DNA of 64,000 nt, taken from a virus (Duplodnaviria > Heunggongvirae > Uroviricota > Caudoviricetes). Each line of letters starts with the position of its first letter. Position 1 is the stretch's first letter. The notes under the pieces were generated by a model that saw only the letters and a list, made by a program, of their open reading frames with translations, did not search any database and was not told the DNA's origin. The position numbers were made by a program, and so were the translations under genes. This document shows, piece after piece, positions 1 through 64,000 of the stretch. Location: IMG/VR virus record IMGVR_UViG_3300048672_000527, positions 100,770 through 164,769 of that record; one strand, given 5' to 3'.

Positions 1-144
1 AACGAATTCGTATGGAGTTATGGTGTAGAATTGCAGCAGAGTGTACGCGTGCTGAAAATTGTCGGTCAAAAACTGTACCAGCCGAGTGGGCAAATACTGT
101 ACTAGCAGCATTTGATAAAAGATTTGATATTAAGGAGACTCACA

Positions 145-363
145 ATGGGGTGGTCTAGTGGGACAGAAATTTTTGATGTGGCTGTTTGTGAATTACTAAA
201 GACGAAATGTACTACAGAAGAGAAAAAGAAAGTAATCAAGGCTCTGATTAAGGTCATGTGGGATCATGACTGGGACTGTGAGTATGATAGTAATTTTATT
301 GATGTACCTTTGGTTCGACAAGTCTTTAAGGACCTAAACCCGCGGATGTTTGAAGACGACTGA
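145..363 (+). CDS. hypothetical protein; start moved to ATG after AAGGAG
   Basis: ORF 112..363; RBS AAGGAG 7 nt upstream of ATG at 145. Confidence 0.45.
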   Translation: MGWSSGTEIFDVAVCELLKTKCTTEEKKKVIKALIKVMWDHDWDCEYDSNFIDVPLVRQVFKDLNPRMFEDD

Positions 364-415
364 TTTACTTTTATTCATCGATATGATAGAATAACACATC
401 ACAACAGGGATTCAT

Positions 416-604
416 ATGTACTACGTTTTTGTAACCAATAAAGGTTGGATCATGGATTTTTCTATGACCGGAAACCAACTTCTGTACACAATGAATCCAG
501 AACATGCTGCCGGGTTTGAAGTAGAATCTCTCATCTGGACCACAGCAGAGGAATTCAATATTCCTCGTGATGCAATTTCTATTTTTGAATCTTCGATGTT
601 TTAA
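416..604 (+). CDS. hypothetical protein
   Basis: ORF; fills gap; stop TAA overlaps next early promoter. Confidence 0.4.
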   Translation: MYYVFVTNKGWIMDFSMTGNQLLYTMNPEHAAGFEVESLIWTTAEEFNIPRDAISIFESSMF

Positions 605-607
605 CGA

Positions 608-636
608 TTTACTTTTATTCTTTTTGATGATATAAT
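608..636 (+). promoter_or_regulatory. T4-type early promoter (-35 TTTACT / 17 nt / -10 TATAAT)
   Basis: TTTACTTTTATTC...TATAAT motif, recurs ~25x in window. Confidence 0.7.
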
Positions 637-661
637 AACTTCATTGAAACAAGGAATGAAA

Positions 662-982
662 ATGACTAAGTTTGTTAAAGCCAATTTTGTTGGTACTGAA
701 TACGTTACTTATGAAGGTCAGTTTATCGCCCGCTTTAAGCGCGGCAACCGTAGTTCGTTTCTCGCATTTCTAGTAAAGAATTTTACTGTAGAGGAATATC
801 TACACGGTTTGCAGCTGGGTATCGCCCCCCTAACTATGTTGGAATCTAAAGGTTATTTGCTTCCTCATATTAAGCGTTGGCTCAAGGAAGGTGGCTATCC
901 TGTGACCGTTGCTGGTTTTAAGATGATGGTTGCTGATAACATTGAAAAACGTATTGCTTATTCTCAACAAAAAGCTGCTTAA
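662..982 (+). CDS. hypothetical early protein
   Basis: ORF 644..982 (TTG in track); ATG at 662 after AAGGAA; downstream of promoter. Confidence 0.5.
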   Translation: MTKFVKANFVGTEYVTYEGQFIARFKRGNRSSFLAFLVKNFTVEEYLHGLQLGIAPLTMLESKGYLLPHIKRWLKEGGYPVTVAGFKMMVADNIEKRIAYSQQKAA

Positions 983-983
983 A

Positions 984-1187
984 ATGGTCTCGCATATTAT
1001 TCCTATCCAAGTCCGTCACGCAATGCAACGCGTATACCATGTTGGTTCTAATATGACAGATACTGATTTTCAAGTCTTGTTTGACTATTACACACAGAAC
1101 AATCAAATGCCCTATGGTGTAGCCAAGGCCCGTACAGGTGATCCTTACGAGTGGATTGCGCGCACAGTGCGTGAAGTTTTTCAGTGA
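984..1187 (+). CDS. hypothetical protein
   Basis: ORF 930..1187; internal ATG at 984 immediately after upstream stop. Confidence 0.45.
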   Translation: MVSHIIPIQVRHAMQRVYHVGSNMTDTDFQVLFDYYTQNNQMPYGVAKARTGDPYEWIARTVREVFQ

Positions 1188-1216
1188 TTTACTTTTATTC
1201 ATTGGCGTGATATAAT
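1188..1216 (+). promoter_or_regulatory. T4-type early promoter
   Basis: TGATTTACTTTTATTCATTGGCGTGATATAAT; stop TGA of upstream gene overlaps -35. Confidence 0.7.
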
Positions 1217-1241
1217 AACTCCATTGAAACAAGAGGTTAAT

Positions 1242-1790
1242 ATGGTTCTGACTAAAGATAGTATTATTCAGATGTTAATCAGCAACAATAAAGCTGTTGG
1301 TCGCGCATTGATTGTTCTAAACGATCGTCAGACATCGGATGAGCAATACAACCAGAGTACGAATCGGAATAATGGTCGCGGATTCACTCCCGCGGATGCC
1401 CGAATGGGTACTTCAATGGCCAATTTCTTTACGAAATTTAATCGTCTATCTGATAAGCAGCTGGCGTACTGGCGCAAGCCTAATGTTCGCGGTGTACCCC
1501 GTATAGCGAAGTATGCGGGACAGCTGCTCGAGATTGCACAGATGAAGCAAATCGAAAAGACTACTGCACCCAAAGTTTCAGAAGACTTGGGTAATCTACT
1601 GGAAGAGCAAATGGCTCTGCAGGAACGGATTGATGCTTTCAAGCTTGAAATTGAACTCTATCGCGATAGTGATGATATGGAAGGTATTGCTCAAATGGAG
1701 TTGCACCTTGATTCACTGTTCGATGCAATGATTTCGCTTAACGAGCGAATTGAGGAAGTAAAGCGTTGCGAATTTAAGATGAATCGCTAA
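1242..1790 (+). CDS. hypothetical protein, coiled-coil C-terminus
   Basis: ORF; RBS AGAGG then ATG 1242. Confidence 0.55.
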   Translation: MVLTKDSIIQMLISNNKAVGRALIVLNDRQTSDEQYNQSTNRNNGRGFTPADARMGTSMANFFTKFNRLSDKQLAYWRKPNVRGVPRIAKYAGQLLEIAQMKQIEKTTAPKVSEDLGNLLEEQMALQERIDAFKLEIELYRDSDDMEGIAQMELHLDSLFDAMISLNERIEEVKRCEFKMNR

Positions 1791-1819
1791 TTTACTTTTA
1801 TTCATGAATGTGTTATACT
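1791..1819 (+). promoter_or_regulatory. T4-type early promoter (-10 TATACT)
   Basis: TTTACTTTTATTC..TATACT. Confidence 0.6.
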
Positions 1820-1880
1820 TACATTTCCAAAACGAAGTATAACAAGTTTTGACTTTTCTTTTAACTAAGGACTTTATATT

Positions 1881-2858
1881 ATGGCACATGAATTGACGCA
1901 ACGCGCAAATGGTTTTACTGAAATGGCTTTCGTGGGTGATCGTTCCGAAATCTGGCACGGCCTGGGACAAGAACTGACCCGTGGTAGTTCGATTGAAACT
2001 TGGCAGCAACAAGCTGGAATGGACTGGGAAATTCTTTCCACACCTCTGACCTTCCGAGATCAGGATAATCAAATTCAGGAATTTGAGGATCGTAGCATCC
2101 TGTTCCGTAGCGATACGCGACAAGGTCTGTCGGTTGTTAGCTCTAAGTATAAAGCTGTTCAACCGAAGGAAGTTTTGGAATTCTTCCGTAGTCTGACCGC
2201 AGATGCTGGTATGGAATTGTCTACTGCCGGAACTTTGTTCGGTGGCAAGAAATTCTGGGCACTGGCTGACACAAAACAAAAGCTGATCATGAATGGTGGT
2301 GACGCTATCAATGGTTATCTGTTGCTGTCTACCTCTTGTGATGGTACTATGGCAACTTCTGCTCAGTTCACCTCAGTCCGTGTGGTCTGCAATAACACTC
2401 TGCGTGTCGCAGTGGCAGAAAAGAATAAATCCAAGGTTGCAACATCTCATAGCACTACGTTTAAGCCTAACCAGGTTAAATCTGAACTTGGTCTGTTTGA
2501 ATCTTCTTGGGATAAATTCTCCCGTCAACTGGTTCAGATGCAAGCTCAGGCCGTTTCCACTAAGGATGCATGGCAAGACATTATGTCTCTGCTAGCCAAC
2601 GACCCGACTGATCCAACCAACGCAGAAGTCCGTAATGTTGACCAAGTTCATAACTTGTTCTTGGGTGGTGGTATGGGATCGGATGTTGCGGGACAAACTG
2701 TATACGGTCTGTTGAATGCTCTGACTGAGTACAACGATCACCATGTTGGTCGTGTGGCTGACCGCCGGCTGGATTCTACCTTCTGGGGTAACTCTAACAA
2801 GGCTAAGAACGAAGCCTTTGAGTACCTGGTTAACACCTACGATATTGAAACTGTTTAA
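1881..2858 (+). CDS. conserved phage protein, possibly DUF932-like
   Basis: 325-aa ORF with RBS AAGGA; family assignment from memory only. Confidence 0.6.
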   Translation: MAHELTQRANGFTEMAFVGDRSEIWHGLGQELTRGSSIETWQQQAGMDWEILSTPLTFRDQDNQIQEFEDRSILFRSDTRQGLSVVSSKYKAVQPKEVLEFFRSLTADAGMELSTAGTLFGGKKFWALADTKQKLIMNGGDAINGYLLLSTSCDGTMATSAQFTSVRVVCNNTLRVAVAEKNKSKVATSHSTTFKPNQVKSELGLFESSWDKFSRQLVQMQAQAVSTKDAWQDIMSLLANDPTDPTNAEVRNVDQVHNLFLGGGMGSDVAGQTVYGLLNALTEYNDHHVGRVADRRLDSTFWGNSNKAKNEAFEYLVNTYDIETV

Positions 2859-2862
2859 TTCT

Positions 2863-2885
2863 GGGGACTTCGGTCCCCTCTTTTC
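2863..2885 (+). terminator. rho-independent terminator
   Basis: GGGGAC-TTCG-GTCCCC hairpin followed by TCTTTTC. Confidence 0.8.
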
Positions 2886-3209
2886 ATGATTACATTCCAA
2901 AAATTAACACCCAAGCAAGCCAAGTGGCTCTCGCTAATCAAAGATTATTTCAGTGATTGGTATTCCTCTGGTACAATAACTCATAAGCAATTAGTTGAAG
3001 CACACGAAAAATTCATGAGTCTTAGAAAAGAAGACCCATCGAATAAGGTTGGATGGCCAATTTGGCTTATCATGGGAAACAATATTGGCCGCGGGCTGTA
3101 CCAATTACCCGTTCCAAAATTCAAAGAAGTAGATGAAGTTGATCCTGATTCTACTCACGAATTTTATCCCGAATATGTTGCTGAACTAAAAGAGTTTGGT
3201 GTTGTGTGA
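2886..3209 (+). CDS. hypothetical protein
   Basis: ORF; no clear RBS. Confidence 0.45.
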   Translation: MITFQKLTPKQAKWLSLIKDYFSDWYSSGTITHKQLVEAHEKFMSLRKEDPSNKVGWPIWLIMGNNIGRGLYQLPVPKFKEVDEVDPDSTHEFYPEYVAELKEFGVV

Positions 3210-3256
3210 TAGTGGTAGCACAATATCAATTTTAAGTACCACATGGAGTATTGATT

Positions 3257-3502
3257 ATGAAGAAGAAAATTTCTAAGACTGAGCGCCTGATTCAAACTTT
3301 GCGCACCGGCAAGGAACTGACATCTGCGCAAGTAGAGAAGTTTGGTTTTGCATCGGCAGACGCTATTGTTGGTGGTCTGCGCAACTGGCGCCGTATTGCT
3401 GTTTATGCAAACCAGCGCACACTGCGTGATGGTAGCCGTGTTGTGAAGTACCGCATTGGTATGCCGACACAAGCTATGCAAGAACAAGGTTTCACAGCGT
3501 AA
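3257..3502 (+). CDS. hypothetical small basic protein
   Basis: ORF 3251 (TTG); ATG 3257 after GGAG. Confidence 0.45.
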   Translation: MKKKISKTERLIQTLRTGKELTSAQVEKFGFASADAIVGGLRNWRRIAVYANQRTLRDGSRVVKYRIGMPTQAMQEQGFTA

Positions 3503-3513
3503 ATAAAAGCCTC

Positions 3514-3957
3514 ATGACGAAAACTCTAGGAATGAAATTCGACCAAGAGAAAGCACGCATGGGGCTTTTGCCTCCGCGTGCTCTTCGTCTTGTTTCGGAA
3601 GTTTTGACATTTGGTGCAAAGAAGTATTTGCCAAATAATTGGAAGTATGTAGAAAACGGGCCCGAGCGTTATCTAGATGCTGCACTACGTCATATTACAT
3701 CATATATGACCGGTGAAAAGAATGATCCAGAAACCGGTTTACCTCATATGGCTCACGCGTTGTGTTGCCTGATGTTCATTGCTGATCTGGAAGCAGAGGC
3801 AGAAGAAACTGCTGACAAAAATAAAAAGTTTGGTACAGAGTCTATCAAGTTAGACGGAGCACCAGGCTGGCCATTTCAGCCACCAGAAGAAGATGTTTAT
3901 GTTACACTCGGATCGGTTCTCGACTACATGGTTCGACAATCACAATTAGGAAAATAA
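3514..3957 (+). CDS. hypothetical protein (possible nucleotide pyrophosphohydrolase-like N-domain; uncertain)
   Basis: 147-aa ORF immediately upstream of gene 45. Confidence 0.45.
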   Translation: MTKTLGMKFDQEKARMGLLPPRALRLVSEVLTFGAKKYLPNNWKYVENGPERYLDAALRHITSYMTGEKNDPETGLPHMAHALCCLMFIADLEAEAEETADKNKKFGTESIKLDGAPGWPFQPPEEDVYVTLGSVLDYMVRQSQLGK

Positions 3958-3959
3958 AA

Positions 3960-4619
3960 ATGAAACTATCAAAAGAAACATTGGCTGTTATTCGTAACTT
4001 TGCCGGTATTAATCAAAACCTTCTGATTAAGAAGGGTAATCAACTCGATACTATCAATGTTCAGAAGAACGTAATTGCTAGTGCTTCGGTTGATGAAACA
4101 TTCGACACACAATTCGGTATCTATGACGCAGGTGAATTCCTCGGTGTTATTGGATTGTTTAGCAATCCTGATATTGAATTCAAGGAAAAGTTTGCTGTCA
4201 TCAAGGAAGGCGGTTCCAGTGTCAAGTTCTACGCGGCGGATGAATCTGTATTGACTGTTCCAACTAAGTCTGTTAAGTTCCCTGATGCGGATATTCACTT
4301 TGAGTTGTCCGAAGAACAATTGGCTACAATTCAAAAAACTGCAAGTGTATTGCGTGCTTTGGATGTATCGGTAATCGGTAAGGATGGAAAACTGGTTGTT
4401 TGTGTTGGAGACTTGAAGAACACCACCGCAAATACATTCAATTTGGAATTGGGTGATACCGATGCAGCAGATTTTACGGCCAATATCAAGATTGAAAACT
4501 TGAAGCTGATGCCACGTAAGTACACTGTGTCTATTTCTCGTAAGAAGATTAGCCGCTTTGTTTCTGAAGATGGTAAACTGACCGTTTACGTTGCTTTGGA
4601 ATCTACATCTGAACTATAA
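3960..4619 (+). CDS. 45: sliding clamp gp45
   Basis: MKLSK...N-terminus and overall alignment to T4 gp45 (228 aa); synteny 45-44-62-regA-43. Confidence 0.9.
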   Translation: MKLSKETLAVIRNFAGINQNLLIKKGNQLDTINVQKNVIASASVDETFDTQFGIYDAGEFLGVIGLFSNPDIEFKEKFAVIKEGGSSVKFYAADESVLTVPTKSVKFPDADIHFELSEEQLATIQKTASVLRALDVSVIGKDGKLVVCVGDLKNTTANTFNLELGDTDAADFTANIKIENLKLMPRKYTVSISRKKISRFVSEDGKLTVYVALESTSEL

Positions 4620-4628
4620 GGATTAATT

Positions 4629-4814
4629 ATGGAAGACAAATATATTAGTATTCAATCCGTCGAAGGCGGATATATTGTTCAAAAACATGAAGGTGGACAG
4701 ACAGTACACACTTCGTTGAATAACGCCGTGAAGCAAGTTAAAGAATTGCTAAAGCCGACTGAATCGACGGATGAATCTGTTGGTACTACTGGCCAGCAAC
4801 AACTCAACGGTTAA
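4629..4814 (+). CDS. hypothetical small protein
   Basis: ORF with RBS TAAGGA. Confidence 0.45.
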   Translation: MEDKYISIQSVEGGYIVQKHEGGQTVHTSLNNAVKQVKELLKPTESTDESVGTTGQQQLNG

Positions 4815-4923
4815 TTATTTTGGCTCTAAGCGGGCTAGTAATTGAGACAACCCGCCGAATCTTATTAAACTGCTGGCAAGCCGATAAATTCTTTCTCAGG
4901 ATGTGCAGTTAAGAAGAGCCATT

Positions 4924-4998
4924 GCGACTCTAGCATAATGGTAGTGCCGAGAACTCATAATTCTTAAGGTCTGGGTTCGACTCCCGGGGGTCGCACCA
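4924..4998 (+). tRNA. tRNA-Met (anticodon CAT)
   Basis: acceptor GCGACTC/GGGTCGC, T-arm CTGGGTTCGACTCCCGG, loop CTCATAA, encoded CCA. Confidence 0.75.
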
Positions 4999-5009
4999 AA
5001 AGGATTTAT

Positions 5010-5336
5010 ATGACACCAGGACAGATAAAACAGAAAATTGAAGATTTAGAAAAGACTGTGACGTTGTTGCAAAATACAGTAACACTGCTACAGACCTCGA
5101 TCATCAATTTGCAACAACAAGTGAATAATATTGCGAGAAATAATACTCACAATATTCCAATTGGGCCGGGTTATTATCCGCCAAATTGGACACCGCACCC
5201 AGTGACCTGGCCTAATTTTAAGCCATATGAAGTGACTTGTCAAGATGGTTCTACTATCAAAATTAATTCACCGATTGTGGCCCAAGGCCGATGGGAATCA
5301 GGGGCAACAGCTAATGAATGGAAACCAATTCCATAA
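5010..5336 (+). CDS. hypothetical protein, N-terminal coiled coil
   Basis: ORF with RBS AAGGA. Confidence 0.5.
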   Translation: MTPGQIKQKIEDLEKTVTLLQNTVTLLQTSIINLQQQVNNIARNNTHNIPIGPGYYPPNWTPHPVTWPNFKPYEVTCQDGSTIKINSPIVAQGRWESGATANEWKPIP

Positions 5337-5540
5337 ATAGAAGTAATGGTAGTCAACTGACTTTCAGAAACGATTGGAACACCCCGGTTCGATTCCGGGC
5401 AGTTCCACCATAACTATTCTATAGGGTTCGACTCCCACCAATGACCATAAATCAGTTAATCCTGATCTGGTTCTAGTATAGTTATGATGGGGCTGAACAG
5501 GTTTTCGACTCCGAAAGAAGTAAGATAGATTAGCTACTCG
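5337..5540 (+). ncRNA. tRNA-like fragments / acceptor-T minihelix (GGAACACCCCGGTTCGATTCCGGGCAGTTCCACCA) plus two more T-arm-like hairpins
   Basis: three GGTTCGAYTCC-type T-arm motifs without complete cloverleaf. Confidence 0.3.
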
Positions 5541-5666
5541 TCAGCGATAGACGTAAAAACTAAATGTAAGTAAATGCAAATATTGCACAAAACGATGAGG
5601 TCTTCGCTCTTGTAGCGTGATCGACTCTGAGGTAACATAGCCTTATAACCGAATAATGTCTAGCAG

Positions 5667-5712
5667 TGGGAGGGAAGGCTAGTAAAACATTCCTCCCGCC
5701 ATTATTTCTTTC
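5667..5712 (+). terminator. putative terminator hairpin
   Basis: GGGAGG..17nt..CCTCCC then T-rich. Confidence 0.4.
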
Positions 5713-5762
5713 TATTGTGTCCGTGTGATACAATAGCATATCTACATTATGAAAGTCATACA

Positions 5763-6713
5763 ATGAGCATTGACAACGACAAGCTGAATTCATTAGTTTG
5801 GGCAGAGAAGTATCGCCCCAAGAAACTTGAAGATGCTATTCTCCCAGAATCAACTAAGAAAATGATCCGTGAACTTTTGGATAGTGGAAATATTCCGCAC
5901 TTCTTGTTCACGGGTACAGCTGGTACAGGTAAAACTACACTGGCAAGAATCATTGCCAGTGAACTTGATGCCGACCTGATGTATATCAATGCTTCGCTAG
6001 AAGGTATTGATGCAGTTCGTCTGAATGTGATTCAGTTCTCGTCGTCTGTGTCATTTGGTGATGGAATTAAGATTGTTCTTCTTGACGAGTTCGATGGAGC
6101 CAGCGCTCAGCAACAACAATCGTTGCGTGGTGTTATTGAACAATTTCCGAACACGCGATTTATTTTCACGTGTAATTTCAAGAATAAGGTTATGGATGCT
6201 ATTCATAGCCGATGCCAAGTGATTGACTTTAAAGTTCCTAAGGCAGAAATTCCAAAACTTCAGGCTGCATTTTTCAAGCGCGTTATTACAATTCTAGAAA
6301 CCGAGAATATCGAATATGATAAACCAGCGGTTGCCGAGTTGGTCAAAAAGTTCTATCCTGATTTCCGTAGTACACTAAACGCATTGCAGAGTTATAGTTC
6401 AAGTGGTAAGATTGACACAGGTATTCTTGTTAATCAAACCGATGCTTTAATTGAAGAACTTGCCAAACATTTGAAGGTAAAAAACTTCACCGAGATGCGC
6501 AAGTGGGTTGGTAATTATAATGATATGGAACCGGAAGTCGTGTTCCGCGGTCTGTATGATAAGGTAATTCCACAGCTTGATCCGCGTTGTGTACCAAGTG
6601 TTATTGTTACCCTCGGTGATTATATGTATAAGTGTAGTCAAGTAGCGGACACAGAAGTTCTTGTTGCTGCAGCACTAACTCACTTCATGTCGGAGGCTGT
6701 GTGGAATTCGTAA
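5763..6713 (+). CDS. 44: clamp loader large subunit gp44 (RFC-like AAA+ ATPase)
   Basis: EKYRP, GTAGTGKTT Walker A, alignment to T4 gp44; ORF 5715 trimmed to MSID. Confidence 0.9.
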   Translation: MSIDNDKLNSLVWAEKYRPKKLEDAILPESTKKMIRELLDSGNIPHFLFTGTAGTGKTTLARIIASELDADLMYINASLEGIDAVRLNVIQFSSSVSFGDGIKIVLLDEFDGASAQQQQSLRGVIEQFPNTRFIFTCNFKNKVMDAIHSRCQVIDFKVPKAEIPKLQAAFFKRVITILETENIEYDKPAVAELVKKFYPDFRSTLNALQSYSSSGKIDTGILVNQTDALIEELAKHLKVKNFTEMRKWVGNYNDMEPEVVFRGLYDKVIPQLDPRCVPSVIVTLGDYMYKCSQVADTEVLVAAALTHFMSEAVWNS

Positions 6714-6985
6714 GCACATATTTCTGGGAACTTTTGGCGTGTGGTTTTGTTTTATCAATGGTTTACAAAATTGGACTGTTCAGTGGAATGCAGATGAATA
6801 TTTCATCTCCCGTCCGCGTAATTTCACATGAAAATATTGACGGTTCATTTTACTGGCATGATATTGTAAACTCTGCATTTCTATTTCAGACCAAAACATT
6901 TGCAGAAGGCGAGAAAAAACTTATTGAATCTCTTGAGCCACGTCAGCGCATCTTCTTGATTGAAGCTGGTAATATTTCATTATAA
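6701..6985 (+). CDS. hypothetical protein (GTG start in track)
   Basis: ORF between 44 and 62; start uncertain. Confidence 0.3.
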   Translation: MEFVSTYFWELLACGFVLSMVYKIGLFSGMQMNISSPVRVISHENIDGSFYWHDIVNSAFLFQTKTFAEGEKKLIESLEPRQRIFLIEAGNISL

Positions 6986-6996
6986 AAAGTTGAATA

Positions 6997-7374
6997 ATGT
7001 CTGGACTATTTGATATTATTGGACAGCTGTCCACATCGACAACAGATAATTGGTCTGACATAGAAGAGAAGGATTACGTTTCGTTCATGGTGAATCGGAA
7101 CTTCAGCTTGTTTGTTGATACAGTAATGTTGGCCAACGAGATGAATAAAATTCATACAATTCCCAAAAAGTGGCAGTATGATTTCTATAGATTAGCTGTT
7201 CAACCTAAAAAGAAGAGGTTTGCCAAGTGGCACAAACCAGAGAAGGATGAAACCGTAGAACTTATCATGAACACGTATAAAGTCAATCGACAACGTGCCA
7301 AATCCATCTACAATTTACTCAATGAAGAAAGTATAAATACTTTACGAACGTTGACAAATTGTGGTGGAAAATAA
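6997..7374 (+). CDS. 62: clamp loader small subunit gp62
   Basis: DYVSFMV and KRFAKWHKPEKDETVELI similar to T4 gp62; position between 44 and regA. Confidence 0.8.
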   Translation: MSGLFDIIGQLSTSTTDNWSDIEEKDYVSFMVNRNFSLFVDTVMLANEMNKIHTIPKKWQYDFYRLAVQPKKKRFAKWHKPEKDETVELIMNTYKVNRQRAKSIYNLLNEESINTLRTLTNCGGK

Positions 7375-7808
7375 TGATAACAACAAATACAATTGACCTA
7401 TATCCATGGACTTCAGAATCGCTATTGGAAATTGAATTATCAACTCCCGATGACTTTCTAAAAATCAAGGAAACTTTGACCCGCATTGGGGTTGCATCAA
7501 AACGCGATGATACACTGTATCAGACGTGTCACATTCTGCACAAACGTGGTAAATATTACTGTGCCATGTTTAAGGAACTATTTCAGTTGGATGGAAGACC
7601 ATCCGATATTTCTCATGAAGACATTTCACGCCGAAACACCATTGCTGCTTTATTGGAACAATGGGGCCTATGTAAAGTTGTTTCTTCTGACGAATATATT
7701 GATATGCGGGTACCTTTGAGCTCAATCAAGGTAGTAGCATATCGAGATAAAAAGAATTGGAACTTGCAGTCAAAATACGCTATGCGTAGTGAACGCAAAC
7801 CAAAGTAA
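7374..7808 (+). CDS. regA: translational repressor RegA
   Basis: DFLKIKETLTRIGVA..YQTCHILHKRGKYY matches T4 RegA; TAATG overlap with 62. Confidence 0.85.
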   Translation: MITTNTIDLYPWTSESLLEIELSTPDDFLKIKETLTRIGVASKRDDTLYQTCHILHKRGKYYCAMFKELFQLDGRPSDISHEDISRRNTIAALLEQWGLCKVVSSDEYIDMRVPLSSIKVVAYRDKKNWNLQSKYAMRSERKPK

Positions 7809-7829
7809 TTCGGGAGTGGTTCCCGGATA

Positions 7830-7858
7830 GTATCGCCGCAAGGGATACTCAATTTTAA
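7830..7858 (+). terminator. putative terminator hairpin
   Basis: GTATC..GCCGCAAGG..GATAC then TCAATTTT. Confidence 0.4.
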
Positions 7859-7886
7859 TAGGACGAAAGTCTATTAAGGAGAACTT

Positions 7887-8363
7887 ATGTTTGAAAATAT
7901 CTACACACCTCGTAGTTTTATTGGTTTTGATACTATGACAAAAACGCGAGAAAATCTGTTTAAGCTGATCGAACAGCAACGACAGTATGTTTATCCGCCA
8001 TATAATATTCGCAAGACTAGTGAAAATTCTTACGTGATTGAACTAGCAGCGGCGGGGTATTCAATTAGTGATTTTGAAATTACTATTGAAGATGACGCTC
8101 TTAATATTAAGTGCGAACCGCCTGTTATGACACAGGCGGAGCGTGATTCTATCATTCACTGTGGCTTGACTAATAAAAATTGGGCCCGCACTTTCATTCT
8201 TGGTGAATACGTGAGGGTCAAAACTTCATCTTATGTAAATGGTATGCTCCGTATTTTCTTGGAGCAACAACTTCCAGAAGAAAAGAAACCTATCCGTATC
8301 AATATTGAGGAACCTTCAGAGAAGACACATCCTCAACTCTTGAATGAAAATTCAGACTTCTAA
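7887..8363 (+). CDS. small heat-shock protein, Hsp20/alpha-crystallin family (IbpA-like)
   Basis: PPYNI..ELAAAGYS..GMLRIFLEQQLPEEKKPIRINI parallels E. coli IbpA; RBS AAGGAG. Confidence 0.8.
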   Translation: MFENIYTPRSFIGFDTMTKTRENLFKLIEQQRQYVYPPYNIRKTSENSYVIELAAAGYSISDFEITIEDDALNIKCEPPVMTQAERDSIIHCGLTNKNWARTFILGEYVRVKTSSYVNGMLRIFLEQQLPEEKKPIRINIEEPSEKTHPQLLNENSDF

Positions 8364-8366
8364 TGA

Positions 8367-8388
8367 AAGGGGCAAAGCCCCTTTTCTA
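8367..8388 (+). terminator. rho-independent terminator
   Basis: AGGGGCaaaGCCCCT then TTTCT. Confidence 0.8.
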
Positions 8389-8389
8389 T

Positions 8390-8581
8390 ATGGATATAAA
8401 AGTATTTCCGTTGCTTAAAATAGATCAATGGGTCTTCCGTGCTTCTATTTACGGACACGAGCAGATAATGCTTTTTGCATTCGGGCCTGATAGTACATTT
8501 TTATTCAGATTTTTTACGAAAGAATTAGATGCCATGGCGTTTATTGAGGAGTGTAGTATGGGTAAGCATTGCGACGAATAA
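8390..8581 (+). CDS. hypothetical protein (start uncertain)
   Basis: ORF 8363..8581 N-term overlaps terminator hairpin; trimmed to internal ATG. Confidence 0.25.
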   Translation: MDIKVFPLLKIDQWVFRASIYGHEQIMLFAFGPDSTFLFRFFTKELDAMAFIEECSMGKHCDE

Positions 8582-8633
8582 TTATTTCAGTTTTCTCTGT
8601 AAGATTATATAATGTTATTTTTGGAGTATTATT

Positions 8634-9236
8634 ATGAGTGGATTTTTCATCCTCGACCTAGAGACACTAGGTATTGAATCAAATTGTGTTTGTCTTTCCG
8701 CTGCAATGCTTTGGGTTGATCCTGAGCAACTTCCCGAGGATAATCAAGAGGCATATGAATATCTCCTAAAGCAGGGTGTATTCGTAAAACTAAATGCAAA
8801 ACAACAAGTCACTGAGTTATTCAAAGGACGCACTGTTGCCAAAAATGTTCTTGAGTGGTGGGAAAAGCAAGCAGAAGTTGTTCAGCGAGCATCGTTCATT
8901 CCAGATAAGGAAAGAGACCTAGACTGCTTGGTTGCTATCAATAAAATTAAAGGGTTTTTTGAATCAAAACCAGATCATAAAAAGGCTTGTGTTTGGGTAC
9001 GAGGGTCTCTTGATCAACCTGTTTTAGAATCTTTACTAAGATCATATGATGTTGAGCCATTTATCGGTTATAATAATTATCGGGATGTCCGGACTGCTAT
9101 TGATTTGATTTATCCTGATACTTCAAATGCAGGATATGTTGATGTTCCAGATTTTGAAGTCGGTAGTGTTATTAAACATCACCCGACACATGATTGTGCT
9201 TATGATGGTCTGATGCTCTTGAGAGGAAAACAGTGA
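8634..9236 (+). CDS. dexA: DEDD 3'-5' exonuclease A (DexA-like)
   Basis: ILDLETLG, WVRGSLDQP, HDCAYDGLML align with T4 DexA; RBS GGAG. Confidence 0.8.
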   Translation: MSGFFILDLETLGIESNCVCLSAAMLWVDPEQLPEDNQEAYEYLLKQGVFVKLNAKQQVTELFKGRTVAKNVLEWWEKQAEVVQRASFIPDKERDLDCLVAINKIKGFFESKPDHKKACVWVRGSLDQPVLESLLRSYDVEPFIGYNNYRDVRTAIDLIYPDTSNAGYVDVPDFEVGSVIKHHPTHDCAYDGLMLLRGKQ

Positions 9237-11728
9237 GTCGATTTTATACAAATGTTGCTATTGTAGGTTCCAATGTTTTGGTACGGGAAATTGTAGATGG
9301 TATTCCAAATATGCGCAAGGATGCATGGGAGCCAACTCTATATGTGAAGCGGTCTGGTGAAACTCCATTTAAAACACTATACGGTGATGCTATTCATGCA
9401 CACCGACCGGGCTCGATTGTAGAAACCCGTGATTATGTAAAACAATACGACGGTGTATCTGGTTTTGAAATTTTCGGCCAGTTGAATTACTCGCTTCAAT
9501 ATATGAATGAGTATAAGCCGACGGGGTGGATGTACAAACTACTATCGGCATGGTCCTTGGATATTGAAACCAAAGTTCCAGAGGATGAAGATGGTAAGAC
9601 ATATTTTCCTACCCCGCAGAATGTTGATGGTGAAGTTATTGCCATCACTATGGTTAATATGCATACCGGAGAGGCCTTCACATGGGGATTGAATCCTTAC
9701 AACGGAAAGGACACTAATTATCTACATTGTCCTGATGAATACACCCTGCTGAAGTTGTTTATTCAGTTCCTCGAGCAGAAGAAACCTGATCTGATCACTG
9801 GTTGGAATATTGCACAGTTCGACGTACCGTATTTGCACAATCGTATCAAGCGAATTATGGGTGATGAGTCTGTGAAACGTCTTAGCCCATGGTATCGTGT
9901 TTCTTACCGTGAAAAGACTTTCATGGGAAATCTAGAGTATGAAGTCACTATTACAGGTATTTCTATTCTTGATTACATTGATTTGTACAAGAAGTATATG
10001 CTAGTGAAACAGGAGTCTTACTCATTGGGGCATATTGCTCAAGAGGAATTGGGACACACTAAAGTTGACCACAGTGAGTTTGGTACATTTAATGAATTCT
10101 GGCAGAAGGCTTGGGAAAAGTTCATCTACTATAACGTAATTGATACACAGTTGGTTCGACAGCTGGATAATAAACTCCGTCTGATTGAACTCGTGCTTAC
10201 TCTGGCATATGAAGCAAATGTTAATTATGAGGACGTTGCATCTCCAGTTAAACTATGGGATGCAATTATTGCTAATTACTGTTTGGAAAAGAATATTGTC
10301 CTCCCACAACAACAGCGTGAACAATCTCAATCCCTTGAAGGAGCTTATGTCAAGGACCCGGTACCGGGTTGGTACCACTCGGTAGTGTCTCTGGATGCTA
10401 CAAGTTTGTATCCGTCAATCATTATGACTAACAATATCAGCCCTGAAACTTGGATTGGTAATTGTGGTGCCAATATCGAGGAATTTCTTGCCGATAAAAA
10501 TATTGATGTAGATGAAAATTTCATTGTGACACCTGCTGGTGCTGTTTACTCAAAAGAGAAACGCGGTATTCTACCTGAGTTGGTCGAACACTTCATGTCG
10601 CTTCGTAAGGCAACTAAACGAGAAATGTTGGACCTTGAACAGGTGTATGAAAATACAAAGGATAAAACACTTCCAAATAAAATTGCTGCACTGGATTCAA
10701 AGCAAAACGCAATTAAAACTCTTATGAATTCTTTGTACGGTGCTACAGCTAATGAGTATTTCCGATTCTTTAAACATGATCACGCTGCGTCGATTACTCT
10801 AACTGGTCAATATGTTCTTCGTACTATTGAAAATAATATTGATGAAGCATTGAACAAAGCATTTAAGACAGATGGTATTAAGTATTTGATTTATATTGAT
10901 ACCGACTCTTTGTACTTCACTCTAGAAGGTGTTTTCAAGAAATATGGTGTGACCGATGATAAGCAAATCAAAGCATTGGAAAAAACCGCTAAGGAACGTA
11001 TCACACCCATTGTTAACAAATATTGTGATGCTTGCTGTGTTAAGATGCGGTCGTTCGATAACAAGCTTAGTTTCAAGCTGGAAGTTGCTGCAGATAAGGC
11101 TATTTGGTTGGGCAAGAAAAAGTATGCAGTCCGTGTACACTCTTCCGAGGGTGTTACATATGCCAAGCCTAAGTTCAAGGTTAAGGGTTTTGAAATGGTT
11201 CGCAGTTCAACACCACGCTTTGTTCGCGATAAACTGAAGATTGCACTGGATATTATTTTTGATAGCAACGAGAAGGGTGTGCAGAAATATATCTCGGAAG
11301 TTCGCGATGAATTCATGAAACTCCCATATCAACAGGTTGCATTCCCGCGTGGTGCTAATAATTTGTTTGAGTATTCTGATAGTAACAATATCTACAAGAA
11401 GGGTAGGGGTGAATCTACACCAATTCAAGTTCGTGCAACGTTGCTATATAATCATTACCTAAAGCATTACAAAATTGATGGTGTTTATCCCTCAATCGGC
11501 GAGGGTGAAAAAATTAAATTCCTATATTTGAAACTCCCTAATAAAATGCGTGAGAATGTTGTTGCATTCCCTGCCGAGGGAAAACTCCCAGACGAGTTTG
11601 GAGTTATTTCTGCTATTGACTACGAAGAACAATTTAATAAGACCTTCTTAGCTAGTATGCAGATTATTTTGGATGCTATTAAATGGAATGCGGTTGAAAC
11701 GAGTTCACTGGAGGACTTTTTTGGATAA
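9233..11728 (+). CDS. 43: DNA polymerase gp43 (family B)
   Basis: YIDTDS, KILINSLYGA-like motif, exo domain; GTG start after GAGG, overlaps dexA stop. Confidence 0.95.
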   Translation: MSRFYTNVAIVGSNVLVREIVDGIPNMRKDAWEPTLYVKRSGETPFKTLYGDAIHAHRPGSIVETRDYVKQYDGVSGFEIFGQLNYSLQYMNEYKPTGWMYKLLSAWSLDIETKVPEDEDGKTYFPTPQNVDGEVIAITMVNMHTGEAFTWGLNPYNGKDTNYLHCPDEYTLLKLFIQFLEQKKPDLITGWNIAQFDVPYLHNRIKRIMGDESVKRLSPWYRVSYREKTFMGNLEYEVTITGISILDYIDLYKKYMLVKQESYSLGHIAQEELGHTKVDHSEFGTFNEFWQKAWEKFIYYNVIDTQLVRQLDNKLRLIELVLTLAYEANVNYEDVASPVKLWDAIIANYCLEKNIVLPQQQREQSQSLEGAYVKDPVPGWYHSVVSLDATSLYPSIIMTNNISPETWIGNCGANIEEFLADKNIDVDENFIVTPAGAVYSKEKRGILPELVEHFMSLRKATKREMLDLEQVYENTKDKTLPNKIAALDSKQNAIKTLMNSLYGATANEYFRFFKHDHAASITLTGQYVLRTIENNIDEALNKAFKTDGIKYLIYIDTDSLYFTLEGVFKKYGVTDDKQIKALEKTAKERITPIVNKYCDACCVKMRSFDNKLSFKLEVAADKAIWLGKKKYAVRVHSSEGVTYAKPKFKVKGFEMVRSSTPRFVRDKLKIALDIIFDSNEKGVQKYISEVRDEFMKLPYQQVAFPRGANNLFEYSDSNNIYKKGRGESTPIQVRATLLYNHYLKHYKIDGVYPSIGEGEKIKFLYLKLPNKMRENVVAFPAEGKLPDEFGVISAIDYEEQFNKTFLASMQIILDAIKWNAVETSSLEDFFG

Positions 11729-11784
11729 TTTCTTGTCCTTGAAAGTTACGATATAATTAACAATATGTTTAAATGGAGAATCAC

Positions 11785-12843
11785 ATGGGATTAATGGACA
11801 GACTTAAGGCGGCCAGTACAATCAAGGAAACTGCTATTCTTGATGAAAGTAAATTTTTCAGTGATGTAGAATTTACTACTACATCCGTACCTGCTATCAA
11901 TATTGCATTTTCTGGTCGCCTTGATGGTGGATTTACTTCTGGTCTACACGTTTTCGCTGGACCTAGTAAGCACTTTAAAACCAGCTTCGCTTTGCTATCG
12001 GCAAAGGCTTATATGGATAAACACAAGGATAGTGTGTGTTTGTTTTATGACTCTGAGTTTGGTACACCACAATCTTACTTCGATTCGTTTGGGATTGATA
12101 AGAGTCGTGTTTTGCATACTCCAATCACAGACATCGAGCAGTTGAAGTTTGATATTATGAAGCAGCTTGATGGTATTAAGCGTGGTGATAAGGTTATTTT
12201 TGTTATTGACTCTATCGGTAATCTGGCTTCAAAGAAGGAAGTTGAAGACGCACTGAGTGAAAAATCAGTGGCAGATATGAGCCGTGCTAAACAACTGAAG
12301 TCTCTGTTCCGTATGGTAACACCACACTTGAGTCTAAAGGACCTACCTATGATTGTGGTTAATCACATTTATATGGAACAGGGTTTGTATCCAAAGGCTA
12401 TTGTATCAGGTGGCACAGGTATCTACTATTCTGCAAATACAATTTGGATTATTGGTCGTTCTCAAGAGAAGGATGGTACTGAAGTCGCTGGCTATAACTT
12501 CAACGTCACTGTAGAGAAGTCTCGTTTCGCCCGCGAAAAATCTCGTATCCCTGTTACTGTTATGCATGGTGGTGGATTACAGAAATACTCGGGTCTACTT
12601 GATATTGCTCTTGAATCTGGTCATGTGATCAAGCCGAGCAATGGTTGGTACCAATCTGTTGACAAGGAAACAGGCGAGATTTCTGAAAAGAAATACCGCA
12701 TCGCAGATACAAATGTTGCTGCATTCTGGGAGCCAATTCTCTCTAGTGCGTCCTTTAAGGAATATGTTGAGACACAATATAGTGTTGCAAATGGCTCTAT
12801 TATGAGTGATTCAGAAATTGATGATGAAATGGAAGCAGCATGA
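11785..12843 (+). CDS. uvsX: recombinase UvsX (RecA-like)
   Basis: GPSKHFKTSF Walker A, global similarity to T4 UvsX; ATG after GGAG. Confidence 0.9.
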   Translation: MGLMDRLKAASTIKETAILDESKFFSDVEFTTTSVPAINIAFSGRLDGGFTSGLHVFAGPSKHFKTSFALLSAKAYMDKHKDSVCLFYDSEFGTPQSYFDSFGIDKSRVLHTPITDIEQLKFDIMKQLDGIKRGDKVIFVIDSIGNLASKKEVEDALSEKSVADMSRAKQLKSLFRMVTPHLSLKDLPMIVVNHIYMEQGLYPKAIVSGGTGIYYSANTIWIIGRSQEKDGTEVAGYNFNVTVEKSRFAREKSRIPVTVMHGGGLQKYSGLLDIALESGHVIKPSNGWYQSVDKETGEISEKKYRIADTNVAAFWEPILSSASFKEYVETQYSVANGSIMSDSEIDDEMEAA

Positions 12844-13313
12844 AATTTCAGGATGTGATCGAGGGGTTGACCCTTGCTAATCATGGTGATAATGAGACTG
12901 CTATCACTATTAACCATGGTGACTTTAAGGGTGTAGTCTTTAAGTTTGGGCGTGTTTGGTTTCCCGATCCCGAACAACCAATTTTGTCTTTTGAATACGA
13001 TTTGATTTCTACGGATAAGAAAATCGTATCACTGACAAAAGATAATCCGGATTTCCGTTTACTATTGGGTAATATCCTACAGCAAATGTTGGTCAAAGCC
13101 ATGGGCGATGGCACTGCTGTTTATTCTGGCGGAGTCGAAGAAGTTATTGAAGGTGATGGCGGAGAATATATGTCAACACATGTGGTACCTGAGAGACCAA
13201 GTATTTTTACTGCTATTCAAGAATCAAATAAGATCATGCTCCCAGAGGATTATAAGGTCCCGGAACCAGAGTATGGCACATCAATGTCACGTAATCTCCT
13301 AGAAGGACTTTAA
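12840..13313 (+). CDS. hypothetical protein (positional equivalent of T4 gene 40; unverified)
   Basis: ORF between uvsX and 41; ATGA overlap. Confidence 0.5.
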   Translation: MKFQDVIEGLTLANHGDNETAITINHGDFKGVVFKFGRVWFPDPEQPILSFEYDLISTDKKIVSLTKDNPDFRLLLGNILQQMLVKAMGDGTAVYSGGVEEVIEGDGGEYMSTHVVPERPSIFTAIQESNKIMLPEDYKVPEPEYGTSMSRNLLEGL

Positions 13314-14752
13314 TGCGCGTAGAAGATCAGATTTTATCCAATCTGCTAACAAATGAGGACTTTGCACGTAAGTGCATTCCTTTTTTAGAAACATCATATT
13401 TTGCTGAAAAGACAGACCAAGCAATCTTGCAAGAGTCTGTCAATTTTTTCACGAAGTATAACAAACCAATCACTAAGGATATTCTAAAGATTGAACTTGG
13501 TAATAGGAAGGATGTTTCTCATACAGTCCTAGAAAAAGCCGTAGAACAAATCGATACACTACCGTCGGAAGTAACTTCTGTTGATTGGCTGGTACCACAG
13601 ACAGAAAAGTTCTGTAAGGACCGAGCTATCTATAATGCAATTCTTAAAAGCATTAAGATCATCGAAGGTGAAGACCCGAATAAAACACATGATGCAATCC
13701 CTGGTTTATTGACGGACGCATTATCGGTTTGCTTTGATACTGCGGTTGGACACAGTTATACTACGGATGCCGCAAGTCGTTGGGAATTTTACAACCGTAA
13801 GGAAGAAAAGATTCCATTTGACTTGAAGATGCTGAACAAAATCACCAAAGGTGGTTTAGCACGCAAGGCTCTTTATGGAGTTGCTGCAGAATCCGGTGGC
13901 GGTAAGAGTTTGTTTATGACACACGTCGCCGCCGCCACTCTACGCCAAGGTCGTAATGTTCTCTATATCTCCATGGAAATGGCCGAAGAGAAAATTGCAG
14001 AACGCATCGATGCTAATATGCTTCGCGTAGATATTAATAAACTGGCCGAAATGGGTAAGGATGAGTTTGTCACAAAGATTGATAAGATTCAAGCCAAGAC
14101 TCAAGGTAAGTTGTTTATTAAGGAATATCCGACTGGTAGTGCTCACGTAGGACACTTCCGTGCTTTATTGGAAGAACTTAAGATCAAGCAGGGATTTGTT
14201 CCTGAACTTATCATTGTTGACTATTTGGGTATCTGCGCAAGTAGTCGTATGAAGATGGGTGGCTCTGTTAATACCTATTCTTATATCAAATCTGTAGCAG
14301 AAGAACTGCGTGGCTTGGCTGTAGAGTATAATGTTCCAATCTTGACTGGTGTTCAGTTGAACCGCAGCGGCTTTGGTAATAGCGAAGTTGAAAGTTCTAA
14401 CACAGCAGATTCTATGGGTCTTGTTATGACACTTGATATGTTGTTTGCATTAATCCGTAGTGAAGAGCTGGATGAACAGAATAGCATTATGGTTAAGCAG
14501 TTAAAAAATCGATATAGTGATCCAGGTGAGGATAAGAGATTCTTGATTGGAATTAACAGACCTAAGATGACATTCTATGATTTGGAAGATTCTGCTCAGG
14601 GAGCAATCTTGCCAGAAGCAACATCAGGAAAAACATATGCCCCAAGAAAGCAAGCAGAAAGTAAAGAAGAGTCGAAGTGGGAAAAAGCCACAGGTACACC
14701 AGCATGGGAAGTCAAAACCAAGGGTCTCGATCCGTCCGGTTTCACCTTCTGA
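13313..14752 (+). CDS. 41: replicative DNA helicase gp41 (DnaB-like)
   Basis: GGGKSLFMTHVAAA Walker A, RecA-fold motifs, size 479 aa vs T4 475. Confidence 0.9.
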   Translation: MRVEDQILSNLLTNEDFARKCIPFLETSYFAEKTDQAILQESVNFFTKYNKPITKDILKIELGNRKDVSHTVLEKAVEQIDTLPSEVTSVDWLVPQTEKFCKDRAIYNAILKSIKIIEGEDPNKTHDAIPGLLTDALSVCFDTAVGHSYTTDAASRWEFYNRKEEKIPFDLKMLNKITKGGLARKALYGVAAESGGGKSLFMTHVAAATLRQGRNVLYISMEMAEEKIAERIDANMLRVDINKLAEMGKDEFVTKIDKIQAKTQGKLFIKEYPTGSAHVGHFRALLEELKIKQGFVPELIIVDYLGICASSRMKMGGSVNTYSYIKSVAEELRGLAVEYNVPILTGVQLNRSGFGNSEVESSNTADSMGLVMTLDMLFALIRSEELDEQNSIMVKQLKNRYSDPGEDKRFLIGINRPKMTFYDLEDSAQGAILPEATSGKTYAPRKQAESKEESKWEKATGTPAWEVKTKGLDPSGFTF

Positions 14753-14816
14753 GCTTAAGGAAATTTTTTCCCAACAAATTAGAGAATCTTATAGTAAAGA
14801 CAGACTTTTTAATTAT

Positions 14817-14845
14817 TTTACTTTTAATGGTAAAGATGTTATACT
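14817..14845 (+). promoter_or_regulatory. early-type promoter (TTTACT-17-TATACT) with no downstream gene
   Basis: TTTACTTTTAATGGTAAAGATGTTATACT. Confidence 0.5.
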
Positions 14846-15078
14846 AGAAACAGTAAAACTCTGGGAGATTGGAAGTCTGTGTTCAAAATTTTATTTTGAA
14901 AAAGATGATCAAATTGGTAGATTTTTACCGGTTTTTCGTTATCTTAAAGATTAAGAACACTAAATAAAATATATGTTAAAATTTAAACTTTCATCGCTAA
15001 CACTCCGCCACGAATGCTCTTTTGAGCAGATCGACGGCTATACACCTGCGAGCATTAATGCGGGATGGGATTGTTAAT

Positions 15079-15118
15079 GGGCTTTTTGTAATCGGTTTCT
15101 AATTTCTACAAAAAGCCC
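15079..15118. terminator. long hairpin GGGCTTTTT..22..AAAAAGCCC (possible bidirectional terminator element)
   Basis: 9-bp perfect stem. Confidence 0.5.
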
Positions 15119-15141
15119 TCTAGAAATAGTAGGGCTTTTTT
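15115..15141 (+). terminator. rho-independent terminator
   Basis: GCCCT..11..AGGGC then TTTTTT. Confidence 0.8.
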
Positions 15142-15154
15142 ATTGGGGTTAATT

Positions 15155-15715
15155 ATGACAAGAATTTTGGCATTGGACGTAGGCGGAACGCCTCGGAGTT
15201 GGATTAGTTTAGAACAAGCGGCATGTTATCATGCCACAAACTCTGTTGCATGGCAATGGGGCGAAGAAAAATTTGTGCTACGTGGTGGATACCAAAACGA
15301 TGGTACTCAATCTGTGATTGAAACATCTAGTATTATCGCCGTCAAGTCACAGAGTGGCTTCAGTATGGATAAGATTCATAAGGAAGTTGTTTTGAGTAAC
15401 CGAACACTGTTCGGTCGTGACCGTAACACTTGTGCTTACTGTGGTCGTGAATTCGGTCCTAGTAAGCTCAGTCGGGATCATATTCACCCGCGTAGTCGTG
15501 GTGGATTGGATGTGTGGACGAACGTTGTAACTGCTTGCCGTGATTGTAACTGCGACAAGGATGACCAAACGTTGAAGGAAGCAGGTATGGAACTTTTGTA
15601 CCTACCTTATGTTCCCAGCCACGCTGAAAAGTTACTTTTGGAAGGACACAAGATATTAAATGACCAGATGATATTTCTTAAGGAAAGATTACCTAAGAAT
15701 TCAAGACTCAATTAA
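15155..15715 (+). CDS. HNH endonuclease (free-standing, homing-type)
   Basis: CAYCG..DHIHP..GG..N..CRDCN HNH motif; sits at edge of tRNA array. Confidence 0.8.
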   Translation: MTRILALDVGGTPRSWISLEQAACYHATNSVAWQWGEEKFVLRGGYQNDGTQSVIETSSIIAVKSQSGFSMDKIHKEVVLSNRTLFGRDRNTCAYCGREFGPSKLSRDHIHPRSRGGLDVWTNVVTACRDCNCDKDDQTLKEAGMELLYLPYVPSHAEKLLLEGHKILNDQMIFLKERLPKNSRLN

Positions 15716-15804
15716 TTGATAACCTTTTCCAGAACCTCTAGATATTGGGGTTCTATTTAATGAATTGTAAAGAGAATTATAAGAAATTTTATTCGTGAGT
15801 GTGT

Positions 15805-15810
15805 TACAAT
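15805..15810 (+). promoter_or_regulatory. degenerate early promoter copy (-10 TACAAT inside stem-loop GTGAGT..ACTCAC)
   Basis: ATTTTATTCGTGAGTGTGTTACAATACTCAC. Confidence 0.35.
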
Positions 15811-15884
15811 ACTCACATGCAACGGGGAAACAGATAAGGACACCCTGTATAGTTGCAGAAGTTGTAAGTTGGATAATTTGATTA

Positions 15885-15913
15885 TTTTCTTTTATTCAAC
15901 AATGTGATACAAT
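15885..15913 (+). promoter_or_regulatory. early promoter (TTTTCT / TACAAT), tandem copy 2 upstream of tRNA array
   Basis: direct repeat AATTGATTATTTTCTTTTATTCAA shared with copy 3. Confidence 0.55.
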
Positions 15914-15990
15914 AACTCACATAACGGCGATAAATGATAGAGTTAATCGCTTAGTGTTCATTAAAAACAAGTTCTGAATTAAATTGATTA

Positions 15991-16019
15991 TTTTCTTTTA
16001 TTCAAAACTGTGTTATAAT
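15991..16019 (+). promoter_or_regulatory. early promoter, tandem copy 3; -10 inside stem-loop GTGTT-ATAATA-AACAC
   Basis: TTTTCTTTTATTCAAAACTGTGTTATAAT. Confidence 0.65.
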
Positions 16020-16080
16020 AAACACTTCAACAAGCATAAGCCATCGAGCTAGTTTGTAAAATGTTTCTTTAAAAATTAGT

Positions 16081-16260
16081 TCGATAGTATTCCTCTACAT
16101 CGATTGCAACGCGATCCTATGTCGGGAGACAACTGGTGGTGTAATAACCCGGTTGGAGGAATCATTTCAAAGTGTTGGTATCCGGTTAAACTCCGGTAGT
16201 TTCTGAGACGTCGGGAGCATAGCCAGCTAGCACTTTGAAATGATAAACAAACAATAAAAA
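16081..16260 (+). ncRNA. structured leader / small RNA candidate (14-bp long-range stem 16161-16174 / 16231-16244 enclosing hairpins)
   Basis: ATCATTTCAAAGTG ... CACTTTGAAATGAT perfect inverted repeat; no cloverleaf found. Confidence 0.3.
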
Positions 16261-16271
16261 TAAGAATTTAT

Positions 16272-16345
16272 AGGGTGTTGGTGTAATGGCAACACGGCGG
16301 TCTCCAAAACCGTTGTTAAAGGTTCGAGTCCTTTACGCCCTGCCA
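16272..16345 (+). tRNA. tRNA-Trp (CCA)
   Basis: acceptor AGGGTGT/ACGCCCT, loop CTCCAAA, T-arm GGTTCGAGTCC, CCA end. Confidence 0.8.
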
Positions 16346-16357
16346 AATATGAATTAT

Positions 16358-16432
16358 GCCCCGGTCGTCTAGTGGCTAGGATATCTGCCCTTCAAGCAGA
16401 GGAAGTGGGATCGAAACCCATTCGGGGTACCA
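16358..16432 (+). tRNA. tRNA-Glu (TTC)
   Basis: D-loop TCTAGTGGCTAGGA like E. coli tRNA-Glu; loop CCTTCAA. Confidence 0.75.
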
Positions 16433-16440
16433 AGATATGT

Positions 16441-16524
16441 GGAGCATTGGCAGAGAGGACGATTGCGTCTGACTGTAAATCAGATCTTAACAGCACGGTG
16501 GTTCGAATCCATCATGCTCCACCA
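16441..16524 (+). tRNA. tRNA-Tyr (GTA), class II
   Basis: acceptor GGAGCAT/ATGCTCC, loop CTGTAAA, long variable arm, TTCGAAT T-loop. Confidence 0.75.
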
Positions 16525-16620
16525 AATTTTCTGGGGCGGTACCATACAGTGTATCGAAATATGGAGTCACTTGTCGATAACGGCAGTGTAAAATCTTCCG
16601 TTCCTCGGGATCGTTATTAT
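16525..16620 (+). pseudogene. degenerate tRNA remnant (fragments ..GGGCGGTACCA and CTCGGGATCGTTATTATGGG)
   Basis: resembles 3' parts of neighbouring ATCGTTA-type tRNAs but no cloverleaf. Confidence 0.25.
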
Positions 16621-16696
16621 GGGCTGGTAGTGATAGAGGGCTACACGTCGCACTTGCAATGCGAAGATCGGGGATCGTTACCCCGCCGGTCCACCA
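16621..16696 (+). tRNA. tRNA-Ala (TGC); non-canonical T-loop ATCGTTA
   Basis: acceptor GGGCTGG/CCGGTCC, AC stem TCGCA/TGCGA loop CTTGCAA. Confidence 0.7.
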
Positions 16697-16822
16697 ATAA
16701 TTTGGGGCAGATGGTTCATTAAAATTATCCTCGAGGGGTGTTACTGATGGGTTCGAAACCAGAACATAACATTGTAAATAATTTTATTGTGGGTTCGATT
16801 CCCGCAGGCTCCACCAAATAAT

Positions 16823-16906
16823 GCGCCGGTGGCTAGTGGAAATTTGGTACACCTAACGGTCTTAGAAGCCGTGCTTTTGAGGGTTCGAGTCCCTCCCGGC
16901 GCACCA
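16823..16906 (+). tRNA. tRNA-Leu (TAG)
   Basis: perfect acceptor GCGCCGG/CCGGCGC, loop CTTAGAA, T-arm GAGGGTTCGAGTCCCTC; enlarged D region. Confidence 0.6.
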
Positions 16907-16912
16907 CTTGAT

Positions 16913-16986
16913 GGGGTTGAAGCTTTAAAGTGAAGCAACTGGCTTTTAACCAGTAGAAGAGGGGCCAGTACCCTCCAGCCCTACCA
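16913..16986 (+). tRNA. tRNA-Lys (TTT); T-loop GCCAGTA, D-loop lacks GG
   Basis: acceptor GGGGTTG/CAGCCCT, AC ACTGG-CTTTTAA-CCAGT. Confidence 0.65.
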
Positions 16987-17083
16987 ATTAGTAGAATGCA
17001 TGGTTGCCATCACCACAATGCGAATTGGCCTACAGCACTGTTTGATGTTTTAGTGTAGAATAAGAAAACATCAAGAATTTAAT

Positions 17084-17157
17084 GCCGCTTTAGTTAAAAA
17101 GTATAACATCGTGCTGATAACGCGAAGTCGGAGGAGCGTTACCTCCCGGCGGTACCA
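17084..17157 (+). tRNA. tRNA-Ile (GAT); T-loop AGCGTTA
   Basis: AC TCGTG-CTGATAA-CGCGA, D GTTA/TAAC, CCA end. Confidence 0.65.
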
Positions 17158-17163
17158 AATAAT

Positions 17164-17258
17164 GGAGTTAGTTTCCCGGAATGTGCCCGGGACCCGCATG
17201 TTGAGCGGTGACCTAAGACGTTGGGTAGCATAGGTTAAAGTCCTTTCAAACTCCACCA
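17164..17258 (+). tRNA. tRNA-like, abnormally long (95 nt), identity undetermined
   Basis: GGAGTTA ... AAACTCC-A-CCA acceptor pairing; internal arms not resolved. Confidence 0.3.
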
Positions 17259-17266
17259 ATAAATTT

Positions 17267-17343
17267 CTGGCATTCATAATAACTGGATAATTGACAAGGC
17301 TACGAACCTTGGGATGGGAGTTCGAATCTCTCATGCCGGACCA
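17267..17343 (+). tRNA. tRNA-Arg (ACG)
   Basis: AC CAAGG-CTACGAA-CCTTG; T-arm GGGAGTTCGAATCTCTC; CCA. Confidence 0.8.
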
Positions 17344-17451
17344 TGATGCACAGCATCGCTTTATGCTGTGGTAGAATAGCCTCTGGATACATGTTAACAA
17401 GCTTCTCAAACTACAACCAGAGTCCTCGCAAAAGGACATAGCAAGAATTTT

Positions 17452-17526
17452 GGTCTCAAAGTGTTCATGGACGCACACGACACTGTCACTGTCGAAGAGG
17501 GGGATCGTTACCCCCTGGGACCGCCA
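17452..17526 (+). tRNA. tRNA-Asp (GTC); T-loop ATCGTTA
   Basis: loop CTGTCAC identical to E. coli tRNA-Asp; acceptor GGTCTCA/TGGGACC. Confidence 0.75.
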
Positions 17527-17534
17527 ATTTTTAT

Positions 17535-17613
17535 TCCGTAAAACCCGAGCATGGTGCATGGGCGTGACTGTTAATCACTGGTTAGGCTGGTTCGATCCCA
17601 GCATGCGGAGCCA
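17535..17613 (+). tRNA. tRNA-Asn (GTT)
   Basis: loop CTGTTAA, T-arm GCTGGTTCGATCCCAGC, discriminator G like E. coli tRNA-Asn. Confidence 0.7.
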
Positions 17614-17704
17614 ATTGCGTAAGTTGCTAACATTGAAATATGTCGTTAAAGAGTAAAGAAGTTGGTATTATGGAATGCACATAATACGCGAATTTCAAAT
17701 ATTT

Positions 17705-17775
17705 CTCCGCGAAGCGTTACGGTAGCGTTCCTGACCTGGAATCAGGGGGCGGTGGTTCGACTCCACCCGCGGTGA
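17705..17775 (+). tRNA. tRNA-like (anticodon loop CCTGGAA, Pro-like?); CCA not encoded
   Basis: T-arm GGTGGTTCGACTCCACC, acceptor CTCCGCG/CGCGGTG; irregular D-arm. Confidence 0.4.
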
Positions 17776-17927
17776 CAAAATGAATGGGTTAGCAAGAGCC
17801 CAAGAGTAATCGCCGACCATGAGCTGCACGTGGTGTAAACAAGACCGATCATCTTGTCAACAACGGCGGGGTAAAAGACCCAAGAAACAGCACCGAATTG
17901 AAAAGAATGAAAATTCATTCTTATATG

Positions 17928-18000
17928 TGGGTATTAGTTCAATAGTAGAATATTCGTCTGTGAAACGAAAGACCAGGGAGCGTAACCCGGTACCCAACCA
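17928..18000 (+). tRNA. tRNA-His (GTG); T-loop AGCGTAA
   Basis: acceptor TGGGTAT/GTACCCA, AC TTCGT-CTGTGAA-ACGAA. Confidence 0.65.
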
Positions 18001-18008
18001 AAATATTT

Positions 18009-18084
18009 GCCTCTTAAGCTAATCAAGTGAAAGCGATGGACTGAAAATCCGTAGAGACTGGCGCGATACCAGTAGGAGGCACCA
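18009..18084 (+). tRNA. tRNA-Phe (GAA); T-loop CGCGATA
   Basis: acceptor GCCTCTT/AGGAGGC, AC ATGGA-CTGAAAA-TCCGT. Confidence 0.7.
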
Positions 18085-18098
18085 AAATGCAAAAAATT

Positions 18099-18174
18099 GC
18101 TCGCGAAGTATTAGCTGGTGGTATGCTTGTTTCGTAATCAAGAGGATCGAGTTCGAGGCTCGACGTGAGCTCCA
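18099..18174 (+). tRNA. tRNA-Thr (CGT), tentative
   Basis: acceptor GCTCGCG/CGTGAGC, T-arm TCGAGTTCGAGGCTCGA, loop TTCGTAA. Confidence 0.6.
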
Positions 18175-18175
18175 G

Positions 18176-18204
18176 TTTACTTTTATTTGTGGGTGTGTTA
18201 TAAT
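18176..18204 (+). promoter_or_regulatory. early promoter with -10 inside stem-loop (GTGTT-ATAATA-AACAC), drives the 1-kb non-coding block
   Basis: TTTACTTTTATTTGTGGGTGTGTTATAAT. Confidence 0.65.
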
Positions 18205-19248
18205 AAACACTTCAACAAATTACTAACATTAAAGATTATTTTGTGATTTTTAATGTTAGTATAAAATAAGATTTAACGAGGCGTAGCTCGTGGCATTGAC
18301 GAAAGTCAGTGTTGTGTGATAAGTGTAGTGATACACCCAAAGATGTGATGCTTACATAGCACCGCCTAGCAATAGGTCACTCTACGCAAGCCTGCTCAGA
18401 CTCGTGAGGGTCCCATCATGGATAAGACCTGTGGTGGTAACAGTGAAGCAAGTGTAATGGAAAGAACATTGGCTTAGACGCCCGCAAGGGGAACGTCAGT
18501 CGATGGAGAGTAACAGGTGGTGCTGACCTCATTACAAACCAACTTGGCAACTGGTATGAGAAAAGGTAGTCAGAGTAATCCGAGGAGTCGCATCCAAGGG
18601 TGGCTGGCAGTTTGAATGGTTTATGGTGGTACGCGAAAGCCGAGACCCAACATGAATCGTGAAAGACGACTGAGTAGCTCGCGAGGCAAAAGGTACGTGG
18701 TGTGTTGTATTTCGTGGAACAAAATTTTGCGAAGCAACTGAGACTGCACATCACAGTAAGTTATTTGTAGCATAATGGTAATGCAATTTCCTGTTAAGAA
18801 ATACACTGTTGGTTCAAATCCAACCAAAATTTAAAACGCAAAGACAGTCTCGGTAGTATGTGAAAGACATCTAAAACTTTGATCCGTAAGGATAACGAAG
18901 TCTAGTGAAACTCGCAAGGTGACATTAGTTTATGGTGGAAACTTCATAGATGGTTAGCGCCGTCGAACAGCTCGCAAGGTTGGTGGGGAATGATACTGTA
19001 GAATAGCATATTACGATAAGTCTACTGCCTGACTTTCAAAACGGCGATGTTAACGGTTTACGGATACGCGAAAGCTGAGACCCCGTGGAAGAGGAGCGAA
19101 GTGTGACTCGCAAGGTTACATTATAATGCACGAAGAACCGTTGTAACGACTGTATTCTCAGGTCGCTAAAGTGTTTATTATATTGAGCAAATTATAAGCA
19201 AGTGTTTAATATATTGTACATTTTAATGTTTTTTAACTGGAGTTTATT
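18205..19248 (+). ncRNA. candidate large structured non-coding RNA (~1 kb)
   Basis: no plausible ORF either strand; GC higher than flanks; repeated modules (CTCGCAAGG x4, ACGCGAAAGCYGAGACCC x2, GTTTATGGTGG x2); GNRA hairpins. Confidence 0.35.
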
Positions 19249-19464
19249 ATGAGTTTTAAGCGTGATGAAAATAACCGTTTTGTTCCAACGAAACATTTCA
19301 AGATGACTAAGTCGGCAAAGCGATTGGTAGCTGCAATTCAAAGTAAAGAATTGCGTGATCACTTTAAGGGTATGATGCAACAAGCAATTATGCAGTCATT
19401 TGAAGTGATTGAAAAGAAGAAAAAGAATCCGTTGACCGGCAAGGTTGAGGCGGAAGCCGTGTAA
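19249..19464 (+). CDS. hypothetical small basic protein
   Basis: ORF with RBS GGAG; inside tRNA array. Confidence 0.45.
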   Translation: MSFKRDENNRFVPTKHFKMTKSAKRLVAAIQSKELRDHFKGMMQQAIMQSFEVIEKKKKNPLTGKVEAEAV

Positions 19465-19472
19465 ATATTACA

Positions 19473-19554
19473 GCGGGCGAGTGGAACAGATATATAAACC
19501 ATTCCGGTCTCATAAGCCGGCGATACTAGGTGCGACTCCTAGGCTCCGCATCCA
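19473..19554 (+). tRNA. tRNA (CAT anticodon: Met/Ile2-type), atypical D region
   Basis: AC CCGGT-CTCATAA-GCCGG; T-arm CTAGGTGCGACTCCTAG. Confidence 0.45.
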
Positions 19555-19559
19555 ATAAT

Positions 19560-19633
19560 TCTCGTTTAGCTCAATGGTGGAGCACCTCCTCTATGGAGAG
19601 CGGCCAGTGGATCGGTACCACTAACGGGAGCCA
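19560..19633 (+). tRNA. tRNA, anticodon uncertain (TAT?); T-loop ATCGGTA
   Basis: acceptor TCTCGTT/AACGGGA, D GCTC-AATGGTG-GAGC, CCA. Confidence 0.5.
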
Positions 19634-19638
19634 AATTT

Positions 19639-19714
19639 GGTCATATAGTGTAGAAGTTCTGCACAAGAGATTCATAACCTCTAAGTCTAGGAGCGTTACC
19701 TAGTATGACCACCA
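19639..19714 (+). tRNA. tRNA-Met (CAT); T-loop AGCGTTA
   Basis: perfect acceptor GGTCATA/TATGACC, loop TTCATAA. Confidence 0.65.
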
Positions 19715-19852
19715 CCGAGTATAACTCGAAGACTTGAGTGCTAATCTACACACTCTGAGGAATGTTCACCAAGAAACAGAACGAACAGTCTTCCAAAACT
19801 TTATTTGGCCGCGAAAGCGTCACCGGCTTAGCATAAGATCACAGGTGAATAT

Positions 19853-19927
19853 GCGGGATAAGTGTTGGTGATTACATTTCTGACTTCCAATCAGACGTAT
19901 GGGGTTTGACTCCCCAATCCCGCTCCA
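19853..19927 (+). tRNA. tRNA-Gly (TCC)
   Basis: perfect acceptor GCGGGAT/ATCCCGC; AC TCTGA-CTTCCAA-TCAGA as in T4 tRNA-Gly. Confidence 0.8.
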
Positions 19928-20029
19928 TTTTCAATGTACATACAAACCTCGAATAATTAGAGTCACAATCTGATTTAATTTGAGTAAATGTAGTTCATTG
20001 TTGTTTGTTTAAATGTACATCGAAAATGG
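19925..20029. repeat. 17-bp inverted repeat (CCATTTTCAATGTACAT / ATGTACATCGAAAATGG) flanking 70 nt
   Basis: seen directly; overlaps 3' end of tRNA-Gly and precedes CDS 20041. Confidence 0.5.
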
Positions 20030-20040
20030 ATAAATAATAG

Positions 20041-20247
20041 ATGCTTGATACAGAAAACAATAGACGTCTTGCTAGTAAATTATCGGATGCAGTTGATGAA
20101 TGCATTCTGATGTATGAACGCGGCAATGATAAACTTGCTATTGAAACACTATCCCGTCTTGGGTTTAGCGCAATGAGTATCCATCGAATATTAATGAATC
20201 CCGATCATCGTAGAAGATATATCAACGCGATGATCGAAGGTAATTAG
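20041..20247 (+). CDS. hypothetical small protein
   Basis: ORF inside tRNA array; stop TAG abuts next tRNA. Confidence 0.4.
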   Translation: MLDTENNRRLASKLSDAVDECILMYERGNDKLAIETLSRLGFSAMSIHRILMNPDHRRRYINAMIEGN

Positions 20248-20329
20248 CTGAAGTCGCATAGCGGCAATTGCAACGCTCTTGTAAGGCGTCGGGAAACCTA
20301 CGTGAGTTCGAGTCTCACCTTCAGCACCA
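20247..20329 (+). tRNA. tRNA-Thr (TGT)?, with extended variable region
   Basis: perfect acceptor GCTGAAG/CTTCAGC, T-arm GTGAGTTCGAGTCTCAC, loop CTTGTAA. Confidence 0.55.
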
Positions 20330-20334
20330 AATAT

Positions 20335-20423
20335 GGAGTTATGCGACGATGGCGTCAAGCGGTCTTGAAAACCGTGCTACTGTTGATGAAACGGTAAGGG
20401 TTCGATTCCTTGTAGCTCCTCCA
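20335..20423 (+). tRNA. tRNA-Ser (TGA), class II
   Basis: acceptor GGAGTTA/TAGCTCC, AC GCGGT-CTTGAAA-ACCGT, long variable arm. Confidence 0.7.
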
Positions 20424-20425
20424 GA

Positions 20426-20521
20426 ATATCAGTAGTTTAAAGAGGTGCAAAAGATAAATCCTCGTAGCAAAACAGAGTTAGAGCTCACTCGTTGATGGTT
20501 CAAGCCCATCCTGGTATGCCA
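20426..20521 (+). tRNA. tRNA-like, abnormally long (96 nt), identity undetermined
   Basis: acceptor ATATCAG/CTGGTAT, T-arm GATGGTTCAAGCCCATC, G-CCA end. Confidence 0.35.
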
Positions 20522-20527
20522 ATATAA

Positions 20528-20601
20528 GCCCTTTTATTTCAATAGAAGAATAGATCTTTGGTAAGGATCAGACAGAGGAGCGTAACCTCTAAAGGGCACC
20601 A
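20528..20601 (+). tRNA. tRNA-Thr (GGT); T-loop AGCGTAA
   Basis: perfect acceptor GCCCTTT/AAAGGGC; loop TTGGTAA. Confidence 0.65.
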
Positions 20602-20607
20602 GAATAT

Positions 20608-20696
20608 GCGGATGTGGCGGGAATTGGAAGACCCGGCTGCCTCAAAAGTAGTTGATCGCGAAAGCGTTGTGAGTTCGAGTCTCACCATCCGCACCA
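20608..20696 (+). tRNA. tRNA-Leu (CAA), class II
   Basis: perfect acceptor GCGGATG/CATCCGC; loop CTCAAAA; variable arm with GCGAAAGC hairpin. Confidence 0.7.
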
Positions 20697-20839
20697 AGAT
20701 AATCCATATCTGGTTTAAGGTAAAGTCACAACCAGAAAGTTTCAATAACTGCGATATTAACTTCGGTTAGTATAACAGGTTGATTCAAAACCTTAAGTGA
20801 ACGAGTTTGGTAGTGGAAGCCAAACAAGATGTATTTGGA

Positions 20840-20925
20840 GACACGTTGGCTGAGAGGACGAAGGCAACAGTCTGCAAAACTGAAGTAGAGATACCACAGG
20901 GGTTCGAATCCCCTACGTGTCTCCA
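20840..20925 (+). tRNA. class-II-length tRNA, anticodon unresolved (GCA?)
   Basis: perfect acceptor GACACGT/ACGTGTC; T-arm AGGGGTTCGAATCCCCT. Confidence 0.5.
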
Positions 20926-21061
20926 AATACATTTATTGCGTGTGCACGCGGATACCGCCCTGACGAGTTAGTCAACCAAGACACAGTTCGTCGTACCGTT
21001 GCGCGTGGCAGTCGAAAGATCAGTTCATAACTTGGATATTATGGGCGGCAATAAGTAATAT

Positions 21062-21149
21062 GGAAGGTTGGGTGAGCGGTTAAACCAGCGGTTTGCTAAA
21101 CCGCGACTCTGAAAGGGGTCCATCAGTTCGAGTCTGATACCTTCCGCCA
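21062..21149 (+). tRNA. tRNA-Ser (GCT), class II
   Basis: perfect acceptor GGAAGGT/ACCTTCC; AC GCGGT-TTGCTAA-ACCGC. Confidence 0.75.
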
Positions 21150-21153
21150 ATAT

Positions 21154-21245
21154 GCGAGTGAGACTTGATAGTCAGAGAGGTCTTATAAACCTTTTAGCGC
21201 CAGATTAGCGTTCTTGAGTGGGTTTGATTCCCACCACTCGTACCA
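21154..21245 (+). tRNA. tRNA-like, 92 nt, anticodon loop CTTATAA (TAT/TAA?), irregular D/variable arms
   Basis: acceptor GCGAGTG/CACTCGT; T-arm GTGGGTTTGATTCCCAC. Confidence 0.4.
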
Positions 21246-21261
21246 AGTTAAATAGTTTTAT

Positions 21262-21337
21262 TCCTCGGATGCGGAAAAGTGATGCAACTGGCTTTGAACC
21301 AGTCCAAAAGTAGGGGCAGTACCTACCCGGGGTGCCA
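21262..21337 (+). tRNA. tRNA-Gln (TTG); T-loop GGCAGTA
   Basis: AC ACTGG-CTTTGAA-CCAGT; acceptor with first-pair mismatch. Confidence 0.65.
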
Positions 21338-21345
21338 ATTATAAT

Positions 21346-21422
21346 CCGTGTGTAGCGCAGTCTGGTAGCGCATCTGCTTTGGGAGCAGAGGGTCGCAGGT
21401 TCGAATCCTGCTACACGGACCA
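21346..21422 (+). tRNA. tRNA-Pro (TGG)
   Basis: canonical: D GCGC-AGTCTGGTA-GCGC, loop TTTGGGA, T-arm GCAGGTTCGAATCCTGC. Confidence 0.85.
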
Positions 21423-21528
21423 GTTTAAATATGCAATATAAGTTTTGTTGGTGTGGTCAGATTATTTGGAATGATACCAATGTTTGCCCATGCTGCGGTA
21501 GAAAAGTGTTTTGGAAACAAAGATTCTT

Positions 21529-21584
21529 TAGTCCCGCCAGACAGTTCGATTCTGTTGGCTCTTCTGGGTGAGAGGGCGGGACTA
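21529..21584 (+). ncRNA. tRNA-like element S1: 10-bp helix (TAGTCCCGCC/GGCGGGACTA) enclosing a canonical T-arm (ACAGTTCGATTCTGT)
   Basis: seen directly; not a complete cloverleaf. Confidence 0.35.
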
Positions 21585-21589
21585 AGGGA

Positions 21590-21662
21590 TTTTAACACCC
21601 ATGATCTAGGTTCGATTCCTGGCTGTCGCGAGGTCCGATGGGTTCGGGCATGGGTGTTAAAA
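21590..21662 (+). ncRNA. tRNA-like element S2: 14-bp helix (TTTTAACACCCATG/CATGGGTGTTAAAA) enclosing T-arm-like hairpins
   Basis: 73 nt, tRNA-sized but closing helix far too long for an acceptor stem. Confidence 0.35.
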
Positions 21663-21670
21663 TTCTTTAT

Positions 21671-21744
21671 GCGTGCTTAGTTTAATGGTAGAACCAGACG
21701 TTGCCAACGTTTAAGCAGGAGTTCGATTCTCCTAGCCCGCACCA
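21671..21744 (+). tRNA. tRNA-Gly (GCC)
   Basis: D GTTT-AATGGTA-GAAC, loop TTGCCAA, T-arm AGGAGTTCGATTCTCCT. Confidence 0.8.
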
Positions 21745-21847
21745 GTTAAAGGTTCACATAGGCATCAGACCACGTCCCAGTGCCTTGAATATGTGTTAAC
21801 ATTGTGTAGCTTGGTCTAATGACTACACAGAGCCCTAGTAGATATTT

Positions 21848-21922
21848 GCGATGTTAGCTTAGTGGTAAAGCAGATGCCTCTAAAACATTTGATCGAGGGT
21901 TCGATCCCCTCACATCGCGCCA
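21848..21922 (+). tRNA. putative suppressor tRNA, anticodon CTA (reads UAG)
   Basis: perfect acceptor GCGATGT/ACATCGC, D GCTT-AGTGGTA-AAGC, AC GATGC-CTCTAAA-ACATT, T-arm GAGGGTTCGATCCCCTC. Confidence 0.55.
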
Positions 21923-21986
21923 GATTTATAACCCTAATTGAAAGGACGTGTCATGTTGTAGATGCCGAACAAAGATCCTCCATAAT

Positions 21987-22000
21987 AAACCTGCAGGTTT
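21987..22000. repeat. perfect 14-nt palindrome AAACCTGCAGGTTT
   Basis: seen directly; possible terminator or processing site after tRNA block. Confidence 0.4.
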
Positions 22001-22037
22001 AATTAAATGTGCACGTTTATTATTTTTGGAGAATCAA

Positions 22038-22352
22038 ATGGAAAAGACTTTTTATATCAGTAAAGAACAATTTAATGCGGTAACAGCCGCTTGGAAGAAT
22101 AGTAAAGATCATACTGCCGCTGAGCATATCGTTTATAACGTATTGCGCAACAAACCGGTTGATAATGGCTTTACGGAGAAACATAAAAACATTCAAGGAT
22201 GTGATTCTTGGTACGGTTTTAATCAAGCATTAAGTAATGCAAGATGGATGTGTAAACTCCAAAATGATAGTAAGAAGCAACACTTTAAACAACGTTTCGG
22301 TATTGACATGCCGGAAGATATTGTTTCAAAGTTTGAGGGAGTTCAGAAATGA
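22038..22352 (+). CDS. hypothetical protein
   Basis: ORF 21948 trimmed to ATG after GGAG. Confidence 0.5.
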   Translation: MEKTFYISKEQFNAVTAAWKNSKDHTAAEHIVYNVLRNKPVDNGFTEKHKNIQGCDSWYGFNQALSNARWMCKLQNDSKKQHFKQRFGIDMPEDIVSKFEGVQK

Positions 22353-22651
22353 ATCCCTACATTTATATGTTCGTGCGACGGGACTTGAGTGTCCCTCAAC
22401 AAATAGTACAGACTGCTCACGCGGTCGATGAAATAGGAAAACGGTATCAATCCGGTAATGAAAATTATATGGTTTTGATAGATGTTAAAAATGAACAATC
22501 ATTAGTTGAAGTATCAGAATCCCTTAAGGAAAAGGATATAGAACATGAGATGTTCTTTGAACCCGATATAGACTCATATACAGCAATCGCAACACGTCCA
22601 TTAATTGGTGATGAGCGTATGAGTTTGAAAGGTTATAGGTTAATGCGTTAA
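22349..22651 (+). CDS. PTH2-like peptidyl-tRNA hydrolase (putative)
   Basis: FVRRDLSVPQQIVQTAHAVDE resembles PTH2 VVRTDL..AAQCSHAA motif; RBS GAGGGAG. Confidence 0.55.
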   Translation: MNPYIYMFVRRDLSVPQQIVQTAHAVDEIGKRYQSGNENYMVLIDVKNEQSLVEVSESLKEKDIEHEMFFEPDIDSYTAIATRPLIGDERMSLKGYRLMR

Positions 22652-22676
22652 CTTTTATTTGCCACTGTGTTATAAT
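22648..22676 (+). promoter_or_regulatory. early promoter; -10 inside stem-loop GCCACT..AGTGGC; drives tRNA-Lys
   Basis: TTAACTTTTATTTGCCACTGTGTTATAAT. Confidence 0.55.
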
Positions 22677-22685
22677 AGTGGCTAT

Positions 22686-22759
22686 GGGCTTCAAACATTG
22701 TGGCGATGTAATCGGCTCTTAACCGATAAAGCAGAGTTCAATTCTCTGGAGGCCTACCA
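22686..22759 (+). tRNA. tRNA-Lys (CTT)
   Basis: D ACAT-TGTGGCG-ATGT, AC ATCGG-CTCTTAA-CCGAT, T-loop TTCAATT. Confidence 0.75.
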
Positions 22760-22761
22760 AG

Positions 22762-22790
22762 TTTACTTTTATTATTCTTTGTGGTATAAT
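22762..22790 (+). promoter_or_regulatory. early promoter placed for leaderless transcript (ATG 7 nt after -10)
   Basis: GTTTACTTTTATTATTCTTTGTGGTATAAT TATATC ATG. Confidence 0.65.
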
Positions 22791-22796
22791 TATATC

Positions 22797-23132
22797 ATGA
22801 AAAAATTGATCTCAATCCTCACTTTAATGCTAACAGCTTGCGCTAGCGTACAAAAAATTGATACTGTCGAACTTGTGAAACCTACACGTTTCACTGAAGA
22901 ATTCACTATGGTCGTTAAGGTCGTAGAATTCAGAAAAATGGAACAACTGTGTTCTAAACTCGGTACGGGTTATAGCTCTAATGGTTGTTCTGTAACAAAT
23001 CTGGATACCAAAACGTGTACGATTTATGTTCCTGAAGTATTGCAGATGGATGATACTAAAGGTATGAAAATCTGGGGTCATGAATTAATGCACTGTGTTT
23101 ATGGTAAATACCATCACACTGAGGATATGTAA
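22797..23132 (+). CDS. small lipoprotein with HExxH motif (putative Zn-metallopeptidase-like)
   Basis: signal peptide + lipobox LTAC; HELMH near C-terminus. Confidence 0.55.
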   Translation: MKKLISILTLMLTACASVQKIDTVELVKPTRFTEEFTMVVKVVEFRKMEQLCSKLGTGYSSNGCSVTNLDTKTCTIYVPEVLQMDDTKGMKIWGHELMHCVYGKYHHTEDM

Positions 23133-23139
23133 AATTAAT

Positions 23140-23222
23140 GCGGGTTTGGGGGAATTGGTAGTCCCAGCAGACTTAAAATCTGCCGTTAATTCGTATCGGT
23201 TCGAGTCCGATAACCCGCACCA
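23140..23222 (+). tRNA. tRNA-Leu (TAA), class II
   Basis: acceptor GCGGGTT/AACCCGC; AC GCAGA-CTTAAAA-TCTGC; T-arm CGGTTCGAGTCCG. Confidence 0.8.
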
Positions 23223-23228
23223 AATAAT

Positions 23229-23304
23229 CTGGCGTTCGTATAATGGATCAATACATTAGGCTTCTACCCTTTTGATGGGGGTTCGATTCCCTCACGCCGG
23301 ACCA
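23229..23304 (+). tRNA. tRNA-Arg (TCT)
   Basis: D GTAT-AATGGAT-ATAC-like as in T4 tRNA-Arg; loop CTTCTAC. Confidence 0.7.
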
Positions 23305-23305
23305 A

Positions 23306-23436
23306 TTGTTTTATAAGAATATCTCTGTTACGGTCACGTCTGCCGCCATAGGCAGAGACGGATCGGTAGCTGGCACTGCGAAAGTCTAGTCCTGCCAGGG
23401 ATGAAGATGATATTTCAGAGCATTCTTATAAAACAA
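23306..23436. repeat. structured element bracketed by perfect 15-bp inverted repeat TTGTTTTATAAGAAT / ATTCTTATAAAACAA (~100 nt interior with hairpins)
   Basis: seen directly; no ORF, no cloverleaf. Confidence 0.5.
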
Positions 23437-23441
23437 TTTAT

Positions 23442-23516
23442 GCCTCGTTAGCTCAGAAGTAGAGCAACACCCTTACAAGGTGAAGGTCGGGATTGCAAAA
23501 TTCTCACGAGGTACCA
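23442..23516 (+). tRNA. tRNA-Val (TAC); 9-nt T-loop
   Basis: D GCTC-AGAAGTA-GAGC; loop CTTACAA; acceptor GCCTCGT/ACGAGGT. Confidence 0.65.
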
Positions 23517-23518
23517 AT

Positions 23519-23677
23519 TTAGAAGCAGCTGGTAGAACAGCAACGGGTTCGGAGGTCTAGGGTCCGTGTCGTATGATGAGGTGAACGGTAGACGCAAGTC
23601 ACACATCTAAAAGCCCATGAAGGCGATGACAATTTGGTTATGAGCACAGCGCAATGTCTCAGAATCCAAACTTCTAA
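23519..23677. repeat. ~150-nt structured element bracketed by inverted repeat ATTTAGAAG / CTTCTAATT
   Basis: seen directly; internal hairpins; no CCA end. Confidence 0.35.
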
Positions 23678-23683
23678 TTAATT

Positions 23684-23758
23684 GCTCGGGTAGCTCAGAG
23701 GAAGAGCACTTGGTCGACATCCAAGAGGTCGGGATTTCGAAATTCCCACCGAGTACCA
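23684..23758 (+). tRNA. tRNA-Val (GAC); 9-nt T-loop
   Basis: D GCTC-AGAGGAA-GAGC; AC CTTGG-TCGACAT-CCAAG. Confidence 0.7.
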
Positions 23759-23763
23759 ATTAA

Positions 23764-23860
23764 TGGCATGATTCTAGATGGGCGATGTCCCGCGTGTTCA
23801 CAGGTTTGCAAGCCTAAACACAACACGAGAGAGGTGGTGAAACTCCACCCTTGCCGACCA
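23764..23860 (+). tRNA. tRNA-like, abnormally long (97 nt), identity undetermined
   Basis: acceptor TGGCATG/CTTGCCG-A-CCA; T-arm GGTGGTGAAACTCCACC. Confidence 0.35.
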
Positions 23861-23918
23861 ATACTATCGGACTAATTTAAATAAATACTGGAACAACCGA
23901 AAGGGCTATTACATCTGT

Positions 23919-24278
23919 ATGAAAAAAGATACCTATATTTTTAATGCCATCATCAATAACGTAGTTGATGGCGATACCGTAGATGCTATTGTTGATCTTG
24001 GTTTCTATGTTAATTACAATACGCGTCTTCGTCTCTATGGTATTAATACACCAGAACTTCATGCTACTGATCCAGCTGTTAGAGCTAAGGCCTTAGAAGC
24101 AAAGAACTATGTAATTAGTAAACTTCCAGTTGGTACTGCTGTAACACTACAGACATTTGGACAAGAGAAGTATGGCCGCTTTCTTGCCAAAGTATTCATT
24201 AGTGACTATAATCTAAACGATGATCTGGTGGCTCAAGGACTTGCTAGCATTTACTTCGGTAGCGGCCCCAAAACTTAA
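23919..24278 (+). CDS. staphylococcal-nuclease-like thermonuclease (SNase)
   Basis: DGDTVD ... RLRLYGINTPE SNase catalytic motif. Confidence 0.8.
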   Translation: MKKDTYIFNAIINNVVDGDTVDAIVDLGFYVNYNTRLRLYGINTPELHATDPAVRAKALEAKNYVISKLPVGTAVTLQTFGQEKYGRFLAKVFISDYNLNDDLVAQGLASIYFGSGPKT

Positions 24279-24283
24279 GTTTT
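24270..24283. repeat. perfect 14-nt palindrome AAAACTTAAGTTTT
   Basis: seen directly; overlaps SNase stop and next promoter. Confidence 0.4.
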
Positions 24284-24308
24284 CTTTTATTCATTTCCGT
24301 GTTATAAT
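24280..24308 (+). promoter_or_regulatory. early promoter placed for leaderless transcript
   Basis: TTTTCTTTTATTCATTTCCGTGTTATAAT AATAAC ATG. Confidence 0.6.
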
Positions 24309-24314
24309 AATAAC

Positions 24315-24839
24315 ATGGAAACATTAGTTCATCATCTAAAGTCAAGGCATTGTGATCTAACGTTACACCGCCCTTGGCTTGACGAAGAAAATAATGTGGC
24401 CACGTTCCCACTCTGGAATCTCAGTGGCCAGATGGTCGGATACCAACAGTATCGACCCGATGCATCTAAGACACAAAATAATGATCCTAAGTTGGGTCGT
24501 TATTTCACACTCCGCAAGCAACCTACGCTTGCTTTATTCGGAGTTGAGTCTCTTCACCTAACACCCAAAGTTGTATTCTTGACGGAAGGTGTTTTTGACG
24601 CTTGTCGATTAACCGAACGTGGGGTTAGTGCTCTGGCTGTTCTGTCGTGTGATGTGAACCGTGAGTACAGGGGTTGGCTCCGTGCTCTGAATCGCCGAGT
24701 TGTTGCTGTATGCGATAACGACGAGGCGGGGCGGAAATTGGCTAAGTTTGGTGATGAAGCAGTTTTCATGGCAGAAAAGGACTTGGGTGATTCTAGTGAC
24801 GAAGAAGTCACAGAACTTTTGAAAAAGTATGGATTATGA
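24315..24839 (+). CDS. Toprim-domain protein
   Basis: VFLTEGVFDA..(E) and VVAVCDNDEAGRKLA (DxD) Toprim motifs. Confidence 0.65.
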   Translation: METLVHHLKSRHCDLTLHRPWLDEENNVATFPLWNLSGQMVGYQQYRPDASKTQNNDPKLGRYFTLRKQPTLALFGVESLHLTPKVVFLTEGVFDACRLTERGVSALAVLSCDVNREYRGWLRALNRRVVAVCDNDEAGRKLAKFGDEAVFMAEKDLGDSSDEEVTELLKKYGL

Positions 24840-25084
24840 AAAAGCCTTATTGGATTAAAGTTGGTCTTACAGATGAAACAAACGAGTTTGAGGGTCACCA
24901 AGGACATTGGGCGGATTGTTATTTCAGTAATTCCACATATAAAGCAATCATGTGGTATCTGCGTGGACCACTCATGGAAAATACTGGATGGGAAATTCGT
25001 GAGATGACAGATGAAGAATTGAAGCAGTATCCAGAAGCATTGGAATTTCAAAAATTTTTGATTGAAGAATACGGTGAATTCTGA
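24836..25084 (+). CDS. hypothetical protein
   Basis: ORF with ATGA overlap. Confidence 0.5.
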   Translation: MKKPYWIKVGLTDETNEFEGHQGHWADCYFSNSTYKAIMWYLRGPLMENTGWEIREMTDEELKQYPEALEFQKFLIEEYGEF

Positions 25085-25449
25085 TGGCCAACATTGTTCT
25101 GAAAATGCTCTCAAGGAAGCAGTCCGGTAAATGTTACTATTGCGATTGTAGTATGGTTTTCTATAACCGTGTGGGCGGTTCTAATCTTGATAATTCTGCT
25201 ACGATAGAACATCTCCGTGACAAATGGGATACAAAAGGTAAGAAGGATTGGTCAGAAACTAATCTAGTAGCAGCTTGCAATAAATGTAATAGTCACCGCG
25301 GTTCGGTTCGCAATCGAATTGCACGGGCCTATTACCAAAGGCAAATGATGGAGCGCGGTGTTAAAGGTACAGCCTCTAGCATTAAAAGCTCAATTCTATA
25401 TGACCGTTACGGTTCAGTACCACAAGAATTATTCGGAGTATCGTTATGA
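25084..25449 (+). CDS. small HNH endonuclease
   Basis: CYYCDC..IEHL..N..AACNKCNSHRG. Confidence 0.75.
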   Translation: MANIVLKMLSRKQSGKCYYCDCSMVFYNRVGGSNLDNSATIEHLRDKWDTKGKKDWSETNLVAACNKCNSHRGSVRNRIARAYYQRQMMERGVKGTASSIKSSILYDRYGSVPQELFGVSL

Positions 25450-25790
25450 TCACAGCTAGAGAAGCACGTGAGCTTGCACAAAGTAGTGAAGCAGCTATTA
25501 AACTTGTGACAGATCAAATTGATTTAAAAATTACTGGTGCGGCATCGCTTGGAAAATACACATTAGATCTCGATGAAGCGATGTCTTATGATAATCGCTT
25601 CGAACCTCTTTCACGTGCATTTCACTCTCCGGAATTTACACCTTGGCAAAGACTTGTGAAGCAGGAATTAGAGTCTGCAGGATATTCCGTCAGTATCAAA
25701 TCTAAAACTGTGACAATCGGCGGTGGATTGGGTTCTATGGAAGAAGAAGGTCGAGACGAAGAAAGACCGTACATTCACGTTTCTTGGTGA
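25446..25790 (+). CDS. hypothetical protein
   Basis: ORF, overlap packing. Confidence 0.5.
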   Translation: MITAREARELAQSSEAAIKLVTDQIDLKITGAASLGKYTLDLDEAMSYDNRFEPLSRAFHSPEFTPWQRLVKQELESAGYSVSIKSKTVTIGGGLGSMEEEGRDEERPYIHVSW

Positions 25791-25819
25791 TTTACTTTTA
25801 TTCATTGGTGTGATATAAT
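25791..25819 (+). promoter_or_regulatory. early promoter
   Basis: TTTACTTTTATTCATTGGTGTGATATAAT. Confidence 0.7.
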
Positions 25820-25842
25820 TATTCCCTTAACAAGGAAGCATC

Positions 25843-26118
25843 ATGGCACGCGGTAAATATTCTCCAACTGTAAATCACGCATACTGGAAAGACCAGGAAT
25901 GGTGGCACAAGTATAGCCGTGAAGCAGAAGAATTTACTCTCTATGATCCAGAAGGTTATGATAGCTACGGCTATAATGAAGCCGGTCTTGATCGTGCCGG
26001 AAATAGTGAATTTGCTTACTACGGCAATGATAATGATTCGGGTGAGAACTATCTGTACGATTCTGTTGCAGATGCCTGGGGATTTGATGGTGAAAAACCT
26101 GTAAAGGGAGTTTGGTAA
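25843..26118 (+). CDS. hypothetical acidic protein
   Basis: ORF with RBS AAGGAAG. Confidence 0.5.
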   Translation: MARGKYSPTVNHAYWKDQEWWHKYSREAEEFTLYDPEGYDSYGYNEAGLDRAGNSEFAYYGNDNDSGENYLYDSVADAWGFDGEKPVKGVW

Positions 26119-26513
26119 TGGACGCAAAACAATTTGCATGGACATATATGGTGGCTATGGGTACAGCAAATGCCACCCCATCGTATTATGGTGGATGGGA
26201 CCCGGTTGATAAAAAGATTAAGACTTCACGCGGTCATCATGGTATTACATCATATCATGATGCTTTTCTAAAAATGATTCGTGAAATCGGCGTTGACTGG
26301 GATAAAACCGATGTACCAATGACGGATACACATGCGCAGTTCGAGGGCACATTTGCTGATTCTTCTACGAAAGAATATCTCGATGGTTGTTTGGTATTGA
26401 AGAATGGATACGAACAACACTGGATTGCAGAACCATATATTTCGAATGTGTTTGAAATAATGGCTGATATTGATAATTTTAAACAAAAATTTTATGATTA
26501 TTTTGGAGAATAA
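26112..26513 (+). CDS. hypothetical protein (TTG start in track)
   Basis: ORF. Confidence 0.45.
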   Translation: MVMDAKQFAWTYMVAMGTANATPSYYGGWDPVDKKIKTSRGHHGITSYHDAFLKMIREIGVDWDKTDVPMTDTHAQFEGTFADSSTKEYLDGCLVLKNGYEQHWIAEPYISNVFEIMADIDNFKQKFYDYFGE

Positions 26514-26514
26514 T

Positions 26515-26961
26515 ATGGATAATCAAGCAATGTTTACATTCACACAAGTCGAGCTGAATAAATTTGTTGATCTTTTAATCACTGGCGAATACAAAAACGA
26601 TAAATTGGCAACTAAGCTGGCTAAAGTGGAACCTATTTTGTTCATGGATTTGGCAAAAGATGATTCAGCTTCTGACCGTCCCGTTGAAACAATTGATCCG
26701 GATCATATCACAATTTTTACTAATATTGTTGCGGGAAATCAAGTCGGCGCAATCAAGTTGATTCGTGATCATTTCAAAAACTGTGGCTTGAAAGAAGCGA
26801 AGGACGTTGCGGATAATCTGCGCTTGTTTATGCGGAATCAACATATTGTTACTGACGATAATGTGTATGGAATTCAAATCAACGGGATTATGTCGTATAC
26901 AGATACTCACAAGTATTACCAGAAACTGCTAGATTCTTGCCGCTCATACTACGGAGTTTAA
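26515..26961 (+). CDS. protein with ribosomal L7/L12 C-terminal-domain-like segment
   Basis: NQVGAIKLIRDHFKNCGLKEAKDVADNL parallels L7/L12 CTD ([22 protein letters not shown]); RBS GGAG. Confidence 0.5.
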   Translation: MDNQAMFTFTQVELNKFVDLLITGEYKNDKLATKLAKVEPILFMDLAKDDSASDRPVETIDPDHITIFTNIVAGNQVGAIKLIRDHFKNCGLKEAKDVADNLRLFMRNQHIVTDDNVYGIQINGIMSYTDTHKYYQKLLDSCRSYYGV

Positions 26962-26962
26962 T

Positions 26963-27571
26963 ATGCGGTTGATTCCTCAGATTGTAGCAAAAGCCCGGTT
27001 TCGTTATGAAGTTGACGCTGAGGTGCGGGCTTATCATAATTTCGAGCATGCAACACGCGTAGCTCAAAATTGCTTGACACTGAATGAAAACGCAGCTGAT
27101 GAACTTCTATATGCGGCGTTGTATCATGATGCTGTGTATATTCCCGGTTCCGGTGAAGATGCCAACGAACGATGCTCGGCAGCTGCATTTAAGAAGGATT
27201 GGAACACGTATTGTAAAAATTCTCTTCACAGAGTATCAGTTCTCGATGTTGAATCTGTGTGCCAGTTAATTAGAAATACAAGCATTGATATGCATTTAAC
27301 GCATATGCGTCTGCAAGGCAATCTGGCCACATTGCTGGATGCTGATCTAGAATCTCTGGCAACTAATTATTATAAGTTTACTTTAAATCAAGAAGCGATT
27401 ATAATTGAACAAGGTGGTGAAGTTAATAAAGAGAATTTGCGCAAATGTGCAGAATTCCTGAGACAATTCCTTCAGGTACGACCATCAATCTACCACACAG
27501 ATAAAGCACGTGAGCTTTGGGAAAAACAAGCTCGTGAAAATATTTTGAAATTATTGGACGAAACTCAATGA
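26963..27571 (+). CDS. HD-domain phosphohydrolase
   Basis: HNFEHATRV .. ALYHDAVY HD motif. Confidence 0.7.
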   Translation: MRLIPQIVAKARFRYEVDAEVRAYHNFEHATRVAQNCLTLNENAADELLYAALYHDAVYIPGSGEDANERCSAAAFKKDWNTYCKNSLHRVSVLDVESVCQLIRNTSIDMHLTHMRLQGNLATLLDADLESLATNYYKFTLNQEAIIIEQGGEVNKENLRKCAEFLRQFLQVRPSIYHTDKARELWEKQARENILKLLDETQ

Positions 27572-28149
27572 CAACTTTTGTAGCAAGTGATATTCACTTT
27601 AACCACCTGAACATTCTGAAGTACTGCCCGCACCGGGGTGGGCCTGATACCGACTGGGATAAGGTTGCTAAGATGAATGAACTGATTATCAGCAACTGGA
27701 ACTCGGTAGTTAAGCCTGAAGATGACATTTTTATCATCGGTGATGTCGCCATGGGTCAAATCGAAAAAGCCCCGGTACTGATTTCTCGTCTGAACGGTCT
27801 GAAATATCTGGTCAAGGGTAATCACGACAAGACGCTGACAAAGAAACAAGCCGACGGAACTCGTTATAGTGATGGTCTGTTCGCATCGGTTCATGATTAT
27901 CTAGAGACCTTTCATAAAGTAGACGGAAAGAAGCACTTCCTGTGTATGAGCCATTTTCCTATGTCACATTGGAACGGTATGAATCAAGGTTCTATGATGA
28001 TTCATGGACACCTACATGGTAGCCCATCCGGGTTGACGGGCCGTATTAAGGACGTTGGTATTGACACTAATAATCTGTTCCCGTATGTTCTGGATGATGT
28101 GGTTCGCGAACTACTAAAAATCAAGGTAATCCGAGATCACCATGAATGA
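27568..28149 (+). CDS. calcineurin-like metallophosphoesterase
   Basis: SDIHFNH, GDV, GNHD motifs. Confidence 0.8.
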   Translation: MTTFVASDIHFNHLNILKYCPHRGGPDTDWDKVAKMNELIISNWNSVVKPEDDIFIIGDVAMGQIEKAPVLISRLNGLKYLVKGNHDKTLTKKQADGTRYSDGLFASVHDYLETFHKVDGKKHFLCMSHFPMSHWNGMNQGSMMIHGHLHGSPSGLTGRIKDVGIDTNNLFPYVLDDVVRELLKIKVIRDHHE

Positions 28150-28201
28150 TGATTTCAGGACAAAAATAGCAGAAATGCTGCAATGATGACGTAATATCGT
28201 T

Positions 28202-29269
28202 ATGAAAATTTATCTAGTTGGCGGTGCTGTCCGCGATATGTTGATGGGGCTGGAACCTAATGACCGAGATTATGTGGTTGTTGGTTCCTCACCAAACGAA
28301 ATGTTAGACTTGGGATATACCCAAGTCGGTGCGGATTTTCCTGTATTCCTGCACCCTGTGACGGGAGAAGAATACGCTCTCGCCCGTAGTGAACGTAAGA
28401 TCGGACCGGGGTATCTTGGCTTTGAAACTCAATTTGACCACACGGTTACTCTTGAGCAAGATTTGGAACGGCGTGACTTTACGATGAATGCCATCGCAAT
28501 TGATATTGAAACTAAAGAGATCATTGATCCATTCTGCGGCCAACTGGATATTAAAAATAAAATCATTAGACATACAAGCCCCGCTTTTGATGAAGACCCA
28601 CTACGAGTCATTAGAGCTGCTAGATTTTACACAAAATATAATGGTTTTAGAATAGATACAAACACATTTAGATTGTGTAAATCTATAGCCGAATCCCGCT
28701 CACTTAACGAAATTAGTGATGAGCGATTTTGGGCAGAATTTAAAAAGGTTAATTCAAAAAACTTGGTTAATTTCTTTTCTGTGCTTTTTGCATTTGGAGT
28801 TTTCGACCACTGTGATATGTTCAAAGATACATTTGGTGAAACAGATTTGTATGTTTTTGATGATATGTCTCATAATTTGTCACACATTAATAGACTGAAC
28901 ATTTTTGTGGCGAGAATTGCTTACAGATGTAATGCAAAACTAACACGGCCTTCAGTACCATCAGATGTCCGTTGGTTGATGAGTATCTTAAAATCTAACT
29001 ATAATCTTTTATATAATGCGGATGAAGCAGTTGATTTTATCTCACATGCAAGAGGTTGGTTTGATATTGAGCGTTTAGTTATTGCTAGACTAGCTTTGCC
29101 TTACTGTGCTTTTTCATTAGAAGAACTTATGATCATTGTTGCAAGAACTTCAAAAATTGATACCTCATGTGCAATTGATTCTTCATTGAGAAAACTAGAA
29201 GGTAAAGAAATTGGTGATTGGATTAGAAATGAACGCATTAAAATTACCGAAAATATTTTGAAAGGTTAA
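28202..29269 (+). CDS. tRNA nucleotidyltransferase (CCA-adding enzyme) head domain protein
   Basis: YLVGGAVRD .. RDYVVVG .. pol-beta NT fold motifs. Confidence 0.8.
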   Translation: MKIYLVGGAVRDMLMGLEPNDRDYVVVGSSPNEMLDLGYTQVGADFPVFLHPVTGEEYALARSERKIGPGYLGFETQFDHTVTLEQDLERRDFTMNAIAIDIETKEIIDPFCGQLDIKNKIIRHTSPAFDEDPLRVIRAARFYTKYNGFRIDTNTFRLCKSIAESRSLNEISDERFWAEFKKVNSKNLVNFFSVLFAFGVFDHCDMFKDTFGETDLYVFDDMSHNLSHINRLNIFVARIAYRCNAKLTRPSVPSDVRWLMSILKSNYNLLYNADEAVDFISHARGWFDIERLVIARLALPYCAFSLEELMIIVARTSKIDTSCAIDSSLRKLEGKEIGDWIRNERIKITENILKG

Positions 29270-29271
29270 TT

Positions 29272-29670
29272 ATGAATACTGAAAAAATTCTAGTTGGTTC
29301 TCGTCGTATTTTTCTGAGTGTTCAAGAAGGTACTGACTATGATTATATGATGGCCAGTAATGAAGCTAATCTTAAAACACTTGCCGAAGCTGGGTACAAA
29401 GAGAAACTGATGTACGAATATCTCGATGAATTCACTGAAGGTGTTTTTGAGAAAATAATTTTCTCCGAAAATCCCAATATTCCGAATAAGAAAATCCAAG
29501 TTACCATTAAAAATCCAGAATATTTTGAGGGTTTGAAAATCTTCTGGGATTTTATGGCCGCCAATCCAGAGTTATTTGATCGAAAGGTTTGGAAATCATC
29601 TAAGGAATATCCAAAGGATTCAGCACAGATTCAGGCCTATATTGAAAATTTTGTCCACACTGTACTATAA
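29272..29670 (+). CDS. hypothetical protein
   Basis: ORF. Confidence 0.5.
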   Translation: MNTEKILVGSRRIFLSVQEGTDYDYMMASNEANLKTLAEAGYKEKLMYEYLDEFTEGVFEKIIFSENPNIPNKKIQVTIKNPEYFEGLKIFWDFMAANPELFDRKVWKSSKEYPKDSAQIQAYIENFVHTVL

Positions 29671-30005
29671 TGTTTGAAATTTTGTCCACAATACGTGAAG
29701 CTCGAAAGATTGCAATAGTTAAAGGCATCGAGAAAAAGGAAGCTGCTCAAAAGAAAAAGATCGCTAAAATTTTTAATGATCGCTACACATATAATAAAGA
29801 GTACCTTGGTAAAGGTGAGTGGATGCCATCTGAAGGTAATTCATTTTACGGTTTCGGTGTGAAAAAAGACTATGCTTGGATGTGCCCCGATTGTAATAAG
29901 ATTCATCGCCCTACTGGGTGTACGGTCTTTACGGGACTACAATACCCGGCTTGTTGCTCATATTATCAAGGTGATAGGCTGTACGCGGGAATCAAAACTC
30001 CCTGA
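29670..30005 (+). CDS. hypothetical Cys-rich protein
   Basis: ORF; CPDCN..HRPTGC. Confidence 0.5.
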   Translation: MFEILSTIREARKIAIVKGIEKKEAAQKKKIAKIFNDRYTYNKEYLGKGEWMPSEGNSFYGFGVKKDYAWMCPDCNKIHRPTGCTVFTGLQYPACCSYYQGDRLYAGIKTP

Positions 30006-30034
30006 TTTACTTTTATTATTTTCCGTGGTATAAT
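30006..30034 (+). promoter_or_regulatory. early promoter; -10 inside stem-loop TCCGTG..CACGGA
   Basis: TTTACTTTTATTATTTTCCGTGGTATAAT. Confidence 0.7.
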
Positions 30035-30060
30035 TATTCCATAGTAACACGGAGTAGTAA

Positions 30061-30333
30061 ATGTTTACAGCTTATTTGATCGGTTTCTTTGCAATTTTGG
30101 CAGTAGCTGCAATTCGTAATCTTCAAGAAAATATCCGTGTTATCTTGGCACTGGCTATTTTCTGGCCTGTGACCGTATTGTTTACTATTTTTGATTTATC
30201 TCTGACTGCAATTGGTTGGGATTTTGACTTTAAAACTAGCACTAATTTCTTTGGTTTTCGTAAACCATTAAATAAAACCGGTTTTGCCATTACCATCATG
30301 AAGATTGAGTTTCAATTCTGGAGCAAGAAATGA
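30061..30333 (+). CDS. small membrane protein
   Basis: two hydrophobic helices. Confidence 0.5.
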   Translation: MFTAYLIGFFAILAVAAIRNLQENIRVILALAIFWPVTVLFTIFDLSLTAIGWDFDFKTSTNFFGFRKPLNKTGFAITIMKIEFQFWSKK

Positions 30334-30749
30334 CATCATTGACTATTATCCGCGGTGTACCTGGTTCTGGTAAGTCTACCCTTGCCAAAAAGTTGCAAAA
30401 GGCAATGGGTACTATGACTACCGATCACTTTGAAGCAGACCAGTTCTTCATTGTTGATGGCGTTTATAAGTATGACGGTATGAAAATAGGTGCTGCGCAC
30501 GAGTGGTGCCAAAAGCAGGTTGATGATGCTCTATTCTATAAGCGCGATGTAATTGTGTCTAACACTTTCACCACCATTAAGGAAATGAAGGCATATTTTG
30601 AAATGGCCAAGACCCACGGTGTTGTGCCACAAGTTATTCACTGCCAGAATGAGTACGGTTCTGTTCATGGTGTTCCGGAAGCAGTAATGGGTAAAATGCG
30701 CGAACGTTTCACATATGATCTGTCTTCACTTTACGGAATTTTAAAATGA
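30330..30749 (+). CDS. P-loop kinase, polynucleotide-kinase (Pnk kinase domain)-like
   Basis: IIRGVPGSGKSTLAKKL vs T4 Pnk LTIGCPGSGKSTWAREF. Confidence 0.65.
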   Translation: MTSLTIIRGVPGSGKSTLAKKLQKAMGTMTTDHFEADQFFIVDGVYKYDGMKIGAAHEWCQKQVDDALFYKRDVIVSNTFTTIKEMKAYFEMAKTHGVVPQVIHCQNEYGSVHGVPEAVMGKMRERFTYDLSSLYGILK

Positions 30750-30931
30750 ACACAGTATTGGTCTGGCTGCTTGTGAGTCTTCCAACCAGCGCTAGTCTCA
30801 CACCAGTAACATTGGTTGAGCGATTTGCTTCAGTAGAAGAATGTCAACGTGTTTCTAAAGTATTAATCGAATCAGATTCTTATAATAGAGTAAAACTGCG
30901 CTGCATTCAGGCCATGGTGGTAAAATCATGA
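30746..30931 (+). CDS. hypothetical small secreted protein
   Basis: N-terminal signal-like segment. Confidence 0.4.
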   Translation: MNTVLVWLLVSLPTSASLTPVTLVERFASVEECQRVSKVLIESDSYNRVKLRCIQAMVVKS

Positions 30932-31590
30932 AAGTAAATATTGGACAACACGTTAACTGGCTTGGTCCATATCAAATCGCCGAGAAACTTCTATTCTGGA
31001 TTCCTAAATATGATGAAAATTATAAACGGAATAAAACAGTCTGGAATTTTGGTAAATGGCTAGCAGAGAATAAAGATGGAAAGCCGACACGACTTGCAAG
31101 ACTATGTGAGTGGTATCACTCTAAACAAAAAAGAAAAATCAAAGTCCGGATTGACAACTATGATGTTTGGAATTTGGATTCTACTCTTGCGTTCATTATT
31201 CTTCCCGCGCTCCAAAGACTGAAGGAAGTCAAATCTGGTGGACCATTTACAGATGATGCAGATGTCCCAGAGAATCTTCGTAGCACTGCTGCAAAACCTA
31301 AAGAAAATGAATACGATACCGATGAATTTCATTTTGCTCGATGGGAGTGGATTCTCGATGAAATGATCTGGGCATTTTCTCAGATTAATAGTAATTGGGA
31401 AGATCAATATCGCACAGGTGAAATTGATCATGTTTTCGTTGACTCTGAAGATCATCCCGGGTGCAAAAAACTGACACATGGCCCAAATCACACATATCAA
31501 TGTGATTATGATGGAATGCAAAAACATCAAGACCGTATTAGTAATGGAACTCGACTTTTTGGAAAATATTTTCTTAACTTGTGGGATTAA
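30928..31590 (+). CDS. hypothetical protein
   Basis: ORF. Confidence 0.55.
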   Translation: MKVNIGQHVNWLGPYQIAEKLLFWIPKYDENYKRNKTVWNFGKWLAENKDGKPTRLARLCEWYHSKQKRKIKVRIDNYDVWNLDSTLAFIILPALQRLKEVKSGGPFTDDADVPENLRSTAAKPKENEYDTDEFHFARWEWILDEMIWAFSQINSNWEDQYRTGEIDHVFVDSEDHPGCKKLTHGPNHTYQCDYDGMQKHQDRISNGTRLFGKYFLNLWD

Positions 31591-31592
31591 TT

Positions 31593-32021
31593 ATGAGCGA
31601 TAAACTAACACCATTGCAACAACAGTTGCTTGACCGAGCAGATGCAATTTTTGATGCAGTTAAAACTGCCACAGAGAAAGCAGTTGATTTTGCTGCAACA
31701 CAACTTCCTGATATTGCAATTCAGTATATTACTTTCTACCGAACTGTTTATACGGTACAATTATTGATTGGGTTGATTTTATTCATCTTTGGTTTGTATT
31801 GTATCTTCCGTGTTGGTATATTTGATTCATGGAAACGCGGTAAAGACAAATGGGGATATTGGGCTGACTTCCGCCAGGGGGCTATGGGAATGGGAGTTAT
31901 TTCAACGCTTGTTGGTTTTTTGATCACTATTTCTAATTTTAGAGACACAGTGATGGTGTGGTTTGCACCAAAGATTTTTCTAATCAACACTATTAGCGAA
32001 CTAATTAAAAAGGTAACATAA
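31593..32021 (+). CDS. membrane protein
   Basis: ORF 31581 (GTG) trimmed to ATG; 2-3 TM helices. Confidence 0.5.
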   Translation: MSDKLTPLQQQLLDRADAIFDAVKTATEKAVDFAATQLPDIAIQYITFYRTVYTVQLLIGLILFIFGLYCIFRVGIFDSWKRGKDKWGYWADFRQGAMGMGVISTLVGFLITISNFRDTVMVWFAPKIFLINTISELIKKVT

Positions 32022-32022
32022 A

Positions 32023-32928
32023 ATGGGAATTGTGACAGGTAAGGAAGGTATCAACGCAAAGGTTATTCTGGATTCTATTTCTCGGGATAATGTACGTATT
32101 ACAACATTGGAGTTGGAGTATCCTCGTTTCATTCATAGTGAGTTGATGACTCACCGAATGTTGAGTAAGAATTGTGCTTCAAGTCGTGCTATTCCAGTCG
32201 AGCGTGTACTAGAACAAATTGAGATGAATCCAGCAATGCCAGTTTGGTGGGGTAAGAATCAACCTGGTATGTCTGCCAAGGAAGAACTTTCTGGTGACGA
32301 ACTTGAACAGGCGCGCGGTGATTGGCTATACGCTAGCCGCGAGGCAGCACATACTGCACGGAAACTTCTAGAAGCCGGTTTACACAAACAAATTTCAAAT
32401 CGCGTTACTGAACCATGGCAGCGAATGAAAACAGTGATCACTGGAACCGAATGGGCCAATCTGCTGTGGCTACGTGATCATGAGGATGCGCAACCAGAAT
32501 TTGGTGAACTTGCTAAGTGTATTACGAAGGCATTTAATCAATCGGAGCCGCGACATACTTTTGCTGGCTCATGGCACCTTCCATATGTTGAGTCAATTCC
32601 AACTTGTGATGACACATTCTTGTATTACAACGGACCCGATCTTATTTCACTTGAAGATGCAAAGAAGGTATCTGCCTCGTGTTGCGCACAGGTATCTTAT
32701 CGCCGCCTAGATGATACTCTTGAAAAGGCTAAATTAGTTTACGATCGTTTAGTATCAGCTTCACGTGTACACGCTAGTCCGTTTGAGCATCAGGCAACAC
32801 CGATGTTTCCAAGTGATAAACTTGGCACCCCAGGTGTGACACATGCAACAGAATTTAGTTTTTGGTCGGGAAATTTCCGTGGTTGGATTCAGCATCGTCA
32901 ATTGATCAAGGGTCATGCTGTCTGGTAA
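32023..32928 (+). CDS. hypothetical protein; possible ThyX-like flavin-dependent thymidylate synthase (weak)
   Basis: THRMLSKNCASSRAIPV loosely resembles ThyX RHRxxSxxxxSxR motif. Confidence 0.5.
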   Translation: MGIVTGKEGINAKVILDSISRDNVRITTLELEYPRFIHSELMTHRMLSKNCASSRAIPVERVLEQIEMNPAMPVWWGKNQPGMSAKEELSGDELEQARGDWLYASREAAHTARKLLEAGLHKQISNRVTEPWQRMKTVITGTEWANLLWLRDHEDAQPEFGELAKCITKAFNQSEPRHTFAGSWHLPYVESIPTCDDTFLYYNGPDLISLEDAKKVSASCCAQVSYRRLDDTLEKAKLVYDRLVSASRVHASPFEHQATPMFPSDKLGTPGVTHATEFSFWSGNFRGWIQHRQLIKGHAVW

Positions 32929-32938
32929 TAAATAATAG

Positions 32939-33247
32939 ATGCACAATAAAATTCCGACGATGTCATTTGAAAATTTGACATCATTGGTTGAACTGAATGC
33001 CTATCCACAGATTGTGAAATACACTGAAGATAATTGGGGCACAGTTCGACTAAAAAATTATTTTGAAAAATTAATGCAAGATACAAGAGACGGAACTCGT
33101 AAAGGTTTTCCCGCCCAAGTGTCAGCGGCTATTCTGTCTCTGTCTCTTGCCAATCTATTTGTTCTAGAATGTGAGGGTCTTACATTCGATGATCCCGATA
33201 ACACTGGATTCGCTAATACAAAATGGGAACTACCCAAAAATTTCTGA
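32939..33247 (+). CDS. hypothetical protein
   Basis: ORF; stop TGA overlaps next promoter. Confidence 0.5.
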   Translation: MHNKIPTMSFENLTSLVELNAYPQIVKYTEDNWGTVRLKNYFEKLMQDTRDGTRKGFPAQVSAAILSLSLANLFVLECEGLTFDDPDNTGFANTKWELPKNF

Positions 33248-33276
33248 TTTACTTTTATTCCAAGTTGGTATATAAT
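33248..33276 (+). promoter_or_regulatory. early promoter
   Basis: TTTACTTTTATTCCAAGTTGGTATATAAT. Confidence 0.7.
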
Positions 33277-33301
33277 TACTCTATATTAACAAGGGGCTGA
33301 A

Positions 33302-33451
33302 ATGGAAACGATTTTTGCTGTGGTATTTGAAACTGGCTATGTGACCAAAATCCTTTTCGAAGGTACTAAGTCCGAGTGCCAAGCTTTTATTAACGATAAT
33401 CCCGAAATGTGCTCCACCTATACATTTGTACAGGAACTTGAACTGGTATGA
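33302..33451 (+). CDS. small protein (49 aa), not in ORF track
   Basis: RBS AAGGGG, ATG 33302; ATGA overlap with next. Confidence 0.4.
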   Translation: METIFAVVFETGYVTKILFEGTKSECQAFINDNPEMCSTYTFVQELELV

Positions 33452-33546
33452 ACCACCCACTTGAATTGATTGACTATATCGCCATTTCTGGTGGTGTAAT
33501 TTTGTCTGTGTACTTGATTTATCGTTCTTTGAAGGAGATGAAGTGA
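33448..33546 (+). CDS. small membrane peptide (32 aa)
   Basis: hydrophobic; overlap packing. Confidence 0.3.
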   Translation: MNHPLELIDYIAISGGVILSVYLIYRSLKEMK

Positions 33547-34289
33547 TGGGGCACGGCACACATTGTAACCAAGGTGAATATCTTGGCGGTTGTAAGTATG
33601 GCGAGGCATCTAAATGCACAGAATTGAATAAGAAAGATGATATGAATATTCCTGAAAATACCCCGATTTCCGTATTCTTTTGGCCTAATTTACCAAACAA
33701 AAAGACTCTCGATGAGTTTACTTTTGGTGCAACCCCCGCCGCCAGATATTTGGTTCGCGAACTGAATAGCCGAGGTCAAGAATCACTGAACCGTTCTATC
33801 GGTAAGCGGATCACCACTACGGCTGCTATGGTACAGGATTTGCTGAAGTCTTATTACGAAGGTACTTTGTCAGCAAAAACAGTTGCTAACACTTTGCGCT
33901 TGATGCGTGAAGAAATTGTACGTGAAAACAACGACACCATTTCTGATGATACTCTATTAGATCATCTGCGTTCGAATGTGCAGATTGGTTATATCAAGCA
34001 AGGTATTCGACTATGTACTGTAGCACGTAAAGCAGAACGTGTGATGCAAAGTCCTCTAAAGCGTGCTAGCAATACACGTAAAGTCGGAAACAGTGTTCAG
34101 TTTAAATTTAAGGATTCAAATACAAATTCTGAATATGTAGCTGGTGCAATGTTCAACGTGAATGGTGAATATCACTTTGCACCAAAGATTTTTAGCACAG
34201 ATGAAATTGCAGATGTGACACCAGAGATTCTGGAAGCACGAAGCCAGAAGCGTTGTAAACGTCTGAATAAACCTCACACACGTGTATGA
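33546..34289 (+). CDS. hypothetical protein
   Basis: ORF; RBS GGAG. Confidence 0.55.
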   Translation: MGHGTHCNQGEYLGGCKYGEASKCTELNKKDDMNIPENTPISVFFWPNLPNKKTLDEFTFGATPAARYLVRELNSRGQESLNRSIGKRITTTAAMVQDLLKSYYEGTLSAKTVANTLRLMREEIVRENNDTISDDTLLDHLRSNVQIGYIKQGIRLCTVARKAERVMQSPLKRASNTRKVGNSVQFKFKDSNTNSEYVAGAMFNVNGEYHFAPKIFSTDEIADVTPEILEARSQKRCKRLNKPHTRV

Positions 34290-34453
34290 TACTTCGATTT
34301 ATTCTAGCTCTGGCATTTTTTAGTGTTTTTGTATATGGTTTTGCCGTATTTCTAAAAACACTAACACCTTCAACTGCGTTGATTATTCTAAAGATTATCA
34401 CATGTTTGTTTGTTGGTGGAATTATTCTTGGTGGTCTCGTTGTTCTTTTTTAA
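34286..34453 (+). CDS. small hydrophobic membrane protein (55 aa)
   Basis: ATGA overlap; two TM segments. Confidence 0.35.
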   Translation: MILRFILALAFFSVFVYGFAVFLKTLTPSTALIILKIITCLFVGGIILGGLVVLF

Positions 34454-34465
34454 TTAGGATTTAAT

Positions 34466-35266
34466 ATGCGTAAAATTGGTTTGATTGGTTTGGTTTTGGC
34501 TGCTGTACTTGCTACTGGCTGTACACGTATTTCAACCGGTGAGGTTGGTGTTCGGGTTGATATGAGCAAGCAGGTTCAGGGTAATGAGTTGATGCCAGGT
34601 TCTTGGAATCAGACTCTTGTTGGTGGTGTTATGACATTCCCAACCAAAGATATTACTGTTACATTGGATAATAAAACTCCAATGACTTCTGATAATACCT
34701 CGCTTGATGATTTTGATATCACACTTGTTTATGGTATTAACCCAACATCTGTAGCAGAGCTATATAGCACAAAGTCAAAGAGTTTTCATGCTTATGACGA
34801 AAAGGAAAAAGATACATATTTGATGTATAACTATATGATGACTCTGGTTAATAATGCGTCATATAAAGCAATCCGTGGCTATAAGGCACTTGAAATTGCA
34901 GATAATCGGGCAAAGATTGAAGCAGAGATTCGCGAAATTGTTGCCAATCAACTAAAGGAAGAAAAACTTGACACAGCAATTCAACTAACAGTTGTTCAAG
35001 TGCGGAACATTAAACCAAATGCTCAAATTCTGCAGGCAGCTACTGATTATGTCAAGGCTCAGAATGAGTTAAAGATCAAGGAAACTGAAGTTGCAATTGC
35101 TAAGAAGGAATCTGAACGTATGGCGGCTCTAGCAGCAAACAGTACACAATCCATTGCGTATATGAATGCTCAAGCAAATCTGAAGGTAGCCGAAGGTATT
35201 GCAGCTGGTAAGGTGAATACAATTGTTGTCCCGATGGACTTCCGTGGTCAAGTAGTGGTCAAGTGA
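34466..35266 (+). CDS. SPFH/Band-7 (prohibitin/HflK-like) lipoprotein
   Basis: lipobox LATGC; GEVGVRV SPFH N-terminal motif; coiled-coil tail. Confidence 0.7.
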   Translation: MRKIGLIGLVLAAVLATGCTRISTGEVGVRVDMSKQVQGNELMPGSWNQTLVGGVMTFPTKDITVTLDNKTPMTSDNTSLDDFDITLVYGINPTSVAELYSTKSKSFHAYDEKEKDTYLMYNYMMTLVNNASYKAIRGYKALEIADNRAKIEAEIREIVANQLKEEKLDTAIQLTVVQVRNIKPNAQILQAATDYVKAQNELKIKETEVAIAKKESERMAALAANSTQSIAYMNAQANLKVAEGIAAGKVNTIVVPMDFRGQVVVK

Positions 35267-35372
35267 TTATTTCACAATGTTCGATTATAAGGATATAATC
35301 AAAGCACATGAATGTGATTATCACATCGGTGACAATGATTTTACAATTGAATATTGGTTTAAAGGAGAAAAT

Positions 35373-35729
35373 ATGAGAACAGTAACGATTGCAGTGAGCG
35401 ATTTGCTTCGTAAGTTGAAAGAGAACCGCGAACAACATATCAAGGATTACACTGAAGCACTTGATGGTTGGAAAATCTTGGTGGCCAAGGAGTTGAAGGA
35501 AAAACAAAAGACTCTTCAAAAGACTGGCGATGTAACATTTCAGTTTAAGAGTAACAAACCAAATTCATATGAATCTGAATTTGATGATATCATTGCGATG
35601 ATGGAGTGGACAACCGATAAGGAAGTCGAACTGGAACAGTCCGATTTTAAGCGTTATGTACAAAATCAATGGTCTTGGATGAATTCATTTACAGCAACAA
35701 CAATGGCATATAAGGGTATTAAGGGATGA
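35373..35729 (+). CDS. hypothetical protein
   Basis: ORF 35277 trimmed to ATG after AAGGAG. Confidence 0.5.
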   Translation: MRTVTIAVSDLLRKLKENREQHIKDYTEALDGWKILVAKELKEKQKTLQKTGDVTFQFKSNKPNSYESEFDDIIAMMEWTTDKEVELEQSDFKRYVQNQWSWMNSFTATTMAYKGIKG

Positions 35730-36124
35730 TTGAACAAATTAAACTGTGGATTTCTAAGGCTGTTCCAGCTCCCACTGAAAAGAATATGAGTGTACAAATT
35801 GGTGTACACTTTGAGGAAGTTGCCGAAATGATGGAAGCACTTGGACTCGATGCAACACAAATGCATGAACTTGCGATGGCGTTTAAAGAAAATCGGATGA
35901 CATATGCAGTTAATCGTCAAGAACTTTTGGATTCTTTGGCTGACCAAGTAGTAACTGCTACCGGTGTTGCGCATATGTTCAATATGGATATTGTAGGTGC
36001 ATGTGGTGAGGTTAATGCAAGTAACTGGTCTAAGTTTGTTGATGGCCAACCTATTTTTGATGCAAATGGTAAAATTGCCAAGGGGCCGTCTTACTTTAAG
36101 CCTGATCTAACTAAATTTGTATGA
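35726..36124 (+). CDS. MazG-like nucleotide pyrophosphohydrolase
   Basis: HFEEVAEMMEALG EExxE-type motif. Confidence 0.6.
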   Translation: MIEQIKLWISKAVPAPTEKNMSVQIGVHFEEVAEMMEALGLDATQMHELAMAFKENRMTYAVNRQELLDSLADQVVTATGVAHMFNMDIVGACGEVNASNWSKFVDGQPIFDANGKIAKGPSYFKPDLTKFV

Positions 36125-36420
36125 GTGATGAATTATCTCCCGGCGACCTGGCGCGAATTATCGAATCCACTGACGGAGCGTCTATTGGCGCTATTGTCCA
36201 GTGTAGAAACGTGGTTGGCACCCATTCCCTATTCGGGATCGTCTGGAGAGTTACTTCACGACAAAAACTTGCAACGGAACATGGTGGAGTTGGATACGAA
36301 GCCGATGTTCCAGCAAAATGGTTAAAGAAAATCAAGCCTGGTGAACTTGATTTGGAAAATGAAATAACACACCTAAGGAAATCAGATAAAATAGTAGTAG
36401 ATTTACTAAAGAATATATGA
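36121..36420 (+). CDS. hypothetical protein
   Basis: ORF. Confidence 0.5.
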   Translation: MSDELSPGDLARIIESTDGASIGAIVQCRNVVGTHSLFGIVWRVTSRQKLATEHGGVGYEADVPAKWLKKIKPGELDLENEITHLRKSDKIVVDLLKNI

Positions 36421-36614
36421 GTAAGAAGTACAGTGAAGCGGGTAAAGGCAGTGGACCAAGAAAGTCCCGCAATGATGATGCGTATCGCGATAATTATGAT
36501 AAAATATTTGGCTCTCGTAAAGCGCGCCATGATAGGTTAGAATTGGAAGAAACTGTACGTCTCTCTGAAGCATTGGACTTATATGAAGACGATTTTGAAG
36601 ACGATGACAAGTAA
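36417..36614 (+). CDS. hypothetical small charged protein
   Basis: ORF. Confidence 0.45.
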   Translation: MSKKYSEAGKGSGPRKSRNDDAYRDNYDKIFGSRKARHDRLELEETVRLSEALDLYEDDFEDDDK

Positions 36615-36723
36615 AATTGTTGCAGTAATTACCTTGCCGCTGCTGGCCACTATTACATTGGTTCGTGTTATTGGTGGTGACTGTCCTTTTTATGAAAAAG
36701 AACCAGAGGAAGTAGACCTATGA
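36604..36723 (+). CDS. small membrane peptide (39 aa)
   Basis: fills gap; hydrophobic. Confidence 0.3.
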   Translation: MTSKIVAVITLPLLATITLVRVIGGDCPFYEKEPEEVDL

Positions 36724-36956
36724 CAGTCCGCCGTGTGTTGGTTGCAAAAAATATTGGTGAAGCCCGTTTGAAGAAAATTATGCGATACACCCGAAAAATG
36801 TCTAAGTATGGTGTATTTGTTGAAGTAGAAGACACGGGTACTCAAAAAGTTCAAGGTTCTCGTAAAGGTCAAATTGAAAATACATTTAATGTAGAAATGT
36901 TTGCACCAAAACTTCATACTGATATTCTTGGTAATACAGCTATCCGTTCACTGTGA
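36720..36956 (+). CDS. hypothetical protein
   Basis: ORF. Confidence 0.45.
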   Translation: MTVRRVLVAKNIGEARLKKIMRYTRKMSKYGVFVEVEDTGTQKVQGSRKGQIENTFNVEMFAPKLHTDILGNTAIRSL

Positions 36957-37168
36957 GTTATCCAACCATAATCTATTTCTTTGTTCCACATGACCGTGAT
37001 TATAGTGTGTGGACTGATGGGTGTGAAATAGAAATTGGTATCCCGGCCATGGTTAAGAAGGCTCTAGATGAAAACGAAATCCCAGAGCATTGGTTCTCTG
37101 TTAAAGTATACGGGAAAATGTATACTAGAACGGATTTGAACCGTATTGTACAGGAAAATGTACACTGA
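36953..37168 (+). CDS. hypothetical protein
   Basis: ORF; TGA overlaps promoter. Confidence 0.45.
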   Translation: MSYPTIIYFFVPHDRDYSVWTDGCEIEIGIPAMVKKALDENEIPEHWFSVKVYGKMYTRTDLNRIVQENVH

Positions 37169-37197
37169 TTTACTTTTATTCATTGTTATGATATAAT
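37169..37197 (+). promoter_or_regulatory. early promoter
   Basis: TTTACTTTTATTCATTGTTATGATATAAT. Confidence 0.7.
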
Positions 37198-37225
37198 AAA
37201 CCCATAGCAACGAAGGAGTAATAAA

Positions 37226-37579
37226 ATGCCTTGTTATGATGGTGGATATAACACATCAAGTCTTAGTAGTGAAATCGATGACTTGAAGGACACAATTGAC
37301 AAACGCAACGCAATGTTGTGCGCAATTTTCAGTGCTGCTAGTAAAATCCCCGGTGGTGTTGATGGTATGCTGGATCAATTGGATTATAAAGAATGTGGTA
37401 TCACTCGTAACTATATGTGTATGTGGTGGAACGAACATCAAGAAGCTGATCGTATCCGTAAGGAACGTGAACTTGCAGAAAGTGTCCGCCGCGCAGAAGA
37501 AAAGGTCCGTAAGGAAGCCCGTAAGGCTCTGGTTGCACAACTGACCCCAGAACAACGTACCCTGCTTGGAGTAAAGTAA
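37226..37579 (+). CDS. hypothetical protein
   Basis: RBS AAGGAG. Confidence 0.5.
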   Translation: MPCYDGGYNTSSLSSEIDDLKDTIDKRNAMLCAIFSAASKIPGGVDGMLDQLDYKECGITRNYMCMWWNEHQEADRIRKERELAESVRRAEEKVRKEARKALVAQLTPEQRTLLGVK

Positions 37580-37840
37580 ATGAGCACCCCGTCTATTATT
37601 GTTTATCGTAATCCCCTTGAGCAAATGTTCTGGGAGAGTGAATACATACCAATGATTCTTGGTGTGATGATTCTCTTCATGGTCATTCTGGTTGCTAGCG
37701 TTCATGTTTGGGATTGGATTTTGGTCAAAATTTTGGTCAAAACAAACCGAAAATTTATGTTACGTGAGACTTGGATGTCATATGTTCCAATTTGGTTTTC
37801 TGTATTGGCAACTTATCTTCTGATTCGGTTTGTATTTTAA
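37580..37840 (+). CDS. membrane protein
   Basis: two TM helices. Confidence 0.45.
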   Translation: MSTPSIIVYRNPLEQMFWESEYIPMILGVMILFMVILVASVHVWDWILVKILVKTNRKFMLRETWMSYVPIWFSVLATYLLIRFVF

Positions 37841-37869
37841 TTTACATTTATTCCTTTTTGTGTTATACT
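37841..37869 (+). promoter_or_regulatory. early promoter (TTTACA / TATACT)
   Basis: TTTACATTTATTCCTTTTTGTGTTATACT. Confidence 0.6.
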
Positions 37870-37897
37870 GAAAGTGTAGGAAATAAGGAGTAGCAAA

Positions 37898-38089
37898 ATG
37901 GCCGAAGTTAAAATTGGTGGTCTCTATAAAGTAGTCGTCACTGAATATGAAGCCAATTGGGGCCAACGTGTTGATCCCAATGATACAAAGTATTTCACTA
38001 CAATAGAGGAAGCAGAGGCTTATAAGGCTCACTGGGAAGAAGGTGGTTCTTATGAATGCTTCTGGAGAGCTCGAATCACGAAGCTATAA
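37898..38089 (+). CDS. hypothetical small protein
   Basis: RBS AAGGAG. Confidence 0.45.
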   Translation: MAEVKIGGLYKVVVTEYEANWGQRVDPNDTKYFTTIEEAEAYKAHWEEGGSYECFWRARITKL

Positions 38090-38144
38090 ATAACAATAGG
38101 AAAGCGATAGACGCAATCCGATCAACTATACAAAGGATTTTTGT

Positions 38145-38465
38145 ATGTCAACTGTAAAATCAATTGAGCAAGAAATTGCCAAAACTAAAAAGACTCTTGA
38201 AAATTTAGAGGAACAACTTCTAAATGCAAAGTCAGAAACCCCCGATCAACAACTCGCCAAGGTATTACATAGTAAACTATGTCGTTGGAATCACACAGAC
38301 GGGTGCGGTTGGTACTATGAAATGAATAATGGTATTGATGACTGGACGCGTTCTGAGCATGGGAACTACCTTACTAAGGCACGCAAGATGATTGGAATGT
38401 GTGAAAAACGGCATATTTCGGTCGATGACGCAATTGAAATTTTTGATATGGTGAACAAGGTATGA
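38145..38465 (+). CDS. hypothetical protein
   Basis: ORF. Confidence 0.5.
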   Translation: MSTVKSIEQEIAKTKKTLENLEEQLLNAKSETPDQQLAKVLHSKLCRWNHTDGCGWYYEMNNGIDDWTRSEHGNYLTKARKMIGMCEKRHISVDDAIEIFDMVNKV

Positions 38466-39496
38466 AAAAGTACACTAATATCGTGCTGATTGGCCGCTTT
38501 CAACCAATTCACAATGCACACGTTGCTATCATCGAGAAAGCAATGTCCCTGGCGCACAATCTGATTATCATTGTCGGTTCTGCAAACAAACCACGCAAAT
38601 ATAAAGACCCGTTCACCGTTCTTGAACGGAAACATCTGATTCAGCAAGCGATCAACGAAGCTGATCTACGTGCCCGTTACAATTGTTCGGTTGAACTTTC
38701 ATCTGTAGAAGATACATTCTACAATGATGACGCATGGGCAACCCGCGTGCAGGCTATTGTGGATGCGAACAAGGTTTTTCCTGGTAACACTGCTATCATT
38801 GGACACAAAAAAGATGAAAGTTCATTCTATTTGGATATGTTCCCCCAATGGGAATTTGTGGAGTTTCCATTCTCTAATGTTTTGCATGCCACTGATATTC
38901 GTGATCTGTATTTCCGTGATCCGACGAATTTTGACTTCCTCGAAAATGTAGTCCCCCCAATAACTATGTTGTTCATGCGGCAGTTTGCAACAAGTCCAGC
39001 ATTTAAGCAAATTATCGAAGAACGAAAGTTCATTGCAGAATACCGCAAACAGTTTGACGGTCTGAAGTATGCTCCAGTCTTTGTCACAGCTGATGCTGTG
39101 GTTACTTGTGCGGGTCATATTCTCCTAGTTGAACGTGGAGCTCTTCCAGGCAAAGGTCTGTGGGCTCTCCCTGGTGGATTCTTGAATGCAAATACTGATC
39201 GTAGTATGCGAGATTGTATGATCCGCGAACTACGTGAGGAAACTAAACTCAAAGTTCCTGCACCAGTTCTTCTTGGTAACATTGTAAACGAAAAAGTATT
39301 TGATGCTATCACACGAAGTGACCGCGGTCGGATTGTAACACACGCATTTCACATTGCTCTTCCGCCTGGTCCACTACCAAAGGTCAAAGGTAGCGATGAT
39401 GCTCGTCATGCAGAGTGGGTACCAATTGCAAGTCTGAAATCTGAAGACTTCTTTGATGATCACATTGAAATTATACGTTATTTCACAGGAACTTGA
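38462..39496 (+). CDS. natV: bifunctional NMN adenylyltransferase / Nudix hydrolase (NatV-like)
   Basis: GRFQPIHNAH NMNAT motif plus Nudix box RELREETKL. Confidence 0.9.
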   Translation: MKKYTNIVLIGRFQPIHNAHVAIIEKAMSLAHNLIIIVGSANKPRKYKDPFTVLERKHLIQQAINEADLRARYNCSVELSSVEDTFYNDDAWATRVQAIVDANKVFPGNTAIIGHKKDESSFYLDMFPQWEFVEFPFSNVLHATDIRDLYFRDPTNFDFLENVVPPITMLFMRQFATSPAFKQIIEERKFIAEYRKQFDGLKYAPVFVTADAVVTCAGHILLVERGALPGKGLWALPGGFLNANTDRSMRDCMIRELREETKLKVPAPVLLGNIVNEKVFDAITRSDRGRIVTHAFHIALPPGPLPKVKGSDDARHAEWVPIASLKSEDFFDDHIEIIRYFTGT

Positions 39497-39500
39497 TATT

Positions 39501-39737
39501 ATGCTAAAATTGGATTTGGAAATCAAAACATTCACTATTGAAGGCTCTGAGATTGAGCGGTTTGTGAAACAACAAATTGAATCTCAAACCGGTCGTAAGG
39601 TAAAATCACTGACATTTAATATCGGAAACAAGAGTTCTGGTTATGGTCGTGATGAATACGATATTGCCTATATGAGTGGATGTACGGTAGAATTTCACCC
39701 AACCGGTTTTAACGACTCCGGTATCTATAGTCGTTAA
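39501..39737 (+). CDS. hypothetical protein
   Basis: ORF 39453 trimmed to first ATG after natV stop. Confidence 0.4.
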   Translation: MLKLDLEIKTFTIEGSEIERFVKQQIESQTGRKVKSLTFNIGNKSSGYGRDEYDIAYMSGCTVEFHPTGFNDSGIYSR

Positions 39738-39784
39738 TTAAGTCCTAGCGATAGAGCAAGGCAATCTTTTAAAGGAACTTTAAA

Positions 39785-41194
39785 ATGAACAATTCAATTC
39801 TACTTAACACCGACAGCTATAAGGCTAGCATGTTTTCTCAGTACCCAGAAGGAACCGAGTATGTCTACTCATACATTGAGTCCCGAGGAGGCAAGTACGA
39901 TCGTACAGAGTTTCTCGGCGTTCAAGCAATTGCCAAAGAGCTATCAGTCCCAATTACTCAAGCGGATATTGACTTGGCAGAAAAAATCTGGGCCGCTCAC
40001 GGAGAACCTTTTAACCGTGCTGGTTGGCAGTACATCCTTGAAGCACATGGTGGATACCTCCCTGTTAGAATCCGTGCAGCTCGAGAAGGACTTATCATCC
40101 CCACAAAGAATGTATTGTGTACCATCGAGAACACCGATCCAAAATGCTATTGGCTTACAACTTGGATTGAAACCGCACTCCTTCGAGCTATCTGGTATCC
40201 AACCACAGTCGGTACAACCAGCTGGCACATTAAGCAAGAGATTCTAGCTTACTTGGAGAAATCTGGTGATCCTACTACTATCGGTTTTAAACTGCACGAC
40301 TTTGGTGCTCGTGGTGTAAGTTCTCTGGAAAGCGCGGCAGTAGGTGGAGCAGCACACCTAGTCAATTTCATGGGTACAGATACTATGTCTGGCATCCTGC
40401 ATGTTATGGATGTTTATGGTGGTGATGTTTGTGGATTCTCTATTCCAGCAGCCGAACACAGTACCATTACCAGCTGGGGTCGTGAAAACGAAGTAGCAGC
40501 TTACCGTAATATGTTGAAGCAATTTGCAAAGCCTGGTGCTATCGTTGCTGTGGTTAGTGATTCTTATGACATTTATGCTGCTTGTGAAAAGTGGGGAACG
40601 GAGCTAAAAGATGATGTTGTCAATTCTGGCGCAACTGTTGTTATTCGTCCTGATAGTGGTGATCCTGTTGTGGTTCTTCCTAAAATGCTATCCATTCTGG
40701 CTAAACACTTTGGATTTTCTGTTAACGAAAAGGGATACAAAGTCCTTAATAATGTTCGCATTATCTGGGGCGACGGTATTAACTCTGTGTCTCTTAGCAG
40801 TATCTTGCGCTGTGTTGTGGATGTTTGCGGCTACTCAGCAGATAATCTAGCATTCGGTATGGGTGGTGGTCTGTTGCAACAATGTGACCGTGATACTCTG
40901 AAGTTTGCTATGAAGTGTAGTGCAGTTGGTGTCCGCGTTGAAATCGATGGTCTAGAAGGACTCGAATGGCGTGATGTGTTCAAGGACCCAGCAACCGATC
41001 CGGGCAAGACTTCTAAGAAGGGTCGTGTGCAACTTTGGACTAGCGGTGGTGAATATCAAACTTCAGTAAACCGCCCCGCAAACTGGTCTGATAAGGGATT
41101 TGATTGGAAGGATGCAATGGTGACTTACTTTGAAAACGGTAAGGTAACATTCACTCAAACTTTTGATGAAGTTCGTGCGAACTCTAACAAATGA
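39785..41194 (+). CDS. nadV: nicotinamide phosphoribosyltransferase (NadV/NAMPT)
   Basis: 469 aa; DSYKASMF N-term and overall NAMPT architecture. Confidence 0.9.
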   Translation: MNNSILLNTDSYKASMFSQYPEGTEYVYSYIESRGGKYDRTEFLGVQAIAKELSVPITQADIDLAEKIWAAHGEPFNRAGWQYILEAHGGYLPVRIRAAREGLIIPTKNVLCTIENTDPKCYWLTTWIETALLRAIWYPTTVGTTSWHIKQEILAYLEKSGDPTTIGFKLHDFGARGVSSLESAAVGGAAHLVNFMGTDTMSGILHVMDVYGGDVCGFSIPAAEHSTITSWGRENEVAAYRNMLKQFAKPGAIVAVVSDSYDIYAACEKWGTELKDDVVNSGATVVIRPDSGDPVVVLPKMLSILAKHFGFSVNEKGYKVLNNVRIIWGDGINSVSLSSILRCVVDVCGYSADNLAFGMGGGLLQQCDRDTLKFAMKCSAVGVRVEIDGLEGLEWRDVFKDPATDPGKTSKKGRVQLWTSGGEYQTSVNRPANWSDKGFDWKDAMVTYFENGKVTFTQTFDEVRANSNK

Positions 41195-41502
41195 AAATGC
41201 GCTTAATGCTTGGTACCACCGATGGACCAAAACTTTTAGTATCGGTTGATAAAGATCTTTCTTATAATAGATTTGATTTTCACGTAATTAACTGTTATTG
41301 GGACGGTCATTTTAATGATGGAACAATAACAGTTAATGCTACTGGTGATTCTTTTGGTGGTGTTAAAGTATTAAGCGATGATCAAGATAGACTACGCGGG
41401 GATTATAATGATGTTTTTAATAATTTCTGGAATCCCGCGTATATAGCACCCAAAGAAGATTTTTCAATTCCCGAAGAATGGGACGATGATATTCCTTTTT
41501 AA
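41191..41502 (+). CDS. hypothetical protein
   Basis: ORF. Confidence 0.5.
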   Translation: MKMRLMLGTTDGPKLLVSVDKDLSYNRFDFHVINCYWDGHFNDGTITVNATGDSFGGVKVLSDDQDRLRGDYNDVFNNFWNPAYIAPKEDFSIPEEWDDDIPF

Positions 41503-41504
41503 TT

Positions 41505-41753
41505 ATGTATTTGATTGTTTATAAACGCACAATTAATCACGAAGGTGATGAAACTAGCCGTAACTGGCCAGGTCATGGATATCCAGCTTACACAGAAGAA
41601 GTTGATGTTGTTATGGAAATAATGACTGAAGCAGAATTTGTGAATCAGTGTAAACTTTTTGCCGAGCGCGATGTTCATTTTAGAGCATATGAAGTAACAA
41701 AACTAAATGTTACGTTTTCTAAAACCATTGATGTGCAATGGAAGAGATTATGA
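41505..41753 (+). CDS. hypothetical protein
   Basis: ORF. Confidence 0.5.
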   Translation: MYLIVYKRTINHEGDETSRNWPGHGYPAYTEEVDVVMEIMTEAEFVNQCKLFAERDVHFRAYEVTKLNVTFSKTIDVQWKRL

Positions 41754-42040
41754 TTCAGTTTCCTTCTGGTAATCTTGTACTCACAAAATATCCCGGTTAT
41801 TACTGGGATGTCGTTGAGAAAGAATTGTATACAATTAAGGGTAGCGGAACTCTAAAGAAGATGAAGAGAGTTAAAGCTGGTTCTTTCGGTCGCTATACAT
41901 GGAAAGCCGGATATAGAATCTCACATGAAGGCATTCCACGGAAATATACACTCGAACAGCTTAATAAATTAAAAGCAGATACATTTACAACAACTATACC
42001 TTATGCAGATGGCAGAAAACTAGAATGGCCCAATAAATGA
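41738..42040 (+). CDS. hypothetical protein
   Basis: ORF. Confidence 0.5.
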   Translation: MEEIMIQFPSGNLVLTKYPGYYWDVVEKELYTIKGSGTLKKMKRVKAGSFGRYTWKAGYRISHEGIPRKYTLEQLNKLKADTFTTTIPYADGRKLEWPNK

Positions 42041-42369
42041 AACTCTACATTGCAGTTCTCGATGAAGTACCAGATTTCATGGTTCCTACTTTAGTGGCTC
42101 ATGCAGTCCTTGGTGCTCACTTACAGTTTTACAACCGTCATGGAGAAGGTTTAACACCAGACTATAATATTTGGTTGTTGAATAGTTTTAAGAAGGTTGT
42201 TGTGAAAGTAAATCGAAAAGAATTTACTAAAATAGTAGAACTGCCAAATGTATTCTTGGCACATGAAAATTCAACACTTGGTGGAGAAAAATCATGTGCT
42301 GTGGTCTGCCCGAGAACCGAATATCCAAACGTTATTAAATTTGCAAAGATGTGGAAACCAAATGTTTGA
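42037..42369 (+). CDS. hypothetical protein, possible second PTH2-like hydrolase
   Basis: YIAVLDEVPDFMVPTLVAHAV .. GGEKSCAVVCP shares pattern with ORF 22349 and PTH2. Confidence 0.45.
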   Translation: MKLYIAVLDEVPDFMVPTLVAHAVLGAHLQFYNRHGEGLTPDYNIWLLNSFKKVVVKVNRKEFTKIVELPNVFLAHENSTLGGEKSCAVVCPRTEYPNVIKFAKMWKPNV

Positions 42370-42844
42370 AATTAAAGCACCGCTAAGATACCAAAGAACG
42401 TATTTGCTTGGTAAAAATATTTTTCTCGCTGGTTCCATTGAAATGGGTAAAGCCGAGAACTGGCAAGAAAGAATTGCAAGAGAACTTAAAGACTGTCAGG
42501 TGAATATTTTTAACCCACGAAGAGACGACTGGGATAGTTCTTGGACACAAAGTATTAACGACAAGAACTTCAACGAGCAGGTCACGTGGGAAATGGATCA
42601 CCTACTTGATTACTGTGATATTGTTGTGTTCTATTTCGACCCAAAAACACAAGCGCCTATTACACTATTGGAGCTTGGTTTAATTGCAGGTAATTCTGAA
42701 TATAGGAATAAACAAATTTGTGTTTGTTGTCCTGACGGATTTTGGAGAAAAGGTAATGTCGAAATGGTTTGTGACCGCTTTAATCTTCAACTAGTTAATG
42801 ATATTGATACTATGATTTCTTGGCTTAAGGATAGAGTTATATGA
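42362..42844 (+). CDS. nucleoside 2-deoxyribosyltransferase-fold protein (Rcl/NDT-like)
   Basis: FLAGSIE..W .. NIFNP .. CDIVVFYFD .. ITLLELGLIAG motif pattern. Confidence 0.6.
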   Translation: MFEIKAPLRYQRTYLLGKNIFLAGSIEMGKAENWQERIARELKDCQVNIFNPRRDDWDSSWTQSINDKNFNEQVTWEMDHLLDYCDIVVFYFDPKTQAPITLLELGLIAGNSEYRNKQICVCCPDGFWRKGNVEMVCDRFNLQLVNDIDTMISWLKDRVI

Positions 42845-43020
42845 CATATGATCTAAAAGAAAGAGCTGAAGACATTTTATTGAGTTTTGCTACAATGACA
42901 GCTCTAGTTAGAATCAAATACGGCAATCTTGAACCAGATATTTCTCGGGAAATAGTCAAAGCAGATCAGTTATGTGATGAATTAGCTCAATATATTAAAA
43001 CTGTGAAGGGTGAAATATGA
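42841..43020 (+). CDS. small protein (59 aa), not in ORF track
   Basis: ATGA overlaps on both sides. Confidence 0.35.
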   Translation: MTYDLKERAEDILLSFATMTALVRIKYGNLEPDISREIVKADQLCDELAQYIKTVKGEI

Positions 43021-43484
43021 TGTTTCGCGATGGAAATATTCTTGATCAATGTATTGGTGGGAATATTATTGTACACGGATGTAATGCACAAGGTGTAATG
43101 GGTTCTGGTGTGGCAAAACAAATCAGAGAAAAATATCCAGATGTATTCAAGAAATATATTGACGATTTAAAATCGACAGCATATTTGTCTAAAGTTGGTA
43201 TTGTTTCTTGGTATCAAGCACCAAGGGGTGAATGGATCGCATCAGCTATAACACAAGCCACATACGGAAAATCTCCACAACGATATGTGTCATATGATGC
43301 CATTGATACATGTTTCAGAAAAGTGATCCAGTTTGCTGTTAATAATGGTCTTTCTGTTCACGTACCAGATATGATTGGAGCAGGTCTTGGTGGTGGAAAC
43401 CGAGCAGTCATAGCAGCTATTATTTCATCTGTTATGGATGAGTATTCATTTAAAGACTTGACGGTTTGGAAATATGAACTTTGA
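43017..43484 (+). CDS. Macro-domain protein (ADP-ribose binding/processing)
   Basis: HGCNAQGVMGSGVAKQI .. MIGAGLGGGN Macro signature. Confidence 0.75.
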   Translation: MMFRDGNILDQCIGGNIIVHGCNAQGVMGSGVAKQIREKYPDVFKKYIDDLKSTAYLSKVGIVSWYQAPRGEWIASAITQATYGKSPQRYVSYDAIDTCFRKVIQFAVNNGLSVHVPDMIGAGLGGGNRAVIAAIISSVMDEYSFKDLTVWKYEL

Positions 43485-43671
43485 AATCCGTAGAGTAGTC
43501 TACGATCCACCAAAATACCCAAAAGACCCAGATGAGTCTATGAGCGAATGGCGGCATCGGATACTATCTGCAACACCACCGAGTAAACTTCAATATAGAG
43601 AATATATCAATAATGGACATTGGTCTGATTGGACAGATGTAGAAGTGGTTCATTTCCCAACACCAATCTGA
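43474..43671 (+). CDS. hypothetical protein
   Basis: ORF; TGA overlaps promoter. Confidence 0.45.
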   Translation: MNFEIRRVVYDPPKYPKDPDESMSEWRHRILSATPPSKLQYREYINNGHWSDWTDVEVVHFPTPI

Positions 43672-43700
43672 TTTACTTTTATTCTCTTTTGCTATATAAT
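43672..43700 (+). promoter_or_regulatory. early promoter
   Basis: TTTACTTTTATTCTCTTTTGCTATATAAT. Confidence 0.7.
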
Positions 43701-43722
43701 AATCAAATAGTGAAAGGGATTT

Positions 43723-43869
43723 ATGAAGTATGTTCTGATTCTCAAAAACGGTAAGGTTATGACTTTCTTTGTGAAAGCTGTTGCCGAGACCTATCACATC
43801 GCTTATGGTGGCACTCTCATTACAGACGAGTTGTATGCTACAGCGTATTCAGAACTTCTTGTTGAGTAA
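43723..43869 (+). CDS. small protein (48 aa), not in ORF track
   Basis: RBS AAAGGGA; ATG 43723. Confidence 0.4.
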   Translation: MKYVLILKNGKVMTFFVKAVAETYHIAYGGTLITDELYATAYSELLVE

Positions 43870-43871
43870 TT

Positions 43872-44102
43872 ATGTTCCAAATTGTTAATAAAGTCCCTGA
43901 GGGATGCAAGCGTTTTATTTCTGTTTATCAACCTATTGCTGGTTGGAAAGCAGTAGAATACTGGTGGAACTCAGACATGGCAGACATTGGTGGATTTTGG
44001 GAACCATGGGAAACTGGATTTTGTTCTTATGCTTCACGCGATGAAGCCATCGTTGAAGCCACTATGTGGGCAAAATCAGAAAACCTACCTCTAGTTATCT
44101 GA
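43872..44102 (+). CDS. hypothetical protein
   Basis: ORF. Confidence 0.45.
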   Translation: MFQIVNKVPEGCKRFISVYQPIAGWKAVEYWWNSDMADIGGFWEPWETGFCSYASRDEAIVEATMWAKSENLPLVI

Positions 44103-44103
44103 T

Positions 44104-44131
44104 TTACTTTTATTCAATGGTGTGTTATAAT
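44104..44131 (+). promoter_or_regulatory. early promoter; ATG of next gene ~8 nt after -10
   Basis: TTTACTTTTATTCAATGGTGTGTTATAAT. Confidence 0.65.
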
Positions 44132-44138
44132 AACTCCC

Positions 44139-44363
44139 ATGAGCAAAACATTTCAAGTTGTAGCACTGGACCCACAGTATAAATTGGCGGCTTACGACAA
44201 CCGTGAGCCAATTGCAGAATTTGATGATTTCTGCGAAGCCGAAACTCTCTGCTACACTTGGTATAAAGCCACCGCTTTGCCGGTTGCTGTATGGAATACC
44301 AAATCACAGGGTTTCCAGTCTTACTATCGCCCCAAGCGCAATAAGTTGGGTCAATTTCAGTAA
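44139..44363 (+). CDS. hypothetical protein (near-leaderless)
   Basis: ORF; no RBS. Confidence 0.5.
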   Translation: MSKTFQVVALDPQYKLAAYDNREPIAEFDDFCEAETLCYTWYKATALPVAVWNTKSQGFQSYYRPKRNKLGQFQ

Positions 44364-44392
44364 TTTACTTTTATTCCAAAATACGCTATAAT
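44364..44392 (+). promoter_or_regulatory. early promoter
   Basis: TTTACTTTTATTCCAAAATACGCTATAAT. Confidence 0.7.
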
Positions 44393-44420
44393 AATCCCAT
44401 AGTAACAAGGAAACATTAAA

Positions 44421-45083
44421 ATGTCTCAGCAATTTACACGCAATTTTGAACTCAACGAGCAACTGTTCACCGATATTGGTCGTCGTGAATATGCAAATAT
44501 GTCGTATAAGGTTGCTGGTTTCTGGTCTGGTGACACACTCCGTATCTATGTGAAGTCTGATTACATGGGTACTGGTGAATTCAGTTTCGAAATCTCCGAT
44601 TCATCCGGTGGACGTGATCCCAAGGTTGTCGAAGATGACGCTGTTGCTTATGCAAATAAGGCTGCTGCTCTGCTTGATGCTTGTGAAGTGGTTAAGACAT
44701 TGCGCGAAAATTCCGACCAAATCAAAGTTGCATATTTCGCTTTCCGTGAAGAGTGCCGTATTCAGGCAGCAGAAGAAAAGGCTGCCAAGGAAGCACGTAT
44801 CGCTGCTGACCCTAAGGTTGATGAAGAAACTGCTGATATGCTGATCAAACTGGCCCGCAAAAATGGTAATGTTGTTCGTGTTTCTTGCCGTAAGCCCGGT
44901 GAAACCAATGATTCTGCCACAGAAATTGAATTCCGTAACTGGGAAAGCACTCACGGCAAGTTCAATATCGGTTACAATGTTAATGTCGGTATCCGCCGTG
45001 TGAAGAATTATATTCTGGAAAACATGTCTATGGCCAGCGCCAAGGAAGAAATTGTTAAACTTCTGACCGGGGTAGAAGCATAA
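44421..45083 (+). CDS. hypothetical protein
   Basis: ORF with RBS AAGGAAA. Confidence 0.55.
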   Translation: MSQQFTRNFELNEQLFTDIGRREYANMSYKVAGFWSGDTLRIYVKSDYMGTGEFSFEISDSSGGRDPKVVEDDAVAYANKAAALLDACEVVKTLRENSDQIKVAYFAFREECRIQAAEEKAAKEARIAADPKVDEETADMLIKLARKNGNVVRVSCRKPGETNDSATEIEFRNWESTHGKFNIGYNVNVGIRRVKNYILENMSMASAKEEIVKLLTGVEA

Positions 45084-45439
45084 TGAAAACATCAGTAGTA
45101 ATGGCTCTATTGGCAGCCGAGACAGCACTCGATGATTGGTTAAATACGTACGCAGAAGACTGGTGTGATCCAGAACGTGTTTTTGATGCCAAAGAGAGAA
45201 TCAAAGATAATGGTGGAACTGTTGCTTATATCGCTGATACACAAGTAATAATCCGTGAAGCAATCGCCAATTCTCTACCAACAAAAGCCGATCCATTTAT
45301 CACAAAAATCGATCAATGGATTGATGCACTTCAAAAGTCAAAAACGGTAGTTGATAAGTCAATTGATAAAGACACAATGATTTATGCGTATAGAATGGCA
45401 AAATACGCATACTATCAAGCACAGTACGGAATCAAATAG
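45083..45439 (+). CDS. hypothetical protein
   Basis: ORF. Confidence 0.5.
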   Translation: MKTSVVMALLAAETALDDWLNTYAEDWCDPERVFDAKERIKDNGGTVAYIADTQVIIREAIANSLPTKADPFITKIDQWIDALQKSKTVVDKSIDKDTMIYAYRMAKYAYYQAQYGIK

Positions 45440-45468
45440 TTTACTTTTATTCTTTTTTGTGATATAAT
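45440..45468 (+). promoter_or_regulatory. early promoter
   Basis: TTTACTTTTATTCTTTTTTGTGATATAAT. Confidence 0.7.
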
Positions 45469-45493
45469 TATCATATAGTAACAAGGATACATT

Positions 45494-45895
45494 ATGTCTA
45501 CAAATTCCACAATTGCGCTCGAATATGCCGACGGTACTGTTGATTCGATCTATTGTCATTCTGACGGTTACCTGAGTTACAACGGCAAAATGCTGTTGGA
45601 ACATTATAGCGATCCGTTCAAGGTTCGGCAGCTGATGGATTTGGGTGATATGTCTTTCCTGGCCAAAAATATTGGTGAAAAACATAATTTCAATGATTAT
45701 GTAGAAGATTCTTGCCGATTCTACGGCCGTGATCGCGGTGAACAAAATATCAATGCAGACCGGTTTGGTTCGTTCGATAGTTATCGTTTGAATAATGATA
45801 TGCTAGAATATAATTACATTCTGCGTAAGGATGGTAACTGGTATGTTCGTAAGAGTGACCAAACTGGTTTCCGCATTCTGAAAGATCTTTTCTAA
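45494..45895 (+). CDS. hypothetical protein
   Basis: RBS AAGGA. Confidence 0.5.
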   Translation: MSTNSTIALEYADGTVDSIYCHSDGYLSYNGKMLLEHYSDPFKVRQLMDLGDMSFLAKNIGEKHNFNDYVEDSCRFYGRDRGEQNINADRFGSFDSYRLNNDMLEYNYILRKDGNWYVRKSDQTGFRILKDLF

Positions 45896-47032
45896 ATGTT
45901 TACACTACAAGAAGCCCTAGAGGCAATTAAGAATAAGCCAGAATTTCGTTGTAACGAACGCGAGTATGGTTATGTGATCGACTACGCTGTGGCGTTCACA
46001 GAATCATTCAAGGGTTCTACCCCGCGTGAAACCCTGATTCTGCAAAACCTACGTGGTACCTGCTTTGATCACTCGGGTAAAATTATCCGCTTGGCATATC
46101 ACAAGTTCCACAATCTGAATGAGAACGCAGAGTACGCAGAGGAAAATTTCCCGTTGGGTGTTCCGCACGTTGTTCAGGAAAAACTGGACGGCTCGATGAT
46201 TACTCCTATTCCAATGCCAGACGGTTCTTGGAAGTTCGGTACTCGCGCTGGTGTGACCGAAGTTGCAGATAAGGCTATGGCACTGCTAAAGTCTTGGGAA
46301 GTTGGTTCTTACCAAAAGTATGCTGCATACGTAAAGCTGATCGAATCTATGCTGGCAGTTAACCATACTGTCATCTTTGAATTCTGCTCGCGTGAACAAC
46401 GGATCGTAATCGACTATCCCGAACCTTTTTTGGCTGTAACTGGTGTTCGTTGTAACGAGACCGGTGAATATAAGTCAAATCGGACTCTGCGTTGGTTTGT
46501 ACAAAATCCTCGGATTATTGTAGCACGTACTATTTCAGACCACCATGGTTTAGGTGACCTAGCAAAGAAGGTTTCTGGTCTGTTGGGTGAAGAAGGTGTT
46601 GTTGTCAAGTTTGATGATGGTCGCTTTGTGAAAATTAAGGCTACCGACTACTGTTTGAAGCACCGCGCTCTGGATGGTCTGCGTAACGAAAAGGATGTTT
46701 TGCAATTGGTTCTAAAAAACGAGTTGGATGACGTTCTACCACTGGTAACTCCAGAAGTTCGTGATCGTCTAGTTGCTTATAACGAATCCGTATGGTATCG
46801 ATTGAATCTGGCTCAACAAGAAATGGTTGGTTGTTTTGATCGGCTGAAGCACTTGACTTCTAAAAAGGAATTTGCCGAAATGGTTAAGGATTCTGTCTAT
46901 AAGCAGGGTCTGTTCAAGATGTATGATGGTAAGAATTATCAACTGAAAGACTTCGTACTAACTAAATGTGGTTCTTCCACAGATGTTGAGTCTGTACGTT
47001 GGCTGATCGGTAAATCTTATTTGGAGTTCTAA
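45896..47032 (+). CDS. rnlA: RNA ligase 1 (RnlA-like)
   Basis: EKLDGS (KxDG ligase motif I) and HKFHNLNEN vs T4 Rnl1 EKFFNLNEN. Confidence 0.8.
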   Translation: MFTLQEALEAIKNKPEFRCNEREYGYVIDYAVAFTESFKGSTPRETLILQNLRGTCFDHSGKIIRLAYHKFHNLNENAEYAEENFPLGVPHVVQEKLDGSMITPIPMPDGSWKFGTRAGVTEVADKAMALLKSWEVGSYQKYAAYVKLIESMLAVNHTVIFEFCSREQRIVIDYPEPFLAVTGVRCNETGEYKSNRTLRWFVQNPRIIVARTISDHHGLGDLAKKVSGLLGEEGVVVKFDDGRFVKIKATDYCLKHRALDGLRNEKDVLQLVLKNELDDVLPLVTPEVRDRLVAYNESVWYRLNLAQQEMVGCFDRLKHLTSKKEFAEMVKDSVYKQGLFKMYDGKNYQLKDFVLTKCGSSTDVESVRWLIGKSYLEF

Positions 47033-47274
47033 TGATTTTGGAGTACACTTTTCGCGTTCTTCATTCCCTTCTAGGCACGGTACTTGGTGCTCGAACAGAA
47101 TATTTTGAGTTTCAAATTGTGAAAGTTTAATATGAATTTTTATATAATTCAATCATTACCAAAAACTCGTAAACAAAAAGCTAGTGGTGTCGGTTCCATG
47201 GTATTGTATCGTGGTGTTAAATCTGGCTCGCCAGATAGGTTTTCGGGGAATATTCCAGTTTTTATTCTTATAAA

Positions 47275-48087
47275 ATGAAATTTGCTCTTGCATCAGATTT
47301 ACACCTTGTCTACGAGGGTTTTGACTTTCTTCCTGTAAAGGCAGAGGGAGTCAGCACCCTTGTTCTTGCGGGTGATACAGTGGAAGTTGATCTGCTAAAA
47401 CAGAACACTCCGCATCGCGATCGCATCGTTGATTACCTACGTGAGTTGAATAAGAACTTTGAGAATGTCTTGTACGTTATGGGTAACCATGAACACTACG
47501 ACAATTCCTTTATCCACACAGAGCAGAATCTCCGGGCACAATTCAAACGTGCTGGGTTGACAAACTTTACTCTACTGGAAAAGCAAACAAAGGAAATCGA
47601 CGACACTATCTTCTTTGGTGCCACAATGTGGACAACTTTCCACAATGGTAATCCATCAGCAATGTGGGATGCGTCTATCCTGATGAATGACTACAAAGCC
47701 ATCCACGTTGGGAAAGCGACATCTGCTTGGGGTGAAAAGCAAAAGTTGACACCGGAAGATACAGCGGCTCAATGCCGTCGAACTCTGGAGAAAATCAAAG
47801 AGTTTGCTGATCTCAAAACTGACAAAAAGAAAGTTTTGATCACGCATATGGCACCATGCAGTTTGTCAATCAGTGACAGCTACAAAGGTAATGCAACCAA
47901 TGATGCTTACTACGAAGACATTTCAGAAATGTTAATGGATTCGGATATTCGCGTGGCAGTTCATGGTCACATTCACGATCCAGTTTATTACACAATTGGC
48001 GATGTGTTGGTGGTTAGCAATCCACGTGGTTATCATGGATACGAACCGCAGACTCTGTGCTACGAGTTTCAGGTTGTCAAAGTATGA
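47275..48087 (+). CDS. calcineurin-like metallophosphoesterase
   Basis: SDLHL, AGDT, GNHEHYD motifs. Confidence 0.8.
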   Translation: MKFALASDLHLVYEGFDFLPVKAEGVSTLVLAGDTVEVDLLKQNTPHRDRIVDYLRELNKNFENVLYVMGNHEHYDNSFIHTEQNLRAQFKRAGLTNFTLLEKQTKEIDDTIFFGATMWTTFHNGNPSAMWDASILMNDYKAIHVGKATSAWGEKQKLTPEDTAAQCRRTLEKIKEFADLKTDKKKVLITHMAPCSLSISDSYKGNATNDAYYEDISEMLMDSDIRVAVHGHIHDPVYYTIGDVLVVSNPRGYHGYEPQTLCYEFQVVKV

Positions 48088-48266
48088 TAGTTCTGATTAC
48101 TGGAATTTATCCAGTTAAGTATCCTGATGGTTCAACCAGAAATGAACATTTGGTTTCGCACGGCGTTGATTATGGAACAGGTCAACACGTGACGTTACCA
48201 AATGAACCAATTATTTCATTTGATGCTGAATGGGATGATGATTTGTGTGAGTGGGTAATTAATTAG
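48084..48266 (+). CDS. hypothetical small protein
   Basis: ORF 48057 trimmed to ATG overlapping upstream TGA. Confidence 0.4.
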   Translation: MIVLITGIYPVKYPDGSTRNEHLVSHGVDYGTGQHVTLPNEPIISFDAEWDDDLCEWVIN

Positions 48267-48275
48267 GAGAAAATT

Positions 48276-48467
48276 ATGTTTAGTATGCTAAATTCTTTGG
48301 CGAAAGCCGCAGTTGCAACAGTCGTTCTTCCAGTCGCAGCAGTTGTGGATGTGGTAACGCTTCCAGTCACTGCTGATGATTTGAATCGTGGACCGTTTGA
48401 CAATACAACAGAAACAGGTTCTGCTATTATGCAAAACCTGAAAGATGCTTTTGATCCGAACAAATGA
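48276..48467 (+). CDS. hypothetical small hydrophobic protein
   Basis: RBS AGGAG. Confidence 0.5.
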   Translation: MFSMLNSLAKAAVATVVLPVAAVVDVVTLPVTADDLNRGPFDNTTETGSAIMQNLKDAFDPNK

Positions 48468-48748
48468 GCTACACCTACAAATACAGTAACGGATATGCAC
48501 GGATTGCTTGTGCAGCCATCAAGTATAACGGAAAGATTTATTCTCTTCCGCGACCAAACCGTCATCCGGATATTGTTCGTAGTATCGGTGGTGTCGCAGG
48601 ACCAAGCCAAGACGGATTCTTGGATGCCAATGGGAATTGGTTAACACGTGGCGGGGCGTATATCCGTGCTCAGAGAACAGGACAGATTAAGCGAAAAGAT
48701 GAATTTGTCTATGTCGCGGGATTACTATACACAGAAGATTTGTGGTGA
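48464..48748 (+). CDS. hypothetical protein
   Basis: ORF; TGA overlaps promoter. Confidence 0.5.
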   Translation: MSYTYKYSNGYARIACAAIKYNGKIYSLPRPNRHPDIVRSIGGVAGPSQDGFLDANGNWLTRGGAYIRAQRTGQIKRKDEFVYVAGLLYTEDLW

Positions 48749-48777
48749 TTTACTTTTATTCATTTCCGTAGTATAAT
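48749..48777 (+). promoter_or_regulatory. early promoter
   Basis: TTTACTTTTATTCATTTCCGTAGTATAAT. Confidence 0.7.
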
Positions 48778-48802
48778 TAATCCATAGCATCAAGGAATCA
48801 TT

Positions 48803-48976
48803 ATGACTTTGGAACTGGCTCTAGCAACTAAATACATTTCTCGTATGTTGCAGGAAAATTCTAAAACATCAAAGAAACAGTGTATTGATTATGCTTCTCT
48901 GGTGGTTCGTTCACAGGGATTCTCCGAGAAACACGCAGATCAAGTAGCCAAAGAAGCATATGAACTTGTAAAATGA
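48803..48976 (+). CDS. small protein (57 aa), not in ORF track
   Basis: RBS AAGGAA; ATG 48803. Confidence 0.4.
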   Translation: MTLELALATKYISRMLQENSKTSKKQCIDYASLVVRSQGFSEKHADQVAKEAYELVK

Positions 48977-49191
48977 TTACACGTAAACAAATTATTAAGC
49001 AAATCGGTAATAAGTATCTCGAACTCTACAAGGGTGAGTATTACTTTTACTTTGTGTATTCCGCTGGTGATATTTACGATACCAAAAGTGTATATACAGC
49101 TACTCTGGATAGTCTCTCCATGGCCGAGTGGGTCGAAGAAGGCAACTCATTTATTATGGAAATCTTGAGTCGTGAACTTGACCGAATTTAA
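48973..49191 (+). CDS. hypothetical protein
   Basis: ORF. Confidence 0.45.
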   Translation: MITRKQIIKQIGNKYLELYKGEYYFYFVYSAGDIYDTKSVYTATLDSLSMAEWVEEGNSFIMEILSRELDRI

Positions 49192-49358
49192 TTCTCTCAC
49201 GCCAGCTCAGATCGCGCATCTCGACCACCGTATGGTGTTTGAGTGTGTTAAATCTGGAAAATGGTCTCGTATACAATTTGATCGCTACATCGAAGAACTT
49301 ATGGTTCAATCGTACGGTGAAGGTTTTGAAGAAGCAATGAAGGAAGAAGTTAATGCAG

Positions 49359-49529
49359 ATGGTGAGTGATGAGTTTTTGGCAATGCGTTCTATGGATAAG
49401 TCCACACAAGAACTACGTGAACGCAACGCAGCACGGGCTGCTGAAATGAAAGAGCGTATGGGTCGCAAGTTTGTTTTGCACCCCGATAATGCACCACGCA
49501 AAATGAAAAATCGGAGAGTATTGAAGTGA
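49359..49529 (+). CDS. small basic protein (56 aa), not in ORF track
   Basis: fills gap before ligase; GTGA overlap. Confidence 0.35.
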   Translation: MVSDEFLAMRSMDKSTQELRERNAARAAEMKERMGRKFVLHPDNAPRKMKNRRVLK

Positions 49530-50824
49530 GTATCTATCAAATTATTGAATCCATCGCTGCTATTGGCTCAACTAAAGCAAAGCAGCAAATTCTAGAGGAT
49601 AACAAGACCAACGAAGTCTTGAAAAATACTTTCCTCTACACCGAAAACCCACGCTTTAATTTCTATATTAAAGTAGAAGTATCTAATATCGGCGATGGTG
49701 TTAATGATATTAGCATGAGTACATTCACACAGTTGGATAAACTCATTAATCGAGAATATACTGGTAATGCTGCGCGACGTTTCGTCGACGGGATGATGTC
49801 ACAACTGACACAGGAAGCTCAGATTATTCTGGCACGAATTATCAATAAAGACCTGCGCTGTAATTGTGGAACTTCAATATCCAATAAAGTTTGGAAGGAT
49901 TTGATTCCAGAGTATCCAATGATGCTGGCTCAACCGGGCAAAGTAAAAAATCTAGATTATATCCGTAAGAAAGAAGGTAAGGATAAACTGATCGCTCAGA
50001 AGAAGTCTGACGGTGGTCGTGTGAATATTATTGTCACAGAAGGTGACGTTGTTTATCGTTCTCGTAGTGGATCTGAATTGGATCTACATGGGTTCTTTGA
50101 CGCACAATTCTCCAATCTTCAAAATGTAGTGATCGACGGTGAATTGTTGGTTCGCACAGAAACTGGAATTGCTGATCGTAAAGTCGGTAATGGACTATAC
50201 ACCAAAGCGGTTCGTGGAACACTGTCCAAAGAAGAAGTCACAAAGATGTGCATTGAAGTTTGGGATATTATCCCTCTCGCTGAATTCGAGAGTGGTAAGG
50301 GAACTGAACCATATTCTAAACGCCTGGCGAATCTGATTCTGGCTTCAGAGAAATTCAATCCAGGTTTGATCTCTGTCATTGAAACAAAGGTTGTTGATAC
50401 GCTTAAGCAATGTGTGGAGTTTTATGCAGAAATGCGAAGCCGAGGTGAAGAGGGTGCGATCATTAAGGTTGCGGATGGTGTGTGGGAAGATCGGCGTTCT
50501 AAGGACATGGTCAAGATGAAAGCCGAAGAAACAGCTGACCTATTGTGTGTCGGTTGGGAGGAAGGTACCGGCAAGAATAGGGGTCTTATTGGAAATCTGA
50601 TTCTAGAAACTTCTGATGGTCTCTTGCGAACAGGTTGTGGTACAGGACTGACCGATGCTGATCGCGTACGTGATCCGAGTTATTATGTTGGGAAAATCAT
50701 CGAAATAAAATACAACGAAGTTATTACAGCGAAAGATAAAAATACTATGAGTTTATTTTTACCTGTGTATATTAAAATTCGTGACGATAAGAATAAGGCT
50801 AATTCAGTCAAGGAATTGAAATAA
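49526..50824 (+). CDS. 30: ATP-dependent DNA ligase gp30
   Basis: AAIGSTKAKQQILE vs T4 ASIGSTKQKQAILE; KSDGGR adenylation lysine motif. Confidence 0.9.
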   Translation: MSIYQIIESIAAIGSTKAKQQILEDNKTNEVLKNTFLYTENPRFNFYIKVEVSNIGDGVNDISMSTFTQLDKLINREYTGNAARRFVDGMMSQLTQEAQIILARIINKDLRCNCGTSISNKVWKDLIPEYPMMLAQPGKVKNLDYIRKKEGKDKLIAQKKSDGGRVNIIVTEGDVVYRSRSGSELDLHGFFDAQFSNLQNVVIDGELLVRTETGIADRKVGNGLYTKAVRGTLSKEEVTKMCIEVWDIIPLAEFESGKGTEPYSKRLANLILASEKFNPGLISVIETKVVDTLKQCVEFYAEMRSRGEEGAIIKVADGVWEDRRSKDMVKMKAEETADLLCVGWEEGTGKNRGLIGNLILETSDGLLRTGCGTGLTDADRVRDPSYYVGKIIEIKYNEVITAKDKNTMSLFLPVYIKIRDDKNKANSVKELK

Positions 50825-51374
50825 ATTTACATTTATCAAAGTGCCAAAAATGCATTGTGTTAACACCACCAATTTTTCCACAATGTGGACACGTACATAA
50901 TGGTTTCTTTTTACCACGTAAAGCAATTGATGTTTTAAGTTTTTGTTCTGGTGTCTGAGCACCTCTGGATTTACCAGTTAATGATCGAGAAATTTTATTA
51001 ACCCAATCTTTGTTATGTGTTCTACCACGAGTAGTTTTGGATTGTTTTAATCTAGATTCAAAACTTCTTGTTATAGTACCACCATCTAAACCGGTTTCTG
51101 GTTTAAGATTGGCCCAATTTTCTGATTCAGTAATATTATTTTGTTTGGAAAAATCTAAAGCAAATTTAGTTAAAGTTTCTTTATCTGTGAACAAACAATA
51201 CCATACTGTTTCTACTTTATCTACGCCATGTTTTCTAATGTGATTTAACCAATATTTTCCAGAACCAGAATATTTTATCGGATTTTGTGTTGTTTTACCG
51301 AAATATAATTTTCCAGTGACAATATGTTGTTTGATGTAGAGAAATGTTGGTTTATAAATAGACATAGCTGGCAC
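50808..51374 (-). CDS. GIY-YIG homing endonuclease (Seg-like)
   Basis: SIYKPTFLYIKQHIVTGKLYFGKT GIY-YIG motif; only long minus-strand gene; RBS AAGGGAG on minus strand. Confidence 0.8.
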   Translation of the reverse strand: MPAMSIYKPTFLYIKQHIVTGKLYFGKTTQNPIKYSGSGKYWLNHIRKHGVDKVETVWYCLFTDKETLTKFALDFSKQNNITESENWANLKPETGLDGGTITRSFESRLKQSKTTRGRTHNKDWVNKISRSLTGKSRGAQTPEQKLKTSIALRGKKKPLCTCPHCGKIGGVNTMHFWHFDKCKFISIP

Positions 51375-51430
51375 TCCCTTAAAGTGTTAGGGTCCATGGT
51401 CGTTCTCAGGCGGCGCGATGGACATTATTT

Positions 51431-51456
51431 TTGACTTGTAGTTTTTGTGCTACAAT
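51431..51456 (+). promoter_or_regulatory. sigma70-like promoter TTGACT..TACAAT (short spacer), ATG 8 nt downstream
   Basis: seen directly; weaker match than early consensus. Confidence 0.4.
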
Positions 51457-51463
51457 AGTATTT

Positions 51464-51634
51464 ATGGAAAATAAATTTCAAGAATTTTTTTGCCCAATTT
51501 GTCGAGAATATGTTAAGAAATCTCTATTTGAGCAACATAAAATCTCACACTGGAATGATCCTGGCGAATACCCAGAAACACTTGAGAAACTTAAACAACG
51601 GTTTGAGCCGTTAGGAGTTTATGATGAGAGATAA
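51464..51634 (+). CDS. small zinc-ribbon protein
   Basis: CPICREY..HKISHW; ORF 51431 trimmed. Confidence 0.4.
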   Translation: MENKFQEFFCPICREYVKKSLFEQHKISHWNDPGEYPETLEKLKQRFEPLGVYDER

Positions 51635-51758
51635 TGAAGTAATTGAGAGCAAGGACCCGAAGGTAAAAACCAAGAGTCTTTTCCTACCGGTTTATAAACA
51701 AGTTCGGTTCGATAAAACTATGGCAAATAAGTTAAGTGAGTTGAAATAAGAGGTAATT

Positions 51759-52028
51759 ATGAAAAATGTGAATGAAAATGGTTTTGAAAAGAGTGTAGTT
51801 GAAGCACAACTGGCAACTGGTCTATCAAAGATTAGTTTCTTTAAGGTTGACGGCTCTCTACGTGAATTGACCGTAACACGGGACATGTCTATTATCCCGG
51901 CGGACCACCGCCCCGTAAATGATGGTAAAACACGTATGATAAGTGATACTACAATCCCCGTTTATGATGTGGATGCAGGTCACTGGAAGTCATTTATTTT
52001 GGAAAATCTTGTAACAATCGAACGATAA
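51759..52028 (+). CDS. hypothetical protein
   Basis: RBS AAGAGG. Confidence 0.5.
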   Translation: MKNVNENGFEKSVVEAQLATGLSKISFFKVDGSLRELTVTRDMSIIPADHRPVNDGKTRMISDTTIPVYDVDAGHWKSFILENLVTIER

Positions 52029-52038
52029 GGAGTATATT

Positions 52039-52323
52039 ATGAAGATTGTATTGACACCCGAAGAAAAAGCAGCAAAGAAGGCAGCTAAGAAAGCAGCATG
52101 GTTGGCAAGTGGTATTGCCATGGTTCAGAATCCGCTGAAGTATATTGGCGAACAACTGAACAGTGTTGTTATTGAAAATGGACGCCCTGTTCAGAAGATT
52201 CACCCAGTGTATACTGTTATGAAGCGCCAAGCTGCAAAGGGTAATGGTTCTGTAGTTCGCACATTGGCACTTTATATTGCAAATGGTGGCACAGTTGATA
52301 CAGCCCATGGATTTCCAGCATGA
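52039..52323 (+). CDS. hypothetical protein
   Basis: RBS AAGGAG. Confidence 0.5.
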   Translation: MKIVLTPEEKAAKKAAKKAAWLASGIAMVQNPLKYIGEQLNSVVIENGRPVQKIHPVYTVMKRQAAKGNGSVVRTLALYIANGGTVDTAHGFPA

Positions 52324-52547
52324 CTAAAACGATTCGCGTCGAAAATGCATGTTCTTCTGACTATAATGTAGTCGTAGAATCATGGCTTCGTGGGGTTAAT
52401 GGTGAACCAGATAAAATGGTTTGCAAATTTCCACTGAACAACCCTACGGCTCTGCTAACAGAAACCATCTGGGATACAAAATATCTCGTGGTACGTGAAC
52501 GATATAAAGATGAACCAATTTTTTATGGAGTAGTGAACAATGGCTAA
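52320..52547 (+). CDS. hypothetical protein
   Basis: ORF. Confidence 0.45.
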   Translation: MTKTIRVENACSSDYNVVVESWLRGVNGEPDKMVCKFPLNNPTALLTETIWDTKYLVVRERYKDEPIFYGVVNNG

Positions 52548-52800
52548 TATTAAAGACCCAGTTGTGGCAAAAGCAGTTAAGGATTTTTGCGACGAGATGA
52601 GTGCAAGTTTTTCTCGTACTCAGGGTGAAAAGGATTTCCAAAAGGAAGCGGTTTCACTTTTGGCAGAGAAACATGAGCTCGACAAGAAAATCTTGAAGAA
52701 GATGGCCAAGACTTACCATGCTTCTAACTTCGCAACTCAAAAGCAAGATCAAGCCGAGTTTGAAGAAACATATGAAGCACTCTTCGGACCACAAGAGTAA
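52540..52800 (+). CDS. hypothetical protein
   Basis: ORF. Confidence 0.45.
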   Translation: MANIKDPVVAKAVKDFCDEMSASFSRTQGEKDFQKEAVSLLAEKHELDKKILKKMAKTYHASNFATQKQDQAEFEETYEALFGPQE

Positions 52801-52955
52801 AGTTATACTAACTGCTACGGAACGCGTTACACCAGGCGTTCCGGCTAAAGCAATTAACTATGCTTTAATGGAAGAGAATGCAGAACTACGTCAACGAATA
52901 GTTGAATGTGAATTAGAAATTAGATGGTGGAAACAAGAAAATATAAGGATTCTAC

Positions 52956-53426
52956 GTGAAAATTTATCTAGACGTTGATGGTGTATTTGCAGATTTTGAT
53001 AAGAAATTAGCTGAGATTGCTCCTGGACTTCCTCGTATGTCCAATGAAATTTGGGGTCCTATTTCCAAGATACCAAACTTTTTTGACACTCTTGAGTTAA
53101 TGGAAGACTCGTTGGAGTTGATTGATATTCTCAAAGATTACGATTTGGAGTTTTTAACTGCATTACCACGTCCTACTGGATATTTGCACTCTGCCGATAC
53201 GGATAAGCGAAATTGGCTCCGCCGCAACGTTTCAGAAACTATACCAATTAATACAGTCGTTGGTGGCGTAAATAAGGTTCAATGGCTACGTGCTAATCCG
53301 GGTTCTATTCTTATTGACGATTACGTTCGCAATATTAAATTGTGGGAAGAGTATGGTGGTATTGGTATTTTGTTTACATCAGTCCCAGCTACTATTGACA
53401 AATTGATTAAGAGAAAGATTCTATGA
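52956..53426 (+). CDS. HAD-family 5'(3')-deoxyribonucleotidase
   Basis: IYLDVDGVFADF HAD motif I; GTG start after AAGGA. Confidence 0.7.
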   Translation: MKIYLDVDGVFADFDKKLAEIAPGLPRMSNEIWGPISKIPNFFDTLELMEDSLELIDILKDYDLEFLTALPRPTGYLHSADTDKRNWLRRNVSETIPINTVVGGVNKVQWLRANPGSILIDDYVRNIKLWEEYGGIGILFTSVPATIDKLIKRKIL

Positions 53427-53596
53427 TTATTGAGCCACAACCAAAAGACACGAGTCATGGACATTTTTATGTATCTATGATTAAGAGTGGACTACGGATT
53501 CTTGCGGCAGTGTGTTTAATGGGAAATCGATTCGTTTCCGCAGGTGTTTTATTCTTCTTAGCTGAAATCCTCGGCATTGTAGAGGAAATGGTCTGA
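53423..53596 (+). CDS. small membrane protein (57 aa)
   Basis: ATGA overlaps both sides. Confidence 0.35.
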   Translation: MIIEPQPKDTSHGHFYVSMIKSGLRILAAVCLMGNRFVSAGVLFFLAEILGIVEEMV

Positions 53597-53811
53597 TGTA
53601 TAAATTCTTTGGATACACTATCGCAAATACAAATCAGATATTTGCTAATAGATCAATCGCTGAAAAGACGTGCGAGCAAAGTGGTATACCAACTTCTTTG
53701 GTCAAACAGCTATTTGTGTTCGAGAAACCGGAATGGGTCAAACCAACAGTGGATAACGAGATTATTCAAGAGAATGACGTTATGGATAATCAAGACTGGA
53801 TTGAACCGTAG
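53596..53811 (+). CDS. hypothetical protein
   Basis: ORF. Confidence 0.45.
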   Translation: MYKFFGYTIANTNQIFANRSIAEKTCEQSGIPTSLVKQLFVFEKPEWVKPTVDNEIIQENDVMDNQDWIEP

Positions 53812-53812
53812 T

Positions 53813-53840
53813 TTACTTTTATTCTGCTCCGTGGTATAAT
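53813..53840 (+). promoter_or_regulatory. early promoter; -10 inside stem-loop CTCCGT..ACGGAG
   Basis: TTTACTTTTATTCTGCTCCGTGGTATAAT. Confidence 0.7.
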
Positions 53841-53865
53841 ACTTCTATTGTAATACGGAGCTGAA

Positions 53866-54078
53866 ATGGCTAAACTGACTAAAACAGATTTGCAAGCACA
53901 TGTTGATGTTTTTGTAAATGTCTCTAAGGCGCATTACGACAGTTACGCCCATGCTGCCGGGTATTTGGGTGGTGCTATTTCCACGATCGTTGCTGGACTA
54001 CCAAAGAAACAGCAAGAAGAATTCCTCCGTCGTCTTCAGAAAATCACAGCTGAATATGCTCCCAAACCTCAATTTTAA
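53866..54078 (+). CDS. hypothetical protein
   Basis: RBS ACGGAG. Confidence 0.5.
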   Translation: MAKLTKTDLQAHVDVFVNVSKAHYDSYAHAAGYLGGAISTIVAGLPKKQQEEFLRRLQKITAEYAPKPQF

Positions 54079-54248
54079 TCTTCGATCGTTGTCTCTAGAA
54101 AATAGAACAGCGATTAGTAATTTGCAGACCGCTATCTGGAAGATTCATGAAGCGGTTAAGTTAGCTGGTGCAGAAGAAGGTGATTTTACTTTTATCCATG
54201 GCTATGCTATAATTGAAGTTTTGGAACAACAAATCGAGGACATCTGGA

Positions 54249-55313
54249 ATGGCCACTAAAGAAGCAAAGCGCGCCAAGGCACACAAACTCTTGCGCAATA
54301 ACGACCCCCACTTGAACCCTATGGACTACCGAGAGAGTCTCGTGCGCGTGTTGAGTTACTTCAACACAACGTATGACGACAAGGAACGTATGTCATGGAT
54401 TAAGGCACACTATCCTAAGGTCAAATTCAAAGATTTGGCAATGGTAGAATTCCGTGCGCTGGCAAATCTGGTTCGTATCACTGATAATGGTGATGAGTTA
54501 TCCGAGCACCACCAGATGGTCATGCAACAAGAATTAAATCGCTTGACTGATACTTTCAAGGAAAAGAAGGTCAAACCAGTTGAAGTAAAAGCAGAAGTAC
54601 CCAAGGCTACAATTCAGGATAAGATGGATGACAAGGTTTCCGAATTCTTGGGTGAGTTTGCGGGTCTTGTTGATCAGTACTGCATCGACGGTACTATTCC
54701 CAAGGTTGATAGCTTGGTGAATTCTATGGGAATCCGCGGACCAATGGTCAAGAAGGTTCTTGCGCGGATTCAGAATACTATCGACGAACTGGATGAAGTT
54801 CTCGAGGGCACCGACGCTCAGTTGAATGAAGGTTATAGCCAGTTTAAAAAAGTTGGTCTGAAACGTCTTCGTGGTATCTATACTTCCCTAACCGAAGCAC
54901 TAAATCAAGCTAAAGTACAGACTGTTCGTAAGACTCGAACCGTTAAGGTCAAGCCACCGGCTGTCGTTGCAGCCAAGGTAAAATATGCCAAGGATAACGC
55001 GGACTTGAAAATGAAGTCTATCAATCCCACCACTGTAGTTGGTATGTCTGAACTCTGGGTATTCAATACCAAGTATCGTAAATTGCAGTATTACGAGGCA
55101 ATTGCAGGTCAGACACTGACTTTCAAGGGAACTACTCTGCTAAATTTTGATGTGTCCAAATCCATGTCTAAGACGATCCGCAAACCAGAATTGATTAATT
55201 ACTCCGATGGTAAGCGAGTACTGAATAAGTTCTTTAAAGAAACCAAGGCTGCTGAACAAAAGGTAACCGGTCGTATCAACGAAGAATGTATCCTCTTGGT
55301 AACATACAAATGA
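54249..55313 (+). CDS. hypothetical protein (354 aa)
   Basis: ORF 54213 trimmed to MATKEAK. Confidence 0.55.
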   Translation: MATKEAKRAKAHKLLRNNDPHLNPMDYRESLVRVLSYFNTTYDDKERMSWIKAHYPKVKFKDLAMVEFRALANLVRITDNGDELSEHHQMVMQQELNRLTDTFKEKKVKPVEVKAEVPKATIQDKMDDKVSEFLGEFAGLVDQYCIDGTIPKVDSLVNSMGIRGPMVKKVLARIQNTIDELDEVLEGTDAQLNEGYSQFKKVGLKRLRGIYTSLTEALNQAKVQTVRKTRTVKVKPPAVVAAKVKYAKDNADLKMKSINPTTVVGMSELWVFNTKYRKLQYYEAIAGQTLTFKGTTLLNFDVSKSMSKTIRKPELINYSDGKRVLNKFFKETKAAEQKVTGRINEECILLVTYK

Positions 55314-55591
55314 AATTCTATAACCCATTTAAACCACATATTGTTCAGAATAAACTCGGGCAGTATTTGATTCGTGCATATAAATTTGAGGAATGTTTCT
55401 TTGGTTGGTCATATATGGATCGACAAGATTTCATGTGGTGGGATCGATTTAAACAAATCGATGACTACTGCACGATGACAAAGGGTGAAGCAAAAAGTGT
55501 AATGGAACATTACACCAAATTCTTGGAAAACCGAGAAAAAAAAGAGAAGCGAAAGAAAGATATGAAGAAAACTTCATATGTTGAACTATGA
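55310..55591 (+). CDS. hypothetical protein, paralog A (MKFYNPFKPHIV..)
   Basis: ATGA overlap. Confidence 0.5.
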   Translation: MKFYNPFKPHIVQNKLGQYLIRAYKFEECFFGWSYMDRQDFMWWDRFKQIDDYCTMTKGEAKSVMEHYTKFLENREKKEKRKKDMKKTSYVEL

Positions 55592-55854
55592 AATTCTATA
55601 ATCCATTCAAACCCCACATTGTAGAAACGGTTGGTGGTCAATATCTAGTTCGCAAATTTAATGGCTTTTTCTGCTGGGAATATGGAGTAAAATATTCAGT
55701 GATTCCAGGCCTGCCAAATGTGTACCGATGGTCAACGAATCAAAAGTATTACTCACTAGAAGAAGCTCGATATATACTTGAGTACTTCCAAGAAATTGAT
55801 GAGCGTCTTCAAAACGAAAAGAAGAACAATAAAATTAAGGGTATTATACGATGA
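55588..55854 (+). CDS. hypothetical protein, paralog B (MKFYNPFKPHIV..)
   Basis: tandem duplicate of preceding gene. Confidence 0.5.
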   Translation: MKFYNPFKPHIVETVGGQYLVRKFNGFFCWEYGVKYSVIPGLPNVYRWSTNQKYYSLEEARYILEYFQEIDERLQNEKKNNKIKGIIR

Positions 55855-56759
55855 TTTTAATTGACTATAGCCAGCTGATTATTGCTGGTGCAACCGCTTT
55901 TGGTTCTGACTTTGATAAAGGTAAGGACACTAAAAAGATGGTGGATATTCTCCGTCATACAATTCTTAGCACCCTACTAGCAGACAAACGAAAGTATGGT
56001 AGTGAGTATGGTCAGATTGTTCTAGCGGTAGATGGTCGTGAATACTGGCGTAAAGGTATATTCTCATACTATAAAGCACACCGAAAAAAGAATCGCGATG
56101 AATCAAAGACCGATTGGAAGGCGATTTTTGATATTGGTAGCCAACTACGTCAAGAATTTGAGGGTCTTTTCCCATATCGTTTTGTCATGGTTAATGAAGC
56201 CGAGGCCGACGATGTAATTGCAGTTCTGACCAAGTATACACAGGAGAATGAACTGCGCACCATCGGCCTCATTGATGACGAGCCGCAACCAGTTTTCATT
56301 AAATCTAATGATGGTGACTTTGGTCAATTACATAAGTACAAAAATGTCCGTCAATGGAATCCTATACTAAAGAAGTTTGTCAAGAAAACAGACAAGCACT
56401 TCCTACTGGAAAAGATTTTGACCGGTGATTCTGGTGATGGAATTCCGAATATCCGTAGCAGTGACAGTCAACTTGTAGATGGTATTCGACAACCACCGAT
56501 TACTGCAAAAATCAAAGAAGCAGCATTTAAGCAGGCTGATGATGGACTACCAATTGATTTTGCCGACACTACTATGAATCGGAACTATCAGCGGAACCGC
56601 CAGCTGATTGATTTTGATTATATTCCACAGGAAATTGCAGACAAAATCATTGCTACATATAAGGGAACCGAAGGTGTAAAGGCTGATAAGTCTAAAATCT
56701 TCAATTATTTTATTAAACACCGTTGCAAGAACTTGCTCGACTCTATACAGGAATTTTGA
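55851..56759 (+). CDS. rnh: RNase H / 5'-3' exonuclease (FEN-like)
   Basis: LIDFSQ, EADD, SSDGDF(G)QLHKY, LIDFDYIP, NSI.EF all as in T4 RNase H. Confidence 0.9.
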   Translation: MILIDYSQLIIAGATAFGSDFDKGKDTKKMVDILRHTILSTLLADKRKYGSEYGQIVLAVDGREYWRKGIFSYYKAHRKKNRDESKTDWKAIFDIGSQLRQEFEGLFPYRFVMVNEAEADDVIAVLTKYTQENELRTIGLIDDEPQPVFIKSNDGDFGQLHKYKNVRQWNPILKKFVKKTDKHFLLEKILTGDSGDGIPNIRSSDSQLVDGIRQPPITAKIKEAAFKQADDGLPIDFADTTMNRNYQRNRQLIDFDYIPQEIADKIIATYKGTEGVKADKSKIFNYFIKHRCKNLLDSIQEF

Positions 56760-57160
56760 TGGCTACAATTATTGAAATCATGAAGGCTGCTGAAGATAAT
56801 ATTCAGTCCATTATGCAACATAAGGATAATAACTTCCTTCGTATGTTCATGAATGCTGCTTTTCTACCAGACGCAAAACTAAAACTCCCAGAAACTCATC
56901 CACCATTTTCACCAAATAAGATGGAAGAAGCTGCTGTGCCACCAGGTGTTTTCTGGCAGTTTGCCCGGCGTATTGATATGTTCCAAAAAGAATATACTGG
57001 TGCGGCCAAGGCGCGGACCGAGACTGCATTCATTCAAGCATTAGAATCGGTATCTGCAAAAGAGGCGGAACTTATCCTAGCGTGTAAAGATCAAACGGTT
57101 GCGCGAATTTATAAGGGTATTACATTTGAGGCACTAAAGAATGTTGGATATTTCCAGTAA
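56759..57160 (+). CDS. hypothetical protein
   Basis: ORF, TGATG overlap. Confidence 0.5.
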   Translation: MATIIEIMKAAEDNIQSIMQHKDNNFLRMFMNAAFLPDAKLKLPETHPPFSPNKMEEAAVPPGVFWQFARRIDMFQKEYTGAAKARTETAFIQALESVSAKEAELILACKDQTVARIYKGITFEALKNVGYFQ

Positions 57161-57626
57161 ACTTCGGCGCTATGACGCGCTTTATATGGACATTGCCAAG
57201 CGGGTGGCTCAAATGTCCTATGCTAAACGAAAACAGGTTGGGTGTGTTATTGTAAAAGATGGGAACATCATTTCTATGGGTTTTAATGGTATGCCCGCGG
57301 GAATGGATAATAACTGCGAACACTATGATTACTCCGTATCAATGGATGGAGACTATGTAACTAATAAGGAAGTAAGCCATGCGGAAGAAAACGCCATTGC
57401 GAAAATCGCTAGATCAAGTTCTTCCTCCGATGGTGCAACTGCTTATGTTACTCTTGCTCCTTGTATGCATTGTGCTAAGTTGCTTAATAGTGCCGGTATT
57501 CGCCGTGTGGTCTATGGTGAAAATTATCGCCAAGAAGGTGTTGAATTTTTGATTGAGCGTGGTGTTACAGTAGAACGATCTATATCAGTGGAGAATCTTT
57601 ATGAAAGCAATGTTCGTTCTGCATGA
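57141..57626 (+). CDS. cd: dCMP deaminase
   Basis: HAEENAI and PCMHCAKLL zinc-binding motifs. Confidence 0.85.
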   Translation: MLDISSKLRRYDALYMDIAKRVAQMSYAKRKQVGCVIVKDGNIISMGFNGMPAGMDNNCEHYDYSVSMDGDYVTNKEVSHAEENAIAKIARSSSSSDGATAYVTLAPCMHCAKLLNSAGIRRVVYGENYRQEGVEFLIERGVTVERSISVENLYESNVRSA

Positions 57627-57810
57627 AAATGATCCACCAGAATATCAAGGCTATCTAGATGCGATCGTTAATCGGGTATCTGAATATGGCGGCCAGCACT
57701 GGAAACGAAAGGCACTTGGCGAAAGAAAAGGTATCCGAAATACTATCGAGCACACTGAGTATCACTTCATAGTAGATCATATAAGTCATCTAGTCAAAGA
57801 TAAAAATTAA
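57601..57810 (+). CDS. hypothetical protein
   Basis: ORF. Confidence 0.4.
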   Translation: MKAMFVLHENDPPEYQGYLDAIVNRVSEYGGQHWKRKALGERKGIRNTIEHTEYHFIVDHISHLVKDKN

Positions 57811-57833
57811 GGACCCGCGGGTCCTTTTTTGTT
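57811..57833 (+). terminator. rho-independent terminator
   Basis: GGACCCGCGGGTCC perfect palindrome then TTTTTTGTT. Confidence 0.85.
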
Positions 57834-57873
57834 GACCATAAATTCCCTAAATAACAGTATAGGAGAATTAACA

Positions 57874-58149
57874 ATGCCAATTTATGATCGACAATGCTCA
57901 GACTGTGAAGAGCTATTTGAAGTGACCTGCCGCATCGCAGAAAAAGATAATACACACGAATGCCCATACTGTGGTTCTACTGCAGGAGAGTGGCGACCAA
58001 CCAGTTGTATGACAACTATTAGACCTGATCGTTTGATGACTGCGAAAAAGGATAATGGTTTTAAGGAAGTATTAGATAAAATCAAAGAAAGGAATAAACG
58101 AACCAATTTAGCATCGGGTCGTAATACTGGTACGACCGCCATGGGATAA
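57874..58149 (+). CDS. zinc-ribbon protein (FmdB-like CxxC..CxxC)
   Basis: RBS AGGAG; CSDCEE..CPYCGS. Confidence 0.5.
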   Translation: MPIYDRQCSDCEELFEVTCRIAEKDNTHECPYCGSTAGEWRPTSCMTTIRPDRLMTAKKDNGFKEVLDKIKERNKRTNLASGRNTGTTAMG

Positions 58150-58167
58150 ACAACAATAAGGAAAACA

Positions 58168-58986
58168 ATGGTAACAAAGAAAAAGGCCCCAGCCCTGTTT
58201 GTAGCAGAAGCAATTGAAAAAGGCGCTGAAACAAAATATAGTGGTGTTCAGAAACGGATTGACCACATGGAAGCAGAAAACCACAAAAATCACCATCAAC
58301 CAGTTAGTAATGGATTAAAAATCAAGCTTGATCACCTAAAGACATTTGATGCTCTTACACCAAATCAGCAAGTTTTCTATGATATGTACAAGCGAGGTGA
58401 TTACTGTATGGGTGTACTAGGTTCGGCTGGTACTGGTAAGACATTTATTTCTTTGTACAAAGCATTAGAAGAAGTTTTGGATAAGTCAAATCCATTCCGT
58501 CAAGTTGTTGTGGTTCGTTCTTGTGTGCCAACTCGTAATGTTGGTTTCTTACCTGGTTCGTTGGAAGAGAAACAAGAAATTTATGAACTACCGTACAAAG
58601 AAATCTGCACTACTCTGTTTGATCGCCCAGATGCCTGGGAACGTTTAAAAGAGCAGAACTATGCTCGCTTTATTTCTACTACAGCTATTCGTGGTATCTC
58701 CATTGATGATTCTATCATTGTGGTTGATGAATTACAGAATATGACAATGCAGGAATTGGATACGATTATTACTCGGGTTGGCTATCGTTCTAAGATTATT
58801 TTCGTTGGAGATGTAAAACAAACCGACTTGGTAACATCTAAATATGATGTGTCGGGATTACCACAGTTTATCAAAATTCTTAAAAAAATGCCCGATTACA
58901 GTGATATAGAATTTACAAGCCATGATATTGTAAGATCATCAATGGTGCGTAACTACATTATCGCCAAAGAAACAATGGGATACTAA
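58168..58986 (+). CDS. phoH: PhoH-like ATPase
   Basis: GSAGTGKTFISL Walker A; PhoH family layout. Confidence 0.85.
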   Translation: MVTKKKAPALFVAEAIEKGAETKYSGVQKRIDHMEAENHKNHHQPVSNGLKIKLDHLKTFDALTPNQQVFYDMYKRGDYCMGVLGSAGTGKTFISLYKALEEVLDKSNPFRQVVVVRSCVPTRNVGFLPGSLEEKQEIYELPYKEICTTLFDRPDAWERLKEQNYARFISTTAIRGISIDDSIIVVDELQNMTMQELDTIITRVGYRSKIIFVGDVKQTDLVTSKYDVSGLPQFIKILKKMPDYSDIEFTSHDIVRSSMVRNYIIAKETMGY

Positions 58987-58987
58987 T

Positions 58988-59590
58988 ATGTTTACATTAG
59001 AACAATTTACTGCAATTCTACCGCTCTGTAAAGAGCCAGAAGAGTGGTGCGATATTATTTCTACCGAGCTTCCTGAGTGGGGTTTCACCACGAAAGAACA
59101 GGTGGCAGCTTTTATCGCTCAAACCGCGCATGAATCTAGTTCATATAATATCCTTGCAGAAAATTTGAACTATAGTGCTGATAGGTTGAAAATTGTTTTT
59201 CCTAAGTATTTTAAGAACATCGACGTTGCACCTTACCACCGCAACCCTGAAGCTATTGCTAATATTGTCTATGCTAATCGCATGGGTAATGGCCCTGCTG
59301 ATAGTGGTGACGGCTATAGGTTTAGGGGCCGTGGAGTCCTACAAGTCACCGGTAAAGCAAACTACATGCACTGCAGTGAAGAACTATTCGGTCATGAACA
59401 AGTCCTTTTGGATGATCCGGATTTACTACTACATAAGCCAAATGCATTGGGTAGTGCTCTATGGTTCTGGAAGTCTAATAACTTACTTGCAGTTACTGAT
59501 TTCATACAGCTAACCAAGAGAATCAATGGTGGAGTTATTGGACTAGAACACAGACAGAGTGTATATCAAACAGCTCTAAGTATTCTGTAA
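58988..59590 (+). CDS. endolysin, glycoside hydrolase family 19-like
   Basis: AAFIAQTAHESS .. GRGVLQVTGKANY GH19 motifs. Confidence 0.75.
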   Translation: MFTLEQFTAILPLCKEPEEWCDIISTELPEWGFTTKEQVAAFIAQTAHESSSYNILAENLNYSADRLKIVFPKYFKNIDVAPYHRNPEAIANIVYANRMGNGPADSGDGYRFRGRGVLQVTGKANYMHCSEELFGHEQVLLDDPDLLLHKPNALGSALWFWKSNNLLAVTDFIQLTKRINGGVIGLEHRQSVYQTALSIL

Positions 59591-59623
59591 AACCACAGGA
59601 GTATTATACTCCCAACAAAAAGA

Positions 59624-59662
59624 ACCCAGAAATAATCTTTTTATTTCTGGGTTTATTCTTTT
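59624..59662 (+). terminator. rho-independent terminator (12-bp stem)
   Basis: ACCCAGAAATAA-tcttt-TTATTTCTGGGT then TTATTCTTTT. Confidence 0.8.
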
Positions 59663-59678
59663 GTGGTATTATTATGGT

Positions 59679-60335
59679 ATGAAACTTGAATTGCGTCATA
59701 TTGATAAGTGCGAGAGAATTGACTCTCCAAACGGCCGTCTTTACCGTACACCAGATGGAAACTTATACCCAAGTGTAACTACAGTCTTGGGATCAATGAA
59801 AAATCCCGAGCTCGATGCGTGGCGAGAAGCGGTTGGCGAGGAAGAAGCCAAAAGAGTTGGAGATGCAGCTGCAAAACGTGGGACTCTTATTCACGAAGCA
59901 GCGGAAAACTATATCCTCTGTAAAAACAAAGAAGTCTTTAAGTGGTTTCACACCACCGAGAAAAAGATGTTTGCCGCATTACAAGTTGAACTCAATAAGT
60001 TCGAAGTTGTATATGCGTTGGAACAAGGTCTGTGGAGTGATAAGCTTCGCGTCGCGGGAACAGTTGACTGTATAGCCAAGATTGATGGGCGGACATTCAT
60101 AGTTGACTTTAAGACTTCTCGTCGATTCAAAACAGCCGAAGAAATTTATAGTTATTATATGCAGTGCGCCGCGTATGCTGTTGCTTGGTACGAACGGACC
60201 GGTGAATTAGTAACTATGGCCAGAATTCTGATTACTACCGAGGATGATGGTGTTCTTGTGTATGACGTTAAATTAACCGAGTGGGTGACAGAGTTCAAAC
60301 TTGTGAGACAACTATATGAAAATCAAAACAATTGA
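59679..60335 (+). CDS. PD-(D/E)xK nuclease (RecB/Cas4-like fold)
   Basis: GTVDCIAKIDGRTFIVDFKTS D..D/E-x-K motif. Confidence 0.65.
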   Translation: MKLELRHIDKCERIDSPNGRLYRTPDGNLYPSVTTVLGSMKNPELDAWREAVGEEEAKRVGDAAAKRGTLIHEAAENYILCKNKEVFKWFHTTEKKMFAALQVELNKFEVVYALEQGLWSDKLRVAGTVDCIAKIDGRTFIVDFKTSRRFKTAEEIYSYYMQCAAYAVAWYERTGELVTMARILITTEDDGVLVYDVKLTEWVTEFKLVRQLYENQNN

Positions 60336-60480
60336 ATTGCCAGATGGCGCAGTCTTAGTTTACGAGAAACTAGAATGGACTTCCGATGGATATGGTCTCT
60401 AAAACGCAGTGGTGATACATTCGCTACCTAGATCAGTATGAGACTATGTTTATTAATGCAACCATAGAGAAATGTGGTGG

Positions 60481-60509
60481 TTTACTTTAATTCATTTGTG
60501 TATTATAAT
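60481..60509 (+). promoter_or_regulatory. early promoter placed for leaderless transcript
   Basis: TTTACTTTAATTCATTTGTGTATTATAAT AATCAC ATG. Confidence 0.65.
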
Positions 60510-60515
60510 AATCAC

Positions 60516-60740
60516 ATGAAAACGAAACTTACTGGGATTTATAGCGGTGAACAGAAACCTGCGCGCCGCGGTGTATACAAGCGTCTTTATACTGCCAAAT
60601 GGCGCTATTGTTTTTGGGATGGTCAAGGATTTGGTCTTGGGTATAATACCAAAAAGGAAGCCGAGAAAAGGTCAAGTCGTGATCTTTTTGGTTATAGTGC
60701 TTCACAGGATCTTCCATGGCGCGGAGTAGTTCGTAGTTAA
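60516..60740 (+). CDS. hypothetical protein (leaderless)
   Basis: ORF 60474 trimmed; ATG at +7 from -10. Confidence 0.45.
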   Translation: MKTKLTGIYSGEQKPARRGVYKRLYTAKWRYCFWDGQGFGLGYNTKKEAEKRSSRDLFGYSASQDLPWRGVVRS

Positions 60741-60742
60741 TT

Positions 60743-60946
60743 ATGAAAAACAAACTTGAAACTTATCTGAAAGTAGCAAACGACGTCGGGAATATCGTAG
60801 ATCGTTTGCGACGAACTGACATGAAGCTGATTGATTTGATTCCTCGGCTTCATACTCACGCAGATATTATCCGTGATTTGGTTGCGGAAAATAACAAACT
60901 GCAACAAGAACTTAATGATGCACGAGAAACTTCCGAGGGCGTATGA
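60743..60946 (+). CDS. hypothetical protein
   Basis: ORF. Confidence 0.45.
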   Translation: MKNKLETYLKVANDVGNIVDRLRRTDMKLIDLIPRLHTHADIIRDLVAENNKLQQELNDARETSEGV

Positions 60947-61233
60947 ACGATCTTCAAATCAGTAAAGCTCTTGCACTGGCAATTGGGTGGGATAAAAAGA
61001 AAGTCTTCTGCTATAAGCGAAAACAGATAATGGTTAATACAGATTTCGGTTTTCAAGATTTTGATTACCGCGACTGGAACGTCATCGGACCCATCGCCGA
61101 GAAGTACGACTGCTTTCCAAAACATTCGCTGAACTGTGATATTCAAAAGAATGGATGGGCATCACCACCTAACAATTGGGCAGACACCCCGCAGAAAGCC
61201 ATCGCAATGGCTGTGATTGGAACGAAGAAATGA
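60943..61233 (+). CDS. hypothetical protein
   Basis: ORF. Confidence 0.45.
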   Translation: MNDLQISKALALAIGWDKKKVFCYKRKQIMVNTDFGFQDFDYRDWNVIGPIAEKYDCFPKHSLNCDIQKNGWASPPNNWADTPQKAIAMAVIGTKK

Positions 61234-61454
61234 AATACGCACTACTACTCACAGCACTGCTCTTGGCAGGATGTTTTGAACATACCACTCGCCTACAACA
61301 CATCAACATGGCCGAGAAACTATGTGCGCCTAACGGTGGTATCAATGTCATTGAACATCCACACTACTGGTATATCAGCGTCAACAAACGCCAGTACCAG
61401 ATTGACGTGACGTGCGGAAACGGCGTTGAGATAGCGTACAAGTGGGAGGAATGA
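61230..61454 (+). CDS. small lipoprotein
   Basis: signal peptide + lipobox LLAGC; ATGA overlap. Confidence 0.5.
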   Translation: MKYALLLTALLLAGCFEHTTRLQHINMAEKLCAPNGGINVIEHPHYWYISVNKRQYQIDVTCGNGVEIAYKWEE

Positions 61455-61455
61455 C

Positions 61456-61701
61456 ATGACCTATATCATCACAGACGCCAGCGCAAAGGCTGTGCGAGAG
61501 GCTTTGAAACAAGCCAATTCATACTTTCATGCTCATGGAAGTGATATTGGAGACGACGCTATCGCCATCCTCGACAAGCTCCAACGTGTGGAAGTGGTTG
61601 CCAATTGCACTTGGGGTGGAAAGATTGAACACCTACACGCCGAGCCGCCCTCTCTATTGGTCGGCAGAAAACTCTACGCAATCAAAGGAGAACCGACATG
61701 A
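61456..61701 (+). CDS. hypothetical protein, family member 1 (AIAILDK..VEVV..LYAIK)
   Basis: paralog of 62634..62918. Confidence 0.5.
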   Translation: MTYIITDASAKAVREALKQANSYFHAHGSDIGDDAIAILDKLQRVEVVANCTWGGKIEHLHAEPPSLLVGRKLYAIKGEPT

Positions 61702-61817
61702 CCTGTGAAACAGACTTGTACTTTGTCGCTTTCAGTTGCGGAATGGTATTCGCATACATCATCGAAAACCTGTACGTTATCTACCGCATCAAGAAAGCAC
61801 AGAGGGAAAAGACATGA
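61698..61817 (+). CDS. small membrane peptide (39 aa)
   Basis: ATGA overlaps. Confidence 0.3.
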   Translation: MTCETDLYFVAFSCGMVFAYIIENLYVIYRIKKAQREKT

Positions 61818-62191
61818 AACACACAGTTGAAAGCCTGATGGCGCTGGTTGCAGATTTTGCAGAGGTTTACAGCGGTTCAGACCATTCCGCTTTTGTCGAA
61901 GCCCAAGCCGAACTGCACACAGCCCTATCCGAAGTCATGCAGGAACTGGCAAAGCACCGTGAACTTTTGGTTAAGCACTTGGCCGTGATTGACCCTCTGC
62001 GGCAGGAACTGTCAGAGGCGAAGGCAGATCGTGACCAGTTGCAACGTGACTTCACCTACATAAAGCAACGGCGTGATGCCTTGCTGGTTGCGTTAGAGAA
62101 ACTTGCGCGACTCGGCAACGGCGATAGGTACGGCAATAGCGAAGGAAACCAGATAGCGCAAGCAGCATTGAACGGAGTAAATGCACCATGA
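61814..62191 (+). CDS. hypothetical coiled-coil protein
   Basis: RBS GAGGG. Confidence 0.5.
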   Translation: MKHTVESLMALVADFAEVYSGSDHSAFVEAQAELHTALSEVMQELAKHRELLVKHLAVIDPLRQELSEAKADRDQLQRDFTYIKQRRDALLVALEKLARLGNGDRYGNSEGNQIAQAALNGVNAP

Positions 62192-62637
62192 AGAACCCAA
62201 TTGAAACCTTGCTGGACTATTGCAGCTACACCATTGATGAATGTCGGCAGATTAAAGCAGAGATATTGACCCTGCAATCAAAGTGTGACGAGCAAGCGCG
62301 GGAGATTGAGCATTTACGCAAAACTGCTGATGTTCTTAATCACGAGCGTATGAAGATGCAGCAAGAGGTGGTGGAGCTACGGGCCAAACTGAAGGATATG
62401 GGGTCAGCTTTACAAGAGGCTAAGTCTGGATTGGAGTGGTATCAAGCAATGCACCCAGAGGACGTAGACGGCAGCGATGACGAGGCAATGGAGCGCATTG
62501 ATGCCGCACTTGCCCCCGGTGCAGCGCCTCAGTGGGAAGATGGAACAGAGCCGTTGGTGGCTGGTGGATTGGTGAAAGCTGGAAAAGTCGACACGATTCT
62601 CCGAGCATACGGTGCAGCGCCGAAGGAGAACACATGA
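62188..62637 (+). CDS. hypothetical coiled-coil protein
   Basis: ORF. Confidence 0.5.
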   Translation: MKNPIETLLDYCSYTIDECRQIKAEILTLQSKCDEQAREIEHLRKTADVLNHERMKMQQEVVELRAKLKDMGSALQEAKSGLEWYQAMHPEDVDGSDDEAMERIDAALAPGAAPQWEDGTEPLVAGGLVKAGKVDTILRAYGAAPKENT

Positions 62638-62918
62638 AACAAAAAGTCACGGTAGATTTTGCAATGTTGCATGACTGGTTTGACTACGTTGTAAGCGTTC
62701 GCAGACTGCACGATACAACATCAGGTCGCATGGAGAACACGGTAGTTGCAACCGAAGCCATCGCCATTCTGGACAAGACGCCAGAGGTGGAGGTTGTTGG
62801 GCACAGCGAAGAAAAGCCGTGTACTAACTGCGTATCTTGGAACTGCGAACTACATGGCAAGCCTGATAACGCGCCGTGTTTACCAAGACCCCTCTACGCC
62901 ATCAAGGAGACGAAATGA
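62634..62918 (+). CDS. hypothetical protein, family member 2
   Basis: AIAILDKTPEVEVVGH .. LYAIKETK matches 61456 gene. Confidence 0.5.
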   Translation: MKQKVTVDFAMLHDWFDYVVSVRRLHDTTSGRMENTVVATEAIAILDKTPEVEVVGHSEEKPCTNCVSWNCELHGKPDNAPCLPRPLYAIKETK

Positions 62919-63676
62919 GACTCTACACAGACGAGCAAGTGAAGGTGCTTGAGATTGCACTGAGGGCTATTCTGATTACTGCGGATGATCTTGAGATGCA
63001 TAGCACAAAACGACGTACCGAAGCAGCCCTCGCAACACTACGCAGTGGGCAGGATGTGACTGGAGAGGCGTTTGCTTATTGCAATCAAGCTGATATTGAC
63101 AAACTGAAAGCTGATAAGTGGGCTTGTGTCGAAGTGTCCGCGTACAAAGTAGATGGTTCTGAAAACATTCCGTTGCATCTAGCAGCACCCACACAGAGCG
63201 CACAGCCCGCTCACATCCGATCAATCAAGATTCCAACTGACACGATGGAGCAAGAGTTTCAGACTCACTATCGCCGTGGGTATGAGGCTGGAAAGCTGAC
63301 ACAGAGCGCACAGATACCCGCAGGCTGGAAGTTGGTGCCCGCGACGCCAACCCCTGAAATGGTTGCCATTTGTCAATCAATCTTTGGCGCATTTGTTGAA
63401 GACACACCAGCAGACTACAAGAGAATTTACGCAGCAATGCTATCCGCATCCCCACAGAGCGCACAGCAGATACCCGCAGACGTTGCAAAGGATGCTCTGG
63501 ATGCGAAGCGGTATCGGTGGTTGCGCCAACGTGACCACGGGAAAAAGATTGGCGTAGAGATTCGCATTGGCGGGTATATGGGGATGTACTGGTTAGGTGC
63601 TAACGGCGTGAAGTACGAAACGGCATTGGACGCTGCAATCGACGCAGCAATAGCAGCACAAGGAGAGCAGCAATGA
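62915..63676 (+). CDS. hypothetical protein with three QSAQ-containing internal repeats
   Basis: 13-nt direct repeat ACAGAGCGCACAG x3 within CDS. Confidence 0.5.
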   Translation: MRLYTDEQVKVLEIALRAILITADDLEMHSTKRRTEAALATLRSGQDVTGEAFAYCNQADIDKLKADKWACVEVSAYKVDGSENIPLHLAAPTQSAQPAHIRSIKIPTDTMEQEFQTHYRRGYEAGKLTQSAQIPAGWKLVPATPTPEMVAICQSIFGAFVEDTPADYKRIYAAMLSASPQSAQQIPADVAKDALDAKRYRWLRQRDHGKKIGVEIRIGGYMGMYWLGANGVKYETALDAAIDAAIAAQGEQQ

Positions 63677-64000
63677 CCACAGTAAACGACATCATGGAAC
63701 TGGCTGATGTGTATGCCTTTCACATACCCGGAGGCAAAGCAAGCGATGATGCAAGCGCCGCACTCCGCGCAGCAGTCGAAGCGCTGGTTATCGGTCACGA
63801 ATCTTCGCGCACATCCATGCTTGAAATGTTGGCAAAGCACAAAGCGATGGCGCAGGAACTGGAAGCTGCGAAGGCTGATGCGGTAGAACTAGGACAACTG
63901 CGCGTCATCTATGCACAAGACGAGCGCGACATTGTGAAGCTGCGGCAGGAACTGGAAACTGCGAAGTCTGAATTGCGCGATGCAAACCTGCACATAAAAC
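63673..64000 (+). CDS. hypothetical coiled-coil protein (3' truncated by window end)
   Basis: ATGA overlap; continues past 64000. Confidence 0.5.
   Translation, partial: MTTVNDIMELADVYAFHIPGGKASDDASAALRAAVEALVIGHESSRTSMLEMLAKHKAMAQELEAAKADAVELGQLRVIYAQDERDIVKLRQELETAKSELRDANLHIK

Follow-up and report, generated by a model that had tools for sequence, protein, structure and literature searches.

Phage tRNAs with changes in the anticodon loop can escape anticodon nucleases (PMC10264068; PMC11555353); the eLife paper on this escape never mentions T-loop, D-loop or elbow. Nucleases cutting in the T-loop have also been described. The Schlafen nuclease CbCash, which is associated with type III CRISPR and was studied with E. 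coli tRNAs alone, cleaves tRNA T-loops 5' of U55, and its cleavage is abolished by single substitutions of U54 or U55; its authors leave open whether phage tRNAs are targets (PMC13462974). CdiA-CT E479 cleaves between T and Psi (PMC9086364), and Schlafen defence nucleases are widespread (PMC13056530). A tRNA cluster together with GOLLD RNA and an HNH gene is a described combination in horizontally transferred clusters (PMC6582537). No paper on re-coded elbows of phage tRNAs was found in the literature.

The locus described here is a tRNA array of a T4-like phage, situated in a window of 64,000 nucleotides from IMG/VR record IMGVR_UViG_3300048672_000527 (Table 1).

tRNA genes of the array and neighbouring features

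Using default settings, ARAGORN found 24 tRNAs on the plus strand between positions 16272 and 23758 and none on the minus strand. The Rfam tRNA model RF00005, applied at its gathering score (cut-off 29 bits), added six (Lys-UUU 16913, Ile-GAU 17084, His 17928, Phe 18009, Thr-GGU 20528 and Val-UAC 23442), giving 30 genes at standard thresholds. With relaxed ARAGORN settings, with a custom scan for acceptor, T-arm and CCA, and by folding by hand, about 6 to 10 further tRNA-like units were obtained. The number of 35 to 38 genes given in the initial annotation is therefore fair for tRNA-like units, but only 30 are reached at standard cut-offs. CCA was encoded in nearly all tRNA genes of the array. 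The custom cloverleaf scan yielded 1605 matches in one set of loci compared to 65 in reversed-sequence controls, and 993 compared to 0 in the other set; since these counts are far above the controls, an origin by chance is excluded.

Table 1. Features of the tRNA array and of its surroundings in the window
Feature	Position	Strand	T-loop	D-loop	Remarks
HNH endonuclease gene	15143..15715	+			Pfam HNH_5, 1.4e-15; directly upstream of array
tRNA array	16272..23860	+			30 tRNA genes pass standard thresholds; tRNA-like units number up to about 40
tRNA-Glu(UUC)	16358..16432	+	ATCGAAA (A54, A58, A60)	AGTGGCTA, GG kept	Same T-loop in homologues of L119, L082, L156
tRNA-Ala(UGC)	16621..16696	+	ATCGTTA (A54:U58 swap)	GG
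tmRNA-like unit	16704-16816	+
tRNA-Lys(UUU)	16913..16986	+	GCCAGTA (G54, C55, G58)	TAAAGTG (A18 G19)	A8:U14; Rfam 43.2 bits, T-arm aligned
tRNA-Ile(GAU)	17084..17157	+	AGCGTTA	AAAAGTA	A18:G55, A54:U58
tRNA-Asp(GUC)	17452..17526	+	ATCGTTA	TCATGGAC	A8:U14
tRNA-His(GUG), G-1	17927..18000	+	AGCGTAA	AATAGTA	Rfam 40.1 bits
tRNA-Phe(GAA)	18009..18084	+	CGCGATA (C54:A58, G55)	ATCAAGTGA (A18)	Rfam 47.4 bits
GOLLD RNA, conserved 3' domain	18697..19164	+			Rfam RF02032, 175.1 bits (cut-off 150)
tRNA-like unit	19560..19633	+	ATCGGTA	AATGGTG	Ambiguous anticodon loop
tRNA(CAU)	19639..19714	+	AGCGTTA	AGAAGTTCT (A18)	Met of the initial annotation
tRNA-Gly(UCC)	19853..19927	+	TTTGACT (U56)	TGGTGATT	A8:U14
tRNA-Thr(GGU)	20528..20601	+	AGCGTAA	AATAGAA (A18)	Rfam 46 bits
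tRNA-Ile(UAU)-like	21154..21245	+	TTTGATT (U56)	4 nt	Long variable arm; 33.9 bits with tRNA-Sec model, under that model's cut-off
Candidate tRNA-Gln(UUG)	21262..21337	+	GGCAGTA	AAAAGTG	Custom scan
PTH2-like (peptidyl-tRNA hydrolase) small ORF	22349..22651	+			Within array; weak: Pfam PTH2 2.4e-4, 21.7 bits, below cut-off 23
tRNA-Val(UAC)	23442..23516	+	TGCAAAA (G55)	AGAAGTA (A18)	U53-U61 closure; Rfam 49.8 bits
tRNA-Val(GAC)	23684..23758	+	TTCGAAA	GG	U53-U61 closure
Sub-threshold tRNA-like units (19560 and Gln 21262 also listed above)	Leu-UAG 16823, Asn 17535, 19560, Gln 21262, 17164, 19475, 20426, 23764	+
Nucleotidyltransferase, CCA-adding/poly(A) polymerase family	28202..29269	+			Pfam PolyA_pol, 1e-20
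T4 Rnl1-type RNA ligase, then calcineurin-like phosphoesterase	45896..48087	+			Pfam RNA_lig_T4_1 1.3e-18; Metallophos 2.9e-10

U54, U55 or both were missing in 10 of the 30 tRNAs, which agrees with the initial estimate that about one third of the genes have non-canonical T-loops. Every T-loop listed in the initial annotation was found as given and in the isotype named; those of Glu 16358, the unit at 19560 and Val-UAC 23442 are further odd loops, and two T-loops, in Gly-UCC and Ile-UAU, carry U56. The Leu, Ser, Tyr, Arg, Pro, Asn, Cys and Trp tRNAs of this phage are canonical. The T-arms do not lie elsewhere, as the Rfam covariance model aligned them at the odd loops with 40 to 47 bits against the cut-off of 29. 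The minimum-energy fold was a cloverleaf in all ten odd tRNAs tested, and in nine of them the odd loop of 7 nt capped the T hairpin; the exception was Val-UAC, in which the T-arm formed 6 bp and a loop of 4 nt. The candidate tRNA-Gln was detected neither by ARAGORN with default settings nor by Rfam, and its minimum-energy fold was a cloverleaf. Two Val tRNAs had been described as having T-loops of 9 nt. This description is partly right, as these 7-nt loops are closed by U-U at 53:61, a feature that homologues retain, the Val-GAC homologue of L187 among them (L numbers denote loci).

In the D-loop AG replaced GG in every G55 or C55 tRNA of the window, extending an observation previously made for some genes such as Lys-UUU, while GG was retained in every A54/U55 tRNA. 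The D-loop of Gly-UCC can be read as G18 A19, which would correspond to an A19:U56 swap.

The GOLLD RNA, which was absent from the initial annotation, lies inside the array and encloses a tRNA-Asn-like unit (18760-18833); the structured sequence from about position 18260 probably also belongs to it. The GOLLD region showed a DNA match of 68.7% to Sinorhizobium phage Phosso, and GOLLD was missing from 12 other scanned arrays of the odd-elbow class. The nucleotidyltransferase encoded outside the array may have a role in tRNA 3'-end repair, and the Rnl1-type ligase with the phosphoesterase a role in RNA or tRNA repair. The Pfam scan of the window, covering most ORFs with 150 aa or more and a few smaller ones, revealed no Schlafen-like or other tRNase and no replacement modification enzyme.

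Covariation and distribution of the odd elbows

Positions 18 and 55, 19 and 56, and 54 and 58 covaried across about 2,000 distinct tRNAs from 240 IMG/VR loci. Among the tRNAs of related viral arrays that have a 7-nt D-loop (14 isotypes, 19 loci, seed Ile tRNAs excluded) the pair 18:55 was G:U in 249 cases, A:G in 33 and another combination in 3 (Fisher p = 2e-42). At 19:56 the related arrays had G:C in 274, A:U in 7 and U:A in 3 cases, and at 54:58 U:A in 880, A:U in 64, A:A in 18, G:G in 18 and C:A in 7. A second, independently seeded sample contained the AG D-loop in 22 of 24 G55 tRNAs. The covarying altered D/T elbow suggested in the initial annotation thus received strong support, and because all three pairs covary the odd genes are not decayed.

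Alignment of orthologs, as proposed earlier, showed close homologues that differ by a double change in D-loop and T-loop: ATCT-GG-TGA with ATCGAAA versus ATCT-AG-TGA with AGCGTAA for Phe, AAAGGTA with ATCGTTA versus AAAAGTA with AGCGTTA for Thr-GGU, and TAAGGTG with ATCGTTC versus TAAAGTG with GGCAGTA for Lys-UUU, the last combination occurring in L136. The Phe homologue of L166 has GG and U55, those of L200, L146 and L171 AG and G55. Ile-GAU 17084 shared 92 to 93% identity with its homologues in L105, L114 and L082, and an Ile-GAU tRNA with AGCGTTA and AAAAGTA was present on at least 116 IMG/VR contigs, its stems changing with compensation. The Asp homologues (L096, L129, L142, L148, L116) likewise kept both loops while the stems varied with compensation. 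It is very probable that the odd tRNAs are functional and that their elbow is re-coded with compensation.

Other phages have the re-coded elbow too: it is widespread in arrays of uncultured phages (hundreds) and occurs in a few bacterial chromosomal arrays, one of which, of Verrucomicrobial origin, is adjoined by RtcB. When the independent sample was collected with a canonical tRNA as seed, U54/U55 was missing in 10% of its tRNAs. The loss depended strongly on isotype (Asp 42%, His 41% and Ile 36%, also Thr-GGU, but close to 0% in Pro, Ser, Arg and Leu), in agreement with the window. The isotypes affected in this sample (Asp, His, Ile, Thr-GGU, Lys, Met, Gln, Phe) are those of the window, so that the divergence is selective, as had been stated, and reproducible. 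The odd fraction per array was usually low (median 0.08-0.17). L086, L216 and L211 were nevertheless converted entirely (15/15, 11/11 and 6/6), and L204 and L098 mostly or partly (14/15 and 9/15). A survey of 596 Gb from 185,579 species genomes, with a pattern that covers Ile-GAU with AGCGTTA only, gave 24 matches, 10 of which were real tRNAs. All nine cellular occurrences scanned were situated in dense accessory tRNA arrays without rRNA. As far as this pattern reaches, re-coded elbows belong to viral and accessory arrays and not to ordinary cellular genes; the ordinary tRNAs of some cell lineage may carry other odd loops.

Possible reasons for the altered elbows

The reading that we favour, although tentatively, is that the odd tRNAs are functional and that their elbow was re-coded with its shape kept, most likely to escape nucleases reading U54-U55. 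From the sequences we infer that the fold is preserved, that the tRNAs act in translation, that they resist nucleases and that this resistance drove selection. About one third of the array tRNAs would then represent a widespread accessory, mostly phage-encoded class whose tertiary elbow contacts are re-coded and not lost. U55 is replaced by G (rarely C) jointly with G18 by A, U54:A58 by A:U, G:G, C:A or A:A, and G19:C56 is retained or exchanged for A:U or U:A, with R57 retained. As the contacts would not be lost, the L-shape is probably preserved, and the odd tRNAs should consequently still be processable, chargeable and usable in translation, but would no longer display the U54-U55 dinucleotide. 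The likeliest benefit would be resistance to T-loop nucleases acting at U54/U55, either of the Schlafen type such as CbCash or toxins like CdiA-CT E479, and phage translation could go on while host tRNAs are destroyed. Since both nucleases cut at U54-U55, evasion by phage tRNAs appears concretely plausible, and the escape of phage tRNAs from anticodon nucleases is a precedent for it. The isotype bias may reflect a general pressure combined with isotype-specific tolerance, isotypes recognised through the canonical elbow changing least. The CCA-adding-type enzyme, the Rnl1-type ligase with phosphoesterase and the PTH2-like ORF of the window were counted in favour of evasion. Against it, only one third of the tRNAs of this phage are converted, so that translation would still break down if a nuclease cut all UUC T-loops. 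A broad T-loop nuclease by itself would also not lead one to expect the strong isotype bias, and the tmRNA of L086 has a canonical T-loop despite full conversion of the tRNAs.

It is possible, but rather doubtful, that the odd elbows are functional without any specific advantage, phage tRNAs being fast-evolving and briefly used and therefore free to wander through shape-preserving tertiary pairs that cells never fix. The compensation of all changes with rare single-change intermediates, the mostly low odd fraction per array, the mixture of canonical and odd genes in this window and the A8:U14 swaps outside the T-loop agree with such relaxed constraint. However, whole arrays were converted at U54/U55 (L086, L216), identical isotypes were converted repeatedly in independent samples, and the AGCGTTA/AAAAGTA Ile tRNA was kept despite very divergent stems; drift also leaves unexplained why the changes are focused on 54/55 and spare C56 and R57. 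That the re-coding serves to evade host enzymes and factors which recognise but do not cleave the elbow, or makes the tRNAs independent of them, is unlikely. TrmA (m5U54), TruB (Psi55), TrmI (m1A58), RNase P, T-box leaders and the ribosomal L1 stalk are candidates; host modification would be unneeded, or the phage tRNAs would stand apart from host regulation. The substrates of TrmA, TruB and TrmI are exactly the substituted positions, and the outer stacking platform C56:G19 is retained, but we know of no benefit from avoiding these modifications, canonical tRNAs share the same array, and the window scan gave no replacement enzyme. It is quite unlikely that the phage or a relative cuts host tRNAs with its own T-loop nuclease, the re-coded tRNAs serving as protected replacements. 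The sequence logic would be identical to that of evasion, fully converted arrays would fit a complete replacement set, and in a Vibrio phage host tRNA degradation is reportedly driven by the phage, with phage tRNAs as replacement. With such a nuclease, however, the phage would also cleave two thirds of its own tRNAs, and the scanned ORFs included no recognisable tRNase. It is very improbable that the odd genes are pseudogenes in decay or resemble tRNAs by chance. Their Rfam scores of 40 to 47 bits are lower than those of canonical neighbours (50-68), default ARAGORN missed six of them and, like Rfam, Gln 21262, and the T-stem of His has a single A-G mismatch; but stems are intact and CCA is encoded, the tertiary covariation already contradicts decay, hundreds of contigs conserve odd tRNAs with compensating stem changes, and reversed-sequence controls gave near-zero matches.

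Comparison with known systems

The array shares with the clusters of PMC6582537 the large tRNA cluster, the internal GOLLD enclosing a tRNA-like unit and the adjacent HNH gene, but altered T-loops are not reported for those clusters ('T-loop' is absent from the text). As in the phage tRNAs escaping anticodon nucleases (PMC10264068; PMC11555353), the genes occur in arrays and nucleotides read by a nuclease are substituted with decoding kept. The proposed role, sustained translation while host tRNAs are cut, would also be common to both, resistance being a prediction here. Unlike in those tRNAs, the changes in the window lie in T-loop and D-loop (54, 55, 58, 18) and require compensating partners. 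CbCash (PMC13462974) and CdiA-CT E479 (PMC9086364) cut the U54-U55 step, whose nucleotides are substituted in the odd tRNAs. They are presumed selective agents and not relatives of the re-coded elbow.

The T-loop of eukaryotic initiator tRNA is AUCGAAA (A54, A60), exactly as in Glu 16358 and its homologues, and this A54 T-loop is compatible with an L-shaped, functional tRNA. To our knowledge, the A54:U58, A18:G55 and G54:G58 classes have no counterpart in cytosolic tRNAs. The A54/A60 chemistry of the initiator T-loop is discussed in PMC10602860; in contrast to the initiator, the phage tRNAs with ATCGAAA are elongators. Mitochondrial tRNAs (PMC4394434) are likewise functional without G18, G19 or the T-Psi-C consensus, as the phage tRNAs would be. 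While mitochondrial tRNAs mostly lose the D/T contacts, the odd phage tRNAs keep G19:C56 and R57 and their other pairs covary, which implies that the elbow contacts are kept.

Composition and surroundings of the tRNA array

The window genome is that of a T4-like phage with a G+C content of about 40%, and its family B polymerase was 42% identical to cyanomyovirus gp43. The array was flanked by T4-like replication genes, and the window also encoded a gp44/gp45-like clamp loader and clamp, UvsX, a gp41-type helicase, RNase H, PhoH, ThyX, DNA ligase, NAMPT and an NadR-like protein. Taken together, the genes listed downstream of the array suggest a neighbourhood for RNA repair and counter-defence. 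The CCA-adding-type enzyme, the Rnl1-type ligase with the phosphoesterase, a PTH2-like ORF and two tmRNA-like genes fit a theme of tRNA maintenance. At 62001-64000, where the AT skew was strong, the G+C content reached 0.52; elsewhere it is about 0.40.

ARAGORN detected 24 tRNAs within 16272-23860, all on the plus strand. The Rfam tRNA model at its gathering score added six, giving 30 genes at standard thresholds, and about 6-10 extra tRNA-like units were obtained with relaxed ARAGORN settings, by folding, and with a custom scan for a 7-bp acceptor stem and a 5-bp T-stem followed by N-CCA. The 35-38 genes reported in the initial annotation are a fair tally if all tRNA-like units are counted. 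The CCA end was encoded by almost all genes of the array. The aberrant units included two extra Asn(GUU)-like genes, one of them 95 nt long with an extra arm, a CAU unit with the T-loop TGCGACT, a 14-nt D-loop and an A-UCCA tail, and two units of 93-94 nt with long inserts. ARAGORN with default settings missed 6 of the 30 tRNAs, and one further candidate was missed by both ARAGORN and Rfam. As tRNAs with an odd elbow (a T-loop without U54 and/or U55, often with G18 of the D-loop changed to A18) score low or escape the standard finders, the tRNA complements of phages are under-counted.

Features of the window in and around the tRNA array
Feature	Position	Strand	Remarks
Separate tRNA(CAU)	4924-4998	+	~11 kb upstream of array
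Permuted (two-piece type) tmRNA	5348-5620	+	RF04321, 82.7 bits; ~11 kb upstream of array
HNH endonuclease	15143-15715		near array
tmRNA-like unit, 113 nt	16704-16816	+	Rfam tmRNA model 23.5 bits, below cut-off
Aberrant CCA-ended tRNA-like units	17164-17258, 17535-17613, 19475-19553, 20426-20521, 23764-23860	+	all below standard tRNA thresholds
Structured gap	17776-17926	+	z -3.7
GOLLD RNA	18697-19164, probably from ~18260	+	RF02032, 175.1 bits; inside tRNA array
tRNA-Asn-like unit	18760-18833		enclosed by GOLLD; acceptor stem weak
Structured gap	21530-21670	+	~20-bp stem enclosing T-arm-like hairpins (GGTTCGATTCC)
Amber-suppressor-type tRNA (anticodon CUA)	21848-21922	+	elbow canonical
Structured gap	23305-23441	+	three hairpins enclosed by a 16-bp stem, z -5.4
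Staphylococcal-nuclease homologue	23919-24278	+	downstream of array
Toprim protein	24315-24839	+	downstream of array
HD-domain protein	26963-27571	+	downstream of array
CCA-adding/poly(A)-polymerase-family enzyme	28202-29269	+	downstream of array
Macro domain protein	43017-43484	+	downstream of array
Rnl1-type RNA ligase and phosphoesterase	45896-48087	+	downstream of array
ORF	62876-63676		without Pfam match

A tRNA cluster, GOLLD, an embedded tRNA-like unit and a nearby HNH gene were all present in the window. DNA similarity to cultured phages was limited to generic tRNA matches and the match of GOLLD to Sinorhizobium phage Phosso, its best DNA match, in whose neighbourhood a single tRNA was found. 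GOLLD was rejected as a companion of the odd-elbow class, being absent from 12 other odd-elbow arrays. The gaps between the window tRNAs held strongly structured RNAs not assigned to a family. Alpha- and beta-proteobacteria and cyanobacteria are the groups in which permuted tmRNAs typically occur, and the one upstream of the array hints at the host group of the phage. The 113-nt unit had the acceptor GGGGC...GCUCCACCA with G3:U70 (alanine identity), a canonical T-arm and a short internal segment, and may be a mini tRNA-like domain RNA. Among the compared loci, a permuted tmRNA of L112 (9294-9628, minus strand) had the G55 T-loop TGCAAAT. The tmRNA of L086 (7094-7530, plus strand) lies in a fully converted array, i.e. 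one in which all tRNAs carry the odd elbow, and had the canonical T-loop GGTTCGAATCC; avoidance of UUC by all tRNA-like RNAs of converted arrays was therefore not upheld.

The 89 plus-strand ORFs of at least 80 aa in the window ended in TAG once, in TGA 45 times and in TAA 43 times. Recoding of TAG was rejected, since reading it as sense did not meaningfully extend any window ORF. As TAG was rare as a stop codon and gained nothing as sense, it appears to be avoided in the window and not recoded.

Structure and covariation of the odd elbows

The cloverleaf parse recovered exactly all T-loops listed in the initial annotation: ATCGTTA (Ala, Asp), AGCGTTA (Ile-GAU and a CAU tRNA), AGCGTAA (His, Thr-GGU), CGCGATA (Phe), GCCAGTA (Lys-UUU) and GGCAGTA (Gln). 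It also yielded ATCGAAA (Glu), ATCGGTA (19560) and TGCAAAA (Val-UAC), as well as two U56 T-loops (Gly-UCC, Ile-UAU). The Glu loop is identical to the T-loop of eukaryotic initiator tRNAs (A54, A60). The chemistry of A54/A60 has been discussed (PMC10602860). The 9-nt T-loops ascribed to two Val tRNAs proved to be 7 nt long, with a mismatched closing pair, U53-U61; this closure was kept in a homologue.

Judged by a 7-bp acceptor stem, a D-arm, a 5-bp anticodon stem with a 7-nt loop containing U33, and a 5-bp T-stem with a 7-nt loop, the odd tRNAs formed 19-21 of 21 stem pairs, and each of the ten that were folded had a cloverleaf as its minimum-energy structure. Nine odd tRNAs scored 40.1-49.8 bits with Rfam model RF00005 (gathering threshold, 29 bits), and the model aligned T-arms at the odd loops, with scores of 40-47 bits; a placement of the T-arms elsewhere, which by the initial annotation would have refuted the odd loops, was not observed. 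Asp 17452 was called by ARAGORN and had no Rfam hit, Gln 21262 and the tRNA-like unit at 19560 were not reported by Rfam, and Ile-UAU 21154 matched only the tRNA-Sec model, below the cut-off of that model.

Ten of the 30 tRNAs lacked U54 and/or U55 and so departed from the near-universal set G18 G19 / T54 Psi55 C56 R57 A58; eight of these ten also lacked G18. R57 was retained, as was either C56 or a covarying 19:56 pair. In all window tRNAs with G55 or C55, AG replaced G18 G19, and in all A54 tRNAs with U55 the GG of the D-loop was kept.

For comparison, IMG/VR was searched with the Ile-GAU anticodon loop, AGCGTTA and CCA as seed, which gave at least 120 loci. The 120 loci listed contained 116 clean tRNA-Ile genes with the D-loop AAAAGTA or AATAGTA and with very diverse, compensated stems. 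A cloverleaf scan of these loci detected 1605 tRNAs, 1056 of them distinct, versus 65 in reversed-sequence controls. As A:G at 18:55 is not a standard pair, covariation was evaluated by contingency tables (Python). Among tRNAs with 7-nt D-loops, leaving out the seed Ile tRNAs, the 18:55 pair was G:U in 249, A:G in 33 and other in 3 (Fisher p = 2e-42; 14 isotypes, 19 loci), and the 19:56 pair was G:C in 274, A:U in 7, U:A in 3 and G:U in 1. The 54:58 pair, counted over all D-loop lengths, was U:A in 880, A:U in 64, A:A in 18, G:G in 18 and C:A in 7. The contacts between D-loop and T-loop were thus not lost without compensation: within each of the pairs 18:55, 19:56 and 54:58 the two positions covary, and intermediates with one change alone were very few.

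Close homologues were separated by a double change. Phe tRNAs had either ATCT-GG-TGA with ATCGAAA or ATCT-AG-TGA with AGCGTAA or TGCGTAA, the window Phe tRNA joining this series with ATCA-AG-TGA and CGCGATA. Thr-GGU had AAAGGTA with ATCGTTA or AAAAGTA with AGCGTTA, and Lys-UUU had TAAGGTG with ATCGTTC or TAAAGTG with GGCAGTA. Five homologues of the window Asp tRNA kept both loops and had stems altered in a compensating way. U8:A14 was changed to A8:U14 in six window tRNAs (16913, 17452, 17705, 18099, 19853, 22686) and in 33 of about 1,100 tRNAs of related arrays; the swap adds another contact of the core to those that covary, and the s4U8 site is removed by it. Judging from these substitution patterns, genes with the covarying elbow are under selection for a folded elbow, and the tertiary covariation contradicts the view that the odd genes are pseudogenes. 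Together with the encoded CCA and the conservation, it gives indirect support that the odd tRNAs may be expressed, processed, aminoacylated and used by ribosomes.

Distribution in viruses and genomes

For a second IMG/VR sample a canonical Trp tRNA served as the seed, so that there was no bias towards odd loops (120 loci, 993 distinct tRNAs, no control hits). In this sample 10% of the non-Trp tRNAs lacked U54/U55, and 22 of 24 G55 tRNAs had the AG D-loop. At least one odd tRNA was present in 45 of 61 arrays, at a median fraction of 0.08 per array. The odd fraction was 42% for Asp, 41% for His, 36% for Ile-GAU, 31% for Thr-GGU, 23% for Lys-CUU, 21% for CAU, 17% for Gln and 14% for Phe; for Pro, Ala, Ser, Arg and Leu it was about 0%. 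The odd isotypes of the window largely match this list. With 10/30 odd tRNAs, or a fraction of 0.37 when counted with the same scanner, the window lies close to the upper end of the range. Array L086 was converted completely (15/15) and L098 in 9 of 15 tRNAs, all of the A54 class; in arrays binned to Verrucomicrobia the counts were 14/15, 6/6, 11/11, 6/7 and 10/13.

A CCA-independent odd-Ile pattern was also searched in one representative genome of each of 185,579 species (596 Gb). It gave 24 hits, a number near chance, of which ten were real tRNAs, six of them in Verrucomicrobia MAGs. All nine genomic loci scanned were dense tRNA arrays with no rRNA hit, and an assignment of the verrucomicrobial hits to cellular rRNA operons was rejected for this reason. 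The arrays L211 (OY969416, a Verrucomicrobiae chromosome of 5.9 Mb) and L204 (a 778-kb Methylacidiphilales contig) were nearly all of the G55/A18 type and were flanked by ordinary chromosomal genes (rhamnosidase, sigma factor, AraC, polysaccharide export). The class is therefore not confined to viruses; the L211 array directly adjoins an RtcB RNA-repair ligase. By its distribution, surveyed in genomes with the one Ile pattern, the class is a feature of accessory, mostly viral tRNA arrays, as opposed to the core tRNA genes of cells.

Synteny was also followed via the gp41-type helicase. The 80 IMG/VR loci obtained (at most 58% identity) lacked an array, and their 0-2 tRNAs (Ala, Leu, Arg) were canonical, so this route led to no orthologous arrays. 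An exact-protein match of the helicase was confined to a single, uninformative 7-kb Logan contig. The common odd Ile tRNA gave only partial matches in a BLAST search of cultured phages, among which none with the class was found. The arrays of the cultured cyanomyoviruses S-PM2 and S-CREM1 were fully canonical and did not encode CCA.

Possible function of the odd elbow

In the odd tRNAs U54 and/or U55 are replaced, the tertiary partners change along with them, and both G19:C56 and R57 are retained. The L-shape would thereby be maintained and the T-Psi-C sequence removed. The Schlafen effector CbCash, from type III CRISPR systems, cleaves the T-loop of tRNAs directly 5' of U55, and a single substitution of U54 or U55 abolishes cleavage (PMC13462974); one or both of these required nucleotides are substituted in the odd tRNAs. 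CdiA-CT E479 cleaves between T and Psi (PMC9086364), and Schlafen nucleases occur widely among phage defences (PMC13056530). Since these nucleases read U54/U55, and since phage tRNAs are known to escape anticodon nucleases via anticodon-loop changes (PMC10264068, PMC11555353), escape from T-loop-directed cleavage is the favoured role of the re-coded elbow, as far as sequence comparison can suggest one. Against it stands that only one third of the window array is converted. The isotype bias, moreover, is not predicted by a pan-tRNA nuclease alone, and might reflect differing tolerance of the altered elbow among isotypes.

The chief competing explanation is compensated drift under relaxed constraint. 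It is opposed by the arrays converted throughout, by the recurrence of the isotype pattern, by the scarcity of intermediates with a single change and by the way the changes concentrate on positions 54 and 55. T-Psi-C is also read by the modification enzymes TrmA, TruB and TrmI, and avoidance of such host enzymes is a possible explanation. Self-immunity to a nuclease encoded by the phage itself is likewise possible, but no candidate T-loop nuclease was found among the Pfam-scanned window ORFs. Returning to nuclease escape, we consider it a tentative proposal, somewhat short of an even chance, that a second shape-preserving elbow code (A18:G55; A54:U58, G54:G58 or C54:A58; G19:C56 kept or swapped) arose repeatedly, sometimes throughout an entire tRNA set, in the accessory arrays of phages and some bacteria as a translation kit hardened against T-Psi-C-cutting nucleases of defence or competition.

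G18, G19, T54, Psi55 and C56 count among biology's most conserved nucleotides, and here these near-invariant bases are replaced in a coordinated manner in hundreds of natural tRNAs. This compensated variant series can be used to ask what the elbow sequence, apart from its shape, is needed for, and elbow-recoded tRNAs might serve as orthogonal or nuclease-resistant scaffolds. If the proposal is true, the arms race over tRNAs has a major, so far unrecognised front in the T-loop, and it is not structural necessity that keeps T-Psi-C invariant in cells. Whether phage tRNAs are targets of CbCash was left open by its authors in 2026; candidate resistant tRNAs and matched 'sensitive' homologues now make the question directly testable (PMC13462974).

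In the literature searched, no description was found of the covarying A18:G55 / A54:U58 elbow in phage elongator tRNAs, of its breadth or of converted arrays, and on the present comparisons these appear to be new. Giant phage tRNA arrays, GOLLD/HNH clusters and escape of tRNAs from defence are already known. The combination of tRNA cluster, GOLLD and HNH has been described (PMC6582537), and the window array resembles those clusters in having GOLLD inside and HNH nearby. Like defence-evading phage tRNAs, the odd tRNAs of the window are phage-encoded and lie in an array beside canonical tRNAs, and related tRNAs occur in other IMG/VR contigs. Unlike in anticodon-loop escape (PMC10264068, PMC11555353), the changes are in the T-loop, a site left unconsidered in that work, and, unlike in degenerate mitochondrial-type or pseudo-tRNAs, the elbow contacts covary.

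Follow-up and report, generated by a model that had tools for sequence, protein, structure and literature searches.

The block of about 1 kb that interrupts the tRNA array of this phage is a genuine GOLLD RNA, a new example of a known giant phage noncoding RNA that forms hollow cages composed of RNA only. With good confidence, we assign it as a complete GOLLD gene of ~890 nt on the plus strand (18277-19165) in the tRNA array of a T4-like phage; its assembly into a cage, its transcription early in infection and the tRNA-mimicking role of its linker are put forward below as predictions. When the window (the whole 64,000-nt stretch of DNA that was analyzed) was scanned with Rfam at curated thresholds, GOLLD was the sole match other than tRNAs and tmRNA. 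The covariance model RF02032 matches 18697-19164 on the plus strand with a score of 175.1 bits, compared to a gathering score of 150 (E = 1.6e-47), and the match extends over model positions 1-416 of 416 without truncation.

The original prediction had been a large ornate noncoding RNA, of a kind found next to phage tRNA genes, that would belong to GOLLD, to ROOL or else to a new class. The block is real, lies where it was predicted and exceeds chance by far, and the Rfam search singles out GOLLD, one of the two classes named. The suggestion of a new class is not supported, given a GOLLD match that is full length and above the gathering score.

Homologues and extent of the RNA

Scanning IMG/VR with a degenerate pattern derived from the 3′ end of the model yielded 120 loci. 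Blastn against these loci revealed 25 viral contigs that align to the block over ~18319-19162. One of them (L047) is 99.9% identical to the block and represents the same phage, and about 24 contigs share 67-75% identity, aligned from ~18319 through the 3′ domain. The distance from ~18319 to the 3′ end is constant among the homologues, at 829-846 nt. The window copy and 23 homologues were aligned by MAFFT (alignment A1, 24 sequences), on which RNAalifold predicted 232 pairs; in 165 of these, one or more compensatory double changes are present. Covariation among homologues, the mark of structure to which the original prediction had pointed, supports both halves of the RNA.

The conserved stretch of alignment A1 begins with two hairpins and ends with a last hairpin at 19147-19165. 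This conservation, together with one homologue (L015) that has an intrinsic terminator directly after the last hairpin, suggests that the RNA extends from 18277 to 19165. In many homologues, a TTGAC-17-TAcAAT promoter is located directly ahead of the RNA. Within the block of ~1,040 nt that had been predicted to be structured, the structured RNA accounts for ~890 nt (18277-19165), and the remainder consists of the promoter, a leader with a hairpin and a 3′ spacer. The block had also been described as richer in GC than its flanks; this is correct for the immediate flanks (0.41-0.51 in the block, compared to 0.34-0.39) and for the coding background, but not for the tRNA array (0.44-0.50).

The folding energy of 18277-19165 as a single sequence is no better than that of shuffles (MFE z = -0.47) and is uninformative. 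In most homologues, the last hairpin is followed by a "CCA", which we considered as a tRNA-like 3′ end and rejected, as it extends the terminal stem by pairing with the GG of columns 1077-1078.

In the cultured-phage collection, blastn and megablast found one DNA-level relative only, Sinorhizobium phage Phosso, by a single weak match (68.7% identity over 389 nt). An unannotated 1-kb gap of Phosso (PV764938) holds a GOLLD (~33533-34001) that scores 186.6 bits and contains an embedded tRNA-like element of 54.1 bits on the Rfam tRNA model. In contrast to the phage studied here, Phosso is not T4-like but a jumbo phage of 469 kb that infects an alphaproteobacterium; its GOLLD has no flanking tRNA array within 2.5 kb, and the 5′ domains of the two RNAs are not aligned by blastn. 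Sinorhizobium phage Phosso and its host S. meliloti are a cultured pair in which this clade has a member that had escaped annotation.

A scan of bacterial genomes with a 19-nt motif of the 5′ domain led to GOLLD in 6 of the 18 loci checked, so the motif alone is not diagnostic. GOLLDs with the same 5′ motif were also found in metagenome-assembled genomes (MAGs) of Pyrinomonadaceae, Verrucomicrobiaceae and Akkermansia. Tblastn of the window proteins against the homologous loci returned only one uncharacterised 193-aa protein, found in five of the loci, which is uninformative on whether the hosts are T4-like.

Table 1. Features of the GOLLD gene and its surroundings, in positions of the window.
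Feature	Position	Strand	Basis or remark
HNH endonuclease gene at the array	15143-15715		
tRNA-Thr flanking the RNA	18099-18174		
Putative early-type sigma-70 promoter, GTTTAC-N18-TATAAT with upstream TG	18175-18204	+	Sequence only
Inverted repeat, left arm TATAATAAACACTT (14 nt, perfect)	18199-18212		Right arm 19169-19182; 13/14 copy 19200-19213
AT-rich 16-bp leader hairpin	18221-18261	+	Between promoter and GOLLD; 94% complementary
GOLLD 5′ domain	18277-18696	+	420 nt, ~20 helices, outside the Rfam model; alignment and covariation
First two 5′-domain hairpins	18277-18290, 18294-18311 (GAAA loop)	+	Alignment
Hairpin CAG-GUGGUG-CUG, motif GGUGGUGC	18514-18525	+	Invariant in 24 sequences
18-nt module, copy 1, GAAA-tetraloop tip ACGCGAAAGCCGAGACCC	18631-18648	+	5′-domain hairpin
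GOLLD conserved 3′ domain	18697-19165	+	RF02032 match and covariation
Linker	18739-18852	+	Closed by 9-bp helix 18739-18747/18843-18852; holds the tRNA-like element
tRNA-like cloverleaf, anticodon GTT	18760-18833	+	ARAGORN tRNA-Asn; 53.8 bits on the Rfam tRNA model, confined to its positions 4-67
GCAA-tetraloop hairpin CUCGCAAGG	18911-18919; copies 18971-18979, 19107-19115	+	Conserved GOLLD feature; 3 vs 0.24 expected
18-nt module, copy 2	19066-19083	+	Tip of 3′-domain hairpin; Rfam consensus loop GAAA, model ~335-352
CCA-adding enzyme gene	28202-29269		

A pseudoknotted linker joins the 5′ and 3′ domains

The RF02032 model describes the conserved 3′ half of GOLLD only. In the 3′ domain, 95.9% of the alignment cells are paired and 94 pairs are changed on both sides, a result reached in 0 of 500 shuffles, with 32-42% for slid controls. 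For the 5′ domain, the homologue alignment gives 115 predicted pairs that are 96.3% paired, 80 of them with changes on both sides; the shuffles are 77.8% paired, slid partners give 34-42%, and none of 500 shuffles reaches the observed values. The ~25 orthologues provide in this way a covariation-supported secondary structure for a domain that is absent from the Rfam model.

The hairpin CAG-GUGGUG-CUG of the 5′ domain is shared with other GOLLDs. Outside the clade, 25 of 82 GOLLD loci have its 8-mer GGUGGUGC at a fixed distance from the 3′ end, compared to 0-3 occurrences for each of four permuted control 8-mers, and the sequence of the env-38 GOLLD contains it too (PMC12286853, Supplementary Table 4). 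Short motifs, the GGUGGUGC hairpin among them, follow each other in the same order in env-38 and in the clade. An nhmmer profile of the clade found no match in the env-38 GOLLD sequence, and addition of env-38 to the clade alignment by MAFFT --add gave an unreliable alignment. As nhmmer finds nothing in env-38, the equivalence of the 5′ domains rests on the motif order and one shared hairpin; these make the 5′ half a putative homologue of the usual GOLLD 5′ domain. We also considered that the second 5′ hairpin might pair at long range with the invariant GGCGAUG in the 3′ domain (A1 columns 164-171/970-978). This helix was rejected: it is 87% paired, compensatory changes are absent, and the window copy cannot form it.

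The linker is closed by a 9-bp helix that crosses the outer stem of the Rfam model (18697-18703/18748-18754), forming a pseudoknot. Both crossing helices covary, being 98.7% paired with compensatory changes in 9 of 16 pairs (0 of 500 shuffles), and therefore the linker is closed by this pseudoknot. The pseudoknotted linker, with a tRNA-shaped cloverleaf in it, joins the 5′ and 3′ halves of the RNA.

The repeated modules noted in the original prediction are GNRA-tetraloop hairpins. The 18-nt module ACGCGAAAGCYGAGACCC, reported twice, has two copies compared to 0 expected; homologues carry other GNRA loops at both sites, with GCAA, GUAA and GAAA at the site in the 5′ domain. The CUCGCAAGG units align to the ggcuCGCAAggcc hairpins of the model consensus and have a CGCAAG core that does not vary within the clade. 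GTTTATGGTGG is found twice in the block, as reported, and has a third copy at 40412. By contrast, CTCGCAAGG had been counted four times and occurs exactly three times, the candidates CCCGCAAGG and CTCGCGAGG each having one mismatch. GNRA tetraloops hold the GOLLD cages together via A-minor and tetraloop-receptor contacts (PMC12286853; PMC12990946), and hence the repeated modules of the block are ordinary features of the family.

Cryo-EM structures have shown that the env-38 GOLLD is a 14-mer (PDB 9MEE) and that of Streptococcus agalactiae a 12-mer (PDB 9L0R). Dodecameric and decameric forms have been described, as has a tRNA-Phe in J13/15 (PMC12990946), and in the published structures the linker lies inside the cage, where tRNAs are sometimes found (PMC12286853; PMC12990946). 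Similar to the solved GOLLDs, the present RNA combines a full-length 3′-domain match with a separate ~420-nt 5′ domain in a total of more than 800 nt, and it has a variable linker after the first 3′-domain hairpin, many GNRA hairpins and a neighbourhood of phage tRNA genes; with env-38, it also shares the GGUGGUGC hairpin in the 5′ domain. The differences are that primary-sequence similarity to env-38 is not detectable outside short motifs, and that the linker holds a 74-nt tRNA-like cloverleaf, compared to a 42-nt disordered loop in env-38. Moreover, unlike the solved GOLLDs, this one belongs to a T4-like virulent-type phage from a metagenome.

A new class of large RNA, resembling GOLLD only in generic modules such as GNRA hairpins and a tRNA, is a reading to which we give almost no weight. 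It could draw on the Rfam model spanning just half of the RNA, and on a 5′ half that has neither an Rfam match nor sequence similarity to env-38; however, the 5′ domain of GOLLD is expected to be variable (PMC12286853), and the GGUGGUGC hairpin at its fixed distance is common to other GOLLD loci. The match itself decided its rejection, for it is full length and above the curated threshold at E = 1.6e-47, and the tRNA sits in the insertion-tolerant linker of the model and contributes no score. Self-splicing group I and II introns, HEARO and ROOL elements are found in the tRNA regions of phages and have comparable lengths, which would favour one of them in this array. We rejected such an element as exceedingly improbable, since a permissive rescan of 17900-19500 (permissive filters, E <= 10) returned no match to the ROOL, HEARO or group I/II intron models; it returned the GOLLD match again, which accounts for the whole region, and otherwise tRNAs and noise-level miRNA and RAGATH-33 matches far under threshold. 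ROOL is alike in being a large ornate phage RNA near tRNA islands, with an RNA-only cage and an inward-facing linker (PMC12286853), whereas its sequence and fold are unrelated and its model does not match. The longest ORF in the block, a Cys/His/Ser-rich frame of 112 aa on the minus strand (18416-18754), and the AT-rich, repetitive flanks would suit either the remains of a protein gene or low-complexity DNA inserted recently among the tRNA genes. This origin is scarcely credible and was rejected as well: the longest open frames among the 25 homologues shift in strand, frame and position, in agreement with the initial view that the block has no credible ORF, substitutions in helices are overwhelmingly compensatory, and the length of the unit is kept at 829-846 nt despite 67-75% identity.

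The tRNA-like cloverleaf of the linker

The cloverleaf falls inside the GOLLD match, in the stretch of the model that is variable and follows the first 3′-domain hairpin. It had been overlooked in the original prediction. In the window copy, its GC content is 29.7%, compared to 51% in the neighbouring tRNA-Thr and ~50% in the neighbouring tRNAs, and 4 of the 7 acceptor pairs are formed, with pairs 1-72, 2-71 and 3-70 all mismatched. A tRNA-like element occupies this place in 25 of the 108 sampled GOLLD loci. Within the clade, a cloverleaf is found at this position in 21 of 25 members; in two (L009 and L013) it is mostly deleted, and the Verrucomicrobia GOLLDs have no cloverleaf, the RNA being otherwise intact in both cases. 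In other clades, embedded "Leu" and "Ser" versions are present without the long variable arm.

An alignment dedicated to the cloverleaf (A2) showed it to be 93.6% paired overall, with double changes in 15 of 21 pairs. Pairing reaches 94-100%, with many compensatory changes, in the four inner acceptor pairs and in the D, anticodon and T stems. For the outer acceptor pairs 1-72, 2-71 and 3-70, the clade average is 66.7% with none compensated, and G1-U72 is found in 15 of 20 copies. Three members (L004, L037 and L087) keep the full 7-bp acceptor stem, with G-U pairs. The D-loop GG and the T-loop TTCAAAT, which fits the canonical pattern TTCRANY, are conserved in the clade cloverleaves, and most copies still have U33 and a purine at position 37. 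Eight anticodons occur at this position, namely GTT, CTT, TTT, TGT, GAT, TCT, TTA and ATT, in addition to malformed loops; GTT is the commonest in the clade, and GTT, TTT and TCT sit on an identical anticodon stem. One MAG array has ordinary Asn, Lys, Ile and Thr tRNAs together with an embedded copy whose anticodon loop is malformed.

Selection evidently keeps the shape of a tRNA and not the identity of a decoder. The covarying arms, the drifting anticodon and the degenerate top three acceptor pairs argue for a structural mimic rather than a decoder, and the cloverleaf is most likely a structural tRNA mimic inside the cage, not a decoding tRNA-Asn.

It has been proposed that GOLLD stores tRNA (PMC12990946), and a linker tRNA that keeps its shape and loses decoder features bears on this idea. 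Applied here, GOLLD would mainly be the carrier or store of a working tRNA-Asn that is excised by RNase P and RNase Z and to which the phage nucleotidyltransferase adds CCA; the cage would serve to hold back or control the release of this tRNA ("inhibited storage"). ARAGORN calls the element tRNA-Asn(GTT), the loop motifs are conserved and all four arms covary, GTT predominates among the anticodons of the clade, scans at default settings give no second Asn tRNA in the array of the window, and a CCA-adding enzyme is encoded in the same window. The full 7-bp acceptor stem in a few members, with U33 and purine 37 in most, would also allow a functional, excisable tRNA. We nonetheless regard storage as unlikely. 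Against it stand the three mismatched outer acceptor pairs and the low GC content of the window copy, the poor pairing of the outer acceptor across the clade, the change of anticodon among near-identical bodies, and the loss of the element from two clade members and its absence from the Verrucomicrobia GOLLDs. In addition, the discriminator base is T or A and not G73, which is an identity element of tRNA-Asn in bacteria, and at 17535-17613 a relaxed scan uncovered a further Asn(GTT)-like gene, which has G73 and CCA. The mycobacterial counterpart, a pseudo-tRNA inside GOLLD, had no detectable expression and yielded no detectable tRNA (PMC6582537).

The structural mimic may also have a target. 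According to this proposal, which is speculative and in our view improbable, the cloverleaves are selected mimics, 12-14 of which would be tethered as baits in each lumen and sequester a tRNA-recognising factor, and GOLLD would act as an RNA-only decoy compartment that protects the translation supply of the phage. The target could be a defence directed at tRNAs, such as a host anticodon nuclease, or else RNase P, a CCA-adding enzyme or an enzyme of tRNA modification, and the anticodon would drift, or be selected, to match it.

GOLLDs in tRNA arrays of Mycobacterium are comparable (PMC6582537; Morgado et al. 2020, cited in PMC12990946). They share with the present RNA a large, horizontally transferred array, a tRNA-like gene in the J13/15 linker and an HNH endonuclease gene at the array. 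There, the embedded tRNA is Phe or a pseudo-tRNA, compared to the Asn-like element here, and the GOLLDs reside in actinobacterial chromosomes rather than a T4-like phage; the present RNA is further distinguished by a series of orthologues in which the anticodon drifts on covarying arms.

Phage context, promoter and predicted assembly

The window encodes a gp43-type DNA polymerase, which shares 42% identity with the polymerases of cyanophages and marine viruses, in addition to UvsX, a gp41-type helicase, a clamp loader, DNA and RNA ligases and NAMPT. From these T4-like replication genes, the host of the RNA is an uncultivated T4-like phage, as had been supposed. Its array comprises ~30 tRNA genes, and a tmRNA is also present in the neighbourhood. 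These tRNA genes, the CCA-adding enzyme, the RNA ligase and the nearby tmRNA point to tRNA or translation, and from this context we infer that the role of the RNA is tied to one of them in lytic growth. For annotation, a 1-kb gap that appeared "empty" in the tRNA array of a T4-like phage becomes a defined RNA gene.

The promoter-like site ahead of the RNA reads TTTACT-17-TATAAT (18176-18204), and its -10 box lies inside a 5-bp inverted repeat, GTGTT/AACAC, which matches the early promoter with a -10 box in a hairpin that had been predicted. The pattern GTTTAC-N-TAnAAT has six sites in the window, all on the plus strand, compared to 0.31 expected. The six sites share a near-identical extended motif, GTTTACTTTWATT...TG.TATAAT, and the same promoter module recurs at 16003-16030. 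They are a real family of putative promoters of the phage and resemble the early promoters of T4.

Transcription would begin early in infection from the sigma-70-type promoter of the gene itself (18175-18204), possibly with additional read-through from the array. The RNA would then fold without protein, as the two GOLLDs solved by cryo-EM do, and probably self-assembles via tetraloop/A-minor and kissing-loop contacts into a hollow cage of 12 to 14 subunits. By analogy, the ring would be built of 3′ domains and capped by 5′ domains, with the linker extending into the lumen. Both the formation of the cage and its stoichiometry are extrapolated from two members with different peripheral helices. 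GOLLD was found in 2009 and the structure of its cage has since been solved; one further copy leaves the question of its function where it was.

The leader hairpin between the promoter and the RNA is specific to this phage and has no counterpart in the aligned homologues. The left arm of the 14-nt inverted repeat overlaps the -10 box, and the repeat brackets the gene. In the flanks of homologues, an analogous AGTGTGTT/AACACATT pair is present, which is not significant in any single homologue. Flank-to-flank complementarity was considered as a conserved closing stem and rejected, as the RNAduplex z values are mostly ~0 and the homologues, taken one by one, reach no significance in the longest-stem test. 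Only the 14-nt repeat of the window stands out in these tests, its length being reached in 1 of 1000 shuffles, and it could form a stem at which array-length precursors are processed to free the unit.

Repeats and promoter-like sites flanking the GOLLD gene

The GOLLD gene is flanked on both sides by a perfect 14-nt inverted repeat, with the left arm TATAATAAACACTT at 18199-18212 and the right arm AAGTGTTTATTATA at 19169-19182, and further copies of the repeat lie at 19200-19213 and 16014-16027. An inverted repeat of this length was reached in only one of 1000 shuffles. The left arm is also the -10 region of the promoter. The repeat could form a processing stem in a read-through RNA, provide antisense -10 elements, or serve as operator half-sites.

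Several promoter-like sites, found both upstream of the tRNA array and inside it, have a -10 box that sits within a short inverted repeat (GTGAGT...ACTCAC, ATGTGA...TCACAT or GTGTT...AACAC). The 24-nt module GTGTTATAATAAACACTTCAACAA is present in two copies, at 16003 and 18194. The leader between the promoter and the GOLLD gene contains an AT-rich 16-bp hairpin, which is limited to this phage and its 99.9% identical twin, contig L047, with no counterpart among the other aligned GOLLD homologues. Comparison of this hairpin with Rfam gave miRNA matches at noise level only.

Features of the window and the GOLLD locus of phage Phosso
Feature	Position	Strand	Basis or remark
Permuted (two-piece) tmRNA	5348-5620	+	Rfam RF04321, 82.7 bits (gathering score 47)
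HNH endonuclease	15143-15715	+	head of tRNA array
Promoter-like sites, -10 box in inverted repeat	15790-15816, 15895-15920, 16003-16030, 18188-18220		upstream of and inside the tRNA array
tRNA genes matched by Rfam, missed by default ARAGORN (n = 6)	16913-16983, 17084-17154, 17928-17997, 18009-18081, 20528-20598, 23442-23513	+	
Asn(GTT)-like gene, 79 nt	17535-17613	+	relaxed ARAGORN; discriminator G, encoded CCA
Leader hairpin	18221-18261	+	
tRNA-Ile(TAT)	21154-21245	+	
tRNA, anticodon CTA	21848-21922	+	ARAGORN 'Pyl'; Rfam tRNA model, 66.2 bits
CCA-adding tRNA nucleotidyltransferase	28202-29269	+	
T4 Rnl1-type RNA ligase	45896-47032	+	
Phosso GOLLD	L163 2541-3009 (PV764938 about 33533-34001)		1-kb gap between CDS 79 and 81

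Unusual tRNA genes, a putative tRNA maintenance set and the tmRNA

The six tRNA genes matched by Rfam but missed by ARAGORN at default settings all end in an encoded ACCA. Four of them carry AGCGTTA, AGCGTAA or a similar T-loop instead of TTCRANY, and the D-loop GG is absent from both genes inspected over their full length; the six appear to be a group of tRNAs whose elbow is non-canonical. The Asn(GTT)-like gene, which is absent from both default tRNA scans, is possibly the array's true Asn decoder. On the basis of its CTA anticodon and 'Pyl' call, another tRNA is predicted to be of the amber-suppressor type.

The CCA-adding enzyme and the RNA ligase constitute a putative tRNA maintenance and repair set. 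Together with the HNH endonuclease, the tRNA array and GOLLD make up the same trio as that noted in mycobacteria (PMC6582537).

The Rfam scan of the window also placed a tRNA-Met (4924-4998) next to the permuted tmRNA. As this tmRNA type is known from alpha- and beta-proteobacteria and cyanobacteria, it may hint at the host of the phage.

GOLLD RNAs in a cultured phage and in bacterial MAGs

The cultured jumbo phage Phosso of Sinorhizobium (PV764938, 469 kb) encodes an unannotated GOLLD RNA that scores 186.6 bits against the Rfam model. It holds an embedded tRNA-like element, which scores 54.1 bits on the Rfam tRNA model and received no ARAGORN call. GOLLD RNAs that share the 5'-domain motif of the window's GOLLD lie in tRNA arrays that had been binned into genomes of Acidobacteria and Verrucomicrobia. 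These MAG loci are assigned to Pyrinomonadaceae (L126, L129 and L160), Verrucomicrobiaceae (L156 and L158) and Akkermansia muciniphila (L157). The embedded tRNA-like element is absent from the verrucomicrobial GOLLDs, whereas the acidobacterial ones possess it.

What the first reader, a model, noticed from the sequence alone, without database searches (positions are those of the whole stretch)
21848..21922. Putative amber-suppressor tRNA (anticodon CUA)
This 75-nt tRNA has a near-textbook cloverleaf. It has a perfect 7-bp acceptor stem, a D-arm GCTT-AGTGGTA-AAGC and a T-arm GAGGG-TTCGATC-CCCTC, with discriminator G and an encoded CCA. The 7-nt anticodon loop reads CTCTAAA, which puts CTA at positions 34-36 and would decode UAG. 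TAG is rarely used as a stop codon here, but at least one ORF (20041..20247) ends in TAG. Natural suppressor tRNAs in phages are associated with stop-codon recoding or with modulation of late gene expression.
Basis: partly seen in the sequence, partly recalled or inferred. Interest (0 to 1): 0.65.

Follow-up and report, generated by a model that had tools for sequence, protein, structure and literature searches.

The report
Amber-suppressor tRNA in standard-code phage
A T4-like phage carries a well-formed tRNA that should read the UAG stop codon, but the phage uses the ordinary genetic code, so this is one more example of a known and still unexplained kind of phage suppressor tRNA.

Summary
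Window 21848..21922 (+) is a canonical 75-nt tRNA with anticodon CUA (ARAGORN; Rfam 66.2 bits). It lies in an array of about 34 tRNAs in the early region of a T4-like myovirus known only from metagenomes.

The suggested link to recoding is not supported. About 87 kb of this phage species was sampled, and no gene needs an in-frame TAG. Sheath, tube, portal, prohead protease, scaffold and major capsid genes are intact and end in TAA. TAG is the rarest stop (6 of 93 gene calls) and mostly overlaps a downstream ribosome-binding or promoter-like signal.

Its closest relatives are other CUA tRNAs in unrelated large phages (RAS14/CM1, DLP_6, XacN1, Xoo-sp13). They form a phage-associated subfamily with a GCG acceptor top and C31·A39, and their stems covary strongly. 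The mismatch occurs in 15% of sampled phage CUA tRNAs and 0.4% of sense tRNAs. No isotype could be assigned, so the inserted amino acid is unknown. tRNA-Gln is the only isotype missing from the array.

Published work on XacN1 and Summit describes the same puzzle. Verdict: a real, probably functional suppressor tRNA, a new member of a known kind, of moderate to low interest.

The parts
21848..21922 (+). tRNA with anticodon CUA (putative amber suppressor), 75 nt with encoded CCA
   Evidence: ARAGORN; Rfam RF00005 at 66.2 bits; identical in a 98.4%-identical strain from another sample (L001)
21880..21882 (+). anticodon CTA (positions 34-36) in the 7-nt loop CTCTAAA (21878..21884)
   Evidence: sequence; ARAGORN structure drawing
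21877..21885 (+). C31 (21877) and A39 (21885), the unpaired C.A that closes the anticodon loop. It is the hallmark of a suppressor-specific subfamily.
   Evidence: alignment A1; 8 of 55 sampled phage CUA tRNAs against 4 of 1084 sense tRNAs
16272..23758 (+). Co-directional array of about 34 tRNA genes that holds the CUA tRNA. It covers 19 amino acids and has no tRNA-Gln.
   Evidence: ARAGORN and Rfam
45083..45439 (+). 118-aa hypothetical gene ending in TAG. Readthrough would add 12 aa. The TAG lies within TAGTTTACTTTTATT, a promoter-like motif.
48084..48266 (+). 60-aa hypothetical gene ending in TAG within TAGGAGaaaattATG. Readthrough would fuse it in frame to the next gene, 48276..48467.
53596..53811 (+). 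71-aa hypothetical gene ending in TAG. Readthrough would add 13 aa. The TAG lies within TAGTTTACTTTTATT.
1..158 (+). 3' end of a 58-aa gene that starts before the window and ends in TAG. Readthrough would add 5 aa.
   Evidence: L015 gene call 9838-10014
28202..29269 (+). tRNA nucleotidyltransferase (CCA-adding enzyme), part of the phage's tRNA maintenance gene set
   Evidence: PHROG 2244, E = 9.5e-95; Pfam PolyA_pol

Best explanation
This is a genuine phage-encoded tRNA with anticodon CUA. It belongs to a widespread, phage-associated lineage of amber-suppressor tRNAs marked by a G1-C72/C2-G71/G3-C70 acceptor top, the loop CUCUAAA and a C31.A39 mismatch.

Shown:
- It lies in an array of about 34 tRNAs in the early/replication region of a T4-like myovirus.
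- In every part of the genome that could be sampled, the phage uses the standard genetic code.
- The phage is little exposed to UAG readthrough. UAG ends only about 6% of its genes, mostly small ones where the TAG doubles as part of the next gene's ribosome-binding site or a promoter-like motif. All sampled replication and structural genes end in UAA or UGA.

Inferred:
- It is co-transcribed with the array and processed like its neighbours.
- A host aminoacyl-tRNA synthetase charges it. The amino acid is unknown. From E. coli precedent for CUA tRNAs, Gln or Lys through U35 are the obvious candidates.
- It competes with release factor 1 at UAG codons.
- Its role is therefore not to decode recoded phage genes. 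It matches the state already described for standard-code phages such as XacN1 and Summit, and for standard-code relatives of recoded phages. In that state a suppressor is tolerated because UAG stops are few. Its benefit may be to neutralise amber mutations, to act on host UAG-terminated genes, or to precede or follow recoding. The data do not distinguish between these.
For: - Real tRNA with CUA at 34-36.
- T4-like phage: gp43 polymerase, clamp loader, UvsX and gp41; polymerase 42% identical to cyanomyoviruses.
- Its best matches among isolated phages are themselves annotated suppressor tRNAs. RAS14/CM1 match at 80% over the full length. Others are DLP_6, XacN1 (two copies), Xoo-sp13 and PhT2, plus UUA and UCA versions in phiM12 and Atu_ph07.
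In bacterial genomes only 9 of 120 pattern hits are real CUA tRNAs.
- Its nearest neighbours all belong to the GCG/C31.A39 class.
- Family covariation: 17 of 21 pairs have compensatory changes; 91.8% of cells are paired against 31-42% in slid controls; 0 of 500 shuffles reach the observed values.
- C31.A39 is specific to suppressors: 8 of 55 against 4 of 1084, p = 7.6e-9.
- No recoding.
- Late genes are intact and end in TAA: sheath, tube, portal, protease, scaffold, major capsid, PAAR.
- The 10 kb beyond the window is also densely called under code 11.
- TAG stops: 2 of 92 against 66 of 643 in T4-like relatives by the same ORF tiling, p = 0.011; 6 of 93 gene calls.
- Literature: XacN1 has two CUA tRNAs, 18 amber stops among 592 genes and no targets found (PMC5852040). 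For Summit the purpose is stated as unknown (PMC9022506). Suppressor tRNAs occur in standard-code relatives of recoded phages (bioRxiv 10.1101/2021.08.26.457843).
Against: - Nothing here shows expression, aminoacylation or readthrough.
- With independent gene calls, TAG depletion is not significant against T4-like relatives (4 of 81 against 66 of 643, p = 0.16).
- Other viral contigs that carry CUA tRNAs and look standard-code keep about 11-12% TAG stops, so avoiding TAG is not a general correlate.
- Roughly 40% of the genome was not sampled (about 87 kb of a contig of at least 146 kb). Baseplate and tail-fibre genes are missing from the sample, so local recoding there is not excluded.
- The strain comparison has no power: zero differences in 75 nt has P = 0.27 by chance.
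- The isotype cannot be assigned (margin 0.6 bits), so whether any synthetase charges it is an open question.
- The anticodon stem is weak (G.U on top, C.A at the bottom) and could reduce activity.
Confidence: 0.7

Rival explanations
1. The tRNA supports TAG-to-amino-acid recoding (code-15-like) of some phage genes, typically late or lysis genes, as in crAss-like, Lak and other recoded phages.
For: About half of predicted code-15 phages encode a Sup-CTA tRNA (PMC11210395). In that literature recoding concentrates in structural and lysis genes. Roughly 40% of this genome was not sampled. 11 of 92 viral loci with the same tRNA type gain more than 8% ORF coverage when TAG is read as sense.
Against: No in-frame TAG has coding signal on both sides except at a true gene boundary. 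The coverage gain is only 2.5%. Sheath, tube, portal, two prohead-core-sized genes, protease, scaffold, major capsid, PAAR and a tail-tube-like gene are intact and end in TAA. Glyco_hydro_19 and Hydrolase_2 lysis-type genes are intact. TAG is still used as a real stop.
Confidence: 0.05
2. It drives programmed readthrough of one or a few specific phage genes to make C-terminally extended or fused isoforms. Candidates are 48084..48266 fused to 48276..48467, and Hydrolase_2 fused to the ClpP-like protein just beyond the window.
For: Two TAG stops are followed, after exactly 9 nt and in frame, by the next gene.
Against: Both downstream genes have their own ribosome-binding site and ATG (TAGGAGaaaattATG and TAGGGGATTGATATG). 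The 63-aa downstream protein matches its PHROG family from residue 1 of both protein and profile, so it is a standalone gene elsewhere. About one third of adjacent gene pairs share a frame by chance, so 2 of 7 is what chance predicts. The other extensions are 5-13 aa of low-complexity sequence. The XacN1 and Summit authors looked for such targets and found none.
Confidence: 0.1
3. It is an inactive relic. It would be a tRNA gene with a CUA anticodon that is not charged or not used, carried along in a mobile tRNA array.
For: The function of such tRNAs in standard-code phages is unknown. No isotype can be assigned. The anticodon stem is weak. The array is flanked by homing-type nucleases, so it may spread as a block.
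Against: The cloverleaf is perfect, all tertiary positions are conserved, and its Rfam score is the second best in the array. Many neighbouring sense tRNAs are far less canonical. The family keeps CUA, the loop and C31.A39 across 80 distinct sequences while all four stems covary.
Confidence: 0.1
4. The tRNA decodes something other than, or in addition to, UAG. One route is UAA through C34.A wobble favoured by the weakened anticodon stem. Another is a modified C34.
For: Work cited in PMC13092985 reports that E. coli tRNA-Trp(CUA) variants with an unpinned top anticodon-stem pair read UAA efficiently. In this family the 31-39 pair is never formed and the 27-43 pair is unpaired in 10 of 31 members.
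Against: TAA is this phage's commonest stop and ends all sampled structural genes, so efficient UAA readthrough would harm the phage. In this tRNA 27-43 is a G.U pair, not a mismatch. There is no evidence for any modification.
Confidence: 0.04

Closest known systems
CUA 'tRNA-Sup/TERM' genes of isolated standard-code large phages: Stenotrophomonas RAS14/CM1 and DLP_6, Xanthomonas XacN1 (two copies) and Xoo-sp13, Acinetobacter PhT2, Stenotrophomonas Summit
   Same: Same anticodon and the same loop CUCUAAA. All but PhT2 have C31.A39 followed by C40. RAS14/CM1 are 80% identical over the full length. All sit among other phage tRNAs. The genomes are annotated under the standard code, and published searches found no readthrough targets.
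   Different: The host phage here is a T4-like virus known only from metagenomes, with about 42% polymerase identity to any isolate. The discriminator is G, whereas A is usual in the subfamily. The array lacks tRNA-Gln, while XacN1 covers all 20 amino acids.
Suppressor tRNAs of TAG-recoded (code 15) phages: crAss-like, Lak and others (Borges et al. preprint; Cook et al. 2024)
   Same: A phage-encoded CUA tRNA placed among early genes. The proposed evolutionary route is few TAG stops, then acquisition of a suppressor, then recoding. This phage fits the intermediate stage.
   Different: No in-frame TAG was found in any sampled gene, including the structural and lysis-type genes where recoding normally concentrates. 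No RF2 or aaRS gene was seen in the window.
Laboratory amber suppressors of E. coli and T4: supE (tRNA-Gln CUA), su7 (tRNA-Trp CUA), T4 psu1+ (tRNA-Ser)
   Same: CUA anticodon. The loop CUCUAAA equals the tRNA-Trp loop with C35 changed to U (from my own knowledge of the E. coli sequences). The expected mechanism is competition with RF1.
   Different: Those are single-base mutants of sense tRNAs. This one does not resemble any isotype: Trp is outside the top eight, and Gln scores 29.2 bits against a best score of 37.7. It belongs to an old, diversified CUA lineage.
tRNA-Pyl (ARAGORN's label)
   Same: Anticodon CUA and the same 7-nt loop sequence.
   Different: The tRNA has a 5-nt variable loop, a canonical D loop with G18 G19, a canonical T loop TTCGA and a 5-position anticodon stem. 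No pyl genes were seen in the window. It is not a tRNA-Pyl.

Membership tests
tRNA (Rfam RF00005) | Cloverleaf scoring above the curated gathering threshold | tested here: met
   66.2 bits against a gathering score of 29, with full model coverage 1-71. ARAGORN calls it as well.
tRNA (Rfam RF00005) | Conserved tertiary nucleotides (U8, A14, G18 G19, U33, T54 T55 C56, A58, R15-Y48) | tested here: met
   Read directly from the sequence and the ARAGORN drawing.
Amber-suppressor tRNA (Sup-CUA) | CUA at positions 34-36 of a 7-nt anticodon loop, with U33 and a purine at 37 | tested here: met
   Loop C32 U33 C34 U35 A36 A37 A38 at 21878..21884.
Amber-suppressor tRNA (Sup-CUA) | Is aminoacylated and inserts an amino acid at UAG in vivo | not testable with these tools
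   Needs reporter assays or analysis of charged tRNA. The isotype could not be assigned.
TAG-recoded (code 15) phage system | In-frame TAG codons inside phage genes, especially structural and lysis genes | tested here: not met
   One candidate in 64 kb, and it is a gene boundary. Nine or more late genes and two lysis-type genes are intact. Roughly 40% of the genome was not sampled.
TAG-recoded (code 15) phage system | Low coding density under code 11 that recovers when TAG is read as sense | tested here: not met
   ORF tiling covers 84.8% under code 11 and gains 2.5%. T4-like relatives without a suppressor gain 0.9%, and clearly recoded loci gain more than 8%.
tRNA-Pyl | Atypical fold (3-nt variable loop, 6-bp anticodon stem, short D loop without G18 G19) together with pylS/pylBCD genes | tested here: not met
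   Canonical type I tRNA with a 5-nt variable loop and G18 G19/TTCGA. No such genes among the annotated window proteins.
Recent anticodon mutant of a sense tRNA (supE-like Gln, su7-like Trp) | With the anticodon masked, the body is clearly classified as the parent isotype | tested here: not met
   Per-isotype HMMs with 70% held-out accuracy give Val 37.7, Lys 37.1, Gly 33.6 and Gln 29.2 bits, and Trp is not in the top eight. The margin is 0.6 bits, against a median of 11.9 for correct calls. The nearest sequences are all CUA tRNAs. The classifier is home-made, so this test is moderate in strength.
   All are present in the window tRNA. 50 of 80 distinct C31.A39 CUA tRNAs share the GCG top.
   The window tRNA has G73, as do 4 of those 67 members, DLP_6 and XacN1 copy b.

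The most novel reading that the evidence does not exclude
The GCG/C31.A39 CUA tRNAs are a dedicated, phage-specific suppressor lineage that belongs to no isotype. Standard-code phages would keep it as a tool for host takeover or counter-defence. It would force readthrough of host or defence genes that end in UAG, possibly feeding ribosome-rescue pathways (this phage also encodes a tmRNA). The phage's own essential genes would escape by ending in UAA or UGA. The conserved anticodon-stem mismatch would tune how strongly, or at which stop codons, suppression occurs.
Probability: 0.15. Interest if true: 0.7.

Novelty: new member of a known kind. Interest (0 to 1): 0.35.

Why it matters
CUA tRNAs are usually taken as a flag for stop-codon recoding. 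This case shows that the flag alone is not enough. A T4-like phage with a textbook CUA tRNA uses the ordinary code in all of its sampled replication, structural and lysis-type genes.

It adds an example from an uncultured T4-like lineage to an unsolved question that isolate papers have already raised: what does an amber suppressor do in a phage that has nothing to suppress?

The family-level results may help in choosing constructs for experiments. The tRNA type is found mainly in phages. Its stems covary. The C31.A39 mismatch is nearly absent from sense tRNAs. No isotype can be assigned.

None of this is unprecedented, and no new mechanism is shown.

Tried and rejected
- **Alternative fold with a sense anticodon.** Neither ARAGORN nor Rfam gives one. 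A register shifted by one (A26-U44 as a pair, 9-nt loop) is conceivable but leaves CUA in place.
- **tRNA-Pyl.** Rejected on structure.
- **Recoding.** Rejected for all sampled regions.
- **Orthologue comparison in relatives.**
  - T4-like relatives found through gp41 (50-58% identity) have no tRNA array at this position.
  - gp23 relatives in IMG/VR are at most 80% identical.
  - P0009, a portal candidate, belonged to a different phage with gp23 75% identical.
  - Only near-identical strains carry the orthologue, and their differences give no statistical power.
- **Exact-protein lookups that found nothing:**. One search returned only the identical strain.
- **Isotype assignment.** Nearest-neighbour comparison and home-made isotype HMMs were both ambiguous.
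- **'Missing tRNA-Gln goes with CUA tRNAs' as a general rule.** Rejected, because tRNA-rich viral loci with CUA tRNAs have tRNA-Gln about as often as not.
- **'Suppressor-carrying standard-code phages purge TAG stops' as a general rule.** Rejected, because they keep about 11-12%.
- **C31.A39 as a unique feature.** Rejected, because it is a recurrent minority variant (15%) among phage CUA tRNAs.
- **Dedicated promoter or terminator for the tRNA.** None found.
- **N-terminal part of the primase.** Not found.
- **Host identity.** Not determined.

Full report
**1. The observation**

Window 21848..21922 (+) is a 75-nt tRNA. ARAGORN calls it at exactly these coordinates with anticodon CTA. Rfam's tRNA model scores it 66.2 bits against a threshold of 29, the second-best tRNA in the region.

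These are the 7-bp acceptor stem, the D arm GCTT/AGTGGTA/AAGC, the T arm GAGGG/TTCGATC/CCCTC, discriminator G, an encoded CCA, and the loop CTCTAAA with CTA at positions 34-36 (21880..21882). The conserved tertiary nucleotides are in place.

The anticodon stem is G.U, A-U, U-A, G-C and then an unpaired C31.A39 next to the loop (ARAGORN drawing). ARAGORN's 'Pyl' label only reflects the anticodon. The variable loop, D loop and T loop are those of an ordinary type I tRNA. A thermodynamic fold alone recovers just the acceptor and T arms. That is common for tRNAs and yields no alternative anticodon.

**2. The genome**

All genes in the window are on the + strand, and GC content is 41%. The proteins identify a T4-like myovirus:
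- replication and recombination: gp43 polymerase, clamp and clamp loader, UvsX, gp41 helicase, RegA, RNase H, DNA ligase
- RNA and tRNA handling: RnlA-type RNA ligase, CCA-adding enzyme
- NAD salvage enzymes

The polymerase is only about 42% identical to any isolated phage, and the nearest are cyanomyoviruses. The phage is known only from metagenomes:
- Logan SRR35439987 contigs are 100% identical to the window.
- A JGI contig of 59,225 nt (Ga0213917_1000017, which is IMGVR_UViG_3300021437_000024) is about 98.4% identical.
- An ENA contig of 145,830 nt is about 98.6% identical.

The CUA tRNA is identical in the JGI strain. That carries no weight, because zero differences in 75 nt has a chance probability of 0.27.

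**3. The tRNA array**

The tRNA lies in a co-directional array at 16272..23758. ARAGORN, Rfam and six tRNAs read by eye give about 34 tRNA genes for 19 amino acids. No tRNA-Gln was found in the window or in the flanks that could be reached, about 87 kb in all. This does not hold generally. Other tRNA-rich viral loci with CUA tRNAs have tRNA-Gln about as often as not, and XacN1 covers all 20 amino acids. There is no dedicated promoter or terminator next to the tRNA. Several promoter-like TTTACT-N17-TATAAT sites lie within the array.

**4. Is the phage recoded?**

A codon-usage score was computed on both sides of all 583 TAG triplets on the + strand. Only one, at 48264, has coding signal on both sides. 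There the TAG lies in TAGGAGaaaattATG. The downstream 63-aa protein matches its PHROG family from residue 1, and an independent gene caller splits the region into two genes. It is a gene boundary.

Reading TAG as sense raises ORF coverage by 2.5%.

Late genes lie just upstream of the window and were reached in contigs of the same species. Tail sheath (659 aa), tail tube, portal (574 aa), two small genes, prohead protease, scaffold and major capsid protein (422 aa) are all full length and end in TAA. So are an Acb1-like protein, a PAAR protein and a tail-tube-like protein. Ten kilobases beyond the window's 3' end are also densely called under the standard code, and they include lysis-type enzymes.

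Recoding is therefore not supported. Roughly 40% of the genome, including baseplate and tail-fibre genes, could not be sampled.

**5. TAG as a stop**

The same ORF tiling gives 2 of 92 ORFs of at least 80 aa ending in TAG in the window. In T4-like helicase relatives, where no suppressor tRNA was seen, the figure is 66 of 643 (p = 0.011; for TAG against TGA, p = 0.0017).

With independent gene calls the figure is 4 of 81, which is not significant on its own (p = 0.16). It becomes 6 of 93 when the region beyond the window is added. TAG is the rarest stop, but the evidence for active purging is only suggestive.

Of the seven TAG stops examined, counting the doubtful ORF 20041..20247, five overlap a downstream signal:
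- TAGGAG once and TAGGGG twice, each in front of the next gene's ATG
- TAGTTTACTTTTATT twice, which matches the recurring promoter-like motif

Readthrough would add 5, 12 or 13 residues in three cases. In two cases it would fuse the gene in frame to its neighbour. Chance alone predicts about a third of neighbours in the same frame.

Other viral contigs that carry CUA tRNAs and look standard-code keep about 11-12% TAG stops. Few TAG stops is therefore not a general companion of such tRNAs.

**6. Relatives of the tRNA**

A sensitive BLAST against isolated phages returns, as the best full-length matches, tRNAs that are themselves annotated as suppressors:
- Stenotrophomonas phages RAS14 and CM1 (80% identity)
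- DLP_6
- Xanthomonas phages XacN1 (two copies) and Xoo-sp13
- Acinetobacter phage PhT2
- a UUA version in Sinorhizobium phiM12 and a UCA version in Agrobacterium Atu_ph07

Nearly all share the arm G30 C31 | C U N N A A A | A39 C40 (alignment A1).

So does the version with U31-A39, and the version with C31-G39 gives 94 hits. In a sample with positions 31 and 39 left free, the 31-39 pair is U-A in 22, A-U in 17, C.A in 8, U.G in 5 and C-G in 3 of 55 CUA tRNAs. Among 1084 sense tRNAs in the same loci, C.A occurs 4 times. The difference gives p = 7.6e-9.

In 596 Gb of bacterial genomes, only 9 of 120 pattern hits are real CUA tRNAs, so the type is associated with phages.

The window tRNA's nearest neighbours are all of the C31.A39 class. 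50 of the 80 distinct members share its GCG acceptor top. The usual discriminator is A, whereas the window tRNA has G.

An alignment of 31 members shows strong covariation. 17 of 21 pairs have compensatory changes. 91.8% of cells are paired against 31-42% when partners are slid. No shuffle reaches the observed values. The 31-39 position is never paired, and 27-43 is unpaired in 10 of 31. The members were selected by a pattern that fixes the loop and C31/A39, so only the other stems are informative.

This is a functional-looking tRNA lineage that has kept CUA through much divergence. It is not a recent pseudogene.

**7. Which amino acid?**

Isotype HMMs were built from the sense phage tRNAs with anticodons masked. 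They classify 70% of held-out tRNAs correctly, with a median winning margin of 11.9 bits when correct.

For the window tRNA they give Val 37.7, Lys 37.1, Gly 33.6, Thr 31.0 and Gln 29.2 bits, a margin of 0.6. The whole C31.A39 class splits between Lys, Gly and Arg. The U31-A39 class leans to Trp, as expected for derivatives like su7.

The amino acid is unresolved. From established E. coli work, recalled and not tested here, CUA tRNAs are often charged by GlnRS or LysRS through U35. The G1-C72/C2-G71/G3-C70 acceptor resembles the glycine identity set except for the discriminator. No aaRS or release factor gene was seen in the window.

**8. Comparison with what is known**

- About half of predicted code-15 phages carry Sup-CTA tRNAs (PMC11210395).
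- Borges et al. describe suppressor tRNAs in standard-code relatives of recoded phages. They propose a path from few stops, to suppressor acquisition, to recoding.
- The XacN1 paper reports two CUA tRNAs, 18 amber stops among 592 genes and no readthrough targets.
- The Summit announcement states that the purpose of its suppressor tRNA is unknown.
- Work cited in PMC13092985 links weakened anticodon stems in CUA-anticodon tRNAs to altered stop-codon reading.

The present case fits this known but unexplained category.

**9. Verdict**

The tRNA is real and very probably a functional amber suppressor of a phage-specific lineage. The phage is not recoded in any sampled region. The function in a standard-code phage remains open.

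Novelty: a new member of a known kind. Interest: 0.35.

Noticed in passing
window 18697..19164 (+): Rfam GOLLD RNA (RF02032) at 175 bits (gathering 150) inside the tRNA array, with tRNA-Asn (18760..18833) embedded in it. There are no differences between the two strains over its 468 nt, although overall divergence is 1.7% (P about 0.0003 by chance).
   Followed up: partly
window 5348..5620 (+): Rfam permuted (two-piece) tmRNA, RF04321, at 82.7 bits (gathering 47) with the full model matched. It lies next to an isolated tRNA-Met (4924..4998). A phage-encoded ribosome-rescue RNA alongside an amber suppressor is an interesting combination.
   Followed up: no
window 16913..16986, 17084..17157, 17928..18000, 18009..18084, 20528..20601, 23442..23516: Six tRNAs of the array (Lys-UUU, Ile-GAU, His-GUG, Phe-GAA, Thr-GGU, Val-UAC) lack the canonical G18 G19 and T-loop TTCGA. 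Their T loops include CCAGTAC, AGCGTAA, GCGCGAT and TGCAAAA. ARAGORN misses most of them at default settings. The CUA tRNA, by contrast, is fully canonical.
   Followed up: partly
window 16272..23758 and flanks (L586, L724): tRNA-Gln is the only isotype absent from the array of about 34 tRNAs, and from the roughly 87 kb of the phage that could be sampled. This is not a general feature of other arrays that contain a CUA tRNA.
   Followed up: yes
window 15143..15715, 23919..24278, 24315..24839, 25084..25449: The array is bracketed by an HNH endonuclease and an SNase-like nuclease. Immediately after it comes only the Toprim half of a gp61-type primase (it matches positions 148-337 of a 435-position profile), followed by another HNH gene. 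The N-terminal primase part was not found. The array may be a mobile insertion between gp41 and gp61.
   Followed up: partly
window 26963..29269, 30330..30749, 45896..48087: A tRNA repair and maintenance gene set: two phosphoesterases, a CCA-adding enzyme, a small AAA_33 (Pnk-like) kinase, and an RnlA-type RNA ligase followed by a metallophosphoesterase.
   Followed up: partly
window 48084..48467; L724 18128..19129: Two gene pairs are separated by TAG plus exactly 9 nt and lie in frame. One pair is the 60-aa and 63-aa genes. The other is Hydrolase_2 and a ClpP-like protease. Amber suppression would fuse each pair. The downstream genes have their own ribosome-binding site and ATG, and the frequency matches chance.
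   Followed up: partly
window 18176..18204, 22648..22676, 22762..22790, and after stops at 363, 45439, 53811: A recurring promoter-like motif, (G)TTTACT-N17-TATAAT, often with TG before the -10 element. The string TTTACTTTTATT follows several stop codons directly. It resembles T4 early promoters.
   Followed up: no
window 20840..20925 (tRNA-Cys) and 21062..21149 (tRNA-Ser): Strain differences cluster here, with 8 substitutions in tRNA-Cys and 4 in tRNA-Ser-GCU, while most other tRNAs have none. Several ARAGORN calls have odd lengths: Cys 86 nt, Thr-UGU 83 nt and 'Ile-UAU' 92 nt. The last of these and Ser-UGA score weakly as tRNA-Sec-like in Rfam.
   Followed up: no
L015 2767..3297; window 38462..41194 and 43017..43484: Candidate counter-defence genes: an Acb1-like protein next to gp23, an NAD salvage pair (NMNAT/Nudix and NAMPT), and a Macro-domain protein.
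   Followed up: no
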